Sequence record: PZ513998.1
DNA length: 56,697 nucleotides
Strand: one strand, 5' to 3'
Source of the DNA: a phage
Shown here: positions 1-56,697 of the stretch, one piece after another
How the letters are laid out: every line of letters begins with the position of its first letter
Position numbering within the stretch: position 1 is the first letter of the stretch
Position numbers and translations under genes: made by a program
Notes under the pieces: model-generated
The model's database searches: none
What the model was told of the DNA's origin: nothing
What the model saw: the letters and a program-made list of their open reading frames with translations, nothing else

Positions 1-180
1 ATGGTGATCAGGGAAAAGAAAAACTGGTATTATTGTTCATGCGGTAAGCCGTTTAGATCTGAGGCTCGCAGTAGTAACGGGCTAGTTTTGTTTCGATTAA
101 AGTGCGTATCCTGTGGGATATATTCACCGTGGCGCGGTTCAATTGGGCTATGTGTAGCGACGCTTGACAGCACCACGTAA
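1..180 (+). CDS. hypothetical small Cys-rich protein (zinc-ribbon-like CxCG ... CxxCG)
   Basis: 59-codon ATG..TAA ORF at window start, below the ORF-track size cutoff; translation MVIREKKNWYYCSCGKPF...KCVSCGIY; its first 7 nt ATGGTGA repeat the last 7 nt of ORF 181-546. Confidence 0.3.
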   Translation: MVIREKKNWYYCSCGKPFRSEARSSNGLVLFRLKCVSCGIYSPWRGSIGLCVATLDSTT

Positions 181-546
181 ATGGGTAACTCAGTAAATTG
201 TTTCAAATTTTATGAGGTTTGTAATGAGTTTCTAAATCTACCGGTAGTGGCTATCGGGAGGCCTAGCAACGATTTATCATTACCGGAATTTAATTACTCT
301 TATGGCGTGGTGTTCCATGTTAACAACAAGTTGCTTAGAGTCCTAACCGTCCGATATTCTTATGGACACCGGAGGGCATACGTTAGGATCGACGACGTAA
401 GAACGGATTACCCTAATGTCACTTATCCGGTTTACGAGCCGGTTCTTTTCTCGGGGGAGATCGCCGGCGAATGGATACGAGGCGCAAAAAATTTATACCG
501 GAGTTATAGGGACACGCTAACGAACGTAAGGGGGTCTGTATGGTGA
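181..546 (+). CDS. hypothetical protein
   Basis: 121-aa frame-1 ORF; no motif recognised; lies between the two halves of the portal gene if the window is circularised. Confidence 0.3.
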   Translation: MGNSVNCFKFYEVCNEFLNLPVVAIGRPSNDLSLPEFNYSYGVVFHVNNKLLRVLTVRYSYGHRRAYVRIDDVRTDYPNVTYPVYEPVLFSGEIAGEWIRGAKNLYRSYRDTLTNVRGSVW

Positions 547-1671
547 ATGAAATCAATCAAGGAACTTGTCGCGAGAAGTGCGAACAATCCCCCGGAGGTT
601 AAAGCACAAGGCGGTTATGAGGGTGCTCAGCGAAACTCGCGAGAAATGTATCGCTGGACGCCCGCAATAGTCTCTCCGGATCAGGAATTAGACGGCGGAC
701 AAAAAGAATTAGCCGATGCCCGGGTTCAAAACGTTATCCAGAATGACGGTTTTGCGTCCGGTGCCGTATCGATACATCGAGATAATATCGTCGGCTCTCA
801 ATACATGCTAAACGCTAAGCCGAATTTGTCCGCGCTAGGACTAAAAGGAGCTGACGCCGAAGCATGGGAGGAGGAGTTTCAAGACGTCGTAGAGTCGAAA
901 TTCAACGTGGCTGCGGACTCAACGGAAAACTGGTTTGATGTCACACGACGCAATTCTTTTACCGGCTTGGTTCGCCTCGCGGTGGCCCAAGCACTGATTT
1001 CCGGTGAAGTATTGGCATCGGCAGAATGGTCAAGAACCGCAGGTCGTCCTTTCAATACGGCCATTCAAATGATTAGCCCGCATCGACTGAGCAACCCGAA
1101 TAACTCGGCCAACACGAAAAACATTCGAGGCGGTGTTCATGTCGATGCGTTCGGACGACCAATCGGGTACTACATTCAAAACAGTTTCCCGGGAGAGAGT
1201 TTAATCAACGGTGAGAATCAAATGTGGCGATATGTTCCATCACGCAAACCGTGGGGACGTCGACAGGTTATTCACATCATGGAGCAAATTCTCCCGCACC
1301 AAAATCGCGGTATCTCAGACATGGTTGCAGCATTGAAGACCATTAGAATGACTAAGAACTTTCAGGAGATAACGCTACAAAACGCGGTAATCAATGCCTC
1401 GTATGCAGCCGCAATTGAGTCGGAGCTACCACCGGAAGCCGTTTACGCTCAGTTAGGTTTAGGGCAACGTCCGTTCGGCGAGATTATCCATGAGATGATG
1501 ACGAACGCAGCATCGTACTACGCGACTGCTAAAAACATGGAAATAGACGGCGCCAAGATCCCGCATTTAATGCCCGGCACTAAGTTGAACTTAAAACCGA
1601 TGGGGACTCCCGGCGGGATCGGCACGGACTTTGAGGAGTCGTTACTACGCCACATCGCAGCATCGTTATAA
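547..1671 (+). CDS. portal protein, lambda gpB family, N-terminal ~70% (ends at in-frame TAA)
   Basis: 374 aa colinear with lambda B from the N-terminus to the ...SLLRYIAAGL region (motifs MISPHRLSNPNN, NAVINASYAAAIESEL, AKIPHLMPG, SLLRHIAASL); homologs continue past this point; continuation found at 56182-56697. Confidence 0.8.
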   Translation: MKSIKELVARSANNPPEVKAQGGYEGAQRNSREMYRWTPAIVSPDQELDGGQKELADARVQNVIQNDGFASGAVSIHRDNIVGSQYMLNAKPNLSALGLKGADAEAWEEEFQDVVESKFNVAADSTENWFDVTRRNSFTGLVRLAVAQALISGEVLASAEWSRTAGRPFNTAIQMISPHRLSNPNNSANTKNIRGGVHVDAFGRPIGYYIQNSFPGESLINGENQMWRYVPSRKPWGRRQVIHIMEQILPHQNRGISDMVAALKTIRMTKNFQEITLQNAVINASYAAAIESELPPEAVYAQLGLGQRPFGEIIHEMMTNAASYYATAKNMEIDGAKIPHLMPGTKLNLKPMGTPGGIGTDFEESLLRHIAASL

Positions 1672-1947
1672 ATGAGCCGTCCATGCGATGAAACTCTCGC
1701 AGTATTAAAACAGCGATATGTTGAAGCGAGCCGAGCATATCACGATTTACAAATCGGGGTGTCTGGCCGAGTGTTTGTCGACCAAAATAGCGAACGTGTT
1801 GAATTCACCGCAGCTAACCGTCAGAGTCTACTTGCGTATCTTACCGGGCTACAACGTCAGATTTGTCAGTTAGCCCCGAACGACCCGATCTGTAATTGCG
1901 GTGTCGGCTTCGGGTCAATTTCCGCACCACTAGGGGCGTTATTCTAA
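1672..1947 (+). CDS. head-tail joining protein, lambda gpW-like
   Basis: 91 aa; central segment ...RAYHDLQIGVSGRVFVDQNSERVEFTAANRQSLLAYLTGLQ resembles gpW (…[39 protein letters not shown]); sits between large terminase and portal. Confidence 0.45.
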   Translation: MSRPCDETLAVLKQRYVEASRAYHDLQIGVSGRVFVDQNSERVEFTAANRQSLLAYLTGLQRQICQLAPNDPICNCGVGFGSISAPLGALF

Positions 1948-4014
1948 ATGGCTAAATACAAAAATCTCTTTGAGATCGCGGTCAAGATGTCGGATAACTT
2001 ACGACCCCCGGAAAGGTTGACCGTTTCTAATGCAGCATCTCAATATCGATATGTAAATTCTCCCGGGTCGTATGTAGGCCCGTGGTTGAATACAACAACG
2101 CCGTATATGGTCGAACCAATGGACGTATTAACTTCGCGCAATCACAGCAAGATGGCGTTTGTAGGCCCGGCACAGTCAGGTAAAACCGACGCGATTATCA
2201 TTAATGGCGTGTCATACTCAATCAAAGTCTCACCGATGGATACAATGGTATTCTGTCCGACAATGGCAGCCGCCCGAGACTTTTCTATGCGACGTATTGA
2301 TCGTCTTCACCGACACAGCCCGCTAATCGGCGAGCAATTGTTGAAAGGTAGAGACACCGACAATAAATTCGATAAACAATACATTACAGGTATGATGTTA
2401 ACTATCACATACCCTACCGTGACCGAATTGGCCGGACGACCGGTTCCAAGAATATTGATGACCGACTTTGACCGTATGGACGACGATATCGGCGGTGATG
2501 GTAATCCATTTGACTTGGCAACACAGCGTACAACAACCTTTGGTTCGTTTGCTATGACTATGGCCGAATCGTCCCCGTCGAGAGAGATTCTTGACCCGCA
2601 CTGGATAGCTAAGTCACCGCATGAGGCTCCGCCGTGTACCGGTATTATTGCGCTTTACAACCGTGGGGATAGACGACGTTGGCAATGGCCGTGTCCTCAC
2701 TGTGACGAATATTTCGAGGGTAAATTCGAGCATCTAACGTGGGACAACGGAAAACAGCTATCTAACCGAGAGAAAGCAGAAACCGTACAAATGGTATGCC
2801 CGGAATGTGGTTGTTTGATCCACCCCGACGAACGCTTTGAAATGAATTTATTCGGAGTGTGGGTTCCGGAGGGTTGTAAAGTTGATAAGAGCGGGAGACT
2901 TACGGGCAAAGCCCCTCATACCGACTTCATTTCTTACTGGCTCCGCGGTACGGCAGCCGCCTTTACGACATGGCAAAAACTGGTAAACATCTACCTCGAT
3001 GCCCTTGACGAATATCAACGGACGTACTCAGAAGAAGCCTTGAAGAAATTCTGGAATAACAACATGGGTGAGCCGTATCAGCCTAAGTCGTTAGAATCAG
3101 TCCGCGCACCGGAAGCACTGAAAAGCCGGTCATCAGATTACCCGCTAGGCATGGTTCCGAATGACGTTCGATTCCTCGTAGCAACGATAGACGTTCAATT
3201 GAATAGCTTCGTAGTACAGGTGTTCGGTATTTCCCCGGGTTCACCGTATGACACTCATGTTATAGACCGGTTCTTCATCAACAAGTCGGAGCGTAAGGAC
3301 GAAGACGGCGACGCAATGATCTTACAGCCGGCGACATACGAAGAAGACTGGAAACTTATCGAAAAACAGGTAATAGATAAAGAGTATCCGTTGTCAGACG
3401 GTAGCGGTAGAATGATGTCAATTAAGATGACCGGTTGTGACTCCGGGGGTAAATCTGGCGTAACCGGCATGGCATACGCGTTCTATCGATATTTGAAGAC
3501 AAAGAATAAACATGCTCGCTTCATCTTATTGAAAGGTGGCACACGAGTAACAGACCCGAGAACCCGTATTAGCTATCCGGACTCTAACCGGAAAAACGAT
3601 AAGAATGCAGCTAGAGGAGAAATCCCGGTATTATTCTTAAACTCGAACTTGTTGAAAGACGCATTAAACGGACGACTAGATTGTATTGAGCCTCACAAGG
3701 GCTATTATAATATGACTAGGGAATTACCGGACGAATTTTTCTCGGAGCTATGCGCCGAAACGAGAACCGCGAAAGGTTGGGAGAATTTAGCGCAAGCCCG
3801 AAACGAAGCATGGGACTTAAGCTACTACTGTTTGGGCCTTTGTACGTCTCCGGAGTTATTACGAGTAGAGTCGATAAATTGGGACAACCCCCCAACGTGG
3901 GCGGAGGAATGGGATAATAATACGATGGTCAGGGAACCCGAGGAAGAAAAACCATTCGCCTTTCAACCTCGACCGATGTTAGACTTTAGCCGTTTAGGTG
4001 AACTATTAGGATAG
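1948..4014 (+). CDS. terminase large subunit (GpA family)
   Basis: 688 aa; Walker A-like FVGPAQSGKTDA; Cys pairs CPHCDEYF...CPECGC typical of GpA zinc ribbon; adjacent to Nu1-like, gpW-like and portal genes; first 8 nt ATGGCTAA repeat 4592-4599. Confidence 0.8.
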   Translation: MAKYKNLFEIAVKMSDNLRPPERLTVSNAASQYRYVNSPGSYVGPWLNTTTPYMVEPMDVLTSRNHSKMAFVGPAQSGKTDAIIINGVSYSIKVSPMDTMVFCPTMAAARDFSMRRIDRLHRHSPLIGEQLLKGRDTDNKFDKQYITGMMLTITYPTVTELAGRPVPRILMTDFDRMDDDIGGDGNPFDLATQRTTTFGSFAMTMAESSPSREILDPHWIAKSPHEAPPCTGIIALYNRGDRRRWQWPCPHCDEYFEGKFEHLTWDNGKQLSNREKAETVQMVCPECGCLIHPDERFEMNLFGVWVPEGCKVDKSGRLTGKAPHTDFISYWLRGTAAAFTTWQKLVNIYLDALDEYQRTYSEEALKKFWNNNMGEPYQPKSLESVRAPEALKSRSSDYPLGMVPNDVRFLVATIDVQLNSFVVQVFGISPGSPYDTHVIDRFFINKSERKDEDGDAMILQPATYEEDWKLIEKQVIDKEYPLSDGSGRMMSIKMTGCDSGGKSGVTGMAYAFYRYLKTKNKHARFILLKGGTRVTDPRTRISYPDSNRKNDKNAARGEIPVLFLNSNLLKDALNGRLDCIEPHKGYYNMTRELPDEFFSELCAETRTAKGWENLAQARNEAWDLSYYCLGLCTSPELLRVESINWDNPPTWAEEWDNNTMVREPEEEKPFAFQPRPMLDFSRLGELLG

Positions 4015-4599
4015 ATGGCAAAGGCACCGGTAACAACAAGACGTCGTAGCAATCAGCTAGACCGTGAATCCGAGTCGATGATCTTCGACGGGGTTAACAT
4101 TACTCAGATCGCAAAGATATTTAACATGGAGCGTAGAGACGTTACGCCCAAGATCCGAGAAGTTCCTCCTTGCGGGGAACGAGGCGGGTATCCGATTTAC
4201 AAATTAAATGAAGTGGCGCCATACCTAGTAAAGCCCCTGTATGATGTCGAAACCTACATTAAGCGAATGCACCCCAACGAGCTTCCTAAAATGCTCTCTA
4301 AAGAGTTCTGGAACGGAATGAAAGCTAAGCAGGACTACGAGTTGAGAGAGGGTGAGCTATGGCCTACCGACCAAGTAGAAGCGCTAATGTCGGAGTCTTT
4401 TAAACACTTACGCATGTCATTACTCTTAGTAACGGACTCACTGGAACGTGAATCCACCCTCACCGATCATCAAAGAACCCGCATCACGGAAATGATAGAC
4501 GGCGCGCTAAATGAGATGGCGCAAACACTCGTTGAGGCATTCGGAGACCGGGCTAAGACGGAAGTCAAAGAGAGTACCGTAGGTGGCAAGAATGGCTAA
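4015..4599 (+). CDS. putative terminase small subunit (Nu1-like HTH protein)
   Basis: 194 aa; N-terminal HTH-like segment GVNITQIAKIFNMERRDVTPKI followed by GERGGYPIYKL, similar in layout to lambda Nu1; adjacent to large terminase. Confidence 0.45.
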   Translation: MAKAPVTTRRRSNQLDRESESMIFDGVNITQIAKIFNMERRDVTPKIREVPPCGERGGYPIYKLNEVAPYLVKPLYDVETYIKRMHPNELPKMLSKEFWNGMKAKQDYELREGELWPTDQVEALMSESFKHLRMSLLLVTDSLERESTLTDHQRTRITEMIDGALNEMAQTLVEAFGDRAKTEVKESTVGGKNG

Positions 4600-6123
4600 A
4601 TGCGAAAGAAATTCTCGAAACGTACGGTTGGGAAGACTAAAGTTAACCTACTTGAAGAAATCAGGAAAGGTAGAAAACTTGTTGAAAGACAACGGGAAGA
4701 CTTACACGAGTATCAAGTTGAAGCCCGACAACTGGCGCATGACATTCCATTCTGCGGATTATTCCTCGAAATGGGTATAGGCAAAACCGTAATAACCGGA
4801 ACGCTGATCGCCGACTTACTTGATAACTTTGAAGTAGATAGAGTTCTCATTATAGGCCCTCGTAGGGTGGCTAAAGTAACATGGCCGGACGAATTCATGG
4901 AGTGGGGTCATCTATGTGGGTATAAAGTAACGCCGGCAGTCGGAACACCCAAGGAAAGACTAGCGGTACTAAATAGCAATAGTCCTATCGTATCCATAAA
5001 CCGAGAGAATGTAAGCTGGCTAGTAAACTATTACAAAGGCAAGTGGCCGTTCGATATGGTGGTCATAGACGAGTCGAGTTCCTTTAAGTCTCACAAATCT
5101 AAGCGGTTTAAGGACTTAACTAAAGTCAGACCGAGGATAAAACGACTAATCGAGTTGACGGCCACCCCAAATGGCGAGGGATTTACTTCGTTCTTTTCTC
5201 AAATATATTTACTTGATTACGGTAAACGGTTCGGCCGTAGCTTCAATAAGTTTAGGGATAAATACTTCGAGTACAACCCGTATAACCACAGCATCAAGCC
5301 GAGAGAAGATACGGAGATGCGTATCTTAGAAAAGATAAAAGATATATGCGTAGTTATGCGAGCAGAAGACTATCTCGATCGAGTACCGTATGAGCCAAAG
5401 GTGATCCCGGTAAAACTCAATAAGAAGATCACCAAGGAGTATTTCGACTTCCAAAAGAATTTAGTCATGATGATACCCGAAGCGGAAAACGTCATAGTGG
5501 AAGCGCAATCGGCAGCGATACTCGCATTGAAACTGCTACAAATGTGCTCCGGCGTTATTTACAACACGTACTATGACGGGATAGATGAGAACGAGGAGCC
5601 GATAAGGAAGACCGACATCTATGATATCCACGAGGAGAAACTAGACGCGCTCGAAGTGTTTCTGGAAGAAGCAAAGGAAGCCGGAAAGAATGTTTTCCTT
5701 GGGTATCACTTTCGGTCATCACGAGAAAGAATATTAGCCCGATTCCCGGATATCGTCGAGATGGATAAAGACGGAAATAACATAAAACAATGGAACGCGG
5801 GGCGAATAAAAGTTTACATGGCACACCCTCAAAGTGCGGGGCACGGCTTGAATTTACAGCGGGGCGGACATACAATTCTTTTCTATGACATTCCGTATTC
5901 GTTCGAGAACTATGACCAATTTATCGGCCGGCTCGATAGGCAAGGTCAAAAGCACCGAGTAACAGTACACCACTTAGTTGCGGTCGGAACAAATGAAGAT
6001 GGCCGAACAGTCCAACTAGCCGACCGCCACGTTTATAACAATCTGAGACGTAAGGAAGAAAACCAAGATTGGGCCTTGAAGACCTTACGTGATCTCAGAA
6101 AAGCGATGAAAAAGGAAGTTTAG
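4600..6123 (+). CDS. SNF2-family helicase
   Basis: 507 aa; Walker A LEMGIGKTVITG, DExx box VVIDESSSF, C-terminal helicase motif QFIGRLDRQGQ; first 41 nt identical to 6371-6411. Confidence 0.8.
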   Translation: MRKKFSKRTVGKTKVNLLEEIRKGRKLVERQREDLHEYQVEARQLAHDIPFCGLFLEMGIGKTVITGTLIADLLDNFEVDRVLIIGPRRVAKVTWPDEFMEWGHLCGYKVTPAVGTPKERLAVLNSNSPIVSINRENVSWLVNYYKGKWPFDMVVIDESSSFKSHKSKRFKDLTKVRPRIKRLIELTATPNGEGFTSFFSQIYLLDYGKRFGRSFNKFRDKYFEYNPYNHSIKPREDTEMRILEKIKDICVVMRAEDYLDRVPYEPKVIPVKLNKKITKEYFDFQKNLVMMIPEAENVIVEAQSAAILALKLLQMCSGVIYNTYYDGIDENEEPIRKTDIYDIHEEKLDALEVFLEEAKEAGKNVFLGYHFRSSRERILARFPDIVEMDKDGNNIKQWNAGRIKVYMAHPQSAGHGLNLQRGGHTILFYDIPYSFENYDQFIGRLDRQGQKHRVTVHHLVAVGTNEDGRTVQLADRHVYNNLRRKEENQDWALKTLRDLRKAMKKEV

Positions 6124-6411
6124 ATGACTGTTAGAGAGAGCAAAGTCGAATCGGATATCCGAAAATACGCTTTGGCCCGAGGCTGGTGGGTTTCTAAATT
6201 TACTAGCCCCGGTAAACGAGGCGTACCAGACCGGATATTCATTAAAAACAGTTTTGTAGTTTTTATCGAAATCAAACGCCCCGGAGAGAAGCCGTCGAAG
6301 CAACAAGAATTACGCATGGCCGAGATGAAGCGCTACGGGGCTTTAGTATATTGGGTGGATAATTTAAACGATGCGAAAGAAATTCTCGAAACGTACGGTT
6401 GGGAAGACTAA
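6124..6411 (+). CDS. VRR-NUC domain nuclease
   Basis: 95 aa; PD-(D/E)xK-like core GVPDRIFIKNSFVVFIEIKRPGEKPSKQQ typical of VRR-NUC; classic partner of phage SNF2 helicases. Confidence 0.65.
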   Translation: MTVRESKVESDIRKYALARGWWVSKFTSPGKRGVPDRIFIKNSFVVFIEIKRPGEKPSKQQELRMAEMKRYGALVYWVDNLNDAKEILETYGWED

Positions 6412-8445
6412 GTGGAATCGAAAAGAACGTTAATTTTTGACTATGAAACATATAGCGAACTAGACATAAAGAAAGTAGGCGGTCACAAGTATGCACAGCA
6501 CCCGTCTACTGAAATTCTAATGGTAGCGTGGAAGTTTACTGACTCGGACGAAATCGGTTTTTGGGACAACACAATGCCCGAAGAAGATTTAGACGAGTTA
6601 AAGGGATATTTGCGCGACGATAACATCATAAAACGGGCATTCAACGCGCAGTTTGAGCGGTTGATCACTAAACACGTCCTAGGTATCGACACACCGTATG
6701 ACGTCTGGCGTTGTACGATGGTGGCTGCGTACCACCGAGGTTTTACCGGCGGGTTAGACATGGTTGGTAAGGCTCTAGGTTTTAAAGGGGATAAAGCAAA
6801 AGACGCAGCAGGTAAACGCCTAATTCAGAAATTTTGTAAACCAAGAAAGCCAACTAAACTCGACAAAAGTACAAGACACGATGCGGAATCACACCCGGAA
6901 GAATGGGAAGCATTCGGAGCCTATTGCCGACAAGACGTGATAGCCGAAGAAAATATCGACCGCCGTCTGAGTGACATCAAGTATGACATGATCGAATTTG
7001 AGTGGGAAGTTTACGCGTTAGACCAGAAAATTAATGACCGCGGAATAAATATCGATAACGACTTCATCGAAGCAGCAATAAAGATGGCCGAGACACGCAA
7101 GCCACAGATTATCGATGAAATGCGAGAACTTACAGGGCTAGCCAATCCCGGGTCTCAGAAACAACTATTAGCGTGGCTACAACAAGAGGGATACCCGTTC
7201 AACGACCTATTAGCTGACACCGTGAAAAAAGTCATAAACGAGTATCCGGACAATGGGATCACAGAAAAAGCGTGTCGAGTTCTTAAACTTCGTCGTAAAT
7301 CTAACAAAACCTCTCTAAAGAAATACAACAAAATGTTAGATATTGAAAACGACGACGGTAGGGTACGCGGAACAATTCAATGCTACGGGGGTTCTCGAAC
7401 CGGACGATTCGCCGGGCGGGGCTTACAAACTCACAACTTCGTAAGAACACCGAAGATACTTGAAGACGTCGAAGCTACGGAAATCGCTAAAAAGCTAGTT
7501 CTCGACCAAGACATGTGGGCTTTAAACGTTTTTGCTGGCGAACCCATGGATATGTTGCCGGGGCTACTACGATCCGCACTAATCCCAACGGTAGGTCGTC
7601 GCTTCGTTGTAGCGGACTTGTCATCAATTGAATCGGTAGTAATAGGTTGGCTTACCGGCTGTAAGTGGTTCCTAGATACCTTGCGGGCTAAAAAAGACTT
7701 ATATCGCGCATTCGCCTCAGCATGGCTAAAAATTCCTTACGAAGACACCCTCCCATTCCGAGGAAAGGCAAAACCGGCCACACTAGGTTGCGGATATCGA
7801 CTAGGCGGTGGCGAACTTATTGACGGTAAGAAAACCGGACTTTGGGGTTACGGTGAAAACATGGGAGTCATGCTAACACAAGAGGAGGCTCACGCTTCGG
7901 TAGACGCATTCCGAGAGTTGTGCCCTGAGATTGTTGACGGTTGGTATAAACTTGAAGATTGCGTAAAAACCACCATTAAGACGCACAAGACAACCCGATG
8001 GAGATCGTTAGTATTCGGGTTTAAAAAACCGTTCTTATGGATTAAGTTGCCATCGGGGCGGAAACTTTATTACTACCGCCCACGCTTAGTAACAAACACC
8101 TACAAGAACCGCAGAGGTGAGACGTACACTCGTCAAGAAATAATGTACGAGGGTAAAAAAGATCAAGGCGGTTGGGGTGTTCAAACCACGCACGGCGGGA
8201 AATTGATTGAGAATATCGTTCAAGCCATAGCAAGAGATGTCCTAGTAAACGGCATGTTTAATGCGGAAGAAATAGGTTTCGATATCGTATTCCACGTTCA
8301 CGATGAAATCATAACGGAAGTCGACGAAGATGACCTGTTAGGGCTAGACGACCTCATTGATTGTATGGCAGCACCGATATCGTGGGCGCCGGGACTACCA
8401 TTAGGAGCAGCAGGGTGGGAGGGGTATTTTTACCGTAAAGATTAA
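6412..8445 (+). CDS. DNA polymerase, family A-like with 3'-5' exonuclease domain
   Basis: 677 aa, GTG start; exo motif FDYETYSE, motif A-like VADLSSIESVV, motif B-like RGKAKPATLGCGYRLG, motif C HVHDEI. Confidence 0.75.
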   Translation: MESKRTLIFDYETYSELDIKKVGGHKYAQHPSTEILMVAWKFTDSDEIGFWDNTMPEEDLDELKGYLRDDNIIKRAFNAQFERLITKHVLGIDTPYDVWRCTMVAAYHRGFTGGLDMVGKALGFKGDKAKDAAGKRLIQKFCKPRKPTKLDKSTRHDAESHPEEWEAFGAYCRQDVIAEENIDRRLSDIKYDMIEFEWEVYALDQKINDRGINIDNDFIEAAIKMAETRKPQIIDEMRELTGLANPGSQKQLLAWLQQEGYPFNDLLADTVKKVINEYPDNGITEKACRVLKLRRKSNKTSLKKYNKMLDIENDDGRVRGTIQCYGGSRTGRFAGRGLQTHNFVRTPKILEDVEATEIAKKLVLDQDMWALNVFAGEPMDMLPGLLRSALIPTVGRRFVVADLSSIESVVIGWLTGCKWFLDTLRAKKDLYRAFASAWLKIPYEDTLPFRGKAKPATLGCGYRLGGGELIDGKKTGLWGYGENMGVMLTQEEAHASVDAFRELCPEIVDGWYKLEDCVKTTIKTHKTTRWRSLVFGFKKPFLWIKLPSGRKLYYYRPRLVTNTYKNRRGETYTRQEIMYEGKKDQGGWGVQTTHGGKLIENIVQAIARDVLVNGMFNAEEIGFDIVFHVHDEIITEVDEDDLLGLDDLIDCMAAPISWAPGLPLGAAGWEGYFYRKD

Positions 8446-9051
8446 ATGGCAAAACTTAAACCAGTAAAACGTATTAAACATGAAGGTAAAACAGTAGCGG
8501 TAATCTATGAAGACGGCCACGTCCGAATTGATAATGTTCGCTTGTCATACCCACACTTAGCAACACCACAAGAGGGTGATGACGGCAGTAAAAAGTTCGG
8601 TGCTACATTCTTATTAGACAAGGACATTCATTCTGAAACAGCCGAAGTCTTAAAAGATTTAGCAGCTAAAACAGCGAAAAACGCGAAAGTGAAAGTCCCG
8701 TCATCGAAGTATTTCATCAAAGATGGTGACGAAGAATTTTCGGACAAACCTGAATGTGAAAATATGTTTGTTATCTCCGCCCGGGAAAAGAAACGTCCTG
8801 TTTGTCGAGATGCTGACAAAGAAGAAATCGACGTAGACGATATTGAAGAAATCCTATACGGCGGTTGCTATGTTAGTGCCTTGATTGGTCTTTGGGTTCA
8901 AGATAACAAATACGGAAAACGAGTTAACGCTAACCTCCGTTCAATCAAATTCATCAAAGACGGCGAGCCGTTCGGTGCTGAAAGAATCGATGATTCCGAA
9001 GCGTGGGACGACGAAGACGAATGGGGTGAAGGCGAAGAAGACGACATCTAA
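8446..9051 (+). CDS. DUF2815-like phage ssDNA-binding protein
   Basis: 201 aa; acidic C-terminal tail DDSEAWDDEDEWGEGEEDDI as in SSBs; conserved position between DUF2800-like nuclease and DNA polymerase. Confidence 0.5.
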   Translation: MAKLKPVKRIKHEGKTVAVIYEDGHVRIDNVRLSYPHLATPQEGDDGSKKFGATFLLDKDIHSETAEVLKDLAAKTAKNAKVKVPSSKYFIKDGDEEFSDKPECENMFVISAREKKRPVCRDADKEEIDVDDIEEILYGGCYVSALIGLWVQDNKYGKRVNANLRSIKFIKDGEPFGAERIDDSEAWDDEDEWGEGEEDDI

Positions 9052-10380
9052 ATGGATAAATCATTTTTACATCGACTTATGTTGGCTTGCGAAAATGACG
9101 GACATTCGATATTCGCACCGTCATACTCCGCAACTTGGATGAATTGCCCCGGGTCGCTAGTACCTAGCATCTTGGAGGAAGATTCAGCCGGGTTCGAGGC
9201 AGCCGAGGGAACCATCGCCCACGCTATTGCTGAGGAGTGGTTGAGAACCGGGAACAGGCCCGACCACTTATTAAATACAACTCAGGTACACGAGGAGAAC
9301 GGAAATCGATTCGAGATCCCGGTCGACCACGAAATGTTCGAGTATCTTCAAGAATACATTAAGATGTGCGGTGAGAACAAAGGCGATCAGTTTGTAGAAA
9401 CTAAAGTGTGGTTCACGGACTTAATGCCGATCGCCAACCCGGACGCAGACGAGCTAAACGGGGAAGATGAAAGCCCGATTAAGTTTATCCGACAAGGCGG
9501 TACGTGTGACCACGCTGTATGCCAACCCGGTAAATTAATCATAACCGATTTGAAATACGGGCAATTCATTCACGTTTCTACTGACGACAATACTCAATTG
9601 AAATTGTACGCATACGGATTCTTTAGAGAGTTCGACGAAAAGTATCACTTCGAAGATATAGAGATCCGTATCTGTCAACCGAGAAAATATAATTTTGGCC
9701 GGTTTAAGATGACCCGTTCGGAGATTATCGCTTTCGGGGAGCGAGTGAAAAAAGCCACCAAAGAAGCGTGGAGTATGGACGCTCTACGTTACCCAAGTGA
9801 AAAGGCTTGCGAGTGGTGTAAGATATCCTACAAATGCCCGGCGAACTTCGCAAGAATACTAGATCTCAAGAACGGCAGATACAGCCCTAACCCATTCGGA
9901 TACTCGGCGGACGACATGGCAAGTATAAAAGATCTCCTCAGAGAAGAACTAAATTTACAATTAAAAGAGACTTCCCTATTGACATGGGAGGAAATTTCGT
10001 TAATATACCCACATCGCAAGCCGATAGAGAAGTGGTTCAAAGATGTTGAGAAAGCAGCATCAAAACGGATCATGGAGGGTAAGCCGATAAAAGGCTTGAA
10101 GATGGTAGCGAAAAGAGGGACTCGGCAGTTTGTTGAGGAGTCCACGGCCACGGAAGAACTAGAATTTGTAGGGCTAGACGAAAGTCAAATAAACCCCACA
10201 AAGATGATATCCCCGAAACAGGCCGAAACACTATTGAAAAAGCTAGGATATGATAAAGATGTTGTTAAAAGCATCTTGTCTGACCTGACTTTTACAAAAC
10301 CGGGCGAACCGACGTTAGTTACAGAGGACGACCCACGAAAAGACCTAAACGAGAAGTATCAAGAAGTTTGGGACGATTAA
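9052..10380 (+). CDS. DUF2800-like PD-(D/E)xK (Cas4-like) nuclease
   Basis: 442 aa; N-terminal MDKSFLHRLMLACENDGHSIFAPSYSATWMNCPGS; Cys cluster CEWCKISYKCP; conserved partner of DUF2815 and PolA. Confidence 0.55.
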   Translation: MDKSFLHRLMLACENDGHSIFAPSYSATWMNCPGSLVPSILEEDSAGFEAAEGTIAHAIAEEWLRTGNRPDHLLNTTQVHEENGNRFEIPVDHEMFEYLQEYIKMCGENKGDQFVETKVWFTDLMPIANPDADELNGEDESPIKFIRQGGTCDHAVCQPGKLIITDLKYGQFIHVSTDDNTQLKLYAYGFFREFDEKYHFEDIEIRICQPRKYNFGRFKMTRSEIIAFGERVKKATKEAWSMDALRYPSEKACEWCKISYKCPANFARILDLKNGRYSPNPFGYSADDMASIKDLLREELNLQLKETSLLTWEEISLIYPHRKPIEKWFKDVEKAASKRIMEGKPIKGLKMVAKRGTRQFVEESTATEELEFVGLDESQINPTKMISPKQAETLLKKLGYDKDVVKSILSDLTFTKPGEPTLVTEDDPRKDLNEKYQEVWDD

Positions 10381-10863
10381 ATGTCACAACAAAACGGCGT
10401 TTTAGAAATGTTATTAGCTAGCTTCGCAACTTTAAACGAGAATATCGAGAAGTTAAACGGAAACATCGAAGCGTTGGTAGCTAACGGCGTAGCATCGGGT
10501 AAAACTGAAACTAATGCCGACACTAAAGCTGAAAGCAAATCTGAAACTAAAGCAGAAAGCAAGTCAGAGACTAAGACAGAAGAAAAGAAAGCGGATAAAA
10601 AATCTAATTCTAAAAAATCTGAAAAACAAGCTGACAAGCCGGCGGATAAACCTAAATACACTAAATCAGACATCACCGAAGCGCTTCGCAAAGTTCGAGC
10701 TGATATCGACAAAGAAGAAGCGGTTCGCATCATCAATGAAGTCGGCGGTGTTGAGAAGATGGGCCAGATCCCAGAAGATAAGTATGAAGCTGTTTTCCAA
10801 GCGTGTGAAGCATCTCTTAACGGTGAATCAGATGACGACTCAGGCGATGACGACGATATGTAA
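10381..10863 (+). CDS. hypothetical acidic protein with KSETK repeats
   Basis: 160 aa; repeats ESKSETKAESKSETKTEEKK and Asp-rich C-terminus SDDDSGDDDDM; function unknown. Confidence 0.35.
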   Translation: MSQQNGVLEMLLASFATLNENIEKLNGNIEALVANGVASGKTETNADTKAESKSETKAESKSETKTEEKKADKKSNSKKSEKQADKPADKPKYTKSDITEALRKVRADIDKEEAVRIINEVGGVEKMGQIPEDKYEAVFQACEASLNGESDDDSGDDDDM

Positions 10864-11199
10864 TTGACTGGATTGTCTCGTTTCGACACGGCCTATAATA
10901 CTCGTTATGAAATCCCTGTCAACACCTTTTTGACGAAATTTTTATATCGGGTATCCACCTCAATGTTAGGCCACCCGAAAAGTTTCATTGCCGGTAAGAT
11001 GTTTATCGCCTTTTAGGTGATACTTTTATCCTCTCAACTGATATCGCTCTCAGGTGGCCGTAGATTTAAGTCCGTTCACGTATTGACTTTCTGTTTTAAG
11101 TGGAATATCCCGCGCGTTGACTTATCTATAATTCTTGCGGTATTATCTGCGTCTACCCTCGGGTTAGATTTATCACAACTAAGGAGCAAGTATTTATGA

Positions 11200-11484
11200 A
11201 TGAAAGAGAGTAATTTCCCATCGTGGGCGAAGAACAATAAAACGGGTCGACTTAAATTCATGATCCGGCATTTAGCCAGTTTCGCTTCGGAGGAGGGCCA
11301 CCTAGTTTTCCTGTGCCGAGACGCTAAACTGTCGGTTCGTGGTGTCTCACAAGCAATCGACCGAGGAGAATTCACCTTTCAAATGGCGGATAAACTCGTT
11401 AAGGCTGCAAGCGTTGCTGGAAACCCGGACGTCACAGTTATGAACCTATTAAAACCTATGGAATCATTTAAAGAGGACAAATAA
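11200..11484 (+). CDS. hypothetical protein
   Basis: 94-aa ORF; AAGGAG 9-13 nt upstream (11182-11187). Confidence 0.3.
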   Translation: MKESNFPSWAKNNKTGRLKFMIRHLASFASEEGHLVFLCRDAKLSVRGVSQAIDRGEFTFQMADKLVKAASVAGNPDVTVMNLLKPMESFKEDK

Positions 11485-14160
11485 ATGTCTAACGTTTTCA
11501 AATCTCGTGGCCCTGAACTTTTCGACAATGGATACGAAGTCGTACCTATTACTCGTATCGACGCAACTGACAGCAAAGGGAAATTATTGTCTGGCGCGGG
11601 TAAAGCCCCGGCGTTAAAAGGGTGGCAGAAAATAGAGATCACTTCTGACATCGTTAATGAATGGGCGACGGGTAGTCGCTCTCGCTGTGGTGTGGGTATT
11701 CGTACCCACCGTAACCCTGCTGTCGATATCGACTGTTTAGACGCCGAAGCGTCAGAACACATGACGGCTTTCGTTGAGTCGGAAGTGGGCTTTGCTCCTA
11801 TCCGTGTTGGGCGTGAACCTAAAGCGCTACTCCTCTATTATACAGAACGTCCTTTCACAAAAGTAAAATCAACCATCTTCGTTGATGAAAACGGGAATGA
11901 AAACGCTGTCGAGATATTAGGAAGCGGGCAACAATTCGTTGCTTACGGTATCCACCCGGGAACTAAGAAACCGTATAAATGGGTTACTAAAGGCGAGTCG
12001 CCTGCGGAAAACCAAGCGGATTTTGACCTTGAAGAAATCACACTAGAAGACGCGAGAAAAATTATTGCGGAATTCGACCGGTATGCGAAAGAGCGCGGTT
12101 GGAAACCTTTAAAAAGTAAAAGCGGTACGGTCATCAAGCCATCTTTGGGCTACTACTTAGATGCTCCGGAAGAACTATCAGACTGGTCGGACGAGTCGGA
12201 CTTTGACGATGATGAAGACGATTGGGTCACTACTGATGATATCACCGATAAATGGGACGGTACTTACGAAGAACTTTACGAAATCTTCGAAAATGATATC
12301 GAACCATCTTACGATTACCACACTTGGATTCCTGTTCTGGCTGCACTTAAAGACGCCGAACGTGAGCCGGACGAGTTTAAAGAGATCGCGAGAATGTGGT
12401 CTGCTCGGGCCGAGGAGTCTTTCGATAACGATGCCTTTGAAGATAAATGGGAAAACGGTAATTTCAATCGTGTTGGTAAATACGCTAAGACATTACGAGG
12501 AGTAATTGCCGAAGCGGAAAAGATCCAAGGCGTTCGCGAAATTGAGGACGTAGTTATACCTTTATTCGAAAAAGCTACTGACTTGGCCGAGTGGACTTTA
12601 GCTGCCGACCGCCTACGTGAAACGTGGGCTTTCGGTTTAGAAAGAGAGACGGCCATAAACATTGCTTGCGAAAAGTATAAGAAAGTCACTAACGGGTTAA
12701 AACTTACGGACGTTCAAAAGAAACGATATCTTAGTATCGATTACTCTCTCTTTGACGCTCCCGAATGGTTGGCTCCTTGGGTTTATTGTACTACGGATAA
12801 CGAGTTTATTAACTTAGACAATAGAACCAGAATGAACCCTAAATCTTTCGCGAATGCCTATAACCGAGAAACTGTGAAGAAATTCGGGGTAGCTGCGGAC
12901 GTTTTCGCCACGGTTGAAAGACCCGTTCCTGTTATCCACGATACGATGTATTACCCGTTGATGCACGGTGAGATGCCTAAGAACAAATGGAAGCGGGTTC
13001 CGGGTATTAATGACAAGCGTGTTTTCGAATACAACGGTTTGACGTTCTTAAATACCTTTGACCATCGTTCCATGCCTGAGACCGCAACAAAAATTTCGAC
13101 CGCTGGATATAAGGCGATCGGGGAGGTAAAACGATACTTCGAAATACAGTATCCAGATCCAGACGAACGAAGACATGCGATGGACTGGATCGCGTGGGTT
13201 ATCAATAATCCTGTTAGAAAGATTAACTATATGCTTCTCGTTCTTGGTGGTCAGGGTTCCGGTAAAACCATCGTTAAGAAGTTTATGGAACACATGCTCG
13301 GCTCTGATAACGTCTCTACGATTTCGAATAAGGTTATCCATGGTAATTTTACCGGGTGGCAGTCTGGTCACATGCTCAAAGTTATTGAGGAAATATCGGT
13401 GAGTGGTCATCGCTACGACGTTATGAACTCATTGAAAGAGCCGATATCGAATGAAACGTTACAGATCGAAGCGAAGTACCGTGACCCACGCCAGTGTGTG
13501 AATACTTCGTCGTATATGGCATTTACCAATGATGTTGGTGCTTTGCCTCTTACATCAAGTGACCGTCGCTTCTTGTTAGTTCGTAGTGCGTTCCAGCACA
13601 AGCGTGAAGTCACTGAATACCTACGGAAAGACCCTAATTACTTTAAACGGTTTGAGAAAGCCTTTACTAAACACGCACCGGAGATCCGCAAATGGTTTAG
13701 CGAGTGGGAGTATTCCGAGGGCTTCAAACACGATGGTAACGCTCCTGAAACGGTGAGTATGGGAAGCATGTCTTTAGCGTCAGAAGACGATTTCACCTCC
13801 GTAGTAATGGGGGCCGTAGATGATTGTGAGAAAGAGTTAGAATTTACATCGGGGATCACAGACGAAGTAATTTTCATTCCATCGGCAGTAGATTTAGTCC
13901 GAGATAGGTCTAAGGTTCCTAACGGGAAAATAATATATCGCATACTCGCTGAATATGGTTTCTTCCGGCCTGTGGATTCTCGTACACAAATAAGATTTAA
14001 TGACGTAAGAGGACAAGTTGTTGTCGCGAATAGACATAAATGGCTCTATCCTGATGGGAGTGTCAACGTAGATAAGATTAAAGAGCATTTAGAGGAGAAC
14101 GAACGCCGGGTAGAAGAACAAGAAAGCAAGAGAGAGTTAGAAGAAACTGACGTTTTCTAA
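11485..14160 (+). CDS. DNA primase-polymerase (prim-pol) fused to D5/P-loop helicase
   Basis: 891 aa; N-terminal prim-pol-like segment (GKAPALKGW, VGIRTHRNPAVDIDCLD, EILGSGQQFVAYGIHP); C-terminal Walker A LVLGGQGSGKT. Confidence 0.75.
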   Translation: MSNVFKSRGPELFDNGYEVVPITRIDATDSKGKLLSGAGKAPALKGWQKIEITSDIVNEWATGSRSRCGVGIRTHRNPAVDIDCLDAEASEHMTAFVESEVGFAPIRVGREPKALLLYYTERPFTKVKSTIFVDENGNENAVEILGSGQQFVAYGIHPGTKKPYKWVTKGESPAENQADFDLEEITLEDARKIIAEFDRYAKERGWKPLKSKSGTVIKPSLGYYLDAPEELSDWSDESDFDDDEDDWVTTDDITDKWDGTYEELYEIFENDIEPSYDYHTWIPVLAALKDAEREPDEFKEIARMWSARAEESFDNDAFEDKWENGNFNRVGKYAKTLRGVIAEAEKIQGVREIEDVVIPLFEKATDLAEWTLAADRLRETWAFGLERETAINIACEKYKKVTNGLKLTDVQKKRYLSIDYSLFDAPEWLAPWVYCTTDNEFINLDNRTRMNPKSFANAYNRETVKKFGVAADVFATVERPVPVIHDTMYYPLMHGEMPKNKWKRVPGINDKRVFEYNGLTFLNTFDHRSMPETATKISTAGYKAIGEVKRYFEIQYPDPDERRHAMDWIAWVINNPVRKINYMLLVLGGQGSGKTIVKKFMEHMLGSDNVSTISNKVIHGNFTGWQSGHMLKVIEEISVSGHRYDVMNSLKEPISNETLQIEAKYRDPRQCVNTSSYMAFTNDVGALPLTSSDRRFLLVRSAFQHKREVTEYLRKDPNYFKRFEKAFTKHAPEIRKWFSEWEYSEGFKHDGNAPETVSMGSMSLASEDDFTSVVMGAVDDCEKELEFTSGITDEVIFIPSAVDLVRDRSKVPNGKIIYRILAEYGFFRPVDSRTQIRFNDVRGQVVVANRHKWLYPDGSVNVDKIKEHLEENERRVEEQESKRELEETDVF

Positions 14161-14294
14161 ATGTTGTACAAAAATCACCCAACACACATGATCGAATTAC
14201 CTTTATATAGCTTATATATATATTTTTCTATTTTTCCTTTCCTATCTATTTTTTCTTTCTTCTGGAATTTCTATTTTATTATCTATTACTGTGT

Positions 14295-14350
14295 TTGCTG
14301 TGTCAGAAAGAAAGTAATATAGTTGCTGTGTCAGAAAGAAAGTAATATAG
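14295..14350. repeat. tandem direct repeat, 2 x 28 bp (TTGCTGTGTCAGAAAGAAAGTAATATAG)
   Basis: two perfect adjacent copies at 14295-14322 and 14323-14350, inside an AT-rich stretch. Confidence 0.9.
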
Positions 14351-15090
14351 TAAAAACAATAACTTACCTTGGAACACCTATTGGAACATCAGCCGGCACA
14401 GCAATTTCCTGTGACACACCACCAGCCATGGTAATACCTAAAACGGCGCATAACTATTTGATATTATTACGGAATTACCTAAAATACCGGTCATTACGGT
14501 AAATGATGTCCCCTATTGCTAAAGCCTGTGCGTCGCTCTCCGTGCTTTCTAGAGAAGAATCACTTTTAAATCGAAAAAGGTACTTGGACGAGTTGTCCGG
14601 TTGGGCGGGGGTGCGCAGAGCCGTCTTCCAGAAATTTGTCCGGGATCTGCCATAGATGTTTGGGTGTTCGGGTGGGCGGTGTTGTGGGTTAGATGTGCTT
14701 CAAATTGTAAGCGTGTGCGATTGTGCGAGGCGATCGCGGTGTTAGTTGTCGGTCGTATCCGTTGAGCGGGGGTATAGCGCCTCGGGTGAACACGCCGATC
14801 GGGAACGTCGTTTTTACGTTTTGTGCGGGTGTTCGGGTGTGCGGTTGTACCGCATGACGTTTTTACAAATATAAATGCGGTCGCGCCAGCGCCTACCCAC
14901 CCAACACCACCACCCCAAGCCCTCACTCTCCCCCATTCCCCCCCACCCTATGGAAAATTGCCGTAAAGCCATGTGTTGCGTCCTCAGCGTGTTTTGCCCG
15001 CTAGGTAAGGCCGATGTATTACCTACGATGAGTTATGCCCGTGTGGTTCGATTGAGGGCGGAAGACGGCGCTTTGTTTGTTCCGACTTAA

Positions 15091-15330
15091 ATGAGCATTC
15101 TCAAGATGCTACTCTCCGGTGTGTACAACGTGGGCGCCGTGTGTTTCTTCGGCCTAATTTCGATTTATATTCTCTCGTTCTTTTTCCGCGCCCTACAAAA
15201 CCACGGTTTCGACGGTCTACACCGCACTACGTTAGTTCTCGAATCAATCGGCGCTATCATGATGGTCGTCTTCATGGTTTGCGTTGCGATCTTGGTGTTC
15301 GCCGGAGGCGTCGCCCTAACAATCCGGTAG
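15091..15330 (+). CDS. hypothetical small membrane protein (2 predicted TM helices)
   Basis: 79 aa; hydrophobic stretches GAVCFFGLISIYILSFFF and IGAIMMVVFMVCVAILVFAGGVAL. Confidence 0.3.
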   Translation: MSILKMLLSGVYNVGAVCFFGLISIYILSFFFRALQNHGFDGLHRTTLVLESIGAIMMVVFMVCVAILVFAGGVALTIR

Positions 15331-15909
15331 ATGAGTTGTAACTGTTTCGATCGTATTCAAAAATCGATGGCTGATCGGGTGGCCGGTAAGTTGCCGAACG
15401 GCGCAATAATACACTCGGCGGAGTGGAAAACAGAAGTGTTAGCTATTGAAAATAAAAAGTTGAAAACCCGATATTTTCTAGACTTCACCATAGAGTATCA
15501 AGAGCGTAGACCGGACGGGACGCTCTACTCGACGGTAACAAAATCTGATTTTCCTGTGTTTATGAATTATTGCCCGTTCTGTGGCGTAAAGTTCGAGGAG
15601 GACGAACAAACTCAGGATCAGGAAGACCGTTTTAAATTCCCTGCGCTAGTCTACGTCAAAAATGGAAAAGACCCCATCGCACACACGGGGGCAACGTTAC
15701 AACGAAGTGGGACAGAACACCCTCGCGGAATGTTTGCGGAGTACGTGAACGTGCGAACCAATGAGCGGATTTACTTTTCTGAGTCGTTGATGTCCTCCCG
15801 CCTAGACGGTGGCGATTACGTCGAGATCCCCGACGACTGGGAACAACTCAGCGACTATTGCCAGAAAGACATAATCGCAGAACGAAAAGCACGAGGCGGT
15901 CGAAAATGA
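15331..15909 (+). CDS. hypothetical protein with Cys pairs (CNCF ... CPFCG)
   Basis: 192-aa ORF; possible zinc ribbon; no family recognised. Confidence 0.3.
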   Translation: MSCNCFDRIQKSMADRVAGKLPNGAIIHSAEWKTEVLAIENKKLKTRYFLDFTIEYQERRPDGTLYSTVTKSDFPVFMNYCPFCGVKFEEDEQTQDQEDRFKFPALVYVKNGKDPIAHTGATLQRSGTEHPRGMFAEYVNVRTNERIYFSESLMSSRLDGGDYVEIPDDWEQLSDYCQKDIIAERKARGGRK

Positions 15910-16122
15910 ATGGAAATAATCAACGCTTGGCCGTTTTGTCTCGGTGTCGTTTTGATGGTGTTAGGGTTCGGCGTGGCTGTCCTGTGTATCGTGGGGACGA
16001 ACAAAGCGACCCGAAGCGAAACCTTTGAGAAATTACGCGCTGTAAGTTTAGCCGGAATCACCTTTGTGATGGTGGGCGCGTGTTTCGTCATCTACTCGTC
16101 TGTTAGGAGTCAATTATTATGA
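15910..16122 (+). CDS. hypothetical small membrane protein
   Basis: 70 aa; two hydrophobic helices (WPFCLGVVLMVLGFGVAVLCIV, LAGITFVMVGACFVIY). Confidence 0.3.
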   Translation: MEIINAWPFCLGVVLMVLGFGVAVLCIVGTNKATRSETFEKLRAVSLAGITFVMVGACFVIYSSVRSQLL

Positions 16123-16812
16123 ATGATCGTATTAACTGGTTGTACTCAAAACACGTTTGACATGAAGATCCACACTAAAGCGGGCGCCGTTTTCCATACA
16201 AATATTAGCTTTGAAGATTTCCGCACTAAAGCCAGTGGGGCTTCGTACCACTTGCATAAAATGGGTCATGAACTGGGCGACGTTGAGTCTCTTGGCATGG
16301 TTCCGGAAGATAGGTTTAACCGTGTGCGCTTTTGGGCGCATGGCATGGAAAAGCTGATCGTAGCGCATAATACCGGCTTTCACTCGTTCGACTTTCTCCA
16401 CGTTGATTTATTGCCGATAAATACACTACTAGGTGAGGTCAAAACGCCGTTAATCATTCCGTCGTTGATTGGTGGCGTGAATCTCGGCACATGGAAAAAC
16501 GATTGTTATTTAATTACCTCACCCTTGGCGAAAGATAACGGTAAATCGGTTCTAGTATGTCAAGGGGAGAAAGTTCTAGAGGACGAGGAACTAACGCAAT
16601 CAGAGCTAGACGCGGGGGAGAACTTGAACACACTCACCGTATTAACTGACCTGCAAACACTCCGCCAGCCTTACCTAGTCAGCGATGGCGATTTATTTTG
16701 CGACCAGTTCGATTCTAGCGTGGGGATTGTGTTAAACGTTGTCGCGGACACCTACGGGGATATTGTCATTAACCCACACGGAATAGCAAATACTCAATTT
16801 ATGGATCGCTAG
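16123..16812 (+). CDS. hypothetical protein
   Basis: 229-aa ORF; no motif recognised. Confidence 0.3.
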   Translation: MIVLTGCTQNTFDMKIHTKAGAVFHTNISFEDFRTKASGASYHLHKMGHELGDVESLGMVPEDRFNRVRFWAHGMEKLIVAHNTGFHSFDFLHVDLLPINTLLGEVKTPLIIPSLIGGVNLGTWKNDCYLITSPLAKDNGKSVLVCQGEKVLEDEELTQSELDAGENLNTLTVLTDLQTLRQPYLVSDGDLFCDQFDSSVGIVLNVVADTYGDIVINPHGIANTQFMDR

Positions 16813-17613
16813 ATGAAAAAGATTACTATCGGTGCTTCAGAACGTGCGGAATTACGTCAAATTTGTAACGTTATCAAAGCTAATCCTACGCACTATGAAA
16901 CGGTTACTTACACGAATAAAGACGCGACCGCATCTATCAAAGTTAAATATTCCGCCGGCGAAAAACTAACGTATAAAGCCTTTATCACCGTTATCGTGGG
17001 CGAGAAAGTGGCAACCGAAACCGTAGAAGCCGGAAGTTTTAATATCGTCGAGAACAAGATCCGTGCGTGTGGTTCTGTTGACTACTTGACCGAGTTATCA
17101 AATAAAACCGTATCCCTAGATAAACCGCTTCACGTATCATTGCGTAAATCAATGCAACCAAGCGCACAGCAACGTAGAGGAATCAAGGAGATGACGCGTA
17201 AAGCGGAGAAAGCCGACCCATTGGATTTAGTGCTTATGGATAGCCTCTTGATCGTTCGCAAGTCGTTTGGTGTCGTATATCGTGGCCAAGTTCTAAACTT
17301 CAAAAGTGCTATAAACAATCAAGGGGCGATCAAGATTATCGTGTCTATAAATACGATGTTTAATAACGACTTACAATATGTGTGGTCAATGATATACACC
17401 CTCGACCGTTTGGCCTACGATATACGCAATGGGAACCTCGCCATTCTATCGCATAGTGCGCCGACGAAAGTTTTACGGGTGTACGGTTGGCGCGGTGACT
17501 ATGAGACTATCGCAGTAAACCAGAAAGCCCGACTGTCATCAGTGATCGAGAATTTCATGATTGAGGGTGGTTCTCGTCGCATTGAGTTTCGCCCGTTACC
17601 TCAAAGAAACTAA
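16813..17613 (+). CDS. hypothetical protein
   Basis: 266-aa ORF. Confidence 0.3.
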   Translation: MKKITIGASERAELRQICNVIKANPTHYETVTYTNKDATASIKVKYSAGEKLTYKAFITVIVGEKVATETVEAGSFNIVENKIRACGSVDYLTELSNKTVSLDKPLHVSLRKSMQPSAQQRRGIKEMTRKAEKADPLDLVLMDSLLIVRKSFGVVYRGQVLNFKSAINNQGAIKIIVSINTMFNNDLQYVWSMIYTLDRLAYDIRNGNLAILSHSAPTKVLRVYGWRGDYETIAVNQKARLSSVIENFMIEGGSRRIEFRPLPQRN

Positions 17614-17835
17614 ATGAAGCCGGTAAATAATCCAACCTTGGATAAGACGATCGAGATTTACCAAGAGCGAGGCGAAAATATTTATTACGTTGTTGCGGGC
17701 GGTGTATGGATCGGGACGATTGCCAAGACACCACACCACCTCAAGCCGTGGACTTTCTGCGGGCAAGGTGTGAGCCTTGGCGGGGATTCCTTGGAAATGG
17801 TTAAAAAATCCGTGGTTACGATGCTCACACGGTAA
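17614..17835 (+). CDS. hypothetical protein
   Basis: 73-aa ORF. Confidence 0.25.
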   Translation: MKPVNNPTLDKTIEIYQERGENIYYVVAGGVWIGTIAKTPHHLKPWTFCGQGVSLGGDSLEMVKKSVVTMLTR

Positions 17836-18477
17836 ATGAGACGCGTTGATCCTAAAGACTGTTTAGACATAATCCTAAACTACCATTATGCGAAACGTCG
17901 ACCTAGCATATCTTACGCTTTCGGGTTCTTCGAAGACGAGGAGCTTGTCGGGGTTCTAACTATCGGTAAGCCGGCCAGCAACCCGCTATGTGTTGGAATA
18001 TTGGGCGAGGAGTACAAAAGCCACGTTTTTGAGTTAAACCGACTTTGTTTTATTCGTCCAATCCGTAACGCTCCGTCGCAGTTGATCGCCTTCGCTATGG
18101 CTGAGTTGAAAAGTGAAAACCTTGTCATCGTGTCGTATGCGGATCGCGGTATGAACCACAACGGATATATTTATCAAGCGTCTAATTTCATCTACACGGG
18201 GGCGACGAAAGCGCGCACCGATAAATACACGGAGCAAGGTAAACACTCTCGGCATTATCAAGGAAAGGAAAGCAAGACGTATCGACAAGTCAGAACATCT
18301 AAGCATCGTTACGTTTATTTTACGGGGAGCCGTTCGGTCGTGAAGAAGTATAAAAAGTTGCTTCGATATCCGGTATTGCCTTATCCCAAGGAAGAAAATA
18401 AAAATTATGTGCTCGGATCCGAGTACAAGCAAGAACTCGTTAAGATTAAAGGGGGAGAAAATGAAGCCGGTAAATAA
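17836..18477 (+). CDS. hypothetical protein, possibly GNAT-fold / Mom-like modification enzyme
   Basis: 213 aa; pattern NYHYAKRRP...YAFGFF...GVLTIGKPASNPL...ELNRLCF...LVIVSYAD...HNGYIYQASNF recalls acyltransferase-like phage proteins; recall-based and weak. Confidence 0.25.
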   Translation: MRRVDPKDCLDIILNYHYAKRRPSISYAFGFFEDEELVGVLTIGKPASNPLCVGILGEEYKSHVFELNRLCFIRPIRNAPSQLIAFAMAELKSENLVIVSYADRGMNHNGYIYQASNFIYTGATKARTDKYTEQGKHSRHYQGKESKTYRQVRTSKHRYVYFTGSRSVVKKYKKLLRYPVLPYPKEENKNYVLGSEYKQELVKIKGGENEAGK

Positions 18478-19218
18478 ATGACTTTCATTTCTAACGTTGT
18501 AACCGATAACAGCCCTTTTGATATGCCCGAAAGTGTTCGTAATTATATTTTGACAGTTAACCCTCGCGCCAAGGTGGGCGATGTTAAAACATTATCGGGG
18601 GCGATAGCATTAATTGCGGATTTCGATAAATTCATTCCACTAGCACGTTACCTATTTGAGAGCGTCGAGGTGAGCGTGTTCGATCATGGTGCGAGCTGTC
18701 ATATGGCCAATGATGCGGACTTATCCGCACGAACTATCGCCGTAATGAAAGCGCTGGGGTTCTCTTTAGACCTTGATAAATCTCACGGAGCGACAACATT
18801 TGCGAAAACAATCGACGGGAAAGAATTAAAAGCCATATTTTTTAGCCGTGGCGAAGAAGCCGAAGGTTGGGACATAACTTTCACGATCGGCGGGTGTGTG
18901 ACGCTTAAACGTAACGCGGTTAGCGATTTAGACGCCTTGATCTTGGCGTCACTCCCTGAAAGTTTCGACACAATGCGCCCACTGTTAGACGGCCTGTCAA
19001 GCCTTGGTTTCGAAGTGAACAACGAAGCATCAGTTGACGGGCTTACAGTGTTCTACTGCGAAGACGACGGGCGAGAAATCCACGTGAAAGATGGCGACGT
19101 GTTCGGGCATTTTTTCGCGGTCTACTTCGTTGATGGTAAAGACGTTGCGATACGCGCGAATCGTCCGGCCGAAATTATTGTTCGTGACGCCTCAGAATCG
19201 TGGACGTGGGAGGGTTAA
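18478..19218 (+). CDS. hypothetical protein
   Basis: 246-aa ORF. Confidence 0.3.
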   Translation: MTFISNVVTDNSPFDMPESVRNYILTVNPRAKVGDVKTLSGAIALIADFDKFIPLARYLFESVEVSVFDHGASCHMANDADLSARTIAVMKALGFSLDLDKSHGATTFAKTIDGKELKAIFFSRGEEAEGWDITFTIGGCVTLKRNAVSDLDALILASLPESFDTMRPLLDGLSSLGFEVNNEASVDGLTVFYCEDDGREIHVKDGDVFGHFFAVYFVDGKDVAIRANRPAEIIVRDASESWTWEG

Positions 19219-19285
19219 GTGAGTAATATAATACTACCGCTTTCAGGTGTCAACAAGTTTTTTATAAATATTTTAGGCAATAAAA

Positions 19286-19327
19286 AACCTCTTACCGTGG
19301 CACCGAATAAGAGGTTTTAGTTGTTTT
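19286..19327 (+). terminator. intrinsic terminator-like hairpin (AACCTCTTA / TAAGAGGTT stem, 13-nt loop) followed by a T-rich run
   Basis: perfect 9-bp inverted repeat at 19286-19294 and 19308-19316, then TTTTAGTTGTTTTC; lies just after ORF 18478-19218. Confidence 0.5.
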
Positions 19328-19404
19328 CATGTTTTCAAATCAAGGCTATATTAACGGATATTTTTCAACTTGTAAACAATAAATTTCTCAGCGGAAAAGA
19401 AAAA

Positions 19405-19422
19405 AGCCCGCATATACGGGCT
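19405..19422 (-). terminator. hairpin AGCCCG-CATATA-CGGGCT preceded by an A-run (terminator-like on the minus strand)
   Basis: 6-bp stem, 6-nt loop; AAAAGAAAAA immediately upstream on +, i.e. a T-run after the hairpin on the minus strand. Confidence 0.35.
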
Positions 19423-19425
19423 TAA

Positions 19426-19995
19426 ATGGCAGAATTAGCATACACTAAAGCGTCTATCTTCCAATCTATCGTTGATGATGTTAGTACGGGTCTACCTAAA
19501 GGAACTTCATTAGATACCCGCGGAGATTTCGAAAATCAATTACGCGACCTTTTCGAAGAAAATAATCTTATGAATGCGCCGGAATGTATCAGCGTCGACT
19601 ACTTCGGGGAAGCATGGGAGATCGTCCAGTCTAGCGAGTTTGATTCTGTTGAGCTAGAAACGCCTTTAGATTTCAGCGGGTGCAAAAGTTCATTAAAATG
19701 TTTGATGATGGAAGCTAACGCATTAATAAGCGCGTCTTGGCGTGAACAAGTGGAAGCCTACATCGAAGAACTGGCCGAAGCACTGGAAGAAGTTGTCGAG
19801 GGTTGCGAGGAGTTCGGAACAATCGACGAACTGGTAATCACTGGCGGGTGCCGTTTCGGTCACATTCCACACCTAAGAGAGTTCGATGCTGGCGACTTTT
19901 CTGTGTGCATGTGGGCGCCGAACGAAGCCGGAGAGTCTGAAATTTATTATAATTTCCGAGGTCTGGAACTGCGCGGGGTTGTATATCATGGGTAA
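19426..19995 (+). CDS. hypothetical acidic protein
   Basis: 189-aa ORF. Confidence 0.3.
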   Translation: MAELAYTKASIFQSIVDDVSTGLPKGTSLDTRGDFENQLRDLFEENNLMNAPECISVDYFGEAWEIVQSSEFDSVELETPLDFSGCKSSLKCLMMEANALISASWREQVEAYIEELAEALEEVVEGCEEFGTIDELVITGGCRFGHIPHLREFDAGDFSVCMWAPNEAGESEIYYNFRGLELRGVVYHG

Positions 19996-20373
19996 GTGGA
20001 CGGTGTGACATACTTTTCATCAGTTCCTAAAGATACCAATTCACGCCGGGCGAGATCCCGGCTTTCTTCGTTCTTGAGTCCGCACGAAAAAGAGTTACAA
20101 CTATCTACGCACGACATACAGACTATTTTAAACCTAGCTAATGCGTTTTACTTCCGAGCTGATCCGGAGAGTAAACCGGCTTACTCAGACAACAAAACTA
20201 TTGTAAGCCTTCGCATATCCGGAATAGTCGAAGATGATCGGGGCTGGCTCATTATCCGCCGGCATTTCCTTAATTCTGGTCAGTGCTGGAAGACGTTGCA
20301 CTTAGAGGTTATTTTTACCCACATAGAAAATCTGACCTTATGTGAGTGTAAAATTCCCTATTTCCCCGATTGA
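19996..20373 (+). CDS. hypothetical protein
   Basis: 125-aa ORF, GTG start. Confidence 0.25.
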   Translation: MDGVTYFSSVPKDTNSRRARSRLSSFLSPHEKELQLSTHDIQTILNLANAFYFRADPESKPAYSDNKTIVSLRISGIVEDDRGWLIIRRHFLNSGQCWKTLHLEVIFTHIENLTLCECKIPYFPD

Positions 20374-20565
20374 ATGATGAAGAATAAAATCACATTAAAC
20401 AGCGGTATGATTTTAATCGCTGACGACGAAAAAGTTACGGTAAACGCAGACGGTTCGCTATTCTGTCCGGCGTGGGATATGCGCTTTATGTTAACTCGTA
20501 ACATTTCATATAATCGAACGGTTACACATCGAGAGGTGAAAAGTTTTGAGCGATTATACAGTTGA
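20374..20565 (+). CDS. hypothetical protein
   Basis: 63-aa ORF. Confidence 0.2.
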   Translation: MMKNKITLNSGMILIADDEKVTVNADGSLFCPAWDMRFMLTRNISYNRTVTHREVKSFERLYS

Positions 20566-20808
20566 ATGGCTAAGAAATTAAATAATTTAGAGGCTCGCGG
20601 GGCGTTTGGTTTTGTCGTCGCGTCTCTTTGTGCGGTAGGGTTCGCGGGGGCGGTGGGAACTTTGGCCGTATATGGTGATCTAACCGTCGCGCGTTTCTGT
20701 CTTTATGGGGTAGCGTTTGGGGTGGTCGGCGGGATTGCGTGGCCTGATCAGGAGAGCGGGGAGGCGTTTATATCTGCGATACGTGGGGGCGGTAATGATG
20801 AAGAATAA
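20566..20808 (+). CDS. hypothetical small membrane protein
   Basis: 80 aa; Gly/Ala-rich hydrophobic helices (FGFVVASLCAVGFAGAVGTLAVYG, VAFGVVGGIAW). Confidence 0.25.
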   Translation: MAKKLNNLEARGAFGFVVASLCAVGFAGAVGTLAVYGDLTVARFCLYGVAFGVVGGIAWPDQESGEAFISAIRGGGNDEE

Positions 20809-21135
20809 ATGAGCAAACAAATTCCTTTCGATCTTTTCCGTTCTGCGCATCGTCTGACTGTCACAGGGATCGAGGCGAACTATGAGCAATATGTCGTTCT
20901 CTCCCATAAAGCCGACGCGGATTATCTGGAAAAGTTCATCGATAACTTATTGAATGATTTCCCTTTCCCTGTTGCGATATCAGAAGAAAGAGTGAGTAGC
21001 CCGTCTTCTGTAATTATCCGGTCGGGCTTGATGGTGTCCGAGATTAAAAAGGATATAAAAAGCGGTAAGGTGGCTAATATGTATTTATCGGAGCCGGTTC
21101 GAACTCGCAACGATAATATTATTATTCACCCGTAA
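20809..21135 (+). CDS. hypothetical protein
   Basis: 108-aa ORF. Confidence 0.25.
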   Translation: MSKQIPFDLFRSAHRLTVTGIEANYEQYVVLSHKADADYLEKFIDNLLNDFPFPVAISEERVSSPSSVIIRSGLMVSEIKKDIKSGKVANMYLSEPVRTRNDNIIIHP

Positions 21136-21204
21136 ATGTATGTACGGGCGCACCGGTGGGCGCGTTTCCTTTGTTCCGTCAGAATTTTTATAGATAAAAA
21201 CTTG

Positions 21205-21233
21205 TTGACACCGGCCCGAGGTGTTGCTAATAT
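21205..21233 (+). promoter_or_regulatory. sigma70-like promoter candidate (TTGACA - 17 nt - TAATAT)
   Basis: consensus -35 TTGACA at 21205-21210, 17-nt spacer, -10 TAATAT at 21228-21233. Confidence 0.45.
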
Positions 21234-21262
21234 TCTCAGCACACAAACAAACTGATTGTACT

Positions 21263-21450
21263 TATCTACAAAAATTTCGGGCTTACTTCAAAAACCTCGC
21301 GGGCCGATGATTTTCTGTGACGATTTAAAAACTTTTCCGGCCGGCTTACTTCAAAAACCTCGCGGGCTGAAAAAATTCCCGTGAGTGAGAAATAAAAACC
21401 GGCCAATGGATTTATCTACAAAAATTAGAACCTTACTTCAAAAACCTCGC
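21263..21450 (+). repeat. three direct copies of a 19-bp motif CTTACTTCAAAAACCTCGC plus two copies of TTATCTACAAAAATT
   Basis: 19-mer at 21282-21300, 21345-21363, 21432-21450; TTATCTACAAAAATT at 21263-21277 and 21412-21426. Confidence 0.85.
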
Positions 21451-21474
21451 CGGTTGACGGAAATCCTCGGGTAA

Positions 21475-21906
21475 ATGATCGAGTCAGAAGATATTATTTT
21501 CGTAAACGGCGACAAACCTAAAATCGATAACTCGCCAGCGCTAGAAAGACGCAACACGGTTAGTGTAGAACTAGAACGAGAGTTAACCGCAGCGTCTTCG
21601 ATTCCGGACAAACTTACAGTAGTACCAACAAAAGGGAGACCAACCAGCATGGTAGGTATGATCGTATCGTTAGATGTCGGAGACGTGTTCACTAAATCCG
21701 AGTTTATTCTTGAAGTTTCAGGTCTCGACGCCATGAGCGAGAGCGTAGACCTGACTACACGAAAAGAAAAACTCAGACAAAGCGTAAAAGCGTCTATGAC
21801 ACACGCTAAAAAGAAAACTAAGGGCGAATATACTTTAGAAACGCACCACTTTATTACGCCGTTGGGTCGCCTTTACATTCAAGTTTTAGTGACCCGTATT
21901 TCCTGA
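21475..21906 (+). CDS. hypothetical protein
   Basis: 143-aa ORF. Confidence 0.3.
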   Translation: MIESEDIIFVNGDKPKIDNSPALERRNTVSVELERELTAASSIPDKLTVVPTKGRPTSMVGMIVSLDVGDVFTKSEFILEVSGLDAMSESVDLTTRKEKLRQSVKASMTHAKKKTKGEYTLETHHFITPLGRLYIQVLVTRIS

Positions 21907-22218
21907 ATGGAACGCAACGACAATTTAGAGCACACCACCCCCGCAGACCCGGATACGCAAATCGTCAAGTTGTTAGAGGGGAACCCGGATCTTTTAAAGC
22001 ACTTTTATAAACTTTCCGCATTAGCGGGAAACGTGGGGGAGATGGAACGCTCTTTCGAAGAACGAGTTGACGCCGTGTTTAAAGTAGGTATCCGCCTAGT
22101 CATGGTCGCGAGCAACCGGAAAAACCTTATCGTAACCGATGACGATGTGGCAAAGGCGGAGAACTCAACACTGGAAGTTAGCGAAAATAACGGCAATGTT
22201 AAATATATGATCAAGTAG
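21907..22218 (+). CDS. hypothetical protein
   Basis: 103-aa ORF. Confidence 0.3.
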   Translation: MERNDNLEHTTPADPDTQIVKLLEGNPDLLKHFYKLSALAGNVGEMERSFEERVDAVFKVGIRLVMVASNRKNLIVTDDDVAKAENSTLEVSENNGNVKYMIK

Positions 22219-22539
22219 ATGAAAAATTCAAACGTAGCACTCGCCATTGATTCCGTTTTGGTAAAAAAGAAAATTGATATTATCCCGGTTTTTAAATCGT
22301 TAGAGGAAGAATATCAAATGCGGATACAAGCGTCGTGGTCAGGCATCACCGCGCACACGCCAGAACGACGCATCTACACCCACGGCCACCCGACTACTAA
22401 GATGGCAACAACACCGGAACAACGTACAACGTATCGCCTCCGTCTATTGAAATTCCTACGGTGGCTCTACGCGAACAACTACACAACGGGGCCACTGTTA
22501 GAAATCAAATCGTGGCTAGAGGAGCAAGAGGAATGGTAA
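22219..22539 (+). CDS. hypothetical protein
   Basis: 106-aa ORF. Confidence 0.3.
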   Translation: MKNSNVALAIDSVLVKKKIDIIPVFKSLEEEYQMRIQASWSGITAHTPERRIYTHGHPTTKMATTPEQRTTYRLRLLKFLRWLYANNYTTGPLLEIKSWLEEQEEW

Positions 22540-22887
22540 ATGGTAAAGGTCTTATACAACAGCGAACAAGCGCAAGTAAACCAGTTGCGAGACCAGATTA
22601 AATCGCACACTGAGTCGTTTGAAACAGCGATGGCCGAAGTCGACCAGATCATTAAAGAAAATATCGAGACATACCTAAACGATATATCCGGGTTAATGAT
22701 GTCGATAGTTAGAGTGTATGACAACGCGGAGATTGAGGACAAAGCGGTGGCCTTAGATCTTGTTCACTCTAAAGCGGTAACTCGTTTAGCTGCTATCGAA
22801 GATAAGAGCATAGAACTACGCGCCCATATTGAAAACTTAGTATCCACCATTAAAACCGGAGTGATTAAAAACAATGAAACCATTTGA
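22540..22887 (+). CDS. hypothetical protein
   Basis: 115-aa ORF, predicted helical. Confidence 0.3.
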   Translation: MVKVLYNSEQAQVNQLRDQIKSHTESFETAMAEVDQIIKENIETYLNDISGLMMSIVRVYDNAEIEDKAVALDLVHSKAVTRLAAIEDKSIELRAHIENLVSTIKTGVIKNNETI

Positions 22888-23976
22888 ATGAAACCATTTG
22901 ATAAATTTATTGCTTTTGCAATATCTGAACCAGCAGACCCTAACAATACGACTTCGTTTTCCGCATTAGCTAACGGGACAGAAGACCAACTAAAACAACT
23001 AGGCCGAGAACTAGAAACAAGCCTGAGAAACTTACCGATCGGAGACCCAAGCGCTATGCAGTGGACGCGCCACGGTTTTGCTAAACCCGACGAGAACGCC
23101 GAACCGATCACCGTTGTAGATGAAGTCCTAGGGGACATGGAAGACACACCATACGTTATGATAGACGAAGCGGGTAAATATCTTGTGTTCACTTTCGAAG
23201 AACGTGCTCGAATGCTAAGCCCGACAACGATCAAGGACGAATTAGAGGTTAAAGTAAAAGATTGGATAGAACGAGTTGGTGACACCCCGACAAAACGTGA
23301 ACGTAATGATATGCGCGATGAAATCATCAATGACTTGTTGCCAAAGGCCACAATAAAGCGCACCAAGACATACGCCATGATCATCAAGGGTGTTCTTATT
23401 GTCTTCGCCGGTAGCAATAACATCGGTGAAAAAGTAGCATCGGCCGTAAGAAAGGTAGTAGGGTCTCTCCCAGTAGTACCATGGTTTGAGCATTCGGCCC
23501 TCATTACGGAGTTTCTAAAGAAAATCGCTACGGTAGACTTTGACCCGGAAGATGCAGTAGGCCAAGCGCTAGATAAATTTGAGATTGTCCGTAGTGCTAA
23601 AGTCTCCGCTGAAACCGGTGCGTACACTTTCAAAGATGTTTTTGACATCACGAATGACGTTTCCTTCAAAGAAGCGCTAGGACAAACTAACGGATACTCA
23701 TACCCTCTCGGGATCACCGAAGCGAATTTAGAATTACGACATGACGCCACAGACAGCCCTATCGGTTTTGTTCTTACGGCCAAAGGCGTTTTAAAGAGCG
23801 TAAATTGGAATGACGAGCCGGAAAATATTTTCGACGACTCAGTGTTTGACACGAACGAGGAACGGGAGCGTGCTCGATTTATTTTCTCTACGTGGGACGC
23901 TTACACCTTAGTTACGGCCGTGCTAGGAGCGCTACACAACGCAAACGCAAACCGATTTGTAGAAGACGATATGTAA
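22888..23976 (+). CDS. RdgC-like recombination-associated protein
   Basis: 362 aa; segment KRERNDMRDEIINDLLPKA...AVRKVVGSLPVVPWFEHS matches the RdgC core (…LKDEVLHSLLPRAF…LLRKSLGSLPVVPLSMEN). Confidence 0.6.
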   Translation: MKPFDKFIAFAISEPADPNNTTSFSALANGTEDQLKQLGRELETSLRNLPIGDPSAMQWTRHGFAKPDENAEPITVVDEVLGDMEDTPYVMIDEAGKYLVFTFEERARMLSPTTIKDELEVKVKDWIERVGDTPTKRERNDMRDEIINDLLPKATIKRTKTYAMIIKGVLIVFAGSNNIGEKVASAVRKVVGSLPVVPWFEHSALITEFLKKIATVDFDPEDAVGQALDKFEIVRSAKVSAETGAYTFKDVFDITNDVSFKEALGQTNGYSYPLGITEANLELRHDATDSPIGFVLTAKGVLKSVNWNDEPENIFDDSVFDTNEERERARFIFSTWDAYTLVTAVLGALHNANANRFVEDDM

Positions 23977-24177
23977 ATGAATACAGAACGTAAAAAACTG
24001 GCGTCTAACCTGACAAGACTAAAAGTCGGAGAGTCTTTCTTCGTAGAATGTCTTCCGAAAGACCTAGCCCACGTTCGACGCCTAGCTTATAAGCTGAATA
24101 TTAAGTTATCCATGGTTCGTGTCGATGTCGACCCGATCTACGGTACATTGGGGACGAGGATATCTCGCGTCAAGTAA
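23977..24177 (+). CDS. hypothetical protein
   Basis: 66-aa ORF. Confidence 0.25.
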   Translation: MNTERKKLASNLTRLKVGESFFVECLPKDLAHVRRLAYKLNIKLSMVRVDVDPIYGTLGTRISRVK

Positions 24178-24996
24178 ATGATTAAACTTATGCACTATGC
24201 GGATTACGACTACCGCGACCCAAGTAAACATGAACACCGAATATTCCCGGTTCCGGCCGGAATTAGAGTCGGGGTGATCATTAAACGCGTTAAGTCCATC
24301 GCGAACCCAACAAAGATTGAGGTGTGGCAATACGACGAAAAAGGTAACGCGATTACTGACCTTACCGGCTTCGCCCCACACATCGAGGAAATATGTTTAA
24401 AAGCGTACCAATGGCTTACAGAACATACATTATCTCTATCCGGGATCTCTGATACTGAGTCCGATGCGTATGACTCCGGGATCGTAATCGATGGGTATTT
24501 CCAAGATATCCGTCCCAACTATGGAACGGCCGACGAGACATTAGACCAGTTGGAAGAATGGTTATTAGATGAATTCGAGACGACGGACGAAACTAAAACC
24601 ATATTTCAATATCTGGCCGTTACGACCTACGAGTCAGCGCTTCGCGGTAAAGACGGTAAAGACATTCATCTACGCCGTTCTAACCTACGCCATGCGTTGT
24701 GCGCATCGAACAATGCTGACCACACCCGAGCAAATATCTCTGTCTCGGATAATGTGCCACGTTTTACCGTGTGGCCGATGTCTATGTCACCTCGTTCTTG
24801 GGATATGAGCAAGCCCGGCCCGAACGCTTGGGACTCCATGGCGGGCGTCGCAGCACCAAGAGGTCAACAATTCGAAGACCAGTTAAATACATGCTTTGAG
24901 CGCGGTTTTATCGGCGGGCTAGATATGCGAGCGTTTCACGGCTGGAATACAAGAGTTACCGCGTACCAGTTTATTACTGAGGACGCAACGTTATGA
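24178..24996 (+). CDS. hypothetical protein
   Basis: 272-aa ORF. Confidence 0.3.
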   Translation: MIKLMHYADYDYRDPSKHEHRIFPVPAGIRVGVIIKRVKSIANPTKIEVWQYDEKGNAITDLTGFAPHIEEICLKAYQWLTEHTLSLSGISDTESDAYDSGIVIDGYFQDIRPNYGTADETLDQLEEWLLDEFETTDETKTIFQYLAVTTYESALRGKDGKDIHLRRSNLRHALCASNNADHTRANISVSDNVPRFTVWPMSMSPRSWDMSKPGPNAWDSMAGVAAPRGQQFEDQLNTCFERGFIGGLDMRAFHGWNTRVTAYQFITEDATL

Positions 24997-25764
24997 ATGA
25001 TTGACGGGGAATTGGATATTATGGCACTACCACAGATTAAAGACTTTGCCGGATACGATGGCCCGTTAGACCACCCGATCATTATGCCTGTTCCGTCCCT
25101 CATGAGGGCGGAAGTCTATGTATCCCACGATTTAAAGGATATAGAAATCAACGGCGTTTTTCGCGACGGAACCTATTCTGCGTCGAGATGGACGGGGTTA
25201 TGCCCGGAATTAGAAGAACAATTTTTATTCCTAGCGGAGTTGTTGAAAGACGACTTTAAGGAAAAATGTATCCTCCCATTTAGAGTTGGTCGAGACAAGT
25301 CCGAACTACGGGAAGTCGATAGATTTATCCCGGGGATCACCGGAAACATCGGTTTTGAAGTGTATTTACATGACACCGGGGATTTCGGCACCAAGTATAC
25401 TCAGAAATACTTAGCCAACAGTAAGATGACGGGAGAGAAAGACGACGGCGGGCTAGTATCCGCCTCGATCGTGAGCGCTTACGGGTTCGGGGAACTAACG
25501 CCAGTTTCGCGCGAGGTAATAGACGTTGTGCGGATTTACGAAAGACGTTATCAGATTAGCCACCGACTCAACCTCATGGACGACGAGGGGTATTTGCTGT
25601 CATTAGCTCCCGGAGAACTGAAACGCGTTGACGCGGTACGAACTGCTGAATTCTATTTCGAACAAGGATACCCCAACGTGATTATTCTCAATTCCGGACG
25701 TCCGTACAACTCCGACGCTACCGGACAAATGTATTACTATTCACCGGAGACATACGACTTATGA
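24997..25764 (+). CDS. hypothetical protein
   Basis: 255-aa ORF. Confidence 0.3.
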   Translation: MIDGELDIMALPQIKDFAGYDGPLDHPIIMPVPSLMRAEVYVSHDLKDIEINGVFRDGTYSASRWTGLCPELEEQFLFLAELLKDDFKEKCILPFRVGRDKSELREVDRFIPGITGNIGFEVYLHDTGDFGTKYTQKYLANSKMTGEKDDGGLVSASIVSAYGFGELTPVSREVIDVVRIYERRYQISHRLNLMDDEGYLLSLAPGELKRVDAVRTAEFYFEQGYPNVIILNSGRPYNSDATGQMYYYSPETYDL

Positions 25765-26211
25765 ATGACCGAGCACAAGAAATTAACCCGCGTGTACGGC
25801 GCTAACCTTTGTACTTTTTGCGGTAGAGCATGGGAAGACGGAGAAGAAATCCCCGATTGCGTTGCGCCCCAAGAGGAGGTTCAAAAAACACGCAAGAAAT
25901 TTTTCCGGGCATACTTCCCGGCGCCAACCCACTTTACCGCATGGTTGTTATATGGGAATAACGGTAAAGCGATGGTCGCCTATGCGGATCATCGGGAGGT
26001 GGCTTTACGCATCGGGTATTATTGGACGAGAAACAGAAAAGATATTGTAAAGGTAGAAGAATCGGCGGAGCTAACCCGTTTTGCTGTTTGGCAATCCGTA
26101 CCCTATATTGAGATTAATCCGGTAATTATTAATAAACTAAACCAGTTAAGCAAAAAAGGGGATAACATAATAATATCTCCCGCTAATTTTAAAAAGGCCA
26201 TTTATGACTAA
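25765..26211 (+). CDS. hypothetical protein
   Basis: 148-aa ORF. Confidence 0.3.
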   Translation: MTEHKKLTRVYGANLCTFCGRAWEDGEEIPDCVAPQEEVQKTRKKFFRAYFPAPTHFTAWLLYGNNGKAMVAYADHREVALRIGYYWTRNRKDIVKVEESAELTRFAVWQSVPYIEINPVIINKLNQLSKKGDNIIISPANFKKAIYD

Positions 26212-26844
26212 ATGACTAAGTTAGATGAAGTACGCAAATTATCATACTCGTTCAAACTGCCCGAAGATGTCCGAGAGGGAACCTATGTAGTTTTACGCTT
26301 CGAATCTGAGGTAGGAAAGTGGTATCAGAACGCAAATATTGTTAGCTATATGCTCGGTGTTATCAGCCACACTACTAAGACACAATTCCAAGTTTCTTGT
26401 GAGGGTTTATCCTCCCCGATGCGTTTCGGGCGCGATGGCGGTATCCGCGCAGACAGCAAGGGACAAGTTGGTGGCGCACTAAGAACGTCAGTATTCCTTG
26501 CCGGTAGTGCAGATACCGCAGAAGAATACATCAAGGGCCAAGTAGAACAACACAACGACCCCGAAGTAGTAAGACGCGAGCCAACGTTCCACTTAAAAAA
26601 TGCTGACGATTTGATAGGTATCATCGTCAAGCTGGACAAGCTGATAAACGATGCGACAACGCTATGGGGCGCAATACCTGAAAAATGGAAAGGCCGAGAG
26701 CAACGACGTAGCCGAAACGACCGAATACCGCATGATATGTTAGTAGCGATCTTGTGTAATCCGGACGCATCGGACATATTAGCAGACCTATTTAAGTCCA
26801 TAGCTAAAGCATTCGGAGTATCAACCAAAAAAGAGGAAGAATGA
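26212..26844 (+). CDS. hypothetical protein
   Basis: 210-aa ORF. Confidence 0.3.
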   Translation: MTKLDEVRKLSYSFKLPEDVREGTYVVLRFESEVGKWYQNANIVSYMLGVISHTTKTQFQVSCEGLSSPMRFGRDGGIRADSKGQVGGALRTSVFLAGSADTAEEYIKGQVEQHNDPEVVRREPTFHLKNADDLIGIIVKLDKLINDATTLWGAIPEKWKGREQRRSRNDRIPHDMLVAILCNPDASDILADLFKSIAKAFGVSTKKEEE

Positions 26845-27585
26845 ATGATGATCAATCCCTACGCGGTGGAATTACAGAAATTGAAAGACGCCAAGAAACA
26901 CATTCCAAAGCAGATAAAAGACCAATGGCGTACTCCGGACTGGCTTTTCTACGCGCTAAACTCTTTATACGGCCCGTTCTTGGTAGATTTGTTTTCAGAT
27001 GGACAGAATGCTAAGTGCTCCCGGTATTTCATGGCCGAGGATAATGCGCTACAACAGAACTGGAAAGAAGCACTAGAAGACGCCAAGTTTGAATTCCTTA
27101 TCGATGCAGACTGTGCGGGGTACGATGCTACTGACGATCTAAAGACGGCCAAGTGTTTTGCTAACCCGCCATACAGCCCGGCTAAGTATATCGGTAAAGG
27201 GCGTAAGAATAGAATACCGCTCTGTGGTATGCGAAATATCATGGCTAAGGCCTACGAGGAACACAAGGCCGGTTGCCCTTCATTCTGGTTGCTTAAATCC
27301 GCCACGTCAGAAGATTGGTGGCCTAACGAGACCGCAAGCCAGATAATCCACATCAAGGGTAGAATTGCTTTCGAGAAACCGGTGTGGTTTAGAGATGAGG
27401 TCGTAGACCGCGTGGAAAGTAGTGCTGCTTTCGGTGCGTCCGTTGCTATTTTTAACGGAATAAACGATATTCAAGAACCGGAAGCCTACATCAGTCGAGA
27501 TACCTTAAAATTAATAGGGGAGCCACTTGCTGAAATTAATGCGGAAAGACGCGCCGAGTGGATAGCTAGTTTCGACGATCTATAA
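26845..27585 (+). CDS. DNA N6-adenine methyltransferase (phage Dam family)
   Basis: 246 aa; N-terminal WRTPDWLF motif and catalytic NPPY (CFANPPYSP) as in phage Dam-type MTases. Confidence 0.75.
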   Translation: MMINPYAVELQKLKDAKKHIPKQIKDQWRTPDWLFYALNSLYGPFLVDLFSDGQNAKCSRYFMAEDNALQQNWKEALEDAKFEFLIDADCAGYDATDDLKTAKCFANPPYSPAKYIGKGRKNRIPLCGMRNIMAKAYEEHKAGCPSFWLLKSATSEDWWPNETASQIIHIKGRIAFEKPVWFRDEVVDRVESSAAFGASVAIFNGINDIQEPEAYISRDTLKLIGEPLAEINAERRAEWIASFDDL

Positions 27586-27816
27586 GTGGCCTCCCTATTA
27601 AAAGGTAAATCCCGTGAAAATTCTAAAGTATACATTGCTTGTGTTGATTGTGATTTCTGCGGTTGTCGGCTCATACATGGCAATACGATCAACCTCATGC
27701 GCGGAGTATGGCCAGAAGAACAAAGTTGCGACCGAATACTCATTGTACGAGGGTTGTGTGATAAAAAACTCCGGCCACCCGTAAAAAAGTTCACCTCAAG
27801 CGAGAAAAATAGTTGA
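27586..27816 (+). CDS. hypothetical protein
   Basis: 76-aa ORF, GTG start. Confidence 0.2.
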   Translation: MASLLKGKSRENSKVYIACVDCDFCGCRLIHGNTINLMRGVWPEEQSCDRILIVRGLCDKKLRPPVKKFTSSEKNS

Positions 27817-28350
27817 ATGGATCATAAGTACAAGGTTTCGGACAGGAATACCGTCGCCCGAGTAGTGGGCCGTCATCGCCAATGGTGCGACGCATACGTT
27901 GAGGTAAAACGTATCGTTCGTGAAATGTCCGAAAAAGGGATAACCGATCTGGAAGTTGACGCGATGCCGATCCACGCGCACCTAAACCGGATTGCTGGTT
28001 TCAACTCATTTTTTGCCAACACTCAAAACGAATGGTGGCTAAGATTTAGACCATTTGAAGCCTACCCACAAGATAACGGGAAGACGCTAATTAAGTACCG
28101 CGACTCCCACCCGTGTAACATCTGGCGAAAAGTAGAAAAGATGGAATTCGACCGAGAAGATTTAGAACGAAGAATAAGTCGTATCGAACAAATATTACAA
28201 GGACAGCCGGAAACAATCGCATACGATAGAAAAGTATTTCGAATTCGTAGAACACAAGAATTATCTCAAACCGGCATGTCAAACCGAAAAGCGAGAAAAA
28301 TCGCATGGGAGGAAGCCGGTAGAGAATTCCCGGGAGAAGACCATGTTTGA
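27817..28350 (+). CDS. hypothetical protein
   Basis: 177-aa ORF. Confidence 0.3.
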   Translation: MDHKYKVSDRNTVARVVGRHRQWCDAYVEVKRIVREMSEKGITDLEVDAMPIHAHLNRIAGFNSFFANTQNEWWLRFRPFEAYPQDNGKTLIKYRDSHPCNIWRKVEKMEFDREDLERRISRIEQILQGQPETIAYDRKVFRIRRTQELSQTGMSNRKARKIAWEEAGREFPGEDHV

Positions 28351-28602
28351 ATGTTTGATGAAATACGGAGAATAAAACGGAAATATGAAATGTTGCCTCC
28401 CGGAGATAACATACCTCTGTATGGCGATTTCATTGAGTTTAAGGACGAATTTAACGGAGCAACATATATTGGGGAGGTGTTAGATCACCATTTCAGTTCA
28501 ACACCTCACGATCAAATTTGGAATGTCTTCGTAGACGGCGTGACCATATCTGCGAAACAATCTGAGATAACAAGAGTATACCGACGCAAACGGAGAAAAT
28601 AG
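28351..28602 (+). CDS. hypothetical protein
   Basis: 83-aa ORF. Confidence 0.25.
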   Translation: MFDEIRRIKRKYEMLPPGDNIPLYGDFIEFKDEFNGATYIGEVLDHHFSSTPHDQIWNVFVDGVTISAKQSEITRVYRRKRRK

Positions 28603-29466
28603 ATGAAAGACCTAACAAAACCTTTAGTAGAAATCGATATCGACGTTAGAACGGATTACCTACCTCACGGTGTTTTATCCGTTGATATCAAAACCGAGGA
28701 AATATCTCACGAACTAAAATCGTTACTAGCCGATACATTTGAAGCCATGGTAGTTCGTTTGATTTCTTCGGAGAGAAAATACCAAAGAGGGAACTCTTAC
28801 CAGAACGAAGAACTAGCGCAAAGCGGTGAACTCGCATTCCGGATCGCCGACCGGCTTAAAAATTTCCAAGATATTGACGCCATGAATTTGATTATGTTTT
28901 CCATGTACCATCAGGCGTATTCTGGACAACAAATTCATCTAATGGATAGTTGTATTAAAGATTTCCATCGCGGGGTGGTAGACGCGTATAACTTCATTGA
29001 TTCTACTTGCCCTCCCGGTTGTGCTGAGGAAGCGTTCCGAACACTGCTTATGAGCGAGTTAGTCGACACTACCATGAAAGAACTCGGCAAAGGCGATAAA
29101 ACCTCATACAAGATGTTAGGTGGCGATACGGCCAAGTTATCCGTTAACCCCCCTAAGTCCCTAAAAGCATTTGCGGATCAACTAGGCGACGAGGAGCTTT
29201 ACATCTATAACATTCTAGGCATGAATTTTGTGATCCCATGGTGGGGCGATACCGTAGTAGCGAATAAGGAAAAACAACTACTCGTGTTCCCGGGTGTACC
29301 ATATGTTGATCGAGAGACCGATAGATGGCGTTCACCAGACTGTGAAGATTTCCAAAAAGACGGTCTCGTTATCGGCACAATAGATGTCTCGAAAGAAAGA
29401 GAATATCTCATTGATGGTTTTATTCTATCTCTGTCCGCATTCAACCGCAAACCGCTAGAGGGCTAA
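28603..29466 (+). CDS. hypothetical protein
   Basis: 287-aa ORF. Confidence 0.3.
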   Translation: MKDLTKPLVEIDIDVRTDYLPHGVLSVDIKTEEISHELKSLLADTFEAMVVRLISSERKYQRGNSYQNEELAQSGELAFRIADRLKNFQDIDAMNLIMFSMYHQAYSGQQIHLMDSCIKDFHRGVVDAYNFIDSTCPPGCAEEAFRTLLMSELVDTTMKELGKGDKTSYKMLGGDTAKLSVNPPKSLKAFADQLGDEELYIYNILGMNFVIPWWGDTVVANKEKQLLVFPGVPYVDRETDRWRSPDCEDFQKDGLVIGTIDVSKEREYLIDGFILSLSAFNRKPLEG

Positions 29467-29931
29467 ATGAAATTAGTATACATAGCTGGCCCATACCGCG
29501 CAGACACCAAAGAGGGCGTGGCTGAAAATATCCGTAAGGCACAAGTAATCGGGCTATCTCTAACCACCAACGGACATACATTAGGGGTATTCCCCGTGAT
29601 CCCTCACATGAATACGGCGCACTTTGAGACCCACACTTTAACCGTATCACAAAAATTCAGCGCTTTTATTGAGCCGGTGCCAGATGAATACTGGCTACAA
29701 GGAACAATGGCATTGATGGAAAAATGCGATGCGGTTTTATTGACGCACCCACAAGCCGGCATAACAAGCAAGGGAACGCGGGCGGAGGTTATGCGCGCTA
29801 TTGAGTTGGGTATTCCTGTTTATGACCACATAAACGGTCTACTATCTGACCTTAGAGACGAATCAACGCCTCTACGAAGTATTAATGTTTTGAATGACAA
29901 GCGAGAATTTCTCGGGGCGGTTGATGAGTGA
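29467..29931 (+). CDS. nucleoside 2-deoxyribosyltransferase-like protein (DUF1937/DUF4406-type)
   Basis: 154 aa; N-terminal KLVYIAGPYRAD and C-terminal CDAVLLTHPQAGITSKGTRAEVMRAIELGIPVYD typical of this Rossmann-like family. Confidence 0.45.
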   Translation: MKLVYIAGPYRADTKEGVAENIRKAQVIGLSLTTNGHTLGVFPVIPHMNTAHFETHTLTVSQKFSAFIEPVPDEYWLQGTMALMEKCDAVLLTHPQAGITSKGTRAEVMRAIELGIPVYDHINGLLSDLRDESTPLRSINVLNDKREFLGAVDE

Positions 29932-29969
29932 ATGACAAGCGAGAATTTCTCGGGGCGGTTGATGAGTGA
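29894..29969 (+). repeat. perfect tandem duplication, 2 x 38 bp (ATGACAAGCGAGAATTTCTCGGGGCGGTTGATGAGTGA)
   Basis: copy 1 at 29894-29931 is the 3' end of ORF 29467-29931; copy 2 at 29932-29969 is the 5' end of the next frame-1 ORF, read in a different codon phase. Confidence 0.9.
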
Positions 29970-30147
29970 TGTAGCGTACTTAATAGTCGTTGCGATGTGT
30001 GCCTTAGTTATAACACTAGGGATACGGAAATAAATGCCCCTTTACTTTATTATCAAAACCGGCAAGACCGCTCACCGTCTTCACCACCCCAACCGCACAA
30101 CCTTTGTCCTAGGCAGTTATGAAATAAAACTTGGTCGGCCGTTTTAG

Positions 30148-30402
30148 ATGTCCTTTTGGGCTAAAATCAAGGCGATGGCTCTAGGGGTCGTCGCCTTTTT
30201 TGTCCTCCTATTCCTAACGTGGCGTAAAGGAAAACAGGACGGAAAGAACGAGAAAGTTATCGAAGATATTATCGATAACCATATTGAACAAGAACGAGTT
30301 AATGAGGTAAAACAAGATGTCGATTCGGGGATTAATAGCTTACCGGACGGCGGTAGTTCTGATCGTCTTCGCAGTGGTTGGTTGCGTAAAGACCGTAAAT
30401 AA
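30148..30402 (+). CDS. putative lysis-associated membrane protein (holin- or spanin-like)
   Basis: 84 aa; single N-terminal TM helix (AMALGVVAFFVLLFLTW) then charged helical tail; next to putative lysin. Confidence 0.3.
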   Translation: MSFWAKIKAMALGVVAFFVLLFLTWRKGKQDGKNEKVIEDIIDNHIEQERVNEVKQDVDSGINSLPDGGSSDRLRSGWLRKDRK

Positions 30403-31107
30403 ATGGCGAATTTAAAGCCTAAAGGTATCAGACAAAATAACCCGGGTAACTTGGAGTGGGGATCTCCTTGGCAGGGGCTAGTACCGAAAGCGGAGAGAAC
30501 GTCTCCTCGCTTTTGTGAATTCGTAAATCCGGTTTATGGTATTCGTGCGATCGCAGTAACGTTAATCACGTATTACGATAAGCGCAAATCAAAGAACGGC
30601 TCTCGCATCGACTCCGCGCGTGAAATCGTTGAGCGTTGGGCGCCGGGGTCGGAGAAAGGGAATAATACCAACGTATACGCTAAAAACTTAGCAGACCTAC
30701 TAGGCGTTGGCCCGGACGACGAAGTTATCGATATGCACGACTACGACCAGTTGTTTTTATTGGTGTCAGGCATCATCGGTACAGAAAACGGCTTCAATGG
30801 GCCACTCAAAGGCAAAACGGTAAACACTTGGTATTCTGACGAGACTATCGAAGAAGCCCTCCGTATGGCCGGGGTGACTAAGAAACCGAAAGTCGTTAAT
30901 TCTACTGCAACCGTAGCAGCCGGCACCGCAGCACTAGGCGTCGCTCAGTTGGTTGAGGTCGTCCAGCCGGTCAAGGAGGCGGTACACAATGCCTCGGGAG
31001 ACCTTTCATCTGGCGACTACGCTAGAATCTTCCTCGGCGTCGCCACCGTCGGGATCGGGATTTACCTCGGCTATGTCCGCTACCGTAAATTCAAATTGGG
31101 GCAGTGA
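30403..31107 (+). CDS. putative cell-wall hydrolase (endolysin-like) with C-terminal membrane anchor
   Basis: 234 aa; N-terminal IRQNNPGNLEW motif; C-terminal hydrophobic helix RIFLGVATVGIGIYLGYV; flanked by small TM proteins. Confidence 0.3.
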   Translation: MANLKPKGIRQNNPGNLEWGSPWQGLVPKAERTSPRFCEFVNPVYGIRAIAVTLITYYDKRKSKNGSRIDSAREIVERWAPGSEKGNNTNVYAKNLADLLGVGPDDEVIDMHDYDQLFLLVSGIIGTENGFNGPLKGKTVNTWYSDETIEEALRMAGVTKKPKVVNSTATVAAGTAALGVAQLVEVVQPVKEAVHNASGDLSSGDYARIFLGVATVGIGIYLGYVRYRKFKLGQ

Positions 31108-31422
31108 ATGGCGGGTAGAGATGGAGGTACGGGAGGCGTTCGCATTGACTTGGCGATCAATATCCCGACTATCCTTTCGCTAATAGCAGCGTTGTGTAGC
31201 GGTATAATGTGGGTTAATAACCAGTTTAGCAATGTTAGAAACGATGTTTTGTTGGTCACGGCTGACGTTAGAGTCCTAGAACAACGAACAACGCAAGCCG
31301 AGCGGGAAATCGCCGATATAAAACATAATACCGCACAACAAATAAACCAGTTTCGAGGTGAAGTTCGCGAAGACCTTAGAGACATTAAAACTAGCGTTCA
31401 AAAACTCGCAGATAAAAAATAG
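31108..31422 (+). CDS. membrane-anchored coiled-coil protein (spanin-like)
   Basis: 104 aa; TM helix IPTILSLIAALCSGIMWV followed by heptad-like charged helix. Confidence 0.3.
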   Translation: MAGRDGGTGGVRIDLAINIPTILSLIAALCSGIMWVNNQFSNVRNDVLLVTADVRVLEQRTTQAEREIADIKHNTAQQINQFRGEVREDLRDIKTSVQKLADKK

Positions 31423-33408
31423 ATGGCAGTCAACGCAAGGAACACTTCGCGGGCTGTCGTTTATCAGATCTTGCCTGACTTTAGGGCAAGGTCTACCCAC
31501 CGGAATGTTCTATATCAGGTCTCCGCGAAACTGCGTTTTCGGTCGCAGCACCGAAACGTGGTCTACCAAATACCGCCATTTCGTGCTAGGTCGGTCGTTT
31601 CTAATATAGTATATAGTACCGATTCAACTGCAAGAACGGTAATTACTGTCCCACAAGCGCTAAACCAAGTTGTCTATAACACGTCGTACCAGTTTGAGAT
31701 TTCAAACAATATCATTGGTGGGGTAATAAATACCGCGACCTATTCATGGGTTGAAGCGTTGCCGATCTCTAAACTTGATGTGAAGTCTTTTACGCAACTG
31801 GTGGTCGTTGGTACGGAATACGACACTACGTCCATGAAGTTTATCGGGCAAAACGTCCACCTCGTAAACCAAGGGCTACCGCAACCCCGCCCGGTCGATA
31901 CATGGTCGAACACGGAGATGGGTTCCGAGGTTATGCTCGTTTGTCAGTCTTTGGATATCGAATATATCCCGAGATCCGGGGTTGACTCTCCTAGCGTTGT
32001 ATCGTTGGTTTCCTACTCATCTCCGATAAAATGGGAGACAAGACCGGCTGACGTCGGTACGGTAACACATTTAGCATCGGTTCCGACGGATTTGTTCGGC
32101 CTCCCTAACTCTTTCACATCTTCCGGGAGTGTCGTTCAATTGTCGTCGTACCCGTCCACACCTCCGGCACGAGTAGGGGTTGAAAACGTCCCTCAGATTG
32201 TCAGTTTAGCCTCGATACCGGTAGGCGATGATCCGACCGTCGGAGTGGAGAAATCGTCTCAGGTTTTCACTCAAGCGATTCTGTCATCGGATTATGTATA
32301 TCCGCAATCCGATACTGATGTCGGCCAAGTTTTATTGTCACAAGTTGAGTCGGTCATTGATGAACTACCGATTTCCCCGGAGGACGTTAGTTCCGTTGTG
32401 TCCTTATCGGCGATTGGGGTCGACGCAACATGGAGTTGGTCAGATATATCTTCACCGTCAGTTAATATTTTGGCCGTACAAGATAGCCCGCAACCTCCGC
32501 TAGAGTCGTACTTCGTTTTAAATGCGGTAGGGTCTGCTACGGTGGCGATGTTATTAGAATCGGACTTCGGGCCGGCACACAAAGACAGTTACACCGAAAC
32601 GTATTCCGTACCGATCCTATCGTTGATGACTGCGCCTAAACGGTTTTACCCGCCTCTTGATAACGTGGTAGAACTTGAGAAAGGAAACCATGTTACTCAA
32701 TACGTTACGTCTACTGCGATGAAACGTGACGACGGTATGCCGATATCTACGGAAGATGTCGCCTCACTATCCATTGTTTCCGGGATAAAATCTCCGATGC
32801 CAACTCCGGACGAAGTTGCGAGGAAAGGCGACTTTATTTCGGGCCTATCGCAACACACCATGGTTACGAGTTCGTTCCCGTCTACGGAAGAACCTCAGAG
32901 TTATGTTGAAACGGGTAGTTTAGCTAAAAATATCGCGGTAACGGCATCGTACCCTGATATTCGTCTACCGATGACAGTTGGCCAAACGGACTTAGTAGCA
33001 TTTAATATCGCTAACTCGGTTGACTACCCGCCGGTGAAATCGTTTTTAATGTATGATTTCGCGGGATTAGTAACACAAAATATCGCGTGTAAGGCTAACT
33101 ATTTGCCCGCAAATACGCTAAACTCCTTATCGTTGACGACACAAACTTCGGCTAACGTTGCGTTCTCGGCCAGATACCCTGATAAAAGTACGGTTTATTC
33201 GCGAATTAATTCCGCTCAGGTTTCATCTTCGCTGGCAACGGTAGCTGAGTACCCGGATAAAGACTCAGTTCTTTCAGACATAAAGTCTACGTCCGTGTAT
33301 CAAAATGTTGTGCGCGTCGATTCTTCGTTATATCACATGCCACACCCACCGCAGAGACATCGCGTTAGGATCGTGTGTAAGATGATATATGGATATAAGA
33401 ACCGATAA
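31423..33408 (+). CDS. repeat-containing tail fibre-like structural protein
   Basis: 661 aa; N-terminal repeated RNVxYQ motif and recurring xYPD/YPP motifs; Ser/Thr/Val-rich; sits in tail-fibre position. Confidence 0.4.
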   Translation: MAVNARNTSRAVVYQILPDFRARSTHRNVLYQVSAKLRFRSQHRNVVYQIPPFRARSVVSNIVYSTDSTARTVITVPQALNQVVYNTSYQFEISNNIIGGVINTATYSWVEALPISKLDVKSFTQLVVVGTEYDTTSMKFIGQNVHLVNQGLPQPRPVDTWSNTEMGSEVMLVCQSLDIEYIPRSGVDSPSVVSLVSYSSPIKWETRPADVGTVTHLASVPTDLFGLPNSFTSSGSVVQLSSYPSTPPARVGVENVPQIVSLASIPVGDDPTVGVEKSSQVFTQAILSSDYVYPQSDTDVGQVLLSQVESVIDELPISPEDVSSVVSLSAIGVDATWSWSDISSPSVNILAVQDSPQPPLESYFVLNAVGSATVAMLLESDFGPAHKDSYTETYSVPILSLMTAPKRFYPPLDNVVELEKGNHVTQYVTSTAMKRDDGMPISTEDVASLSIVSGIKSPMPTPDEVARKGDFISGLSQHTMVTSSFPSTEEPQSYVETGSLAKNIAVTASYPDIRLPMTVGQTDLVAFNIANSVDYPPVKSFLMYDFAGLVTQNIACKANYLPANTLNSLSLTTQTSANVAFSARYPDKSTVYSRINSAQVSSSLATVAEYPDKDSVLSDIKSTSVYQNVVRVDSSLYHMPHPPQRHRVRIVCKMIYGYKNR

Positions 33409-34986
33409 ATGTTGACGGGAGGTTATAGCGATGAAAGTTGGTTGCCTGACGATTCTTACGCTCCTAATGGCTCTCTAGACGTATCTAAGATCCCGCTATT
33501 CACGGTAGATAGTCGTGGCTTATTTAATGGCGGTAATACTGGGGCTATGTTGTATACTTTTAGAGCTTCCGGCCTCTATGCTCCCGTATCCGCACCGTGG
33601 TCGCCTAGCTACCCTTTCGGGTATCCGTTCAATAGTCCGAGTATTCGACCGGAGTTATCCCCGAGCGGTTTTTCTATTGTACCTTGCCCGACTAGACCCG
33701 GAAGAAAGCGCTTCATGTTCCCCGGAAAAAAGATGGTCGGTAGACCCCTTACTTCTACAAGTAGCAGTGATAACTGGTCGGGGTCTCCTAACTGCTTCTC
33801 AATTCGCTATCGCATTCCTAGACCGTCGGTATCGGCTCCGGCAGGGCGTCAAACTAGCATATCTTTTGTAGCTAGATTTAATAGACGTACGGATAAGACC
33901 ACTAGACTAGCTTGGTATTTTTCTGTCGGATACCCGTCGATTAAGGTTCGACCGGGATACCAAACTAACTGGAGGAATTATGGGCTATCCAGTTTATGTC
34001 CGGGGTTCTTCGCTAGTTATATAATTTTTGGGAGTTCTAAACGTATAAATCTAGGGTCAGGAACACCGGGAGATACGGAGACTTGCACTTATTCAGATGG
34101 TCTTCCGTGGGTGTGCTTAAGACCTAACAACGAATTAGCTACGGATATACCCAACCCGACGGTACCGGGGAGAGACGGTCATTTTTTCAAATTTGAGTTC
34201 GACCGAGATTACCATATAGAAATTTTGTTGAGGATAAACTCCGCTACAAACAATTATGTAACTCGACCCTCCGTGAAAGTATTCATCGATGGGGAACCCG
34301 TCAGCAGTTGGAACGTTTCTGGAGCCAATGACGAGTTCTGGATTCCGCCCGAGGATACGTCAAATTTAGCTACTTCGGATCGGGTAAACTCAGAGAACTT
34401 TCTTACAGGGTTGCAGTTTAATTTTCAGATGAATCATAAGTACAACGTGTCAGTTTACCCGACGTATCACTATCCGGAGATGGCGGAGGAGTCCGGCCCG
34501 GTATTGATTAGTGATATCGTGGTAGGGGAGTCCAGTGCTTCCGACGGAGAAGTTGTCTTCGGGCCGTCAACTCGCGTATGGGGAGACGCTCCTAACTCGG
34601 ATATCGAGACATCATTCAAACGGCCACAAAGTTTCGATTCTAATGCTAGCGTGGTTGGTGCCCCCATGGGGTCGAATGTTGTTGATGAGGGGGCCGAGTT
34701 ATCCGGTGGGGCTGGAGACCGAGACATGTATAAAACCGATGGTAGTTCTATGCCGGATTTCGCCGGGAATATCTTAGGAGTTCAAGTAAAATCGATAGTT
34801 CGTGCCCCGTCCGCTGACGGCGAGGTCGTATCGCTACTAGGAGAAAGAGAATTGGGGTCTACCGAACTAAAGGCTTCGAATGGCGGGCGCTATTCGTCCG
34901 TAGCTCACACGATTACTTATACAACCCCCACCTCTCCTGAAGAAATATCCAATACTGCTTACGGTATATCAGTGAAAGAGGTATAA
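33409..34986 (+). CDS. putative tail fibre / receptor-binding structural protein
   Basis: 525-aa ORF adjacent to fibre-like genes; no catalytic motif recognised. Confidence 0.35.
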   Translation: MLTGGYSDESWLPDDSYAPNGSLDVSKIPLFTVDSRGLFNGGNTGAMLYTFRASGLYAPVSAPWSPSYPFGYPFNSPSIRPELSPSGFSIVPCPTRPGRKRFMFPGKKMVGRPLTSTSSSDNWSGSPNCFSIRYRIPRPSVSAPAGRQTSISFVARFNRRTDKTTRLAWYFSVGYPSIKVRPGYQTNWRNYGLSSLCPGFFASYIIFGSSKRINLGSGTPGDTETCTYSDGLPWVCLRPNNELATDIPNPTVPGRDGHFFKFEFDRDYHIEILLRINSATNNYVTRPSVKVFIDGEPVSSWNVSGANDEFWIPPEDTSNLATSDRVNSENFLTGLQFNFQMNHKYNVSVYPTYHYPEMAEESGPVLISDIVVGESSASDGEVVFGPSTRVWGDAPNSDIETSFKRPQSFDSNASVVGAPMGSNVVDEGAELSGGAGDRDMYKTDGSSMPDFAGNILGVQVKSIVRAPSADGEVVSLLGERELGSTELKASNGGRYSSVAHTITYTTPTSPEEISNTAYGISVKEV

Positions 34987-36003
34987 ATGTTAAAACATCA
35001 AGACGGTTTCGACCACTACGCAGATATCGGCAAGAAAGGTTCCGTAGTCGAGCCGTACTTAAAAGCAGCCGGGTATGATATCCGAAATGCTACTGACGAT
35101 ACGTTCCAGATTGACCTAGGTCGTCGTGACGGCGCTAAGAGCCTTAAATTTACCGTAGAACGTAACTCCGCAACCAATGCGTCGCTATCATGGGGGTTCA
35201 CTCCGGCCGGAAACTACGCGTGTTTCGGTTTCGCGATGAAAGCCAATGGTTCTCGTATGCGAGTATGTCGGGTTGAGAACTTGGTCGACGTGGAGTGGGA
35301 TAGCGAAGACGGTAAGCTAGAAATTGATGGCCAAAAAGGGGTAAACCCGCTGATCCTTAATGCGTGGTATTTTTTCGAGATAGAACTTGATAAGTCCGCT
35401 AAGAAAGTAACCGTATGGGTTAATAACGAAAAGCAAATCGAGGCGACCCTTACTACTTCTTGGCCTGAAAAACTCGTTCTGGTATGGGGGCAAGTGGGTA
35501 CAGCGCCCAATGCGGGTATCCAGTACCTAGATGATTTTTACGCTATGGACGATTCGGGGTCGGTAAACACTTCCCGCCTAGGGCCGATTGAGGTTGCTAC
35601 CCGCGCTCCTACTTCTGATGTTACGACCGAATGGGAGATCGTTAACGGCACTAACGAAAATCACTACCAAGTTGCCTCCCAACTGGAGCCGGGGAGACCT
35701 AACGCACCGTATTTACAGTCTAACAAGTCGGGAGCTAAAGACATTTTCCGTTCTAATACGATCCTACCGACTAACAACAAGGTTTTCGGCGTGTCGGTGA
35801 TTGCGTATGCCCGTAAAGGGGACTTAGACGACCGCAAACTCGGTATGGTGATCCAGACTGACGGGGGTTCTGAGAAAGAAGTCCAAGTACCGTTGACCGA
35901 AGACTATAAATACTACCAAGTTACCCACGAACAAACTCCGGGTAATACCGACTGGAATAAAGGCGCTGTCGAAGCATTGCAGTTCGGCATCGTGACTCGA
36001 TAG
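34987..36003 (+). CDS. tail-associated protein, paralog 1 of 3
   Basis: 338 aa; shares motifs with the next two ORFs (GFD near N-terminus, WYFFEIEL, RLGPIEVATRAPTSDVTTEW, C-terminal FGIV). Confidence 0.4.
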   Translation: MLKHQDGFDHYADIGKKGSVVEPYLKAAGYDIRNATDDTFQIDLGRRDGAKSLKFTVERNSATNASLSWGFTPAGNYACFGFAMKANGSRMRVCRVENLVDVEWDSEDGKLEIDGQKGVNPLILNAWYFFEIELDKSAKKVTVWVNNEKQIEATLTTSWPEKLVLVWGQVGTAPNAGIQYLDDFYAMDDSGSVNTSRLGPIEVATRAPTSDVTTEWEIVNGTNENHYQVASQLEPGRPNAPYLQSNKSGAKDIFRSNTILPTNNKVFGVSVIAYARKGDLDDRKLGMVIQTDGGSEKEVQVPLTEDYKYYQVTHEQTPGNTDWNKGAVEALQFGIVTR

Positions 36004-36987
36004 ATGATGCAATTTATGGACGGTTTCGACCAGCTAAAAGATATGCCGTCGGATAAGATGGTAAATTTACTCAACAACTCGGGGTACAACGCAGTACCGC
36101 CGATCCGTATTGCGGAGGGACGTAATACAGAAACCCGATGCTTATACCTAGGTGATGTAAACGAGAACGCAGCAAGCCCGGCAACACTGTCTCGACTTTT
36201 TAACTCCGAGACTAACCGTGTGGTTATCGGTTTTGCGTATTGTGCGGACAAAGTGCGGGACGATATTATCCGTATTCCCGGTTTTGGGGTGCTCGCTTGG
36301 AACCGCGACAATGGTAAAGTCTCCTTGGCCGGTGTTACGGGTCAAGCTATCTTGCTCCTAGGTATCTGGTACTATTTCGAGATCGTCATCAACAAAGAAA
36401 CAAATACTTTCCAAGTTTTTATTAATAACGGTGCGGACTTAGCTGGACAACTACCGGATAGTGTTCGTTTCATGACAGACTACAAATGCGAATGGCCGGG
36501 CGGTTCTGGCGGTAAAAAATTAGATGATATCGTTTTTATCGATGCGCAAGCCGGCAAATACGTTGACCGAGTTGGCCCGATTGAAATACTCACCCGAATG
36601 CCGACGGTGGACGTGGTGAGCGAATGGTCGCCATCGAAAGGCGATAACCACTGGTCTCTTGTCAGTAATCGCCCTCCGAAAGAGGACGAATATATTCAGT
36701 CTAACGTCTCCGGCGCGATGGATACTTTCAAAAGTGAAATCCCGCTCGACGCTAAAGGCGACATCTTGGCCGTGAGTGTCACCGCGATCAACCGTAAATC
36801 TGACGTAGATAATAGACAACTCGGGTTGGTGGTTGGCGAGAAAGACAAACAGTTGGAAAAGGTAGATGAAAAACTTACCTTGACTGACAAAATAAGTTAT
36901 GCTGTATTCGAAAATTCTCCGCTCGGCGCTAATTGGGATCGCGATAATATCCCTGAAACTCCGTTCGGTGTAGTTATTAGACCATAA
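36004..36987 (+). CDS. tail-associated protein, paralog 2 of 3
   Basis: 327 aa; WYYFEIVINK, RVGPIEILTRMPTVDVVSEW, FGVV shared with neighbours. Confidence 0.4.
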   Translation: MMQFMDGFDQLKDMPSDKMVNLLNNSGYNAVPPIRIAEGRNTETRCLYLGDVNENAASPATLSRLFNSETNRVVIGFAYCADKVRDDIIRIPGFGVLAWNRDNGKVSLAGVTGQAILLLGIWYYFEIVINKETNTFQVFINNGADLAGQLPDSVRFMTDYKCEWPGGSGGKKLDDIVFIDAQAGKYVDRVGPIEILTRMPTVDVVSEWSPSKGDNHWSLVSNRPPKEDEYIQSNVSGAMDTFKSEIPLDAKGDILAVSVTAINRKSDVDNRQLGLVVGEKDKQLEKVDEKLTLTDKISYAVFENSPLGANWDRDNIPETPFGVVIRP

Positions 36988-37908
36988 ATGTTTTTCTTCG
37001 AGGGGTTCGAACAGTTCGCCTTCGATGGGGATTCCCCGGCTTTCATGCGTAGAGCCGGGTATACCGTTTCGGGGTCTTTCGGCTTCGGCGCAGGACGTAA
37101 GAACGGCGCAAGCGTCCTACTCGGCCGAGGTCGAATATCCCGAGATTTCCCATCTGATACCGGCAATTTTACCGTAGGTTTCGCGTTCAATATGACCACG
37201 AGAGGAAATCTCGTAGGCATCTCAGGCGGGGATAGTACGCTTAAAGTTGGTGTAGACCAGACCACAGGGTTATTACAGTCCGAGGGAGAGTCAGGTTACG
37301 TTATCCCATTGCGTAACAACTGGTACTATCTAGAAGTGGAAGTAAACAAAGACGCAAAGACGGCCGACGTCTATATCAATGGTAAAAAAGACATTACGGT
37401 TTCGATACCAGATGGCGTAGCGACGGCAGACACGCTCACAATAACATTGCGGGACTTCGACGAGTCGGATTTTGCGGACATTCGCTTCGATGACTTGTAT
37501 TATGCCGACACTACGAGAGTCGGGCCTATCACCGTCACTACTCGCGTTCCGACGAAAGACGTATCGAAAGATTGGGGTGTTTCCGGTGGGGAATCTCACC
37601 ATGAGGTCGTAGCTCCCGCACTACCGAACTTAGTTGACCGGTTCATCTATACGGGGACGAATGGTGCTACGGATTCTTTCACCTCGGAAACCGTGCTATC
37701 AGAGGAGACAGAAGTAAAAGGTGTTTCGGTGATAACACTCCTCCGAAAAGCCACCGTAGATCCAGTTAGCGTAGATGTGTTCACAAACGAGCTAGTTAAA
37801 AACGAAGCTACGTTACCTCGTGATTGGGAGTACCGCTACTCAGAACTTGGAGTGCTCCCGGAGCACGTAATACCGGACTCAACTTTCGGAATAACTCTAA
37901 AAGCGTAA
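36988..37908 (+). CDS. tail-associated protein, paralog 3 of 3
   Basis: 306 aa; WYYLEVEVNK, RVGPITVTTRVPTKDVSKDW, FGIT shared with neighbours. Confidence 0.4.
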   Translation: MFFFEGFEQFAFDGDSPAFMRRAGYTVSGSFGFGAGRKNGASVLLGRGRISRDFPSDTGNFTVGFAFNMTTRGNLVGISGGDSTLKVGVDQTTGLLQSEGESGYVIPLRNNWYYLEVEVNKDAKTADVYINGKKDITVSIPDGVATADTLTITLRDFDESDFADIRFDDLYYADTTRVGPITVTTRVPTKDVSKDWGVSGGESHHEVVAPALPNLVDRFIYTGTNGATDSFTSETVLSEETEVKGVSVITLLRKATVDPVSVDVFTNELVKNEATLPRDWEYRYSELGVLPEHVIPDSTFGITLKA

Positions 37909-38646
37909 ATGAAAATTGCCCCTAACATGGGGCTTTCCTATGGTTGGGTGAGAGGCGAGGATTTTTGGGGTGGCCCAATGAACGAGACGCTAACCACCTT
38001 AGATACTGTTACGTTTCTACGCCTACAATCTATCACGTTTAGTGCGCCACCGGCTGACGCTAAAAACGGCGACACCTATTTTATCTATAAAAACCCGACT
38101 GGCCCTTGGGTTGGCCAAGAAAGAAAACTGGCCGTATTGATCGACGGCGTGTGGCAATTCATCGAACCCAAACGAGGTTGGCGAGCATTCTTAGACCCGA
38201 CCAGTGAGTTTATCTGGTGGGACGGGGAGACGTGGCGTATTGAGAATACCGGAGTTGACCCGATCAACCCTAACCCATCTCCCGATGTTGTACCTATGGC
38301 GTTTGATGTATCCGCGACTATTTCGGAGAAGATGTATCCATCGGAAGTGCTCGTACACTTGCCAATTATCGACAATATGTACCTACCGGCTAACATGGCA
38401 CAATCTCAATTCGACGCCCGTAGTGCTTTTCTCGATAAAGCTAAGTTCACTGTGCAGAGAAATAACCAAACTGTCGGCACATTCACTGTCGATCGGGGGC
38501 AATATAACGCCACTTTCGTGACGTCTGGTAGCGTTGCCGTGAGATTTTTCAAAGGTGACAGGCTGACAATCTTAGCTCCGGTTGATACAATCGACTCAGC
38601 CGTTAACTTCGGCTTTATTATTAGATTAATGATTCAGGGGGCTTAA
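37909..38646 (+). CDS. hypothetical tail-associated protein
   Basis: 245-aa ORF between the paralog triplet and the J-like protein. Confidence 0.3.
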   Translation: MKIAPNMGLSYGWVRGEDFWGGPMNETLTTLDTVTFLRLQSITFSAPPADAKNGDTYFIYKNPTGPWVGQERKLAVLIDGVWQFIEPKRGWRAFLDPTSEFIWWDGETWRIENTGVDPINPNPSPDVVPMAFDVSATISEKMYPSEVLVHLPIIDNMYLPANMAQSQFDARSAFLDKAKFTVQRNNQTVGTFTVDRGQYNATFVTSGSVAVRFFKGDRLTILAPVDTIDSAVNFGFIIRLMIQGA

Positions 38647-41600
38647 ATGGGGCTACACATGGGGATCGGCCGTGGCCCTATTGATGAATTGATGGAAATC
38701 GAGGTCGGCGGAAGAACCGCTTGGCGTGGTTCCGTTAAAGAGTCCTCGTTCTTTCGGATACGGGCTGAAAATCTTTTCGGGGGTAAGAAAGCGGAGGGAG
38801 GCATTGAGGGTGGTTTCGAACTCTACATGGGCGATAAGGATCAGGTCGTTAGCGACAAACTTAAATCCATGTTGGGCGGTGGGAGCCAACCGGAGTTTCG
38901 CGGAGTAGCTACCGGCTATTTCGATGGTTTAGTGTCGGCCATGAACCCATACCCGAAAGCGTGGCGATTTAAAATACGTCGCATCTTAAAAGGTTGGGAC
39001 GGTGGGGTGTGGTATCCGGAAAAAGCGGTCATAGAACTTACCGGCCACGATGACGAGGGGAAAGAGTATCCCATCAAGGCGATGAACCCGGCTCACGTTA
39101 TTTACGAGTGTATGACAAACCGAGATTGGGGCCGAGGTATCTCTCGTGACCTACTGTTTGACTCGGAGTTCCGAAAGGTGGCCGATACGTTGTTCGAGGA
39201 GGGGTTCGGGATCTGTATTGCGTGGAGACGCCAAGACACCCTAGAGTCTTTTATCCAGAATATACTTAACCACATTTCAGGCGTGTTATACGTCGATAAG
39301 TTTACCGGTACTTTCAAACTCAAGTTACTTCGTAATGACTACGATGCGGATAACTTGCCGGTGTACGGTTTTGAGAGCGGGTTACTACAAATCGAGGAAG
39401 CGACTAACGGCGCAATCCATGGTCTGATGAATGAGTGTGTCGTTAAATGGTTCAACCCGATCGTCGGTAAAGAGAGTCAAGTTCGAGCACAGAACCTAGC
39501 CCTGATTCAGACTTCCGGCGCCATCAAAAGCGACACATTCACGTATGAGGGGGTGCCAACCGCAAAACTGGCCACTATCATAGCAGAAAGAGACTTACGT
39601 GTTGCGTCTACTAACGTCCGCCGGTTCACCCTAGTTTGTGACCGTCGAGCATGGCGAGTACAACCGGGAGACGTTTTGAAGATTTCCGACCCAAAGACAC
39701 GCGGACTTGAGAGCGTAATCGTTCGTGTAGCGGACACAGAGGAGAGTAAACAATCCGATGGTCAGATACGATTATCTTGCGTACAAGACACGTTCTCGTT
39801 CGACCTGAACACGTTTACTGGTGTTCAAGACCCGTCTTTCCCTAAACCGAACCTAAACCCGGTTCCGGCCAGACGTTTAGTTTATGAGGCGACATACGCA
39901 GAATTGTCGTCCCTATTCCCACTAGGAGAGTTTGAGGCCATCAAGCCGTCTTTCGGGTATTTGCGGGCACAGGCGGAAAAAGGCTCACCGGTAACGATGG
40001 CGTTCGAGATGCACGTCCAAAACCCGACCACTGGAAAGTATGAGAAAACAGGTGCGGGGGATTTCACTGCGCTATTCGAATTACCGGTTGACCTTGGATA
40101 TTTAGACCGCTATATCCGAATGAAAGATCCGGTAGATGAAGACTTGATTGAAGTCGGGGACGTTTTTTACGTCAACCAAGAAATAATCATGATCCAGTCT
40201 ATCGAGGAAGACGGGTTAGTCGAAATACGTCGAGGCGTGTACGACACCGTACCTCACCAACACCCCGCTGGCTCCGTAGTGTGGGATATGGTTCAAGGTG
40301 GCGGGCTTGACCTGACAACCCGACAAGCGGGAGAAACCTTATCGGTGAAGATACTCCCATGGACGCTATCGGGTGGGGTTCTCGACGAGTCTAACGTGTC
40401 CGAAGATGAACTGACTTTCAATTACCGATTCTACCGCCCATACGCTCCGGGTAAAGTAGAACTCACCTCAGTGGAAAGCACGGAACCGAACCCTTGGTTT
40501 AATGGCCATGTTTTACGAGCGGACGTCGGAGAGGCCGAAGTGCCTGACGCCTTGACGATAACGTGGGCGCACCGAGATAGACCGATGCAACAAGACAAGC
40601 CTATTTATCATGAGCAAGATAGTATCGGGCCGGAGCCGGGAACGACATACCGAATTAGTATCCTAAACGCTAAGGGTGAAGTAATCCGCAGAGAAAACGG
40701 GATTACCGGCACACAGTTTGTCTACACTTACGGCCAAGCGAGCCTAGATTTGAACGTGGAAGCGTCAGCCATAGATCCGGTTGCTGGGTACTTGAGATTA
40801 GAGTCTATGCGCGACGGGTTCGAATCGTGGCAAAACTACTTAATACCGATCACCGTTTTCAAGAAACCGCCTCAAATGGCGTATGTTAGTTTCTTAAACC
40901 AATCTGTCGCTCAGGTGTCCGATAAAATCGACCCCGAAGATAAAGACGGAGAGACGGCCGTAGACGCAAAAGCCATGGTTAGTTTTGTCAACCAATCCGT
41001 AGCACAGGAGAGCGAAGATCTATCTTCCGGTGGCGGGGGCCTACCTGATGGCGTGAATGTTAGCTATGTGCGACAACCGGTTTCGCAACAAGGCAAATTA
41101 GTTCCTATCGTAGATAGCCAACTGTTTGAGTTCCCTTACTTAATGTTGCTACGCCATGGGTTCGAACCGTCCGCCTCACAATTCTTCGCTACGGTAGCTA
41201 GACCGTCAGACCGTGTAACCGACGGGTACGATTTGTTCGAGAAAGAGAAGAACGATACAGAGTACGTGAACCAAGGGGCGCAACCGTGGACGCCGTGGGG
41301 GATTCTGTCTAAGGCAATCTCATATCTGGATAATGAGATAATCCTCGATGCTACGTCGGATTCTGACGGGGTTCCTACTGAGGACGCGATGCCGGGCGAC
41401 GTGATTTTCGTCGGAGCCGAAGCGATGGTGATCCGGGGCATCGATGGTAAACGTATTACGGTTGGCCGTGGTTGTGTTGATACAATCCCCGCACTTCATG
41501 GGAAAGGTCAAGTTGTGTGGTTTGTCGACAAACAAATAGCTTCCGGGCAACGTAAATATCACGACGGCCAGACTTGCGTAGTTGCCGTAAGGCCTCATTC

Positions 41601-42426
41601 TCTCGCAGCAGAAATCCAGCCTAAAGACGTGGTAAACAAACAACTGGAAGTGAAACTACGCGCGGATAGACCATATCCACCGGGGTTCTTGCTCGGCAAC
41701 GGTGAGCACTTTTTCAAAGGGTGGGACGCACTGGCCGATAACTTTGACTACTATGACCCGCAAGGCAAAGACTTAGTGATGACGTGGGCGCACCGTAACC
41801 GAGTTCGTCAAGGGGAAACCGTGTTAGACCATCTTGATGTGGGACAACAACGGCCAAGCGACGTAATGTATCGAGTGTGGATCGGGAAACGATATACTCC
41901 TAGATACAGCAATCGCACAGTTACTATCACCATGGGGACGTATTATACTCGCGACGCAGGAATGACGATCAAGGCCGAAGACTTACACGCGTTCGGCAGA
42001 CGAGTAGGGATCTTGACGGAATCCACCGGCTACGTCTATGTTTCGATCACGGTATCCGCTGTCGATGAAAACGAGCTTAGTAGCTGGCAAGGATATAATA
42101 CTCAGTGTAAAGTACCCTCAATTCCGGCCAAGCGAGATGTTGACCCCAATCCGGGAAGACCTGACCCGGGAACTGGCGGTGGCGAAACTGGCGGTGGCGG
42201 AACTGGCGGTGGTACGAACCCCGGCAATCCAGATCCGGGTCAGCCTGATAGACCGAACCCCGACCCCGACCCGGGCAACCCTGATCCAGAACCTAATCCG
42301 GGCAACCCTGACCCTGATCCGGTCGAGCCTCCGCCACCGTTGGTTGTTGCCGGTTGGTCAAACAAGTGGGATCATGATTGGGCGGAACGACTACCAGACC
42401 AAGACGTCAAAGAGGATACTGAATAA
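38647..42426 (+). CDS. host specificity / central tail fibre protein (lambda gpJ-like)
   Basis: 1259 aa; N-terminus MGLHMGIGRGPIDEL resembles the start of J-like tip proteins; size and position relative to tape measure fit; Pro/Gly/Asp-rich repeat tail at C-terminus. Confidence 0.55.
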   Translation: MGLHMGIGRGPIDELMEIEVGGRTAWRGSVKESSFFRIRAENLFGGKKAEGGIEGGFELYMGDKDQVVSDKLKSMLGGGSQPEFRGVATGYFDGLVSAMNPYPKAWRFKIRRILKGWDGGVWYPEKAVIELTGHDDEGKEYPIKAMNPAHVIYECMTNRDWGRGISRDLLFDSEFRKVADTLFEEGFGICIAWRRQDTLESFIQNILNHISGVLYVDKFTGTFKLKLLRNDYDADNLPVYGFESGLLQIEEATNGAIHGLMNECVVKWFNPIVGKESQVRAQNLALIQTSGAIKSDTFTYEGVPTAKLATIIAERDLRVASTNVRRFTLVCDRRAWRVQPGDVLKISDPKTRGLESVIVRVADTEESKQSDGQIRLSCVQDTFSFDLNTFTGVQDPSFPKPNLNPVPARRLVYEATYAELSSLFPLGEFEAIKPSFGYLRAQAEKGSPVTMAFEMHVQNPTTGKYEKTGAGDFTALFELPVDLGYLDRYIRMKDPVDEDLIEVGDVFYVNQEIIMIQSIEEDGLVEIRRGVYDTVPHQHPAGSVVWDMVQGGGLDLTTRQAGETLSVKILPWTLSGGVLDESNVSEDELTFNYRFYRPYAPGKVELTSVESTEPNPWFNGHVLRADVGEAEVPDALTITWAHRDRPMQQDKPIYHEQDSIGPEPGTTYRISILNAKGEVIRRENGITGTQFVYTYGQASLDLNVEASAIDPVAGYLRLESMRDGFESWQNYLIPITVFKKPPQMAYVSFLNQSVAQVSDKIDPEDKDGETAVDAKAMVSFVNQSVAQESEDLSSGGGGLPDGVNVSYVRQPVSQQGKLVPIVDSQLFEFPYLMLLRHGFEPSASQFFATVARPSDRVTDGYDLFEKEKNDTEYVNQGAQPWTPWGILSKAISYLDNEIILDATSDSDGVPTEDAMPGDVIFVGAEAMVIRGIDGKRITVGRGCVDTIPALHGKGQVVWFVDKQIASGQRKYHDGQTCVVAVRPHSLAAEIQPKDVVNKQLEVKLRADRPYPPGFLLGNGEHFFKGWDALADNFDYYDPQGKDLVMTWAHRNRVRQGETVLDHLDVGQQRPSDVMYRVWIGKRYTPRYSNRTVTITMGTYYTRDAGMTIKAEDLHAFGRRVGILTESTGYVYVSITVSAVDENELSSWQGYNTQCKVPSIPAKRDVDPNPGRPDPGTGGGETGGGGTGGGTNPGNPDPGQPDRPNPDPDPGNPDPEPNPGNPDPDPVEPPPPLVVAGWSNKWDHDWAERLPDQDVKEDTE

Positions 42427-42636
42427 ATGGAAAAAAGAATTTACATCAAACATGTTCGTCAAGCCGGATATTGTGCTAACGGCGTAGGCCGGGTATTAGA
42501 GCGGATCGGTGTTGACGAAAGAGACTTTTTACAGAACGGGTTGCTGATCACCCCGCAACTGGCTAACAACACAAACCCGATGATACGACGTGTGGTAGAA
42601 ATCGCACTCGCTGATAGTGAGGTAAAACGTGGGTAA
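42427..42636 (+). CDS. hypothetical protein
   Basis: 69-aa ORF. Confidence 0.25.
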   Translation: MEKRIYIKHVRQAGYCANGVGRVLERIGVDERDFLQNGLLITPQLANNTNPMIRRVVEIALADSEVKRG

Positions 42637-42873
42637 ATGGGTATCGAATGGGCTTTAGCAGCCATGGTCGCAAGTTTGCTGATCTCAATTGCGTTAACCC
42701 CGAAACCGGCTTCGGCAAAACCGCCGACGTTTGATGACTCTAACATACCTCAGATTGAAGACGGCACACCGCAAACCGTATATTTCGGGGAGTGCTGGAC
42801 AGGAGATTGGCAGGTGTTAGGTTACGGCGATATGAGAACTTCAAAAATCAAAGCAAGTCAGGCTAAAAAATAA
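42637..42873 (+). CDS. hypothetical protein with N-terminal hydrophobic helix
   Basis: 78-aa ORF. Confidence 0.25.
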   Translation: MGIEWALAAMVASLLISIALTPKPASAKPPTFDDSNIPQIEDGTPQTVYFGECWTGDWQVLGYGDMRTSKIKASQAKK

Positions 42874-43689
42874 ATGGCATATAATCAACTAGAAATATCC
42901 ACTGATGACGGTCAGCCGATTTACTTATATGAGTTTCGGCTGAACGACAATTATTGGCGATACACTTCCGCTAAAAAAGATATCCAGATGTTAGGGCAAA
43001 CTTGGCTTGGCACCCCCATGGAAGATGACGGGATACGCCAAACAAGTGACGCCCAATCGGATAGCCTAACCATCTTAATGCCTCAGTCGGCGGTAATAGT
43101 CGATTTGTTCCGGGGCACACCACCAATCAATGCAGTAACGTTAAAGATCCGCAGGTTCCACCGTGGCGATACCGAAGCAGCCGTCTGTTACGTCGGCGAA
43201 GTGCTACAACTAGATACTGCTAACGCTGCCGCAGCTAAGATTACGTGTAACACCCTTTCCGCGTCGATGGAGCAAAACGGTTTACGTTTAGCGTGGTCTC
43301 GCTCGTGCCCCCACGCGTTATACAATTCGTCATGTGGCGTAAACCCGGCCGAGTTTATGGTCGAAGCTACGATACAAAGCGTCGGGTCAAACAATATCAT
43401 GTCTAAGGATTTAGCACCTTACGGGGAATCCTATTTCGCCGGCGGATACATCGAATGGGTAGATAAACTCCGCGGGGTGGAGAGACGCGCTATTCAGGCA
43501 CACAGCTACGACTCAATAGAAATTTTCGGAACCGTGGGCGGAATTACCGGCGGAATGATCATAAAGGTATTTCCCGGCTGTCCTCGAACCGTGGCATCTT
43601 GCCGAGATAAGTTTAATAACCTCGCTAATTATGGCGGAATACCATCAATGCCGGGGCGTTCTCCGTTTGACGGAAATCCGGTTTACTAA
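42874..43689 (+). CDS. minor tail protein with C-terminal Cys cluster (lambda gpL-like)
   Basis: 271 aa; four Cys in the C-terminal half (SCPHALYNSSCG ... GCPRTVASCRD) as in Fe-S-binding gpL-type proteins; position next to tape measure. Confidence 0.4.
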   Translation: MAYNQLEISTDDGQPIYLYEFRLNDNYWRYTSAKKDIQMLGQTWLGTPMEDDGIRQTSDAQSDSLTILMPQSAVIVDLFRGTPPINAVTLKIRRFHRGDTEAAVCYVGEVLQLDTANAAAAKITCNTLSASMEQNGLRLAWSRSCPHALYNSSCGVNPAEFMVEATIQSVGSNNIMSKDLAPYGESYFAGGYIEWVDKLRGVERRAIQAHSYDSIEIFGTVGGITGGMIIKVFPGCPRTVASCRDKFNNLANYGGIPSMPGRSPFDGNPVY

Positions 43690-45378
43690 ATGGCACTATT
43701 AGGATTACGGCCGTTTAGGGAGACAAATTCCGAGGGGTTGGCGCCAGAACAGAGCGCCCGCCTTTCGGGGGCGTACCAAATATTCGCCCAAGAAATCTAT
43801 GACAAGCCCGACGTCGGTCAAAAATATTACGGGTCTAAATGGACTCGTTTTCCGGCGGGGGAATATACGATATCGATGATCGCTAACGGCTTCGGCGGTG
43901 TTGGTCTTGAGGGAACCGTCATCGCGGATAATGTTAGTAACGGTGGGTCTTGGACTACGCCCACTACCGCAAAATTTTCGATAACGGCCAACGCGGTAAT
44001 TAAATTCGATATCTGGTATACGGCCAACGCGACTAATGAGCCAGCGTATTTCATCTACGTGATACATGATAGTACCGGAGAAGTATTTGAAGTATCGAGA
44101 GCGAATGAGTATATAGGGAATATCGTTCCTATCGAAATGGAAGATATGCCCCCACGACCTCCGTTCTCGGTAGACAATCGACTACAATTGCCGGTGTTCC
44201 TACCGAAACCAAACTGGAAAGATGGCGTAGTTGAGGGGCTATCGTGGCTCACTGACGTTCTTCAATCAGAAACGGGCGCGGAACAACGTAGACGACTAAG
44301 AGAGCAACCGAGACAACACTTGACGGCGAGTTTTGCTAGTTTCGGAGTAACGAGAAACCTAATTGACGGATACCTTACGGCCGTTGGCCCTAACGAGGGT
44401 TTAGTCCCCTTATGGTTTTACGAAGAAGTCGTAGACAACAAACTAACCGTGGCTACCGTGGAAGTGTTGGGGGACTTTAAAGACATACCGCTACGCGTTA
44501 ATGATACGGTGATCATTAGAGAACCTTACGACATGCTCGCTTTTGAGTTGAATGTCATCAAAGAATACTCCGACAATAAAATCGTATTACGGTATGGTTT
44601 ACAAAGAGATTTCATTCTCGGTAGCACAATAACGCCTATGCGACAATCTCGCGTGGAACTAACGGCCGAAGTATCGCAACTCACGGATCAAGTTAGCACG
44701 ACTCAACTACAATTCAGCGTAACCGAAGACCCGACAATATTTGAGAAGTGGGACGCTCCGGTTTACAAAAATACCGGATTGCGTGTGTTCACTATGGAAC
44801 CTAACTTTAGGGATATCGCATTTACATACGGGTCGAATGCAGTATTTTTCGATGGTCAGGTGGGCGGTATTTCAATGGCCTATCCGGGAGGTCAAGCGCA
44901 ACAATGGGAACGACTCGGGTTCCATATTAACGGCCGTGAGGATATGCGTAAATTCGTAGAGATGATCCACACAATGAATGGCCGGTGGAAATCATTTCAC
45001 TTACCGACGTACCGAGATGAATTTGAACTGATACAAGATATCAATACCAACGACGGGGCGCTTAGAGTACACCCATCAGGCTATACGCTTTACGGCCAAA
45101 GTAGCCAGAACACCCGAAAACACATCATGATCGAGTTGTTTGACGGCCGAGTTTTTTACAACACGATAATCTCAAGTAGAACTATGCGAGGGGAGGAGTG
45201 GCTATTCTTAGCAGAGACACTACCTAACATTGCAATGAGTGACGTTCGTCGTGTATGCTATATGCCGATAACTCGCTTAGATATAGATTCTATTGAGTTC
45301 CAACGATTAACTGATAGTCGGGGAGTAAGCACAGTTACGCTCGTATTCGTAAATATTCCGATGGAGCGAACCGTTTAG
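43690..45378 (+). CDS. tail component protein (distal tail region)
   Basis: 562-aa ORF abutting the tape measure gene; assignment by position only. Confidence 0.3.
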   Translation: MALLGLRPFRETNSEGLAPEQSARLSGAYQIFAQEIYDKPDVGQKYYGSKWTRFPAGEYTISMIANGFGGVGLEGTVIADNVSNGGSWTTPTTAKFSITANAVIKFDIWYTANATNEPAYFIYVIHDSTGEVFEVSRANEYIGNIVPIEMEDMPPRPPFSVDNRLQLPVFLPKPNWKDGVVEGLSWLTDVLQSETGAEQRRRLREQPRQHLTASFASFGVTRNLIDGYLTAVGPNEGLVPLWFYEEVVDNKLTVATVEVLGDFKDIPLRVNDTVIIREPYDMLAFELNVIKEYSDNKIVLRYGLQRDFILGSTITPMRQSRVELTAEVSQLTDQVSTTQLQFSVTEDPTIFEKWDAPVYKNTGLRVFTMEPNFRDIAFTYGSNAVFFDGQVGGISMAYPGGQAQQWERLGFHINGREDMRKFVEMIHTMNGRWKSFHLPTYRDEFELIQDINTNDGALRVHPSGYTLYGQSSQNTRKHIMIELFDGRVFYNTIISSRTMRGEEWLFLAETLPNIAMSDVRRVCYMPITRLDIDSIEFQRLTDSRGVSTVTLVFVNIPMERTV

Positions 45379-48300
45379 GTGGCAAATAGAGACGTAGAAC
45401 TACGGATCAGAGCCAGAGATGATAGTCAGAAAACGCTAAAGCAAGTATCAAAGACGTTAGATGACTTAACATCGGCGCAGACCCGTAACGCGGACGCAGC
45501 GAAACGAGGTGACGCTTCGGTCAGAGAACTAGAACAACAATATAAGAAATTAGAGAATGCCGGACAACAATTGCTCCGGCTTAATTCTTTAACAGAGATG
45601 TTTACCCGCCAGAAAGAGGCGCTTAATAAGGTAAACACTCAATTGGCCGAAGCCAAGAAAAAACATAGTGACCTTTCCTCCGCTATGAACGGTGCGTCTA
45701 ATGTCACTAAGAAAATGCAGTCCGACTTAGACAAAGCAGAACGAGCGGTAAAGCGTTTGACCGACCAACAAGACCGGTCGACCAAGAGCGTACAAAAGAC
45801 CGCCAAGGAACTATCTCGTTTCGGGATTTCGTCGAATGATATTGCGACCGCACAGAAAAGAATACGTGATGAAGTAACCCGGACAAACCAAGCGCTAGCC
45901 CGCCAAGAGAAGATCATAGGTGACGTGCCGACTCGCGCACAGAAAGCCCACGCCCAACTACTAGCAAGTTTGAAGTTACAAGCAAACCAACTGGTAGCGA
46001 GCACGAAAGGCTATCAAACACTTGGCCGAGTGATCTCGTCTTTACCGTCAATGTCCGGGCAAATGGCCGACTTGATGGCTCCGGCAGAAGCAGCTAGGCG
46101 TAAGATAGGTACACTAGAAAAACAGATAAACGATTTAGCTACGGCATCAAAACGTTGGCGCAAAGACGCTAGCGGTATGAATTCAGACCTAAAGGCCCTA
46201 GAAGCCTCCGCGAAATCGGCGATAGGAATGTCCCGCATGATCGAGACTTTCCAACGTCAAACCGAAGCGGTGAGAAAAGCGAGAGCGGAATACCGATCAG
46301 CACAGGCCGACGCTAAGAACTTAGCAAATCAGGTAAGACAAGCCGGCACAGCGAATGCCGAGATGGGCGCAAAACTTCAAGCGTCTAATGCTCGACTACG
46401 CGAAGCAAGCCAAGCGTTACGGAATGAAACGGCTTCCGCTAGACAGACTCAATCCGCGTTACGGTCAGCCGGTATTGATACTAGAAACCTAGGAGCGGAA
46501 CAACAACGACTCCGGGGATTAGTACAAAACTCGGTGGGCGGTATTAATAACCTCCGAGCATCGTTAGAGCGGTTGTCCGGTAGCGCCCGATCTTCCGGCA
46601 AAGCCTTTTCATTCTTCCGAGACGAGGGACGTACCACGTTGTCATTCATGCAGAGAATGCGTGGTGACGTTCTTAGTCTGGCGTCAGCCTACATCGGGGT
46701 TCAAGGCGCCGTAGACATGGCGAAAGGTGCGGTAGAGGCCTTTAAGGTTCAACAACAAGCCATGGTTAAAATCGGAACGGTGGTGGGGTCTGGCCCGGAA
46801 GAACGAGCGAAAGAATGGGAGTATATGTTAGGCCTCTCAGATGCGCTCGGTATTAAAATTGAAACACTAAGTAAGGCATATACCAAGTTTGCGGTATCGG
46901 CTAAGGAAGTAGGCCTATCGCAGAAAGAAGCTAAATTTATCTTTGAGAATATCGCAAAGACGGCTCGCGTATATCACCTATCCGACGATGATATGAACGG
47001 CGTGTTCTTGGCCTTGGAACAAATGCTCTCGAAAGGACAAGTTTATGCAGAGGAGTTGAGGCAACAATTAGGTGAACGTCTCCCCGGCGCCGTAGCGATG
47101 TTCGCGAAAAGTTTAGGTAAGACCATACCCGAATTTACAAAGATGATGGAGAATGGCGAGGTAGACGCCAGATCCGTGATTAACTTCGCGAACGAACAAG
47201 GCAAAGCTATCGAAGCGCAACTCGCCGAAGCGCAAAAAGGCGTAGATGCGATCGAAGCTAGAGCATCAAATGCGATGTTCAACCTCAAACTGGCGATATC
47301 AAAATCCGGGTTCATCGAAGCGTATACCTCGATGTTGGAGAAACTGACGGAGTTCATCACATCAGACCGAGGTAAAGAAGCAGCCGAAAAACTCGGAACA
47401 GCGTTCTCCGCGATTGCCGACGGGGTGATATGGGCCGTGGATAATGTAGACCTACTAATAGACGCCCTAAAGGTCTTAGCATCGATAAAGGTGATAAAGA
47501 TCTTAGTATCCACCGGCCGGAATTTGATATCCGTATTCAAGGAAGTTAAGGGCGTCATTTCAACGGTATTGCCTCTAGGAAAACGCTTGGTAGGAGGTAT
47601 CGGATCTCTAATTGCTAGCACAGGACTACTCACCGGTGCGCTGAAACTTCTACTAAGAGCGATACCGTTTGTCGGGGTGGCCCTGTTAGCGTGGGATATG
47701 GTTTCCATTCTCTACGAGAACAACGAAGCGTTCCGGAAGTTTTGCGACGAGACGATCGAGCGGGCTAAGTACCTCGGCAAGATGCTAATCGATTATGCGA
47801 AAGTACCGGGTACTGCGATATATGATTTATTAGTGTCGTTCGTCAGGCCAATAACTACGTTGTTCGGTGATTCCATCAAACAAGTTGGCAAGTGGTTGGC
47901 AGACCTGTTAGGAATGTTACCTGTGGTGGGGGACTCACTAAGCGCATGGGTCATGGGTATTACTGACGACCTGACGAAAGCTGACCGTGAGATATTCGAG
48001 TCTTCGAATAAGCTCAGCAAAGATATCGTAGACAATTGGGATAAGATGACCGGCGACGTATCTTATGTCCACGAAAAAGCCATGGAAACGGTGGCAGACA
48101 ATGCCGGAAAGACCGCCGGAGCCGTAATCGGTTCAATGGAACTGGTGAGCAAGGCTGCAGAACAGTTAGCCAAGAAACAAAGCGGATTCGAGTTTCAGAA
48201 AGACCCCGGAACGGGAATAGGTCAAAGAGACCTCGACATGCGTGCGTTGAAAAAGGAGATCGAGAAACGCCAGAACGCGGAGGAGAAAGCCGACCTAGCA

Positions 48301-49710
48301 GCCAGAAAAGCAGCACAACGTAAGAGCCTCGCAGGACGCCTACAAATCATCGATGAAGAATACGCTAAGATGTATGAAAAAGCGAAAGCCATCGGTGGCA
48401 AAGAGGGCGACGAGATGAAAAAGCAAATCGACGACCTAGTAGCTCACGCGAAACGGTCAGAGACGATGCTATTCAATGCTCAACAAAGTTCTAGCGGTGG
48501 CCTAGATAAGCGTAAGCGCAAGATCGATGCTATCACGCAAGCGCTTGAAAGAATGAACGCAGAAGTTAACAGACGTCAAACTAAGGCTGATCCGGAGTCG
48601 TCTCTCGATGACCGAATTAACGCGGAGATCGAGAAGTCAAACGTTAAGATTAATGCGTTGAAAAAAGAGGCCCTAGCCATAGGCGGACAAGAGGGCAAAC
48701 AACTGGCCGACAACTTGGAGAAGCTACGAGAGAAAACAAACCTCTATCTCTCAGAGAAAATGCAAGTCGAGGAGGTTAAGCGTCTTCAAGATGCAGTTAA
48801 TGCGCAATTAGAGATCAAAAAGAACAAGATTGAAGAAATCAACGCCAAAAGAAAAGCGGGCTTGATTGATGACCAGCAACAAGCTGACGCGATCAAGGCC
48901 ATAAATGAGGGGTCAATAGGGGCGATATCTTCATCACTAGACGCTCTTAGCAACCAAGTGGCGCAGTCATCTACATTATTCAGTGAAGAAGAACTAGTCC
49001 GGATAACAACTGGTATTAGTAAAATACGTTCCGAACTACAAGGCGTTGAGGGTGAATTCACTAAACTAGACAGCCAAGTTGTAAACGGGGTTCTAGGAGG
49101 TTTCGACACGGCGATCAACTCGGCTTATGATGGGATCGTTAAAGTCGCAACTGGGGCAGAAAGTATCGGAGACGCATTCGCAAACCTAGGCGTCGCAGTG
49201 GCTCAGTTTTTCGCAGATTTCCTAAAACAAATAGCTATGGCAATAATGCAACAAATGGTACTCAATGCGATAGCCGGCATGGGTGGAGGGGTAGGAGCAG
49301 CAGCAGTATCGATGGGCGGTGTGGTAGCCCCGGTAAAACACTCCGGCGGTGCGGTCGGGAGCGGAGGTAGGTCTAGAACCGTGGCTCCCTCTACATTTGC
49401 ATCGGCTCCGAAGTTCCATAACGGGGGAATGCCCGGAATTAAGCCTAACGAAATACCGACAATATTAGAGCGAGGGGAAGAAGTCTTATCCAAGAACGAC
49501 CCTAGAAATATCGCAAATGGCGGACAGGCAGCAAGACCGGGAGGACAAGCCGGCCCGACAAACATCAAACTAGTAGCAGTTGATGACCGTAGCAAGATAC
49601 CGGAAGCCATGGCAACGGCCGAGGGCGAGCAGGTTATGATTGTTAACTTAAACCGAAAATCACCCGCGATCCGTAGCATATTAAATCGCGGAAGCTCTAA
49701 GAGGACATAA
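45379..49710 (+). CDS. tail tape measure protein
   Basis: 1443 aa, GTG start; long Ala/Gln/Lys/Glu-rich coiled-coil regions, internal hydrophobic segment, Gly-rich C-terminal region. Confidence 0.8.
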   Translation: MANRDVELRIRARDDSQKTLKQVSKTLDDLTSAQTRNADAAKRGDASVRELEQQYKKLENAGQQLLRLNSLTEMFTRQKEALNKVNTQLAEAKKKHSDLSSAMNGASNVTKKMQSDLDKAERAVKRLTDQQDRSTKSVQKTAKELSRFGISSNDIATAQKRIRDEVTRTNQALARQEKIIGDVPTRAQKAHAQLLASLKLQANQLVASTKGYQTLGRVISSLPSMSGQMADLMAPAEAARRKIGTLEKQINDLATASKRWRKDASGMNSDLKALEASAKSAIGMSRMIETFQRQTEAVRKARAEYRSAQADAKNLANQVRQAGTANAEMGAKLQASNARLREASQALRNETASARQTQSALRSAGIDTRNLGAEQQRLRGLVQNSVGGINNLRASLERLSGSARSSGKAFSFFRDEGRTTLSFMQRMRGDVLSLASAYIGVQGAVDMAKGAVEAFKVQQQAMVKIGTVVGSGPEERAKEWEYMLGLSDALGIKIETLSKAYTKFAVSAKEVGLSQKEAKFIFENIAKTARVYHLSDDDMNGVFLALEQMLSKGQVYAEELRQQLGERLPGAVAMFAKSLGKTIPEFTKMMENGEVDARSVINFANEQGKAIEAQLAEAQKGVDAIEARASNAMFNLKLAISKSGFIEAYTSMLEKLTEFITSDRGKEAAEKLGTAFSAIADGVIWAVDNVDLLIDALKVLASIKVIKILVSTGRNLISVFKEVKGVISTVLPLGKRLVGGIGSLIASTGLLTGALKLLLRAIPFVGVALLAWDMVSILYENNEAFRKFCDETIERAKYLGKMLIDYAKVPGTAIYDLLVSFVRPITTLFGDSIKQVGKWLADLLGMLPVVGDSLSAWVMGITDDLTKADREIFESSNKLSKDIVDNWDKMTGDVSYVHEKAMETVADNAGKTAGAVIGSMELVSKAAEQLAKKQSGFEFQKDPGTGIGQRDLDMRALKKEIEKRQNAEEKADLAARKAAQRKSLAGRLQIIDEEYAKMYEKAKAIGGKEGDEMKKQIDDLVAHAKRSETMLFNAQQSSSGGLDKRKRKIDAITQALERMNAEVNRRQTKADPESSLDDRINAEIEKSNVKINALKKEALAIGGQEGKQLADNLEKLREKTNLYLSEKMQVEEVKRLQDAVNAQLEIKKNKIEEINAKRKAGLIDDQQQADAIKAINEGSIGAISSSLDALSNQVAQSSTLFSEEELVRITTGISKIRSELQGVEGEFTKLDSQVVNGVLGGFDTAINSAYDGIVKVATGAESIGDAFANLGVAVAQFFADFLKQIAMAIMQQMVLNAIAGMGGGVGAAAVSMGGVVAPVKHSGGAVGSGGRSRTVAPSTFASAPKFHNGGMPGIKPNEIPTILERGEEVLSKNDPRNIANGGQAARPGGQAGPTNIKLVAVDDRSKIPEAMATAEGEQVMIVNLNRKSPAIRSILNRGSSKRT

Positions 49711-49729
49711 ATGGTACAGGCCGAAGTAG
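49711..49729 (+). repeat. 19-bp exact repeat ATGGTACAGGCCGAAGTAG (second copy at 49947-49965)
   Basis: start of frame-1 ORF 49711-49869 is identical to the last 19 nt of frame-1 ORF 49870-49965. Confidence 0.9.
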
Positions 49730-49965
49730 ACATTGTTATCAAGCGAGTTAATAATCAAATAGCAACGGAAGCAATATTAATGCAACAATGTATCGCCTCC
49801 GCCGTATGGGGGAAAGAGGGCGCTAAGATTTTCAACAAGACGATAAAGGGGCTACAAGGTGGCAAATAGATGCGGAGAAAATCAGGGAGGGGGTTAGCCT
49901 CCTCCTGTCCCACGGTCATACGTTCGCACGACACTACCCGATCGGCATGGTACAGGCCGAAGTAG

Positions 49966-50418
49966 ATGTCATTATCCGCATTCGAACCAACGAAAAAAAG
50001 CGTAACTATCAATGATTCTATTTCCATCGAAGTTCGAGGCTTATCACTAAACGATATCTCTCGATTAATCCAGTTACACGCCCAAGATTTAGACGGCGTA
50101 TTCGACTTATATTCACAAGGAGTTGGGGCCGGGAAAGAATTAGATAGTTTAGTATTCGCTAACTACTTGCTCACCCTGATATCCTCCGCACCGGGGCTAA
50201 TTAGTAGCATTATCGCGGTTTCTGCGGACGAACCTACCATGGCCGATAAAGCCTCCCTCCTACCGATAACGGCGCAATACGATTTAATGATGGCCGTATT
50301 TGAGTTAACTTTCTCGGACATTGCTACGCTAAAAAAGATCATGGCGAACGTAATGGAGAAAGTGGGAGAAGCGAACGGGAAAACAGTTCCGGCCAAGAAA
50401 GCCAAGAAAAAGGGTTAA
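49966..50418 (+). CDS. putative tail assembly chaperone (gpG-position)
   Basis: 150-aa acidic protein with Lys-rich C-terminus next to the tape-measure region; K-rich run AAGAAAAAGGG near its 3' end. Confidence 0.4.
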   Translation: MSLSAFEPTKKSVTINDSISIEVRGLSLNDISRLIQLHAQDLDGVFDLYSQGVGAGKELDSLVFANYLLTLISSAPGLISSIIAVSADEPTMADKASLLPITAQYDLMMAVFELTFSDIATLKKIMANVMEKVGEANGKTVPAKKAKKKG

Positions 50419-51606
50419 ATGGCACAACCATGTACAAGCAGCAACGACCAGAATTACGTCGTAGGGCGTGGTCGACTATTCTTCGACAAGTTCGTCGACG
50501 GTTGTAACAACTCCGAGCATGGCGAAATGTATTTCGGTAATACCCCGGAGTTATCACTATCTTCTGACACAGAAACGTTAGACCATTATTCGTCTGATTA
50601 TGGTATGCGTGAAAAAGACCTAACCGTGATGCTAGAGCATTCTCGTTCTGGTTCATTCACAACCGACCATATCTCCGCGGACAACCTAGCGTTGTTCTTC
50701 CTAGGGGACAAAACGCATGTTACTCAGACTCAGGTGACAGGCAACAAAGAAGTATTCGAAAACGTGGCATTAGGTCGTCACTACCAACTCGGCACAACGG
50801 ATATCCTACCGATGGGCGTTCGTAACATCGAGAATCTGTTAGTTTACGTGGCGGACGGTGATACAACCATCAACCTAGGCGATGGCGATGTGTCAACTAT
50901 CGACGGTGTAACTAAAGTAAATTTTGCCGGCCAGATCGACTACGACCTAGAGTTAGGACGTATCTATATCGAACCTACCGCTACTGAAATTAAAAACGGT
51001 CAGCAGTTAGTAGTCCAGTATGACATCGAGGCGCAGGCTCGCGAAATCATCATTGCCCGTAACCGCATGATCTACGGCTCACTGCGATTCTTGTCAGCTA
51101 ACCCGGTAGGTAGCGCGAAAGATTTCTACTGGCCCAAAGTCATGTTACAACCTGACGGAGACTATGCACTTAAAGGTGACGACTGGCAACAAATTGGGTT
51201 TACCTTTAGCGTTCTTCGCAAAAACCGCAAAGTGGAGCAGGTTTACATCGAGTCAGCGATGGCAAGAGCATCTACGCCCCCAAAGCCTGATCCGGAGCCG
51301 GAATACCGTCTAACTCTTAGCGTTACTCCGACCTCCGGTACTGAGGGTGATACTTTAGTAGCTAAGGTAAAAGCTACGAAAGACGGCGCTCCGAGAAAAA
51401 CAAAAGTGGTCTTTGCCTTTAGCTCCGACGAGGTGGAACTGGCCGATAGTCACCCTGACGGTGTAGAGACAGACGGGGTTACGGGAGAGGCCACTGTGAA
51501 TCTTACGGTAGGCCCCGTGTCCGGTTCCGCGACAAAAGTTACGATAACAGTAACCGATAGCGACGGAGGAAGTGCGACGGAGGAAGTTACCGTCAACCCA
51601 AAGTAA
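50419..51606 (+). CDS. major tail protein with C-terminal Ig-like domain
   Basis: 395 aa; C-terminal ~100 aa Thr/Val-rich beta-strand pattern (TLSVTPTSGTEGDTLVAKVKATKDG ... TKVTITVTDSDGGSATEEVTVNPK) typical of Ig-like decoration on major tail proteins. Confidence 0.5.
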   Translation: MAQPCTSSNDQNYVVGRGRLFFDKFVDGCNNSEHGEMYFGNTPELSLSSDTETLDHYSSDYGMREKDLTVMLEHSRSGSFTTDHISADNLALFFLGDKTHVTQTQVTGNKEVFENVALGRHYQLGTTDILPMGVRNIENLLVYVADGDTTINLGDGDVSTIDGVTKVNFAGQIDYDLELGRIYIEPTATEIKNGQQLVVQYDIEAQAREIIIARNRMIYGSLRFLSANPVGSAKDFYWPKVMLQPDGDYALKGDDWQQIGFTFSVLRKNRKVEQVYIESAMARASTPPKPDPEPEYRLTLSVTPTSGTEGDTLVAKVKATKDGAPRKTKVVFAFSSDEVELADSHPDGVETDGVTGEATVNLTVGPVSGSATKVTITVTDSDGGSATEEVTVNPK

Positions 51607-52119
51607 ATGGCAAGTAAAAAATTAGAAATACTAAAAGCACTAACGTCTCTACTAGAAACAGTATCATCGGACGGTAACGAAAATATACGGCCGTATAGTT
51701 TGGCCGGAAGTGTCTATCGCGGTAGAACCGTTTTTGGAGATAACGACCCCGTACCTTTGGTGAGTATACTTGAAGCGAAAGGGGCTAATTACGCTGATTA
51801 CGCTGATGACTTCAAGATCATAAACAAAACCGGCTGGAACCTATTAATACAAGGGTGGGTCGACCCGATAGACCCTAAACAAGAAACCGACCCGGTATAC
51901 GAGCTAGTACAAGACGTAATATGTGCGTTACAAAAGATTAATGCGGTACGGCCGGAGACCGGTAAACCGCTATACCCGGAGTATTATCGACTAGGTGGGC
52001 GGATTTTTGAATTAACTTTAGGTGACGAGGTTGTCAGACCAAGCGAAGTTGAGGTATCATCTAAGGCGTTTTTCTACCTCCCGATAGTAATCGGCATCAC
52101 TAATCAAGCAAGAGGGTAA
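51607..52119 (+). CDS. putative tail terminator / head-tail joining protein
   Basis: 170-aa ORF; assignment by position between capsid and major tail genes. Confidence 0.3.
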   Translation: MASKKLEILKALTSLLETVSSDGNENIRPYSLAGSVYRGRTVFGDNDPVPLVSILEAKGANYADYADDFKIINKTGWNLLIQGWVDPIDPKQETDPVYELVQDVICALQKINAVRPETGKPLYPEYYRLGGRIFELTLGDEVVRPSEVEVSSKAFFYLPIVIGITNQARG

Positions 52120-52737
52120 ATGGCGATATCGGTGGAGACGGTGGGCGTTAATGCGTTAAAACTGTATTTCGACGGTATGCCGAAGATGACGGCGCGGTCT
52201 ATGCGTTTAGCGATAAATACGGTAGTCCGCCGGTCAGGCATGAAAGCGCTACGGGACGGAATGTTGGCCGAGATAAGTTTCCCTAGGGGATACCTAAAAG
52301 GTGACAGACTGAAAGTGGCTCGATACGCCTCAGACAATAAACTAGAAGCGACAATACTCGCGAGGAAAAGGGCCACCAGCCTAGCGCGTTTTGCCACCTC
52401 CGGAACGATGGGTAAGTCCGGGGTAACAGTTAAAGTTCGTCGGGGGAGAACAACCTTTCTTAAGAAAGCGTTTCTTGTTAAACTGAAAGCAGGTGCGAGT
52501 ATGTCAGAAGACAATTACAACACCGGACTAGCAGTTCGTCTCTCTCCCGGGGAGAAACTTAACAACAAAGCAAGCGCCCACAAAGCGTGGCTTGTTCCCG
52601 GGCGAGTGGCCCTCCTTTACGCCCCATCGGTAAATCAGGTTATGGAAACTACGGCCGGAAAAGTGTCACCTCAGATCGCGAAGTTAGTTGAAGGCGAGTT
52701 CTTCCGGCAGTTTGAGAGATTAAGCAATGGCAAGTAA
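52120..52737 (+). CDS. putative head-tail connector / tail completion protein
   Basis: 205-aa ORF; positional assignment. Confidence 0.3.
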   Translation: MAISVETVGVNALKLYFDGMPKMTARSMRLAINTVVRRSGMKALRDGMLAEISFPRGYLKGDRLKVARYASDNKLEATILARKRATSLARFATSGTMGKSGVTVKVRRGRTTFLKKAFLVKLKAGASMSEDNYNTGLAVRLSPGEKLNNKASAHKAWLVPGRVALLYAPSVNQVMETTAGKVSPQIAKLVEGEFFRQFERLSNGK

Positions 52738-53091
52738 ATGACCGCTTGGGCTAGACAAAAATATAAAATGAGAAAGGCGGTTCATTCCGCCTTTCGCCTA
52801 TCTGCTATCTTGATAAGAGGGAATCAGGAGCCGGTCGCCCTGTATGTCCGATATCACAATAAGATAGCAATCATGGGCGACCTCATGGAAGCGGGCTATT
52901 CAGAAGTTATTGACGGAGTAGACCGAATGATCTTCGATAGAGACGAACTGAAAGAAAAAGGTGTCGTACTAGCATACGGAAATATCATTCAATTGACAGA
53001 CCCGGGATTCGAAGATATCCGAGTGTCGTTGGTAGCGCAAGAGCCGTACAACGGCCCGGTCGAATCAAAGTGGCAAGTTAAAAGGATATAA
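52738..53091 (+). CDS. putative head-tail adaptor protein
   Basis: 117-aa ORF; positional assignment. Confidence 0.3.
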   Translation: MTAWARQKYKMRKAVHSAFRLSAILIRGNQEPVALYVRYHNKIAIMGDLMEAGYSEVIDGVDRMIFDRDELKEKGVVLAYGNIIQLTDPGFEDIRVSLVAQEPYNGPVESKWQVKRI

Positions 53092-53439
53092 ATGTCAGAG
53101 ACCAAAGAAACTGTAGTACAACGCGTGGCGCTTCAAACGATCATCTTACGTCGTAACGGCCAGCAATTCGTTCCGGCCATCGGCGATGTAGTTGAACTCA
53201 CAACCTCCGAGTTAGAACAGATTAACGCAACTAACCCTAGCGCTATCGGCCACATTAAGATTAATCAATCTGTGGCAAAGGCCCTCGTCGAAAAGACGGT
53301 TGATATGGAAGCCATCAAACGAGAAGCACTAGAACAAGCCCGTGCAGAACTCGCAGCCGAACAAGCTAAATCCGCAGACACGGCAAAGAGCAATAAGAAA
53401 GGAGCCAAAGCGAAGACCGACGCTGACGACGATCTATAA
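53092..53439 (+). CDS. putative head completion / DNA stabilisation protein
   Basis: 115-aa ORF with Ala/Lys-rich helical C-terminus, adjacent to major capsid gene; positional assignment. Confidence 0.3.
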   Translation: MSETKETVVQRVALQTIILRRNGQQFVPAIGDVVELTTSELEQINATNPSAIGHIKINQSVAKALVEKTVDMEAIKREALEQARAELAAEQAKSADTAKSNKKGAKAKTDADDDL

Positions 53440-54507
53440 ATGGCTGGACAGTATTCAACCGTACAACTTTTACCGGTATTGCGTAAAATCGAATCGCTAC
53501 CGTCGTTTTTCTTAGGGTTCTTCCCGAACACGATCAACTTTGATACCGACGAAATCGCGATCGATAAAGTAAGCGACAACTACAAACGCGTAGCACCGTT
53601 CGTCGCTCCTAACGTACAAGGCGTGGTGATCAAAGAGAAAGGTTTCCACACCGTAGCGTTTAAACCGGCGTACCTGAAACCTAAACATGCTATCGACCCA
53701 TCGATGGTGTTTCCTCGTCGCCCGGGCGAAAACCTACTAACTGGTTCCTTGACGCCAGACCAAAAATTCAAGATGGCCGTCGCAGAAACGCTACGCAAAC
53801 ATAAGTCAATGATCGAGAATACGTTCGAGGTTATGGCAGCGTCAGCGGTGATCTATGGCTACGTTGATGTTGAAGGGCCGGACTATCCGAAAACCCGTGT
53901 AGACTTCCGACGTGACCCGTCGCTGACCATCACAACCGACTGGACGGCTCCCGGCATCACATCGGAGCAGACCTTTAAAGACTTACGCTTAGGCAAGCAA
54001 CTGGTTAATGACAAGTCTGCTAGCGGTACGGTTGTTCGTGACTACATCTTCGGCCAAGACGCTTGGGATTTATTCGTCAAGATCAACAAAGACGAATTGT
54101 TCGGCGATCACGGCTTGATGGATACTCGTTTCAAAGGTTCTGAAACATTGATTACGCGTATCTCAGATGGCCTTGAGGGCATTGAATACATGGGCCGTAT
54201 CGCGGGTGTAAATGGCGCGGGTGCAATGGATATCTACGTCAACACGCAGAAATTCGTTAACCAAGACGGCAAAGAAGAATACCTAGTACCACAAGGCGGT
54301 ATCGTAGGTGTATCTCGTGCTATCGAGGGCTACCGTTGCTTCGGTGCAATCCACGACAAGAAAGCGGGCTTCCGTTCATTAGAAATGTTCCCTAAAATGT
54401 GGGAAGAAGAAGACCCAAGTGTTGATTATGTGATGACGCAATCGGCTCCGTTAATGGTTCCACGCGATCCTAACACTTCATTCTTACTGATGGTATCCAC
54501 CAAGTAA
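53440..54507 (+). CDS. major capsid protein (lambda gpE family)
   Basis: 355 aa; size and overall pattern typical of E-family capsid proteins; flanked by D-like decoration protein and S49 protease. Confidence 0.8.
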   Translation: MAGQYSTVQLLPVLRKIESLPSFFLGFFPNTINFDTDEIAIDKVSDNYKRVAPFVAPNVQGVVIKEKGFHTVAFKPAYLKPKHAIDPSMVFPRRPGENLLTGSLTPDQKFKMAVAETLRKHKSMIENTFEVMAASAVIYGYVDVEGPDYPKTRVDFRRDPSLTITTDWTAPGITSEQTFKDLRLGKQLVNDKSASGTVVRDYIFGQDAWDLFVKINKDELFGDHGLMDTRFKGSETLITRISDGLEGIEYMGRIAGVNGAGAMDIYVNTQKFVNQDGKEEYLVPQGGIVGVSRAIEGYRCFGAIHDKKAGFRSLEMFPKMWEEEDPSVDYVMTQSAPLMVPRDPNTSFLLMVSTK

Positions 54508-54903
54508 ATGTTAGCAGGTTCTCGCGACCTTAACGCATGGGAACCAACTCAGATTTTCGCCGGCGAGTCACCGATCCATACGGACAACGGCGTGGCGTCA
54601 AGCGATATCGATATGTACCAAGTGGTATATCGTAAAGAAGACGGCACTATCGCAGCATTTGACGACACGGTTTATCCGGGTACGGGTTCCGGCGGTGACG
54701 AGGGTGAGGGGACTGCAACGGCGATATTACCAGTCGGGATCTCGGCACAAGCAACGAAAAGCGGTCAGACAGTACAGTTCTACACCGGCGGTACGTTTAA
54801 TATCGATGCGATCACATGGCCGAAAGCCATTGATGACCTAGTGAAAGCCAAATCGCTTTTCGAGTTAGGTCGCTCAACAATCATTATCAAAAAACTGTAT
54901 TAA
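54508..54903 (+). CDS. head decoration protein (lambda gpD-like)
   Basis: 131 aa; LNAWEP ... ILPVGISAQATKSGQTVQFYTGGTFNIDAITWPKA parallels gpD LVAWDG ... [31 protein letters not shown]. Confidence 0.6.
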   Translation: MLAGSRDLNAWEPTQIFAGESPIHTDNGVASSDIDMYQVVYRKEDGTIAAFDDTVYPGTGSGGDEGEGTATAILPVGISAQATKSGQTVQFYTGGTFNIDAITWPKAIDDLVKAKSLFELGRSTIIIKKLY

Positions 54904-56181
54904 ATGACGCAAGGCACTTATCAAGCTGCTGCCGTACAAGCGGTACAAGCTATTAATCTACGCCCGGCGTTTCTGGACGAACGTTCAGTCGGTTCTATGG
55001 GGAGTAACTTACAGTTGCTAGCTAACGTAGAGGCCGACATGACTGACGAAACTTGGTCAACAATGCTAAACAACGTGTGTATGACGTATGGGGTGTCTAA
55101 CAGCGCACCAACTAACAAACCATACGGATTCTCTAACGGAACCGCTTTCATTCCGGTACACGGCTCTCTAATTAACCGCTTCGGCGGTTCTTGGGGATTC
55201 GTTACAGGATATAGCTATATTCGTAGAGCACACGCAATGGCCTTGAATGATCCGGACGTCGAGAGAATCGTCTATGACGTTAATTCGGGTGGAGGCGAGG
55301 CAGCCGGTTGTATGGAACTATCGGACGAGATTTTCAGTCGTCGCGGTGAAAAACCTACACTGGCCGTCATCAACTCAAGTTGCTATTCTGCTGCTTACGC
55401 GATCGCAAGTGCGTGTGACGCGATAAGTATCACGCCCTCGGGTGGCGCGGGTTCAATTGGGGCGTTGATTATTCACGCTGATATGTCTAAAATGTTGTCT
55501 GACGTAGGAATTAAAGTATCTGTGATACGCGCCGGCGACAGAAAGGCAGAAACCAACCCTTTCGAGGAACTTAGCGATCAAGCGAGAGCAGAGCTACAAT
55601 CAGGCGTCAACGCTTGTAGAAAAACGTTTGTAGCAACCGTAGCAAGAAATCGCGGTTTGTCGGAAAAGCTAGTATTCGACACCGAAGCGAAAACATACGA
55701 CGCGAATGATGCTAAAGACTTAGGTCTAGTTGACCGCGTTGAATCGCCAGAAATGGCATTACACAACTTCATTAACGGAACAGAGAGCGAAACTGATATG
55801 GCCGTAAAAAACACAAACGCGGAGCAACCGACAATCAATGCGTCCGAAGAACAAGCTAAAGGTGCGAAAGCAGAACAAGCGCGTATCAAGGGCATTCTTG
55901 GTTGTGATGAAGCAAAAGGGCGCGAATCGTTAGCACAACACATCGCGTTCAACACCTCAATGAGCGAAGAAGATGCTAAGGCAATGCTTAACGCTTCTCC
56001 GGTTGAGAAAGCGGAAGAACCAAAGCAAGAAGAAAAGCCGAACGCTTTTAAGAAAGCAATGGACGAAGGCGAACAGCCGGGCATCAAAGCCGAGCCACAG
56101 GACACGGATAAGCCCTTAGCAACGGACGAGAATAACTCGTTATTAGACGACCTTTCAGGTCTTGGCTATTTCGGTAACTAA
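54904..56181 (+). CDS. S49-family head maturation protease / scaffold (lambda gpC-like)
   Basis: 425 aa; SppA/S49-like core (VNSGGGEAAGCMELSDEI, INSSCYSAAYAIASACD, GSIGAL); C-terminal RIKGILGCDEAKGRE matches gpC RIMGILNCEEAHGRE; ATGA at 54904-54907 repeats the last 4 nt of the window. Confidence 0.8.
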   Translation: MTQGTYQAAAVQAVQAINLRPAFLDERSVGSMGSNLQLLANVEADMTDETWSTMLNNVCMTYGVSNSAPTNKPYGFSNGTAFIPVHGSLINRFGGSWGFVTGYSYIRRAHAMALNDPDVERIVYDVNSGGGEAAGCMELSDEIFSRRGEKPTLAVINSSCYSAAYAIASACDAISITPSGGAGSIGALIIHADMSKMLSDVGIKVSVIRAGDRKAETNPFEELSDQARAELQSGVNACRKTFVATVARNRGLSEKLVFDTEAKTYDANDAKDLGLVDRVESPEMALHNFINGTESETDMAVKNTNAEQPTINASEEQAKGAKAEQARIKGILGCDEAKGRESLAQHIAFNTSMSEEDAKAMLNASPVEKAEEPKQEEKPNAFKKAMDEGEQPGIKAEPQDTDKPLATDENNSLLDDLSGLGYFGN

Positions 56182-56697
56182 AACCTTTCATACGAACAGT
56201 TTAGCCGAGACTACACGAAGACTAACTATTCTTCCGCGAGAGCCTCAATGGGGGAAACATGGAAATTCATGCAGTCTCGCAAAAAGATCATTGCTGATGC
56301 TTTCGCTACAAACATTTATGCGTTGTGGTTAGAGGAGATGATAAACAAAAACGAAATCCCGTTGCCACGAGGAAAAACGAGCGACTGGTTTTACGAACCG
56401 TTAGTGAAAGACTGTTTAATTCGTTGCGACTGGATAGGTGCAGCCCGCGGTCAAATCGACGAGAAGAAAGAGACCGAAGCAGCTATCATGAGAATTAACA
56501 GTGGTCTGAGCACTCGTGAGAAAGAAATCGCTCGACTCGGCGAAGACTGGAGAGAGATTTTTAGGCAGTTAGAACGAGAAAAACGAATAAAAGATAAATA
56601 CGGGCTTGTTTTCTCCGGAGATGTGAGTAATATATCCGCTAACGAGAAAACAAACTCGGAAGATGACGAAGAAACTAACAGTGGGGATTCGGAATGA
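56182..56697 (+). CDS. portal protein, lambda gpB family, C-terminal fragment lacking a start codon
   Basis: open in frame 1 directly after the protease stop; first ATG only at 56248; translation NLSYEQFSRDYTKTNYSSARAS...CDWIGAARGQIDEKKETEAAIMRINSGLSTREKE is colinear with gpB residues following ...IAAGL (GVSYEQLSRNY...CDWIGSGRMAIDGLKEVQEAVMLIEAGLSTYEKE); continues exactly where ORF 547-1671 stops. Confidence 0.75.
   Translation, partial: NLSYEQFSRDYTKTNYSSARASMGETWKFMQSRKKIIADAFATNIYALWLEEMINKNEIPLPRGKTSDWFYEPLVKDCLIRCDWIGAARGQIDEKKETEAAIMRINSGLSTREKEIARLGEDWREIFRQLEREKRIKDKYGLVFSGDVSNISANEKTNSEDDEETNSGDSE

What the first reader, a model, noticed from the sequence alone, without database searches (positions are those of the whole stretch)
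34987..37908. Tandem triplet of paralogous tail-region proteins
Three consecutive ORFs of 338, 327 and 306 aa share a common architecture and several near-identical motif positions: an N-terminal GFD motif, WY(F/Y)xEIxxNK, RxGPI(E/T)(V/I)xTRxPTxDV...(E/D)W, and a C-terminal FG(I/V)(V/T) motif. They are otherwise strongly diverged. Diversified tandem paralogs next to fibre and J-like genes suggest alternative receptor-binding or adhesin modules, or structural decoration proteins; I do not recognise the fold.
Basis: seen in the sequence. Interest (0 to 1): 0.6.

Follow-up and report, generated by a model that had tools for sequence, protein, structure and literature searches.

The report
Lectin-fold paralog array in phage tail
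Three neighbouring genes of a Chi-like tailed phage are ancient copies of one uncharacterised two-domain, lectin-shaped protein; their counterparts are present in near-equal amounts in purified particles of a related phage, so they are probably fixed parts of its still unresolved flexible tail-fibre apparatus rather than interchangeable host-range modules.

Summary
ORFs 34987-36003, 36004-36987 and 36988-37908 are true paralogs (27-31% identity, BLASTP E 1e-29 to 4e-47) and share the reported motifs.

The window is Escherichia phage E21 (Casjensviridae, Chi-like) with each ORF turned to the + strand. The native order is BH2P/J-like gp49, DUF2793 gp48, then gp47 (C), gp46 (B), gp45 (A), gp44. 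gp44 is a fourth, divergent paralog (hhalign 99.4%, E 1.6e-21).

The triplication is ancient: 116 of 117 copies have their nearest relative at the same array position. It is under strong purifying selection (omega 0.01-0.06).

Published mass spectrometry of purified virions of the relative JS26 detected all three orthologs at near-equal, low-copy abundance. None is in the Chi tail-tip structure 8VJH.

Best reading: co-assembled structural, probably glycan-binding subunits of the flexible distal fibre apparatus. "Alternative receptor-binding modules" is not supported; the variable gene is gp44.

The parts
36988..37908 (+). Paralog C (E21 gp47, 306 aa). First of the array in native transcription order. 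Ortholog of Chi gp32, YSD1_31 and JS26 gp54.
   Evidence: ORF. phrog_2448 E 3e-92 and a weak Laminin_G_3 hit (19 bits, below the 27.6-bit cutoff). Maps to L001 6739-7659. JS26 ortholog found in virions with 93% coverage.
36004..36987 (+). Paralog B (E21 gp46, 327 aa). Ortholog of Chi gp33, YSD1_32 and JS26 gp53.
   Evidence: ORF. phrog_2448 E 3.5e-111. AlphaFold2 model pLDDT 94.7, pTM 0.91.
36004..36543 (+). N-terminal domain of B (about residues 1-180): ConA-like lectin/glucanase beta-jelly-roll.
36544..36606 (+). Inter-domain linker of B (about residues 181-201), carrying the family's most conserved motif, RVGPIEILTRMPTVDV.
   Evidence: No regular secondary structure in the model, but high pLDDT. 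R189, G191, P192, R198, P200 and D203 are invariant in 28 sequences.
36607..36984 (+). C-terminal domain of B (about residues 202-327): CBM/galactose-binding-like beta-sandwich.
34987..36003 (+). Paralog A (E21 gp45, 338 aa). Third in native order and the most conserved. Ortholog of Chi gp34, YSD1_33 and JS26 gp52.
   Evidence: ORF. phrog_2448 E 5.6e-120. 59% identical to Chi gp34. Lowest dN of the tail-tip region.
33409..34986 (+). gp44: a fourth, divergent and expanded paralog. The native CDS is 546 aa with a GTG start 21 codons upstream of the window ORF. It is the mosaic, variable gene of the module.
   Evidence: hhalign of the family profile against the gp44/Chi gp35 profile: probability 99.4%, E 1.6e-21, profile 112-320 against gp44 286-544. 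Chi gp35 hits phrog_2448 at E 8e-5. E21 and PM87 are only 54% identical here.
37909..38646 (+). gp48, a DUF2793 'tail fiber' protein. Invariant upstream neighbour of the array (context).
   Evidence: PF10983 E 3e-23 and phrog_7049. A DUF2793 homolog ends at the start of the first family copy in 46 of 47 loci. No homolog in the PDB.
38647..42426 (+). gp49, BH2P/J-like tail-tip protein (1,259 aa). Homolog of Chi gp30 and YSD1_29, the protein immunogold-labelled on the long fibre (context).
   Evidence: Phage-tail_3 and phrog_6284. PDB 8vjh_A E=0. Literature: PMC12264135.

Best explanation
The three genes, together with the divergent fourth gene gp44, encode paralogous virion proteins of the distal tail apparatus of a Chi-like siphovirus. 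Each is a compact two-domain protein: an N-terminal ConA-like lectin jelly-roll and a C-terminal CBM-like beta-sandwich, joined by a highly conserved linker. The duplication is ancient. Each copy has its own conserved identity and fixed place in the gene order, directly after the tail-tip protein BH2P and the DUF2793 fibre protein. They are therefore non-redundant subunits that are all built into the same particle in low and roughly equal copy number. They sit in the flexible or asymmetric part of the tail end (the fibre, or something attached to it) that symmetric cryo-EM of the Chi tip did not resolve. Most likely they act as structural modules of that apparatus and make weak, multivalent contacts with a conserved saccharide or surface feature of the host envelope or flagellum. 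Strain-level specificity would come from the variable neighbours gp44 and gp43. Shown: homology, fold class, conserved synteny, purifying selection, virion presence of the orthologs, absence from the solved tip. Inferred: location on the fibre, hetero-oligomeric assembly, ligand binding.
Against: There is no direct evidence for E21 itself; the proteomics is for JS26, whose proteins are about 50% identical. Spectral counts are only a rough guide to stoichiometry. No ligand is known, and the lectin folds are assigned from predicted models at fold level only (8-14% identity; the Pfam Laminin_G_3 hit is below threshold). Conservation across phages of Salmonella, Proteus, Serratia, Providencia and others argues against binding to variable O-antigens, so the domains may bind other phage proteins instead. 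Classical electron microscopy describes a thin (2-2.5 nm by my recollection of Schade et al. 1967) fibre, which is hard to reconcile with 4-5 nm globular domains forming its shaft. Oligomeric state and partners were not modelled, because no multimer prediction was available.
Confidence: 0.6

Rival explanations
1. Purely architectural subunits. The lectin-type folds are used only as protein-protein building blocks or adaptors that connect BH2P and the DUF2793 protein to the distal, specificity-determining proteins gp44 and gp43. They have no host-ligand binding of their own.
For: Conservation is very strong and host-independent (omega 0.01-0.06; A is more conserved than the hub). Order and copy types are fixed. 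The variable genes lie just downstream. There is no above-threshold match to any sugar-binding family.
Against: Both domains resemble carbohydrate-binding modules rather than typical phage connector folds. In one clade a surface loop accepts a whole extra, possibly propeller-like, domain, which is typical of ligand-binding elaboration. This rival overlaps with the best explanation and differs only on ligand binding.
Confidence: 0.22
2. One reading: alternative or parallel receptor-binding proteins, each recognising a different receptor, that diversify to set host range. This would resemble the multiple tailspikes of Vi01/CBA120-like phages (comparison from general knowledge).
For: Tandem paralogs next to fibre genes with lectin-like folds. 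All are displayed in the virion.
Against: Each position is an old, separately conserved ortholog class. Selection is strongly purifying and there is no mosaicism among Proteus phages: 99-100% aa identity while the adjacent gp44 is swapped. The same three types occur in phages of many host genera.
Confidence: 0.08
3. Virion-borne enzymes, either glycoside hydrolases or polysaccharide lyases of the beta-jelly-roll type (GH16, PL7, PL20 or GH131-like), that degrade a surface polysaccharide.
Against: The top hits are non-catalytic lectin/CBM domains. Only one acidic residue of that strand (E126) is conserved in the family, and B reads EIVINK. There are no Pfam or NCBIfam-type enzyme hits. The one Polysacc_lyase hit is in 1 of 28 members at E 0.0017.
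Confidence: 0.07
4. Non-structural helpers, such as fibre assembly chaperones or infection-phase proteins, that are not part of the particle.
For: Tail-fibre genes are often followed by chaperone genes (general knowledge). The proteins were not seen in the Chi tip structure.
Against: JS26 orthologs are among the better-sampled proteins of CsCl-purified virions. Three to five 300-550 aa paralogs is unlike known fibre chaperones.
Confidence: 0.03

Closest known systems
PHROG family phrog_2448 (function unknown): Chi gp32/33/34, YSD1_31/32/33, JS26 gp54/53/52
   Same: Full-length, highly significant membership for all three proteins. Same position in the genome. The E21 proteins are identical to GenBank entries annotated as 'hypothetical protein'.
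   Different: Nothing differs in sequence terms. What is added here is a fold assignment, the paralog structure (three ortholog classes plus a fourth or fifth divergent member), the selection regime, and the link to existing virion proteomics.
ConA-like lectin/glucanase superfamily (Pfam clan of Laminin_G_3 PF13385; L-type lectins ERGIC-53/Emp47p, calreticulin, BoNT/NTNH HCN domains, sialidase-associated lectin domains)
   Different: Sequence identity is only 5-14%. The Pfam score is below the gathering threshold. No known sugar or Ca2+ site could be verified. The domain is fused to a second beta-sandwich through a unique conserved linker, and no PDB entry matches the whole protein (TMq 0.38 or lower).
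Carbohydrate-binding accessory proteins and domains of siphophage adhesion devices, e.g. BppA of lactococcal phages Tuc2009/TP901-1 and CBM insertions in 'evolved' Dit/Tal (from general knowledge, not tested here)
   Same: Works-like analogy: lectin/CBM-fold modules added to the tail tip to bind host saccharides, in addition to the main receptor-binding protein.
   Different: No sequence relationship was tested or found. Those are Gram-positive phage baseplate parts, usually single-copy genes. Here there is a fixed series of 3-5 paralogs downstream of a GTA-type tail tip in Gram-negative, flagellotropic phages.
Multi-gene tail fibres such as the T4 long tail fibre gp34-gp35-gp36-gp37 (general knowledge)
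   Same: Several consecutive genes, some related to each other, whose products join in a fixed order to make one fibre. Gene order may mirror assembly order.
   Different: T4 fibre proteins are mostly elongated homotrimers. The proteins here are predicted to be compact globular two-domain monomers, and serial assembly is only a hypothesis.
GTA-type tail tip with DUF2793 fibre (Rhodobacter capsulatus GTA, PDB 6TBA; Chi 8VJH; JBD30 8RK3)
   Same: E21 has the same distal tail, hub and BH2P proteins (hub hits 8vjh_D, 8rk3_g and 6tba; BH2P hits 8vjh_A and 8rk3_o) and a DUF2793 protein.
   Different: The lectin-fold array is an add-on found with the long-BH2P Chi-type cassette. It is absent from YuA, DoCa5, SSP002 and Yonseivirus, which share the tip proteins, and no homolog is present in any of these solved assemblies.

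Membership tests
phrog_2448 (uncharacterised phage protein family) | Significant full-length match to the family profile | tested here: met
   E 5.6e-120, 3.5e-111 and 3.2e-92, covering profile positions 1-334 of 335.
ConA-like lectin/glucanase superfamily (Laminin_G_3, PF13385) | Beta-jelly-roll fold superposable on superfamily members | tested here: met
ConA-like lectin/glucanase superfamily (Laminin_G_3, PF13385) | Pfam HMM score at or above the gathering threshold | tested here: not met
   Only paralog C hits, at 19 bits against a cutoff of 27.6. 1 of 28 distant members hits at E 1e-5.
ConA-like lectin/glucanase superfamily (functional lectins) | Identifiable sugar or Ca2+ binding site, or demonstrated glycan binding | not testable with these tools
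Invariant D174, D175, E126, N141, R85, W122 and Y123 are compatible with such a site but are not evidence for it.
CBM / galactose-binding-domain-like beta-sandwich (C-terminal domain) | Fold similarity to carbohydrate-binding modules | tested here: inconclusive
GH16-type glycoside hydrolases | Catalytic ExDx(x)E motif on the cleft strand | tested here: not met
   The corresponding strand reads EIELD (A), EIVIN (B) and EVEVN (C). Only the first Glu is invariant across the family.
Virion structural proteins of Chi-like phages | Detection in purified virions | tested here: met
   For orthologs, from the literature: JS26 gp54, gp53 and gp52 had 49, 35 and 63 unique peptides and 93%, 77% and 86% coverage (PMC8754663 Table S6). 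Not measured for E21 itself.
Components of the ordered Chi tail tip (DTP, BH1P, BH2P, TAP; PDB 8VJH) | Homolog present among the modelled chains | tested here: not met
   The hub and BH2P find 8vjh chains. The family profiles and gp48 find none.
Fibrous trimeric tail-fibre or tailspike proteins | Elongated repetitive shaft (beta-helix, coiled coil or collagen-like) or match to fibre families | tested here: not met
   The monomer model is two compact beta domains with pTM 0.91. There are no fibre or tailspike hits in Pfam, PHROGs or the PDB. Oligomeric state was not tested.
Diversifying / host-range-determining receptor-binding proteins | Elevated dN/dS, mosaic exchange or hypervariability among close relatives | tested here: not met
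   omega 0.009-0.062, with 1-4 nonsynonymous against 9-54 synonymous changes. Nucleotide identity is 97-98% across Proteus phages while the adjacent gp44 is replaced.

The most novel reading that the evidence does not exclude
The single 220-nm 'curly' fibre of Chi-like flagellotropic phages is not a simple homotrimeric extension of BH2P. It would instead be a hetero-oligomeric chain assembled in gene order: BH2P C-terminus, DUF2793 protein, C, B, A, a fourth or fifth paralog, then the gp43/gp36-like protein. Much of it would be built from globular two-domain lectin-fold 'beads' that give multivalent, low-affinity grip on the rotating flagellar filament. That would be a fibre architecture not described for any phage.
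Probability: 0.15. Interest if true: 0.75.

Novelty: new variant of a known kind. Interest (0 to 1): 0.45.

Why it matters
Chi is the model flagellotropic phage, yet the make-up of its fibre is still unsettled. A 2023 paper states that it has not been shown which gene products form it (PMC10399903), and the cryo-EM tail-tip model contains only the tip core. This analysis picks out a conserved set of three to five paralogous lectin-fold virion proteins as the obvious unassigned mass at the tail end. It shows they are fixed, non-redundant parts rather than host-range cassettes, and it points to gp44 and gp43 as the variable genes. That gives concrete targets for knockouts, immunolabelling and binding assays, and for engineering host range in Proteus, Salmonella and E. 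coli therapeutic phages. It also gives a first structural annotation to a large family (about 9,000 50%-identity clusters) that has no Pfam entry and no solved structure and that also occurs in an N4-like viral contig and in jumbo phages.

Tried and rejected
(1) Sequence searches of the PDB with three family profiles found only a weak NTNHA hit and no phage structure.

(2) Whole-protein fold search gave no full-length match, so the C-domain had to be predicted and searched separately.

(3) I first took the ~625-aa family members with two matched stretches for fused tandem copies. They are single copies with a ~300-aa insertion.

(4) dN/dS against Saba, Kokobel1 and Chi was unusable because synonymous sites are saturated. 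It was repeated with 96-98% identical Proteus phages. In that run the BH2P C-terminus comparisons with pPM01 and RP6, and the gp44 comparisons with pPM01, are frame or indel artefacts and were ignored.

(5) Klebsiella phage KLPN1 was fetched as a supposed Yonseivirus from memory. It is a Webervirus and was discarded. The true Yonseivirus YMC15/11/N53 was used instead.

(6) gp43 was tested as a possible fifth paralog and rejected (hhalign E 0.29; JS26 gp49 E 0.9).

(7) Attempts to reach distant family members' genomic contexts mostly led back to Chi-like contigs or nothing.

(8) The Chi cryo-EM paper, the YSD1 2019 paper and the iEPS5 paper are not held. What I say about the content of the Chi tip model therefore rests on PDB chain names, secondary citations, and my recollection of the Chi abstract.

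(9) The annotations 'short transient receptor potential channel 6' and 'histone-lysine N-methyltransferase' in some GenBank records have no support from any search here.
Full report
**1. The observation**

The window contains three abutting + strand ORFs at 34987-36003 (338 aa, here A), 36004-36987 (327 aa, B) and 36988-37908 (306 aa, C).

Pairwise BLASTP gives A-B 31% identity, E 4e-47; A-C 27%, E 2e-32; and B-C 29%, E 9e-29. The three-way alignment has 55 invariant columns. The paralogy is real and not a chance resemblance.

**2. What the window is**

Megablast shows 100% identity to Escherichia phage E21 (NC_052983; Casjensviridae, Lavrentievavirus), but in several pieces.

Mapping shows that from about 30147 onward each ORF-sized block has been turned individually to the + strand and kept in record order. 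Intergenic DNA is removed, which is why all ORFs from 30148 to 49710 abut without gap or overlap.

In the real genome the transcription order is:
- distal tail protein gp53
- hub gp52
- gp51 and gp50
- BH2P/J-like tail protein gp49 (1,259 aa)
- DUF2793 'tail fiber' gp48
- gp47 (C), gp46 (B), gp45 (A)
- gp44, gp43
- lysis genes

The three genes are therefore tandem in nature too, in the reverse of the window order. They are separated by 10-12 nt spacers with SD-like G-rich motifs, and the gp48 stop overlaps the gp47 start.

**3. Family and distribution**

All three are full-length members of phrog_2448, function unknown (E 1e-92 to 1e-120). Pfam has no family for them. Only C gives a sub-threshold Laminin_G_3 hit, 19 bits against a cutoff of 27.6, and distant members fare no better.

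An exhaustive profile search of 1.84 billion cluster representatives finds 9,048 proteins at E up to 1e-3 and 3,203 at E up to 1e-10. Nearly all are 310-350 aa and match end to end.

In annotated phage genomes the three copies occur together ('3 places per record') in Chi, YSD1, iEPS5, Enc34, Redjac, JS26, Proteus, Providencia, Cronobacter and other Chi-like phages. The orthologs are Chi gp32/33/34 and YSD1_31/32/33, all annotated as hypothetical.

Single or partial homologs occur in jumbo phages: Lu11_0243, and phiRSL1 ORF184, where the family's C-half ends a 735-aa protein lying between two tail-fibre genes. A 71-kb N4-like viral contig carries four tandem copies next to a 1,021-aa tail protein.

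**4. More than a triplet**

A family HMM run over 47 distinct related loci finds at least three tandem copies in every one that is long enough. Often a fourth ORF, and sometimes a fifth, matches the C-terminal two-thirds.

For E21 the downstream gene gp44 gives a weak single-sequence match (hhalign E 0.011, hmmsearch E 0.024). A profile of gp44/Chi gp35 homologs against the family profile gives probability 99.4%, E 1.6e-21, from the WYYxE strand to the C-terminus. Chi gp35 also hits phrog_2448 directly.

gp44 is thus a fourth, expanded paralog. JS26 has two such extra members, gp51 and gp50. gp43 is not related.

**5. Fold**

An AlphaFold2 model of B built on a 28-sequence alignment is very confident (pLDDT 94.7, pTM 0.91).

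- **Whole protein.** No PDB entry matches it (TMq 0.38 or lower).
- **Linker.** The linker between the domains carries the family's most conserved motif.
- **Catalytic motif.** A GH16-type catalytic motif is not conserved: B reads EIVINK.

**6. Evolutionary behaviour**

Across 39 loci with exactly three full copies, 116 of 117 copies have their nearest relative in another phage at the same array position. Mean within-position identities are 38% (C), 47% (B) and 56% (A), and within-phage paralogs are 22-46% identical. The duplication therefore predates the Chi-like radiation, and each copy is a distinct conserved entity.

Against Kokobel1, dN is 0.075 for A. The other values are hub 0.123, endolysin 0.149, B 0.153, gp48 0.18, BH2P 0.204, C 0.262, gp43 0.43 and gp44 0.80. 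dS is saturated.

Among 96-98% identical Proteus phages, omega is 0.009-0.062 for all three. In the same comparison, E21 and PM87 are 99.7% identical in the trio but only 54% in gp44, with the differences spread over the whole gene. This matches the megablast picture, in which most Proteus phages lose similarity exactly at the gp45/gp44 boundary.

The diversifying or exchanged element is gp44 (and gp43), not the trio.

**7. Context dependence**

In 46 of 47 loci the array directly follows a DUF2793 gene, which in turn follows a BH2P homolog. A further metagenomic contig shows the same order.

Phages that share the GTA-type distal-tail/hub/BH2P module but have a short BH2P lack any family member, even with HMMER filters off. 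These are Yonseivirus YMC15/11/N53, Xanthomonas DoCa5, Pseudomonas YuA and Vibrio SSP002. So among the GTA-type siphophage tails sampled here the array occurs only with the Chi-type long-fibre cassette. The family itself is not restricted to that cassette (section 3).

**8. Are they in the particle?**

No paper discusses these genes by name. A 2023 study notes that the composition of Chi's fibre has not been shown experimentally (PMC10399903).

However, the JS26 study (PMC8754663) reports LC-MS/MS of CsCl-purified virions of this flagellotropic Chi-like phage. JS26 gp54, gp53 and gp52 are the C, B and A orthologs.

| JS26 protein | Unique peptides | PSMs | Coverage |
|---|---|---|---|
| gp54 (C) | 49 | 1654 | 93% |
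| gp53 (B) | 35 | 1677 | 77% |
| gp52 (A) | 63 | 2108 | 86% |

gp51, gp50 and gp49 were also found.

PSMs per residue are 5.2, 5.3 and 6.2 for the trio. For comparison: BH2P 2.2, hub 2.7, DTP 2.7, tape measure 4.2, portal 7.9, tail tube 37, capsid 76. This is a crude measure. It suggests low copy number (a few to about a dozen) and roughly equal amounts of the three.

**9. Where in the particle?**

The PDB entry for the Chi tail tip (8VJH) contains chains homologous to E21 BH2P and hub. Neither the family profiles nor gp48 find any PDB chain.

Secondary sources say that only the N-terminal part of BH2P was ordered and that the fibre is too flexible to analyse (PMC12264135; PMC11945409). I infer that the trio lies in the flexible or symmetry-breaking distal part, either the fibre or appendages on it.

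**10. Mechanism proposed**

- **Shown:** four to five consecutive paralogs; a two-domain lectin/CBM-type fold (predicted); fixed synteny; strong constraint; co-presence of the orthologs in virions; absence from the ordered tip.
- **Inferred:** they co-assemble in fixed stoichiometry as modules of the distal fibre apparatus downstream of BH2P and the DUF2793 protein. They probably contribute weak multivalent binding to a conserved host surface structure. gp44 and gp43 would provide the variable specificity.

Supporting hints are the ~300-aa insertion, with sub-threshold Ycf48/BNR propeller hits, tolerated in an N-domain loop of the B-type copy in one clade, and the C-terminal placement of the shared half in larger tail proteins.

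Rivals are a purely architectural role, parallel receptor-binding proteins, enzymes, and non-virion helpers. They are weighed in the dedicated fields. The last is contradicted by the proteomics, and the receptor-binding-diversification reading by the orthology and selection data.

**11. Novelty and verdict**

The sequences are already in GenBank as hypothetical proteins and the family exists as an unnamed PHROG, so the genes are not new.

What is new is the fold assignment, the recognition of an ancient fixed array of three core plus one or two divergent paralogs tied to the Chi-type fibre cassette, the demonstration that they are constrained rather than diversifying, and the connection to overlooked virion proteomics.

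I classify it as a new variant of a known kind: lectin/CBM-bearing accessory proteins of phage adhesion devices, or multi-gene fibres. Interest is moderate (0.45). The bolder possibility, a heteropolymeric bead-like fibre, cannot be excluded, and I give it about 15%.

Noticed in passing
whole window; shown for 29001-45378: The window is not native genome order. ORF-sized blocks of Escherichia phage E21 are each turned to the + strand and kept in record order, with intergenic DNA removed, so genes that are on the record's minus strand appear in reverse transcriptional order and abut with no gaps. Any inference from gene order, spacing, promoters or terminators in this window is unsafe.
   Followed up: yes
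window 33409-34986 (gp44): gp44 is a mosaic hot spot. E21 and Proteus phage PM87 are 99.7% identical in the three upstream paralogs but only 54% identical in gp44, with differences spread along the whole protein. Only E21, P2-71 and P-07 share this allele. E21 is recorded on enterotoxigenic E. coli, whereas nearly all close relatives are recorded on Proteus. The window ORF also lacks the first 21 codons of the annotated GTG-start CDS.
   Followed up: partly
window 31423-31610 (start of the gp43 ORF): The long ORF (661 aa) begins with three 17-aa repeats (..VVYQI..FRARS..) at 31456, 31507 and 31558. They are better conserved as peptide than as DNA (68-74% at DNA level). RefSeq E21 starts gp43 45 codons later, inside or after these repeats, while PM87 annotates the long form. 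The long start is probably correct.
   Followed up: partly
window 42142-42339 (gp49 residues 1166-1231): The BH2P/J-like protein ends with a 66-residue low-complexity stretch rich in Pro, Gly, Asp and Asn (DPNPGRPDPGTGGGETGGGG...PDPDPVEPPPP), followed by a short charged tail. It could be a flexible hinge or spacer where the fibre continues.
   Followed up: no
L032-L041, L044, L048, L049, L069 (e.g. L069 5592-7466); proteins P0033, P0038: In one clade of 63-67 kb Chi-like viral contigs the B-type paralog is about 625 aa, because about 300 aa of repeats (...DDGxTW...) are inserted after profile position ~50. Only sub-threshold hits to Ycf48/BNR propellers were found (E 0.004), so a propeller domain inserted in a lectin loop is plausible but unproven.
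   Followed up: partly
L050 7995-12101: A 71-kb viral contig with an N4-like portal and major head protein carries four tandem full-length family copies (about 24% identical to E21's), followed by a 1,021-aa tail protein. Tandem arrays of this family are therefore not limited to siphoviruses.
   Followed up: partly
L064 4282-6489 (phiRSL1 ORF184); L063 5995-7092 (Lu11_0243): Jumbo phages carry relatives. Lu11_0243 is a full-length member. phiRSL1 ORF184 (735 aa, phrog_30887) has only the family's C-terminal half, at its own C-terminus, between two annotated tail-fibre genes.
   Followed up: partly
GenBank records OR506460, PV593182, OR850005, OR844950 (hits): Records named as Enterococcus or Staphylococcus phages match Chi-like phages of Gram-negative hosts here: AS-M1_NWU and SVV09-A are 97-99% identical to Proteus Lavrentievaviruses, while SA 1298 Kay and Efm 3-10 match paralog A at the ~59% identity typical of Salmonella Chi-like phages. 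The host labels look wrong (contamination or mislabelling). Several records also annotate the trio as 'short transient receptor potential channel 6' or 'histone-lysine N-methyltransferase', which nothing here supports.
   Followed up: no
window 30403-31107 (gp41 endolysin): The endolysin has no Pfam hit and, read by eye (no TM prediction was run), a hydrophobic C-terminal segment. Its only PHROG matches are lysozyme-like regions of much larger proteins.
   Followed up: no

Follow-up and report, generated by a model that had tools for sequence, protein, structure and literature searches.

The closest characterised homologue of the phage tail protein considered here is the baseplate hub 2 protein (BH2P) of phage Chi (PDB entry 8VJH, chain A, "Minor tail protein", 1296 amino acids), to which it is homologous over its full length. 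Comparison of SEQRES with the modelled length reveals that 769 of these 1296 residues are built in 8VJH, and the C-terminal segment which is the subject of the present analysis is without experimental structure in any homologue. In the published reports, the C-terminal region of the Chi protein is described as too flexible for analysis (PMC12264135), homologues of the hub protein are reported to be trimeric (PMC11945409), and a trimeric tail-tip cone is observed by cryo-EM in the virions of Chi, JBD30 and T1 (PMC11945409; PMC11445458). According to one paper, the Chi BH2P homologue corresponds to the YSD1 fibre protein that was labelled with immunogold. The literature on Lavrentievavirus and YSD1_29 yielded nothing specific to this segment.

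For JBD30, the structural report (PDB 8RK3; Valentova et al. 2024, PMC11445458) describes how the C-terminus of hub protein gp53 docks into the alpha-helical bundle formed by the gp54 trimer, at its centre. Three receptor-binding trimers are present per hub trimer in this phage. The C-terminal peptide of its hub (of the GLGFRLGEELGG type) directly follows the last domain and the resulting tripod is therefore rigid; in addition, the receptor-binding protein directly touches hub domain VII. A different arrangement is found in R4C (PDB 8GTC), where three claw-like trimers of a 230-residue rod-knob-foot fibre sit on the fibre-binding domain at the C-terminus of the megatron protein. In contrast to what is proposed below, these fibres bind a folded domain of 317 residues and not a tethered peptide. 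The similarity of the R4C/RcGTA hub to the protein studied here is remote (Foldseek match to 6tba_8A over 196 aligned columns). Lambda gpJ shares with it the N-terminal hub/cone fold (Foldseek, 8iyk_F with E=1.4e-16; also 8k35_A) and the PF13550 domain at a sequence identity of about 10%. Lambda J, however, ends in a folded receptor-binding domain and not in a low-complexity linker followed by a short helix.

The window, i.e. the whole stretch of phage DNA analysed (56,697 nucleotides, record PZ513998.1), contains the hub gene and the features relevant to its C-terminus at the following positions:

37909..38646, plus strand: gene of a DUF2793 "tail fibre"/receptor-binding protein, the proposed partner of the anchor peptide (245 aa; PF10983, E=3e-23; phrog_7049, tail fiber)
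38647..42426, plus strand: gene of the baseplate hub 2/J-like tail-tip protein (1259 aa; PF13550, phrog_6284)
41824..42126, plus strand: last folded beta-sandwich domain, after which the linker starts (about aa 1060-1160, TWAHRNR...SSWQGY; beta strands with pLDDT of about 86-93)
42133..42213, plus strand: Gly block, the flexible half of the linker (aa 1163-1189, TGGGETGGGGTGGGT, ending ...PDPGTGGGETGGGGTGGG)
42171..42212, plus strand: 15-nt tandem repeat, 2.8 copies (AACTGGCGGTGGCGA), encoding (T/E)GGGx units (TRF)
42214..42339, plus strand: acidic X-Pro block (aa 1190-1231, TNPGNPDPGQPDRPNPDPDPGNPDPEPNPGNPDPDPVEPPPP; 16 X-Pro dipeptides within about 42-43 aa)
42257..42272, plus strand: 6-nt repeat, 2.7 copies (ACCCCG), within the X-Pro block (TRF)
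42352..42396, plus strand: conserved C-terminal motif GWSNKWDHDWAERLP, the candidate anchor peptide (aa 1236-1250, predicted amphipathic helix with a Trp stripe)
42397..42426, plus strand: short variable acidic C-terminal tail (DQDVKEDTE) and stop codon (top-residue frequency 0.20 and 44% gaps in the family)

The protein encoded by the hub gene is 100% identical to the tail protein QGF21942.1 of Escherichia phage E21 (Casjensviridae, genus Lavrentievavirus). It is thus already present in GenBank, and a partial cryo-EM structure exists for its family. The copy of the ORF in the window probably lacks 14 N-terminal codons. Its PF13550 (Phage-tail_3) domain comprises aa 196-362 (30.6 bits at a gathering score cut-off of 23), while the match to phrog_6284 spans the whole protein (aa 1-1259). 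A phmmer search aligns aa 1-1251 with residues 16-1284 of Chi 8vjh_A (E=0, 42-44% identity), which is also the best Foldseek match (E=7e-69). JBD30 gp53 (8rk3_o) matches aa 3-735 with E=1.6e-116 and, at the structural level, 8rk3_b is retrieved by Foldseek with E=7e-53. Unlike the protein encoded here, JBD30 gp53 contains neither a duplicated second module nor a low-complexity linker. Three peptide repeats are located within aa 743-816 of the hub. An earlier note on this DNA had called the product a J-like host-specificity protein; in the light of the PF13550 domain and the Foldseek similarity to lambda J this designation is appropriate as a rough fold or family label, while a role in host specificity is putative.

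The same note had pointed to a Pro/Gly/Asp-rich low-complexity tail. Such a stretch is indeed present, and the C-terminal part of ORF 38647-42426 matches the sequence quoted there exactly. The P/G/D/N-rich segment comprises 69 residues (aa 1163-1231, nt 42133-42339). Within aa 1163-1228, Pro accounts for 30%, Gly for 24%, Asp for 15% and Asn for 11% of the residues, which sums up to 80% compared to 25% elsewhere in the hub. The 40-residue window of lowest entropy within the protein begins at aa 1192 and amounts to 2.27 bits, which is about 5 standard deviations below the protein mean (3.73 bits, sd 0.28). The GC content of the segment is 64.6% compared to 51% across the hub gene. The term "tail" describes the position of the stretch near the C-terminus but not its end, since 28 non-repetitive residues (LVVAGWSNKWDHDWAERLPDQDVKEDTE) follow. 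The conserved C-terminal motif among them, which would give the linker its purpose, does not appear in the earlier note. Gly spacing, as read from the sequence, is irregular in both blocks and shows no G-X-Y periodicity, so that a collagen-like triple helix was rejected. Likewise, a sequencing or assembly artefact was discarded since the segment occurs in 28 records at at least 95% identity and in all distant homologues.

X-Pro spacers between modules are familiar from the (Glu-Pro)n(Lys-Pro)n stretch of TonB and from the Pro/Thr-rich linkers of cellulases, which are expected to form extended tethers. There is no homology to these spacers and, in contrast to them, X is Asp, Asn or Glu in the present segment, rendering it uniformly acidic, a Gly hinge precedes it and the protein belongs to the virion. 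The X-Pro block probably forms an extended spacer in which polyproline-II conformation is frequent.

At the DNA level, the segment had been described as near-repetitive and as a possible contingency locus able to expand and contract. The former holds in a weak sense only: besides the 15-nt and the 6-nt repeats (2.8 and 2.7 copies, respectively) there is an 18-nt repeat family of four copies which are 72-78% identical, and neither TRF nor a repeat search detected a long perfect tandem array in the DNA of the segment. A contingency locus would imply that slippage in this DNA varies length or frame and thereby alters or switches off the hub C-terminus. The existence of short tandem repeats conforms to this idea, as do one-codon indels among close relatives, found in the Gly block (GGGGT versus GGGGSDG) and in a Pro run (phage PLY284). 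Strictly identical in length and sequence the segment is therefore not, yet, apart from two records, the length variation is minimal and in frame. In these two GenBank records, which belong to the isolates pPM01 and AS-M1_NWU, frameshifts of +1 and +4 nt are situated exactly within the Gly block. One of them is flagged UNVERIFIED, while the other is labelled as an Enterococcus phage despite being 99.7% identical to Proteus phages, so that both are of doubtful quality. Split tail genes also occur in other records of the group (P16-2532).

Several observations argue against slippage. The tracts are much too short and imperfect for slippage at a high rate, and in none of 18 close relatives is a change in the copy number of the 15-nt or the 6-nt unit observed. 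What varies at the protein level in these relatives is mainly the Gly block, in which GGGG/GGGE/GGGGSD substitutions are found besides the one-codon indel. The X-Pro block is constant save for the additional Pro in PLY284 and a Glu to Asp exchange in RP6. Accordingly, in 15 in-frame sequences (the window and 14 relatives) pN/pS amounts to 0.12 for the Gly block and to 0.006 for the X-Pro block, the latter at a pS of 0.23 which reflects many synonymous changes. As these substitution patterns show, purifying selection within the genus acts very strongly on the X-Pro block. In addition, the length of the linker is constrained in homologues down to 35% identity, and any frameshift would remove the most conserved motif of the hub. 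We thus regard a contingency locus as very improbable and, with the suggestion of expansion and contraction not borne out, the segment is removed from consideration as a phase-variable switch.

In contrast, its alternative interpretation as a flexible linker is corroborated. In the AlphaFold2 model, which was computed for aa 61-1259 as a monomer from a 66-sequence alignment, aa 1169-1238 show pLDDT values below 50 and no secondary structure. In 65 of 65 full-length homologues (35-99% identity) the linker is bounded by ...NWQGY at the end of the last beta-sandwich domain and by the GWS motif. Its length ranges from 81 to 120 residues (median 89, interquartile range 86.5-95), its net charge from -5 to -26, and it is invariably acidic and rich in Pro and Gly with about 22 X-Pro dipeptides. 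W1147, G1149 and Y1150 in the preceding domain each show a conservation of at least 90%. Chi fits into this picture: its hub 2 protein shares the Gly/Pro linker and has the motif GWSLSWDHGWA, while the Chi linker is longer than the one present here (94 versus 85 residues between the anchors), as is the acidic tail after the motif. Compositional bias, disorder predicted for the monomer, and conservation of length and composition with sequence drift between conserved modules are thus found together, as is characteristic of an intrinsically disordered linker. The biased segment is a conserved flexible tether near the hub C-terminus and not a hypervariable switch.

The X-Pro half, however, is better conserved than a typical linker. 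Its conservation within the genus exceeds what is expected for a purely entropic linker and, as far as can be deduced from sequence, the block may itself constitute a binding or structural element. This bears on the conceivable case that the segment is ordered in the virion, with three chains forming a thin bundle of the polyproline-II or polyglycine-II type as a structural piece of a fibre. The low pN/pS of the X-Pro block, whose Pro columns remain conserved and alignable across the family, would be in line with such a bundle, and so would the trimeric state described for homologues (PMC11945409) and the aforementioned assignment of the Chi BH2P homologue to the YSD1 fibre. On the other hand, the absence of Gly-X-Y periodicity and the tolerance of the Gly block towards indels (33% gaps across the family) disagree with it, and about 70 residues would give 20 nm at most. 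The low pLDDT points in the same direction, although a monomer prediction is blind to trimeric bundles. Altogether, we consider an ordered bundle improbable.

A low-complexity linker as such is nothing unusual; what is gained by the comparison is that the linker always ends at the most conserved motif of the hub. The consensus of this motif, GWSxxWDHGWAxxLP (or, in a more permissive notation, GWSxxWDHxWAxxLP), is near-invariant in full-length homologues. Among 66 sequences W1237 and W1245 are invariant, while D1242, H1243, A1246 and P1250 are conserved to at least 90%, and the mean top-residue frequency of the motif amounts to 0.67 compared to 0.62 for the N-terminal part of the hub. AlphaFold2 predicts a helix for aa 1237-1248 which places Trp residues at i, i+4 and i+8, with a moderate mean pLDDT of about 71 over aa 1241-1250. 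Short-form hubs, which are devoid of the linker, finish in similar motifs (AGWGADYGNQWGN or GYGWNYGNNYG).

In natural genomes the DUF2793 gene is located immediately 3' of the hub gene, the stop and start codons sharing one base. All 11 natural loci checked, with long or short forms of the hub, have a gene of the DUF2793 type directly after the hub gene; this adjacency was seen in E21 with about 16 relatives and in ten further natural loci. In E21 and its relatives the gene order is tape measure, distal tail protein, BR0599 hub 1, two small genes, hub 2 and DUF2793, and a near-identical Chi-like contig displays the same neighbourhood from the tape measure to hub 2 and DUF2793. We would like to note that the gene order in the window, with the DUF2793 gene upstream of the hub gene, is artificial; it appears reversed because the window is rearranged compared to the natural E21 genome.

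As in the natural E21 locus, the protein encoded directly after the hub gene in JBD30, gp54, is a DUF2793 protein, an assignment which rests on the molecule name given by the PDB depositors ("DUF2793 domain-containing protein", 8rk3_a). A phmmer search of the PDB with the single DUF2793 protein gave a marginal result (E=0.02). A profile built from six DUF2793 sequences retrieves the R4C fibre (8gtc_S) with E=8e-8 and, weakly, JBD30 gp54 (8rk3_a, E=0.019). The fibre of R4C/RcGTA (8GTC, 6TBA) thus matches the DUF2793 protein and is similar to it in size (230 versus 245 residues). Furthermore, the ends of the hub and the N-termini of the receptor-binding protein correlate: Trp-type hub ends (GWxxx[WY]xxxW) pair with N-termini of the type PNxGLxxGWxxGExxWGGPMN, and JBD30-type hub ends (GLGFxLGxxLGG) with N-termini of the type GPNxGxLI..G..HY, this correlation comprising just two or three sequence classes which are also phylogenetic groups.

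Homology to gp53, a DUF2793 gene downstream of the hub gene and a conserved C-terminal hub peptide, i.e. the elements associated with attachment of the JBD30 type, are all found here. By homology to JBD30, the motif is likely to be the attachment point of the receptor-binding protein. Since the C-terminus of the JBD30 hub docks in a DUF2793 trimer and each of the 11 natural loci has a DUF2793 gene after the hub gene, we infer from this analogy and from synteny that the helix docks into the DUF2793 trimer and that the segment serves as a leash for this anchor. We thus propose, with a probability of roughly 0.6, that the segment is a disordered acidic interdomain tether within the trimeric hub 2, holding a C-terminal Trp helix which anchors the DUF2793 receptor-binding protein. 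The tether would consist of a short, very flexible Gly-rich hinge and an X-Pro spacer about 42 residues long, which would measure about 13 nm if extended in a polyproline-II-like manner, and would link the last beta-sandwich domain to the 15-residue C-terminal amphipathic helix. This helix would insert as a plug into the trimeric bundle at the N-terminus of the DUF2793 protein, which is encoded just downstream in the natural genome. In this way, every subunit of the hub trimer would carry a receptor-binding trimer of its own on a flexible leash instead of docking it rigidly.

Trp-rich amphipathic helices with Trp at i, i+4 and i+8 are typical of membrane-interface peptides. In one alternative, the linker is real but its Trp helix has a target in host or phage other than the DUF2793 protein: thrown out from the tail tip, it might bind to the membrane interface or to LPS, or else it might fold back on the hub or bind another fibre protein such as one of three paralogues of 306-338 residues. 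The predicted Trp stripe conforms to the membrane-interface type, an acidic extended tether would hold such a helix off the virion body, and several further conserved tail genes are present downstream. JBD30, however, which is the sole homologous system with a resolved hub C-terminus, binds the DUF2793 trimer with this end. The DUF2793 gene is always the immediate downstream neighbour, the hub end and the N-terminus of the receptor-binding protein switch class together, and the conserved Asp, His and Pro of the motif suggest specific protein-protein recognition rather than generic affinity to membranes. Such a different target of the helix therefore appears unlikely to us, albeit not negligible.

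Several points tell against a leash carrying the DUF2793 protein, among them the strong conservation of the X-Pro block, the moderate pLDDT of the helix and the small number of sequence classes behind the correlation of hub ends with the N-termini of the receptor-binding protein. By analogy to JBD30, a leash of 70 residues would abolish the rigid contact with domain VII observed there, which would be unusual for receptor-binding proteins. In addition, the repeats at aa 743-816 constitute a second candidate docking region, their position being equivalent to that of the JBD30 C-terminus. In contrast to the JBD30 anchor, which lacks any spacer, the putative anchor considered here is Trp-based and separated from the last domain by about 70 disordered residues. 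It is conceivable, but we put it forward only tentatively, that in Chi-like and Lavrentievavirus phages a duplicated hub module, a tether of about 70 residues (with a reach of up to about 15-20 nm) and a Trp-helix plug have taken the place of the rigid JBD30 tripod.

If the leash were real, it would account for the fact that cryo-EM does not show the C-terminal half of Chi BH2P or what is attached to it, and it would provide a portable module of tether and plug with which the receptor-binding proteins of this family could be swapped or engineered. If confirmed, the proposed anchoring would reveal the mode of attachment of the distal adsorption apparatus in the flagellotropic Chi-like phages. 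It would define W1237, W1241, W1245, D1242 and H1243 as targets for mutagenesis and would offer a natural junction for the exchange of receptor-binding proteins in therapeutic phages of Proteus, Salmonella and E. coli.

Ultimately, we considered the other reading frames of the segment. In the -1 frame, which is the natural frame of the DUF2793 gene, many stop codons are present in the region, so that a fusion of the hub with the DUF2793 protein by -1 frameshifting was rejected. In all relatives the +1 frame runs for 136-146 codons across the region without a stop codon (ORF 42038-42487 in the window), as a hidden overlapping gene, or a recoding site fusing the hub to a downstream fibre protein, would demand. 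Yet nearly all substitutions are found at third positions of the hub frame. These correspond to second positions of the +1 frame, so that the amino acids encoded there change and the +1 frame is therefore not under purifying selection. We assign next to no probability to a gene or fusion in this frame, whose openness is expected from the GGN/CCN/GAY/AAY codon composition of the segment.

The C-terminal amino acid reading given in the earlier note for the ORF at 38647-42426 (plus strand, 1259 aa) matches the window exactly. Its product, a tail-tip protein referred to here as the hub, is 100% identical to a protein of Escherichia phage E21 (tblastn; MN604053; Casjensviridae, Lavrentievavirus), and 28 records, mostly of Proteus phages, reach at least 95% identity in the same search. 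Pfam places PF13550 (Phage-tail_3) at residues 196-362, and phrog_6284 ("tail protein", PHROGs) spans the full length. In a PDB search the alignment to chain A of the Chi tail-tip structure 8VJH runs end to end (residues 1-1251, E=0); Chi is a flagellotropic phage, and later papers name this protein baseplate hub 2 protein (BH2P). A second match, to gp53, the baseplate hub of the Pseudomonas phage JBD30, covers residues 3-735 (8rk3_o, E=1.6e-116). Since Foldseek furthermore matches the AlphaFold2 model of the hub to lambda J, T5 pb3 and the T1 and DT57C hubs, the original designation "J-like" is fair as a fold label, the precise family being Chi-type hub 2. As only 769 of 1296 residues are modelled in 8VJH and the C-terminal region is described in a later paper as too flexible for analysis (PMC12264135), the segment considered here is without an experimental structure. 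The probable true start of the hub is a GTG located 42 nt upstream in the natural genome, not the ATG of the window and of the E21 annotation. It yields V/M-GKFKKATAGYSYY-MGLHMG, agrees with the 1273-1274-aa annotations of relatives and fits the family consensus MGKxKK..GY.YYMGLHMG. The window copy begins 14 codons after this GTG, and those codons are absent beside the gene.

The compositionally biased segment comprises residues 1163-1231 (nt 42133-42339) and is followed by 28 ordinary residues (LVVAGWSNKWDHDWAERLPDQDVKEDTE), so that it does not form the end of the protein. Its parts and the repeats detected in its DNA are:

aa 1163-1189, plus strand: Gly block (...TGGGETGGGGTGGG)
aa 1190-1231, plus strand: X-Pro block with 16 X-Pro dipeptides
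42171-42212: 15-nt unit, 2.8 copies (TRF)
42257-72: 6-nt unit, 2.7 copies (TRF)

Proline (30%), glycine (24%), aspartate (15%) and asparagine (11%) make up 80% of residues 1163-1228 compared to 25% elsewhere in the protein. The entropy minimum of the entire protein (40-residue windows) starts at residue 1192, with 2.27 bits against a mean of 3.73 (sd 0.28), and the GC content of the segment is 64.6% versus 51% for the gene. The description of the DNA as near-repetitive holds insofar as repeats exist, including an 18-nt family of four copies with 72-78% identity, yet according to TRF and a repeat search the repetition is weak. A collagen-like repeat is ruled out, as a G-X-Y periodicity is absent.

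AlphaFold2 was run on residues 61-1259 with a 66-sequence alignment (mean pLDDT 79.5). Residues 1169-1238 obtain a pLDDT below 50 and are devoid of predicted secondary structure. They are followed by a predicted helix at 1237-1248 (average pLDDT ~71 over residues 1241-1250), one face of which is lined by Trp 1237, 1241 and 1245 and Leu 1249 (i, i+4, i+8, i+12). The second half of the hub turns out to be a duplication of the first, residues 449-655 and 857-1062 sharing 28% identity (BLASTP, E=3e-15):

39991-40611 versus 41215-41832: internal tandem duplication of the hub gene

To the plan of a JBD30-type hub, the long Chi-type hub thus adds a duplicated module, a linker and a proposed anchor. 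The two halves share the motifs RG..DT(V/I)P..H, RPY(A/P)PG, TWAHR(D/N)R and SWQ(N/G)Y. Between them lies a second disordered stretch (aa 743-816, window 40873-41094, pLDDT below 50), located exactly at the point where the short hubs of JBD30 type terminate. Three copies of a peptide lie within it (AYVSFLNQSVAQ, AMVSFVNQSVAQ and VNVSYVRQPVSQ); two are predicted helical, and the VAxxxxQ pattern is retained throughout the family. The copies could serve as additional docking peptides.

A search of 5.8 billion proteins retrieved 473 homologues, and 65 full-length ones (35-99% identity) were examined. All 65 share one layout: a last beta-sandwich domain terminating in ...NWQGY...PS(Y/F)P, a linker with Gly first and then X-Pro (~22 X-Pro dipeptides, net charge -5 to -26), and the motif GWSxxWDHGWAxxLPxQ, whose GWSxxWDHGWAxxLP part occupies residues 1236-1250 of the hub. 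WQGY and this motif are separated by 81-120 aa (median 89, interquartile range 86.5-95). Two of its residues, W1237 and W1245, never vary, while D1242, H1243, A1246 and P1250 reach 90% conservation or more. No other piece of the protein is conserved as highly: the top-residue frequency of the motif is 0.67 (17-column average) versus 0.62 for the N-terminal hub. Short-form hubs (~720-800 aa) possess neither the duplicated module nor the linker, yet their WQxY domain is followed at once by a terminal aromatic-Gly motif of related type, e.g. AGWGADYGNQWGN or GYGWNYGNNYGS. From the shared layout, the linker length and the conservation of the motif it follows that the segment is a conserved, length-constrained spacer serving a conserved terminal element. 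The flexible linker suggested in the earlier note is thereby borne out, both by the low pLDDT and by the presence of a similar linker in 65/65 full-length homologues.

The same note had alternatively envisaged a contingency locus, which identical length and sequence in close relatives would contradict. We aligned the 3'-terminal 1 kb of the gene for E21 and 16 further Lavrentievavirus records, leaving out Q29, the 18th locus. Length differences exist but are minimal. Variants of the Gly block are GGGGTGGG, GGGETGGG, GGGGSDGGG (one additional residue), GGGGSDGG and GGGGSDGGGSDGGG, and in PLY284 alone the PPPP run is longer by a fifth Pro; a change in the copy number of a repeat unit is found in none of the aligned sequences. 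Apart from this extra Pro and an E>D exchange in RP6, all in-frame sequences encode the same X-Pro block despite many synonymous changes (pS 0.23, pN 0.0014, pN/pS 0.006, compared to 0.04 for the upstream folded part and 0.12 for the Gly block). This pattern is the opposite of that of a contingency locus, which we hence reject. Two records harbour frameshifts of +1 and +4 nt in the Gly-block repeat (equivalent to window ~42195-42205), which would truncate the hub ahead of the X-Pro block and the motif:

PV786929: pPM01
OR506460: AS-M1_NWU

One of them is flagged UNVERIFIED; the other is recorded as a phage of Enterococcus but shares 99.7% identity with Proteus phages; both frameshifts are probably sequencing errors. 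Synonymous diversity among the Lavrentievavirus genomes is about twofold higher in the segment (42133-42342, pS 0.22) than in the preceding 240 codons (41400-42132, pS 0.10). In addition, the Gly-block variants are spread mosaically, RP6 joining one Gly-block haplotype to the other haplotype just downstream, which suggests recombination or a locally elevated mutation rate.

The segment is real, conserved and functional. Judged from sequence and model, it very probably constitutes a disordered acidic tether and not a variable switch (probability about 0.9). That the X-Pro residues are so strictly conserved within the genus may indicate an additional structural or binding role of the block; an ordered trimeric polyproline-II bundle is a rival reading of this kind, which we regard as unlikely. 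An overlapping +1-frame ORF (42038-42487, 149 codons; 136-146 in natural genomes) is open in all relatives but was rejected: the substitutions fall on third positions in the hub frame and are hence non-synonymous in the +1 frame, so that this ORF is not under selection, its openness resulting from the GGN/CCN/GAY codon composition. A -1 frameshift fusion of the hub to the fibre gene was dismissed since that frame is full of stop codons. The feature is ordinary in kind, being an interdomain linker in tail proteins of a known family, and public genomes already contain it; what is added here is the conserved Trp-helix "plug" and the testable proposal of a leashed DUF2793 receptor-binding protein.

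Compared to E21 (blastn), every gene of the window is ~100% identical and on the plus strand while the order is reversed, as shown for 29803-51606, and no natural genome colinear with the window is found among E21 and ~16 relatives. The order reads fibres, DUF2793, hub 2, 69 aa, 78 aa, hub 1, distal tail protein, tape measure. With most of the short spacers between genes removed, ORFs abut exactly, for instance at 36003/36004, 38646/38647 and 42426/42427, as though every minus-strand CDS of the GenBank record had been flipped in place. Consequently, the 69-aa ORF at 42427 is the natural upstream neighbour of the hub, and its true downstream partner is the DUF2793 gene at 37909-38646. At the sequence level the rearrangement leaves the segment unaffected, as it is 100% identical to that of E21. 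The "complete genome" of Proteus phage Q29 (OM962992) likewise has its tail genes at 2220-17043 in reversed order on one strand, and blastn shows orientation flips of a few genes against those next to them; this layout probably stems from an artefact of assembly or annotation.

In natural E21 a 247-aa DUF2793 "tail fibre" gene adjoins the hub gene 3' with a one-base stop/start overlap. This adjacency recurs in ~16 relatives and in ten other loci, some of the long form, with identities as low as 34%, and some of the short JBD30-like form. The receptor-binding protein gp54 of JBD30, in whose trimer the gp53 C-terminus docks (PMC11445458), bears the deposited name "DUF2793 domain-containing protein" (8rk3_a), and its alignment to a profile built from the DUF2793 proteins of the present phage group starts at residue 1. 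A further match of this profile is the roseophage R4C fibre of 230 aa (8gtc_S, E=8e-8), which attaches as three trimers to the megatron protein through the C-terminal fibre-binding domain of the latter (PMC10276861). Hubs ending in GWxxx[WY]xxxW pair with the receptor-binding-protein N-terminus PNxGLxxGWxxGExxWGGPMN, those ending in GLGFxLGxxLGG with GPNxGxLI..G..HY, a correspondence which is suggestive rather than conclusive because it comprises only two or three lineages. By analogy, the Trp helix could be a plug holding the DUF2793 trimer, a proposal to which we give roughly even odds or slightly better, and the Gly/X-Pro segment would then best be read as its leash. That the amphipathic array of Trp residues instead binds membrane or LPS, or docks to another fibre protein, appears unlikely.

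In the mechanism which we propose, three hub subunits would provide three leashes. The Gly block would act as a free hinge, whereas the acidic X-Pro block of ~42 residues, kept extended by proline stiffness and charge repulsion, would span ~13 nm if it adopts polyproline-II geometry (~3.1 Å per residue). The full tether could let the receptor-binding trimer explore ~15-20 nm around the tip; the narrow spread of linker lengths across the family speaks for reach being important.

The N-terminus of the DUF2793 protein (aa 1-27, window 37909-37990), APNxGLxYGWxxGEDFWGGPMN, is strikingly conserved across homologues of only 23-50% overall identity (loci L019-L023) and is a candidate counterpart of the hub Trp motif. 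In the metagenomic locus L022 the gene is called 26 codons too short, whereby this N-terminus is missed. Three adjacent paralogous genes (338, 327 and 306 aa; window 34987-37908), situated 3' of the DUF2793 gene in natural genomes, are kept as a trio in distant relatives, and one of them gives a weak Laminin_G_3/ConA-like match.

Follow-up and report, generated by a model that had tools for sequence, protein, structure and literature searches.

The window analyzed here, that is, the whole 56,697-nt stretch of DNA deposited as PZ513998.1, consists of 85 consecutive tiles that span it in a single frame from base 1. In 84 of these 85 tiles, a start codon (ATG in 72, GTG in 7, and TTG in 5) comes directly after a stop, which shows that the window is a concatenation of gene calls, joined head to tail without intergenic DNA. 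The last tile (56182-56697), which opens with AAC rather than with a start codon and has an ATG at 56248, looks like a 5'-truncated gene call, perhaps one spanning the start of the circular record. The tail module runs in the window from the distal tail genes through the tape measure protein (TMP) gene, short ORFs, and a chaperone gene to the tube protein gene, the reverse of the usual order, and the four ORFs between 45379 and 50418 abut on the plus strand with no spacing. As the original prediction had stated, two short ORFs (49711-49869 and 49870-49965) lie between the chaperone and tape measure genes, and the chaperone gene ends with AAG AAA AAG GGT TAA. The features of the locus are listed below, where G is the chaperone, GT its predicted frameshifted form, and T the extension that G lacks.

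45379..49710, plus strand: TMP gene, 1,443 aa; in the parent genome, its GTG start overlaps the stop of predicted GT by 11 nt
49711..49869, plus strand: 52-aa tile; predicted last 52 codons of the T extension, plus stop
49870..49965, plus strand: 31-aa tile, almost certainly a spurious call; its last 19 nt (49947-49965) are identical to 49711-49729
49966..50418, plus strand: gene G, tail assembly chaperone (pre-tape-measure protein), 150 aa, 0 frame
50304..50418, plus strand: part of G in which the -1 frame is open, following a TGA at 50301-50303
50331..50337, plus strand: slippery heptamer A_AAA_AAG, codons CTA AAA AAG (L001 3210), the proposed -1 site, 85 nt before the G stop
50406..50412, plus strand: Lys run G_AAA_AAG, noncanonical, 10 nt before the G stop
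50419..51606, plus strand: major tail (tube) protein (MTP) gene, with an Ig-like domain; upstream of G in the parent genome

BLAST of the region led to Chi-like siphophages of the genus Lavrentievavirus (Casjensviridae). Judging by exact matches, the parent is Escherichia/Proteus phage E21 (MN604053.1), a Chi-like siphophage: its genome, taken as the reverse complement, contains without any difference four whole tiles (MTP, G, 31-aa, and 52-aa) as well as the TMP tile over its first 400 nt, and has the gene order MTP, G, 31-aa ORF, 52-aa ORF, TMP. Proteus phage NotEvenPhaged (OK499986) likewise agrees, with 0 mismatches, with the tiles of G and of the two short ORFs and with the start of TMP, and we used this locus, whose coordinates are given here with the prefix L001, for the layout of the parent.

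L001 1519-2706: MTP
between L001 2706 and 2845: MTP-G spacer of 138 nt, missing from the window
L001 2845-3297: G
after the G stop and before the 31-aa ORF: 15-nt piece ACTTTTTCATCTCCT, missing from the window
L001 3313-3408: 31-aa ORF
L001 3390-3548: 52-aa ORF
L001 3538: TMP start

The spacer upstream of G contains, at L001 2751-2780, a terminator-like hairpin AAGGCGCCTCCGGGCGTCTT followed by TTTTGTTTT. If real, a partial terminator at this position would reduce how strongly G, GT, and TMP are expressed compared with the tube protein. Phages 96 to 99.9% identical to these Proteus phages have been deposited under Escherichia (E21), Pseudomonas, Enterococcus durans, Staphylococcus ureilyticus, and Salmonella hosts, for which mislabeled hosts or contaminated isolations seem more likely than a genuinely broad host range.

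The parent layout accounts for the short exact repeats at this locus. The original prediction had noted a 19-nt signature common to the two short ORFs, and we indeed found the same 19 nt, ATGGTACAGGCCGAAGTAG, at both 49711-49729 and 49947-49965. By our own estimate, a repeat of this length is expected by chance about 5e-5 times in a 5.2-kb region, so it is not a chance occurrence. In the parent, 19 nt belong to both the 31-aa and the 52-aa call, and the repeat is a construction artifact that arose when this overlap was duplicated on concatenation. Likewise, the 11-nt GTGGCAAATAG, present at 45379-45389 and at 49859-49869, is the overlap between the 52-aa ORF and the TMP gene copied twice. Short exact repeats at tile ends should thus be read, in windows of concatenated gene calls, as overlaps written twice. 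Recoding signals, like all others that hinge on intergenic sequence or on which genes adjoin, cannot be judged in such windows, since intergenic bases and gene order are lost. This applies directly here, because five codons of the predicted GT (N-F-F-I-S) and parts of the neighboring codons fall in the 15 nt that are missing from the window, and GT cannot be assembled from the window alone.

The identity of G as a tail assembly chaperone is given by its match to the Pfam family PF23789 (Pre_tape_measure), with a score of 174.4 bits against a cut-off of 27 (E = 1.6e-51) and with residues 1-149 aligned to positions 1-148 of the 149-position profile. A search of the G sequence against solved structures returned nothing below E = 0.29. 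In the contiguous parent, the tube gene is followed by an overlapping ORF pair and then by the tape measure gene, an order that the tiling has reversed and split in the window. There, the 52-aa ORF is in the -1 frame of G, from whose stop it is separated by a 92-nt gap, and this frame is open over L001 3183-3548, from window position 50304 inside G to the stop of the 52-aa ORF. It therefore overlaps G by 112 nt and continues for 83 codons past the G stop. Reconstruction of the parent, on which the original prediction of a lambda G/GT-like frameshifted chaperone had been staked, thus yields the overlapping extended frame, a -1 frame that opens within G and closes only where the 52-aa ORF ends. 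Two other routes to the T extension were rejected. A +1 frameshift would not reach it, as the +1 frame closes at L001 3340, and readthrough of the G stop would lead, in the 0 frame, into the 31-aa ORF only and never into the T domain.

Inside the overlap, in the 0-frame register of G, lies the slippery heptamer A_AAA_AAG (50331-50337). A -1 shift at this site would give a GT of 234 aa, formed by 124 residues of G and 110 of the -1 frame, whereas 0-frame G continues for 26 residues past the slip point. From 50337 on, the C terminus of G (0 frame) and the predicted GT linker (-1 frame) share the same DNA. Three more A_AAA_AAG are found in register elsewhere in the window (22263, 27783, and 33726), where a -1 stop follows after 2, 7, and 3 codons, respectively, and slippage would merely truncate the protein. 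The related G_AAA_AAG is found in register six times in the window and is by itself unremarkable.

The heptamer is conserved well beyond the near-identical Proteus phages. An A_AAA_AAG is found in register, 67 to 88 nt before the G stop, in phages Chi, Utah, Enc34, Kokobel1, RAH2 (Klebsiella), Redjac, MA11 (Pectobacterium), and AVP3 (Aeromonas), and in all eight it falls at one shared point of the G alignment, right at the end of ...LTFSDxxxxKK. The corresponding sequence is A_AAA_AAA in FoX4 and G_GAA_AAG in Ruegeria V11. The codon that precedes the heptamer is GTA, CTA, or ATA, and the fact that its third-position A is kept while the amino acid changes points to selection on the nucleotides themselves. 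In most of the phages compared, the -1 frame starts just a few codons upstream of the heptamer. Among 46 distinct IMG/VR loci with a G relative, 45 display an in-register A_AAA_AAN (33 AAG, 11 AAA, and 1 AAC), a proportion to be read with a slight bias since one of the two retrieval patterns contained the first Lys of the site. In these 45 loci, the heptamer lies 49 to 145 nt before the G stop and is followed by a -1 extension of 69 to 90 codons. The only locus without it (IMGVR_UViG_2974570458_000001) has a -1 extension of only 28 codons, for which a sequencing indel or a deviating arrangement may be responsible. The same architecture is found in 11 GenBank phages whose G proteins are 25 to 69% identical to this one.

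For some sister genera, a frameshift at this position is already annotated, as the records for Chi, Utah, Enc34, and Redjac carry a joined coding sequence (CDS) here. When we joined the two frames at the heptamer, the resulting fusions agreed at every residue with the proteins on deposit for Chi (YP_009101118.1), Enc34 (AFB84033.1), and Redjac (YP_006906024.1), and the annotated junction of the sister genera is thus this very heptamer, bearing in mind that the joined CDSs in GenBank for Chi-like phages are predictions themselves. The predicted 234-aa GT aligns from residue 1 to 233 with positions 1-232 of the 232-position PHROG 11703 (216.3 bits, E = 9e-64), a family made up of the full-length frameshifted GT proteins of Chi-like phages. 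An NCBIfam scan of the predicted GT gave no family match. The name "tail length tape measure protein," which the G, GT, and T proteins bear in RefSeq (NC_025442, NC_018832, and NC_052979) and in PHROGs 11703 and 9221, seems to be a misnomer for the chaperone pair that has spread from record to record.

From the gene order, the frame architecture, the heptamer, its conservation, and the match to the junction in sister genera, all of them direct observations, we infer that E21 and the near-identical Proteus phages make a G/GT tail assembly chaperone pair by programmed -1 ribosomal frameshifting at A_AAA_AAG 50331-50337, a reading to which we assign a probability of about 0.88. Since the original prediction had tentatively placed slippage in the Lys run at the very end of the chaperone gene, we weighed the two sites against each other. 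A genuine frameshift at G_AAA_AAG 50406-50412, which would let GT keep the entire Lys-rich C terminus of G, is distinctly unlikely. From this site, too, the -1 frame runs without a stop into the T domain, and A-site slippage of the A_AAG type is known in enterobacteria. A G_AAA_AAG near the G stop is also present in Kokobel1 and RAH2, one IMG/VR locus (L036) has a second A_AAA_AAG 10 nt before the stop, and a 9-bp hairpin lies downstream of the terminal site in the Proteus phage. However, G_AAA_AAG is noncanonical, as the P-site AAA would have to re-pair with GAA, and it is not conserved: among 12 loci compared, it is found only in the Proteus-phage group, Kokobel1, and RAH2, and it is missing in Chi, Utah, Enc34, Redjac, MA11, AVP3, FoX4, and Ruegeria V11. 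Moving the fusion point to the terminal site lowers the PHROG 11703 score to 205.7 bits, which is 10.6 bits below that of the upstream fusion. Slippage at the terminal site would also leave unexplained why the -1 frame remains free of stops for 49 to 145 nt upstream of the G stop in 45 of the 46 loci. The supported site is therefore the A_AAA_AAG 75 nt further upstream, and the terminal G_AAA_AAG is at most a secondary slip site.

The 9-bp hairpin, formed by GGGAGGGGG and CCUCCUCCU past the G stop, does not rescue the terminal site. It lies about 36 nt from that site, the nearest one, which is beyond the typical spacer of 5 to 9 nt. Its z-score reaches only -1.8, and neither Kokobel1 nor Chi has kept the hairpin, which falls inside conserved T coding sequence (R-E-G-V-S-L-L-L). 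We rejected it both as a stimulator and as a terminator. It is conceivable, albeit unlikely, that the Proteus/E21 group, and perhaps Kokobel1 and Klebsiella RAH2-like phages, use two slip sites in series, A_AAA_AAG and then G_AAA_AAG. If true, this would provide either two GT isoforms with different linkers or more total GT without an RNA stimulator.

How the T extension has evolved bears on whether the 52-aa ORF might instead be a gene in its own right. The alignment of predicted GT proteins displays a variable hydrophilic linker between the slip site and a T domain with the pattern R..VS.LLS.GH..A.HYP.G..W.E..I...RVN......LMQ..., the conservation of which begins about 25 residues upstream of the Met of the 52-aa ORF. 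This ORF matches PHROG 11703 at positions 183-232 of 232, and it also matches PHROG 9221. We compared the Proteus phage with Kokobel1 by codon position in the -1 frame. In the stretch from the G stop to the Met, differences at positions 1, 2, and 3 amount to 8/30, 2/31, and 12/31, which fits -1-frame coding, and the same pattern is found inside the 52-aa ORF (9/51, 5/51, and 22/51). From the heptamer to the G stop, substitutions obey the 0 frame of G, which suggests that the -1 reading of this segment is a loosely constrained linker.

It is very unlikely, given this pattern, that there is no frameshift and that the 52-aa ORF stands as an independent small gene whose translation starts at its own ATG, the annotation given to gp22 of OK499986. 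The ORF does possess an ATG, it is annotated as a CDS in several records, and PHROG 9221 collects short calls of this kind. Yet its Met is not conserved, the relatives having Y, H, T, V, or M in this column, and no Shine-Dalgarno sequence was seen in the 15 nt upstream of the ATG. Moreover, both amino acid conservation and the -1-frame substitution pattern extend upstream of the ATG up to the G stop, and a conserved heptamer with an open -1 frame within G would be purposeless without a frameshift. These sequence comparisons lead us to read the 52-aa ORF as the C-terminal 52 codons of predicted GT, roughly the last third of the T extension, rather than as a gene of its own.

The same comparisons set the 31-aa ORF apart. 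Its DNA, when read from 49872 in the -1 frame, encodes predicted GT residues ...AEKIREGVSLLLSHGHTFARHYPIG, the start of the conserved T domain, and these residues line up with the T domains of nine further phages. As called, the ORF has no PHROG or Pfam match, and its equivalent in Kokobel1 stops after eight codons. It is best understood as a spurious out-of-frame call, in the 0 frame of G past the G stop and on top of predicted T-domain coding sequence. The original prediction had put both short ORFs forward as a possible chaperone extension, split by the tile construction; this fits the 52-aa ORF and fails for the 31-aa ORF, which is in the wrong frame and has no family match.

Another way of producing GT would be slippage of RNA polymerase on the A6 run rather than of the ribosome, which we find extremely unlikely. 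The site is a homopolymeric A run, which reaches A7 or more (A_AAA_AAA) in 11 of the 46 loci. Productive transcriptional slippage, however, generally needs runs of about 8 to 9 or more, and to reach the -1 frame the polymerase would have to leave out 1 nt or add 2 nt. Of the 46 loci, 33 retain the final G of the heptamer, and the strict 0-frame register of the heptamer fits the X_XXY_YYZ rule of ribosomal slippage. Finally, there is virtually no chance that the 31-aa ORF is a real small gene between G and T: it has an ATG and was called in the gene set behind the window, but it overlaps conserved T-domain coding in another frame that suits its substitution pattern better, and it is left unannotated in E21, the RefSeq copy of E21, and NotEvenPhaged.

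According to the programmed -1 frameshift that we propose, most ribosomes would stay in the 0 frame until they reach the TAA of G and release the 150-aa chaperone, while a minority would slip back by one base on A_AAA_AAG, the tRNA-Lys re-pairing from AAA and AAG to AAA and AAA. The slipped ribosomes would read 110 codons in the -1 frame, through the linker over the end of G, the 92 nt that follow, and the 52-aa ORF, with translation ending 11 nt into the tape measure gene. The resulting 234-aa GT would combine the core of G (residues 1-124) with the T domain and its GHxxARHYP...RVN...LMQ motif. That ribosomes actually slip in this phage, and what the two proteins do, is deduced from these features and from analogy. 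By analogy with lambda, G and GT would coat the tape measure protein, with the T domain recruiting the tube protein, and neither would stay in the virion. In the G/GT class of long-tailed phages, the two proteins are produced at a fixed ratio, and tail assembly requires both.

We looked for elements that might stimulate the shift. Given the heptamer and a further 85 nt of each of 10 loci, RNAalifold returned 0 consensus pairs, and single-sequence folds of the 74 nt past the heptamer were no better than those of shuffled sequences (z-scores of -0.6 to +1.3). No Shine-Dalgarno-like (GGAG-like) sequence was seen upstream of the heptamer in the Proteus phage. Stimulators of the dnaX/IS911 type, i.e., a stem-loop or pseudoknot 5 to 9 nt downstream and/or an upstream Shine-Dalgarno-like element, were thus not found at this site. 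Of the features that the original prediction had named for an overlapping frame in either direction, the open -1 frame and the slippery heptamer are present, whereas the +1 frame is closed and the search for a conserved downstream structure came out negative. With no stimulatory element found, a low efficiency is expected; our guess is that it is probably a few percent, as in lambda.

The closest known systems are the "pre-tape measure frameshift protein" pairs of the Casjensviridae phages Chi (gp24/gp23, YP_009101119.1/YP_009101118.1), Utah, Enc34, and Redjac, of which G and GT here would be orthologs. They have in common with the present phage the PF23789 domain, the position between the tube and tape measure genes, and the in-register A_AAA_AAG. 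GT lengths range from 227 to 234 aa across the Chi-type pairs and this phage, and the T motif GHxxAxHYP...RRVN...LMQ is shared. The present G is about 40% identical to the Chi protein, and the extra G_AAA_AAG near the G stop distinguishes the Proteus group from Chi, Utah, Enc34, and Redjac. The tape measure region of Hafnia phage Enc34 (L005 1876-2784) is annotated as several consecutive ORFs, among them ORF23, a "putative tail related protein," and ORF24, a "tape measure protein," while relatives of Enc34 have a single tape measure gene of about 1,440 aa; either a split gene or sequencing frameshifts would account for this.

The likeness to the lambda gpG/gpGT pair, reportedly described by Levin, Hendrix and Casjens in 1993, lies in the gene position, in a -1 shift near the end of the upstream ORF, and in the common N terminus of the two products. 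The presumed role as a tape measure chaperone that is absent from the virion is also shared with lambda gpG/gpGT. The slippery sequence is different, G_GGA_AAG in lambda versus A_AAA_AAG here, and, unlike in lambda, the slip site precedes the G stop by 85 nt, with C-terminal segments of 26 (G) and 110 (GT) residues. No sequence similarity of G to lambda G was detected. The HK97 tail assembly chaperone gp10 (PDB 2ob9) gave a weak score, at 8% sequence identity, and a search by sequence returned no match. The identical heptamer A_AAA_AAG is used in Escherichia coli dnaX. There, the tRNA-Lys slips as proposed here, and the site, which has an upstream Shine-Dalgarno-like stimulator and a downstream hairpin, shifts at about 50%; for these two elements, no counterpart was found in this phage.

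As for the literature, a passage of PMC3483164 cites Xu, Hendrix and Duda (2004) for the general frameshift rule of tail chaperones, and a passage of PMC7385642 cites Xu et al. (2014) on lambda G/GT. The Chi genome announcement makes no mention of a frameshift, the YSD1 structure paper treats the chaperones in general terms only, and our literature search on the Chi frameshift found no experimental paper for this phage family. The fused GT, in either slip-site version, is absent from a collection of 15 billion proteins, a protein-database search with the GT fusion returned at least five close proteins, all G-only, and a profile search gave 153 G homologs, the 120 listed being 124 to 166 aa in length with no full-length GT among them.

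Annotation of the genus is fragmentary. None of the E21, NotEvenPhaged, and Q29 records has a joined CDS at this locus. The E21 record and its RefSeq copy contain no T ORF, NotEvenPhaged has two separate CDSs that are each called "putative tail assembly chaperone," and elsewhere in the genus, records break the region up into small, unrelated "hypothetical proteins." Judged by its sequence, the feature is thus of a known kind, an ortholog of the annotated Chi, Utah, Enc34, and Redjac frameshift and a member of a textbook class, and the sole new point is that the join is unannotated in the Lavrentievavirus records that we examined. The main value of this finding is a better annotation of the genus records, for Proteus phages that are under study for therapy and in which GT is expected to be essential for tail assembly.
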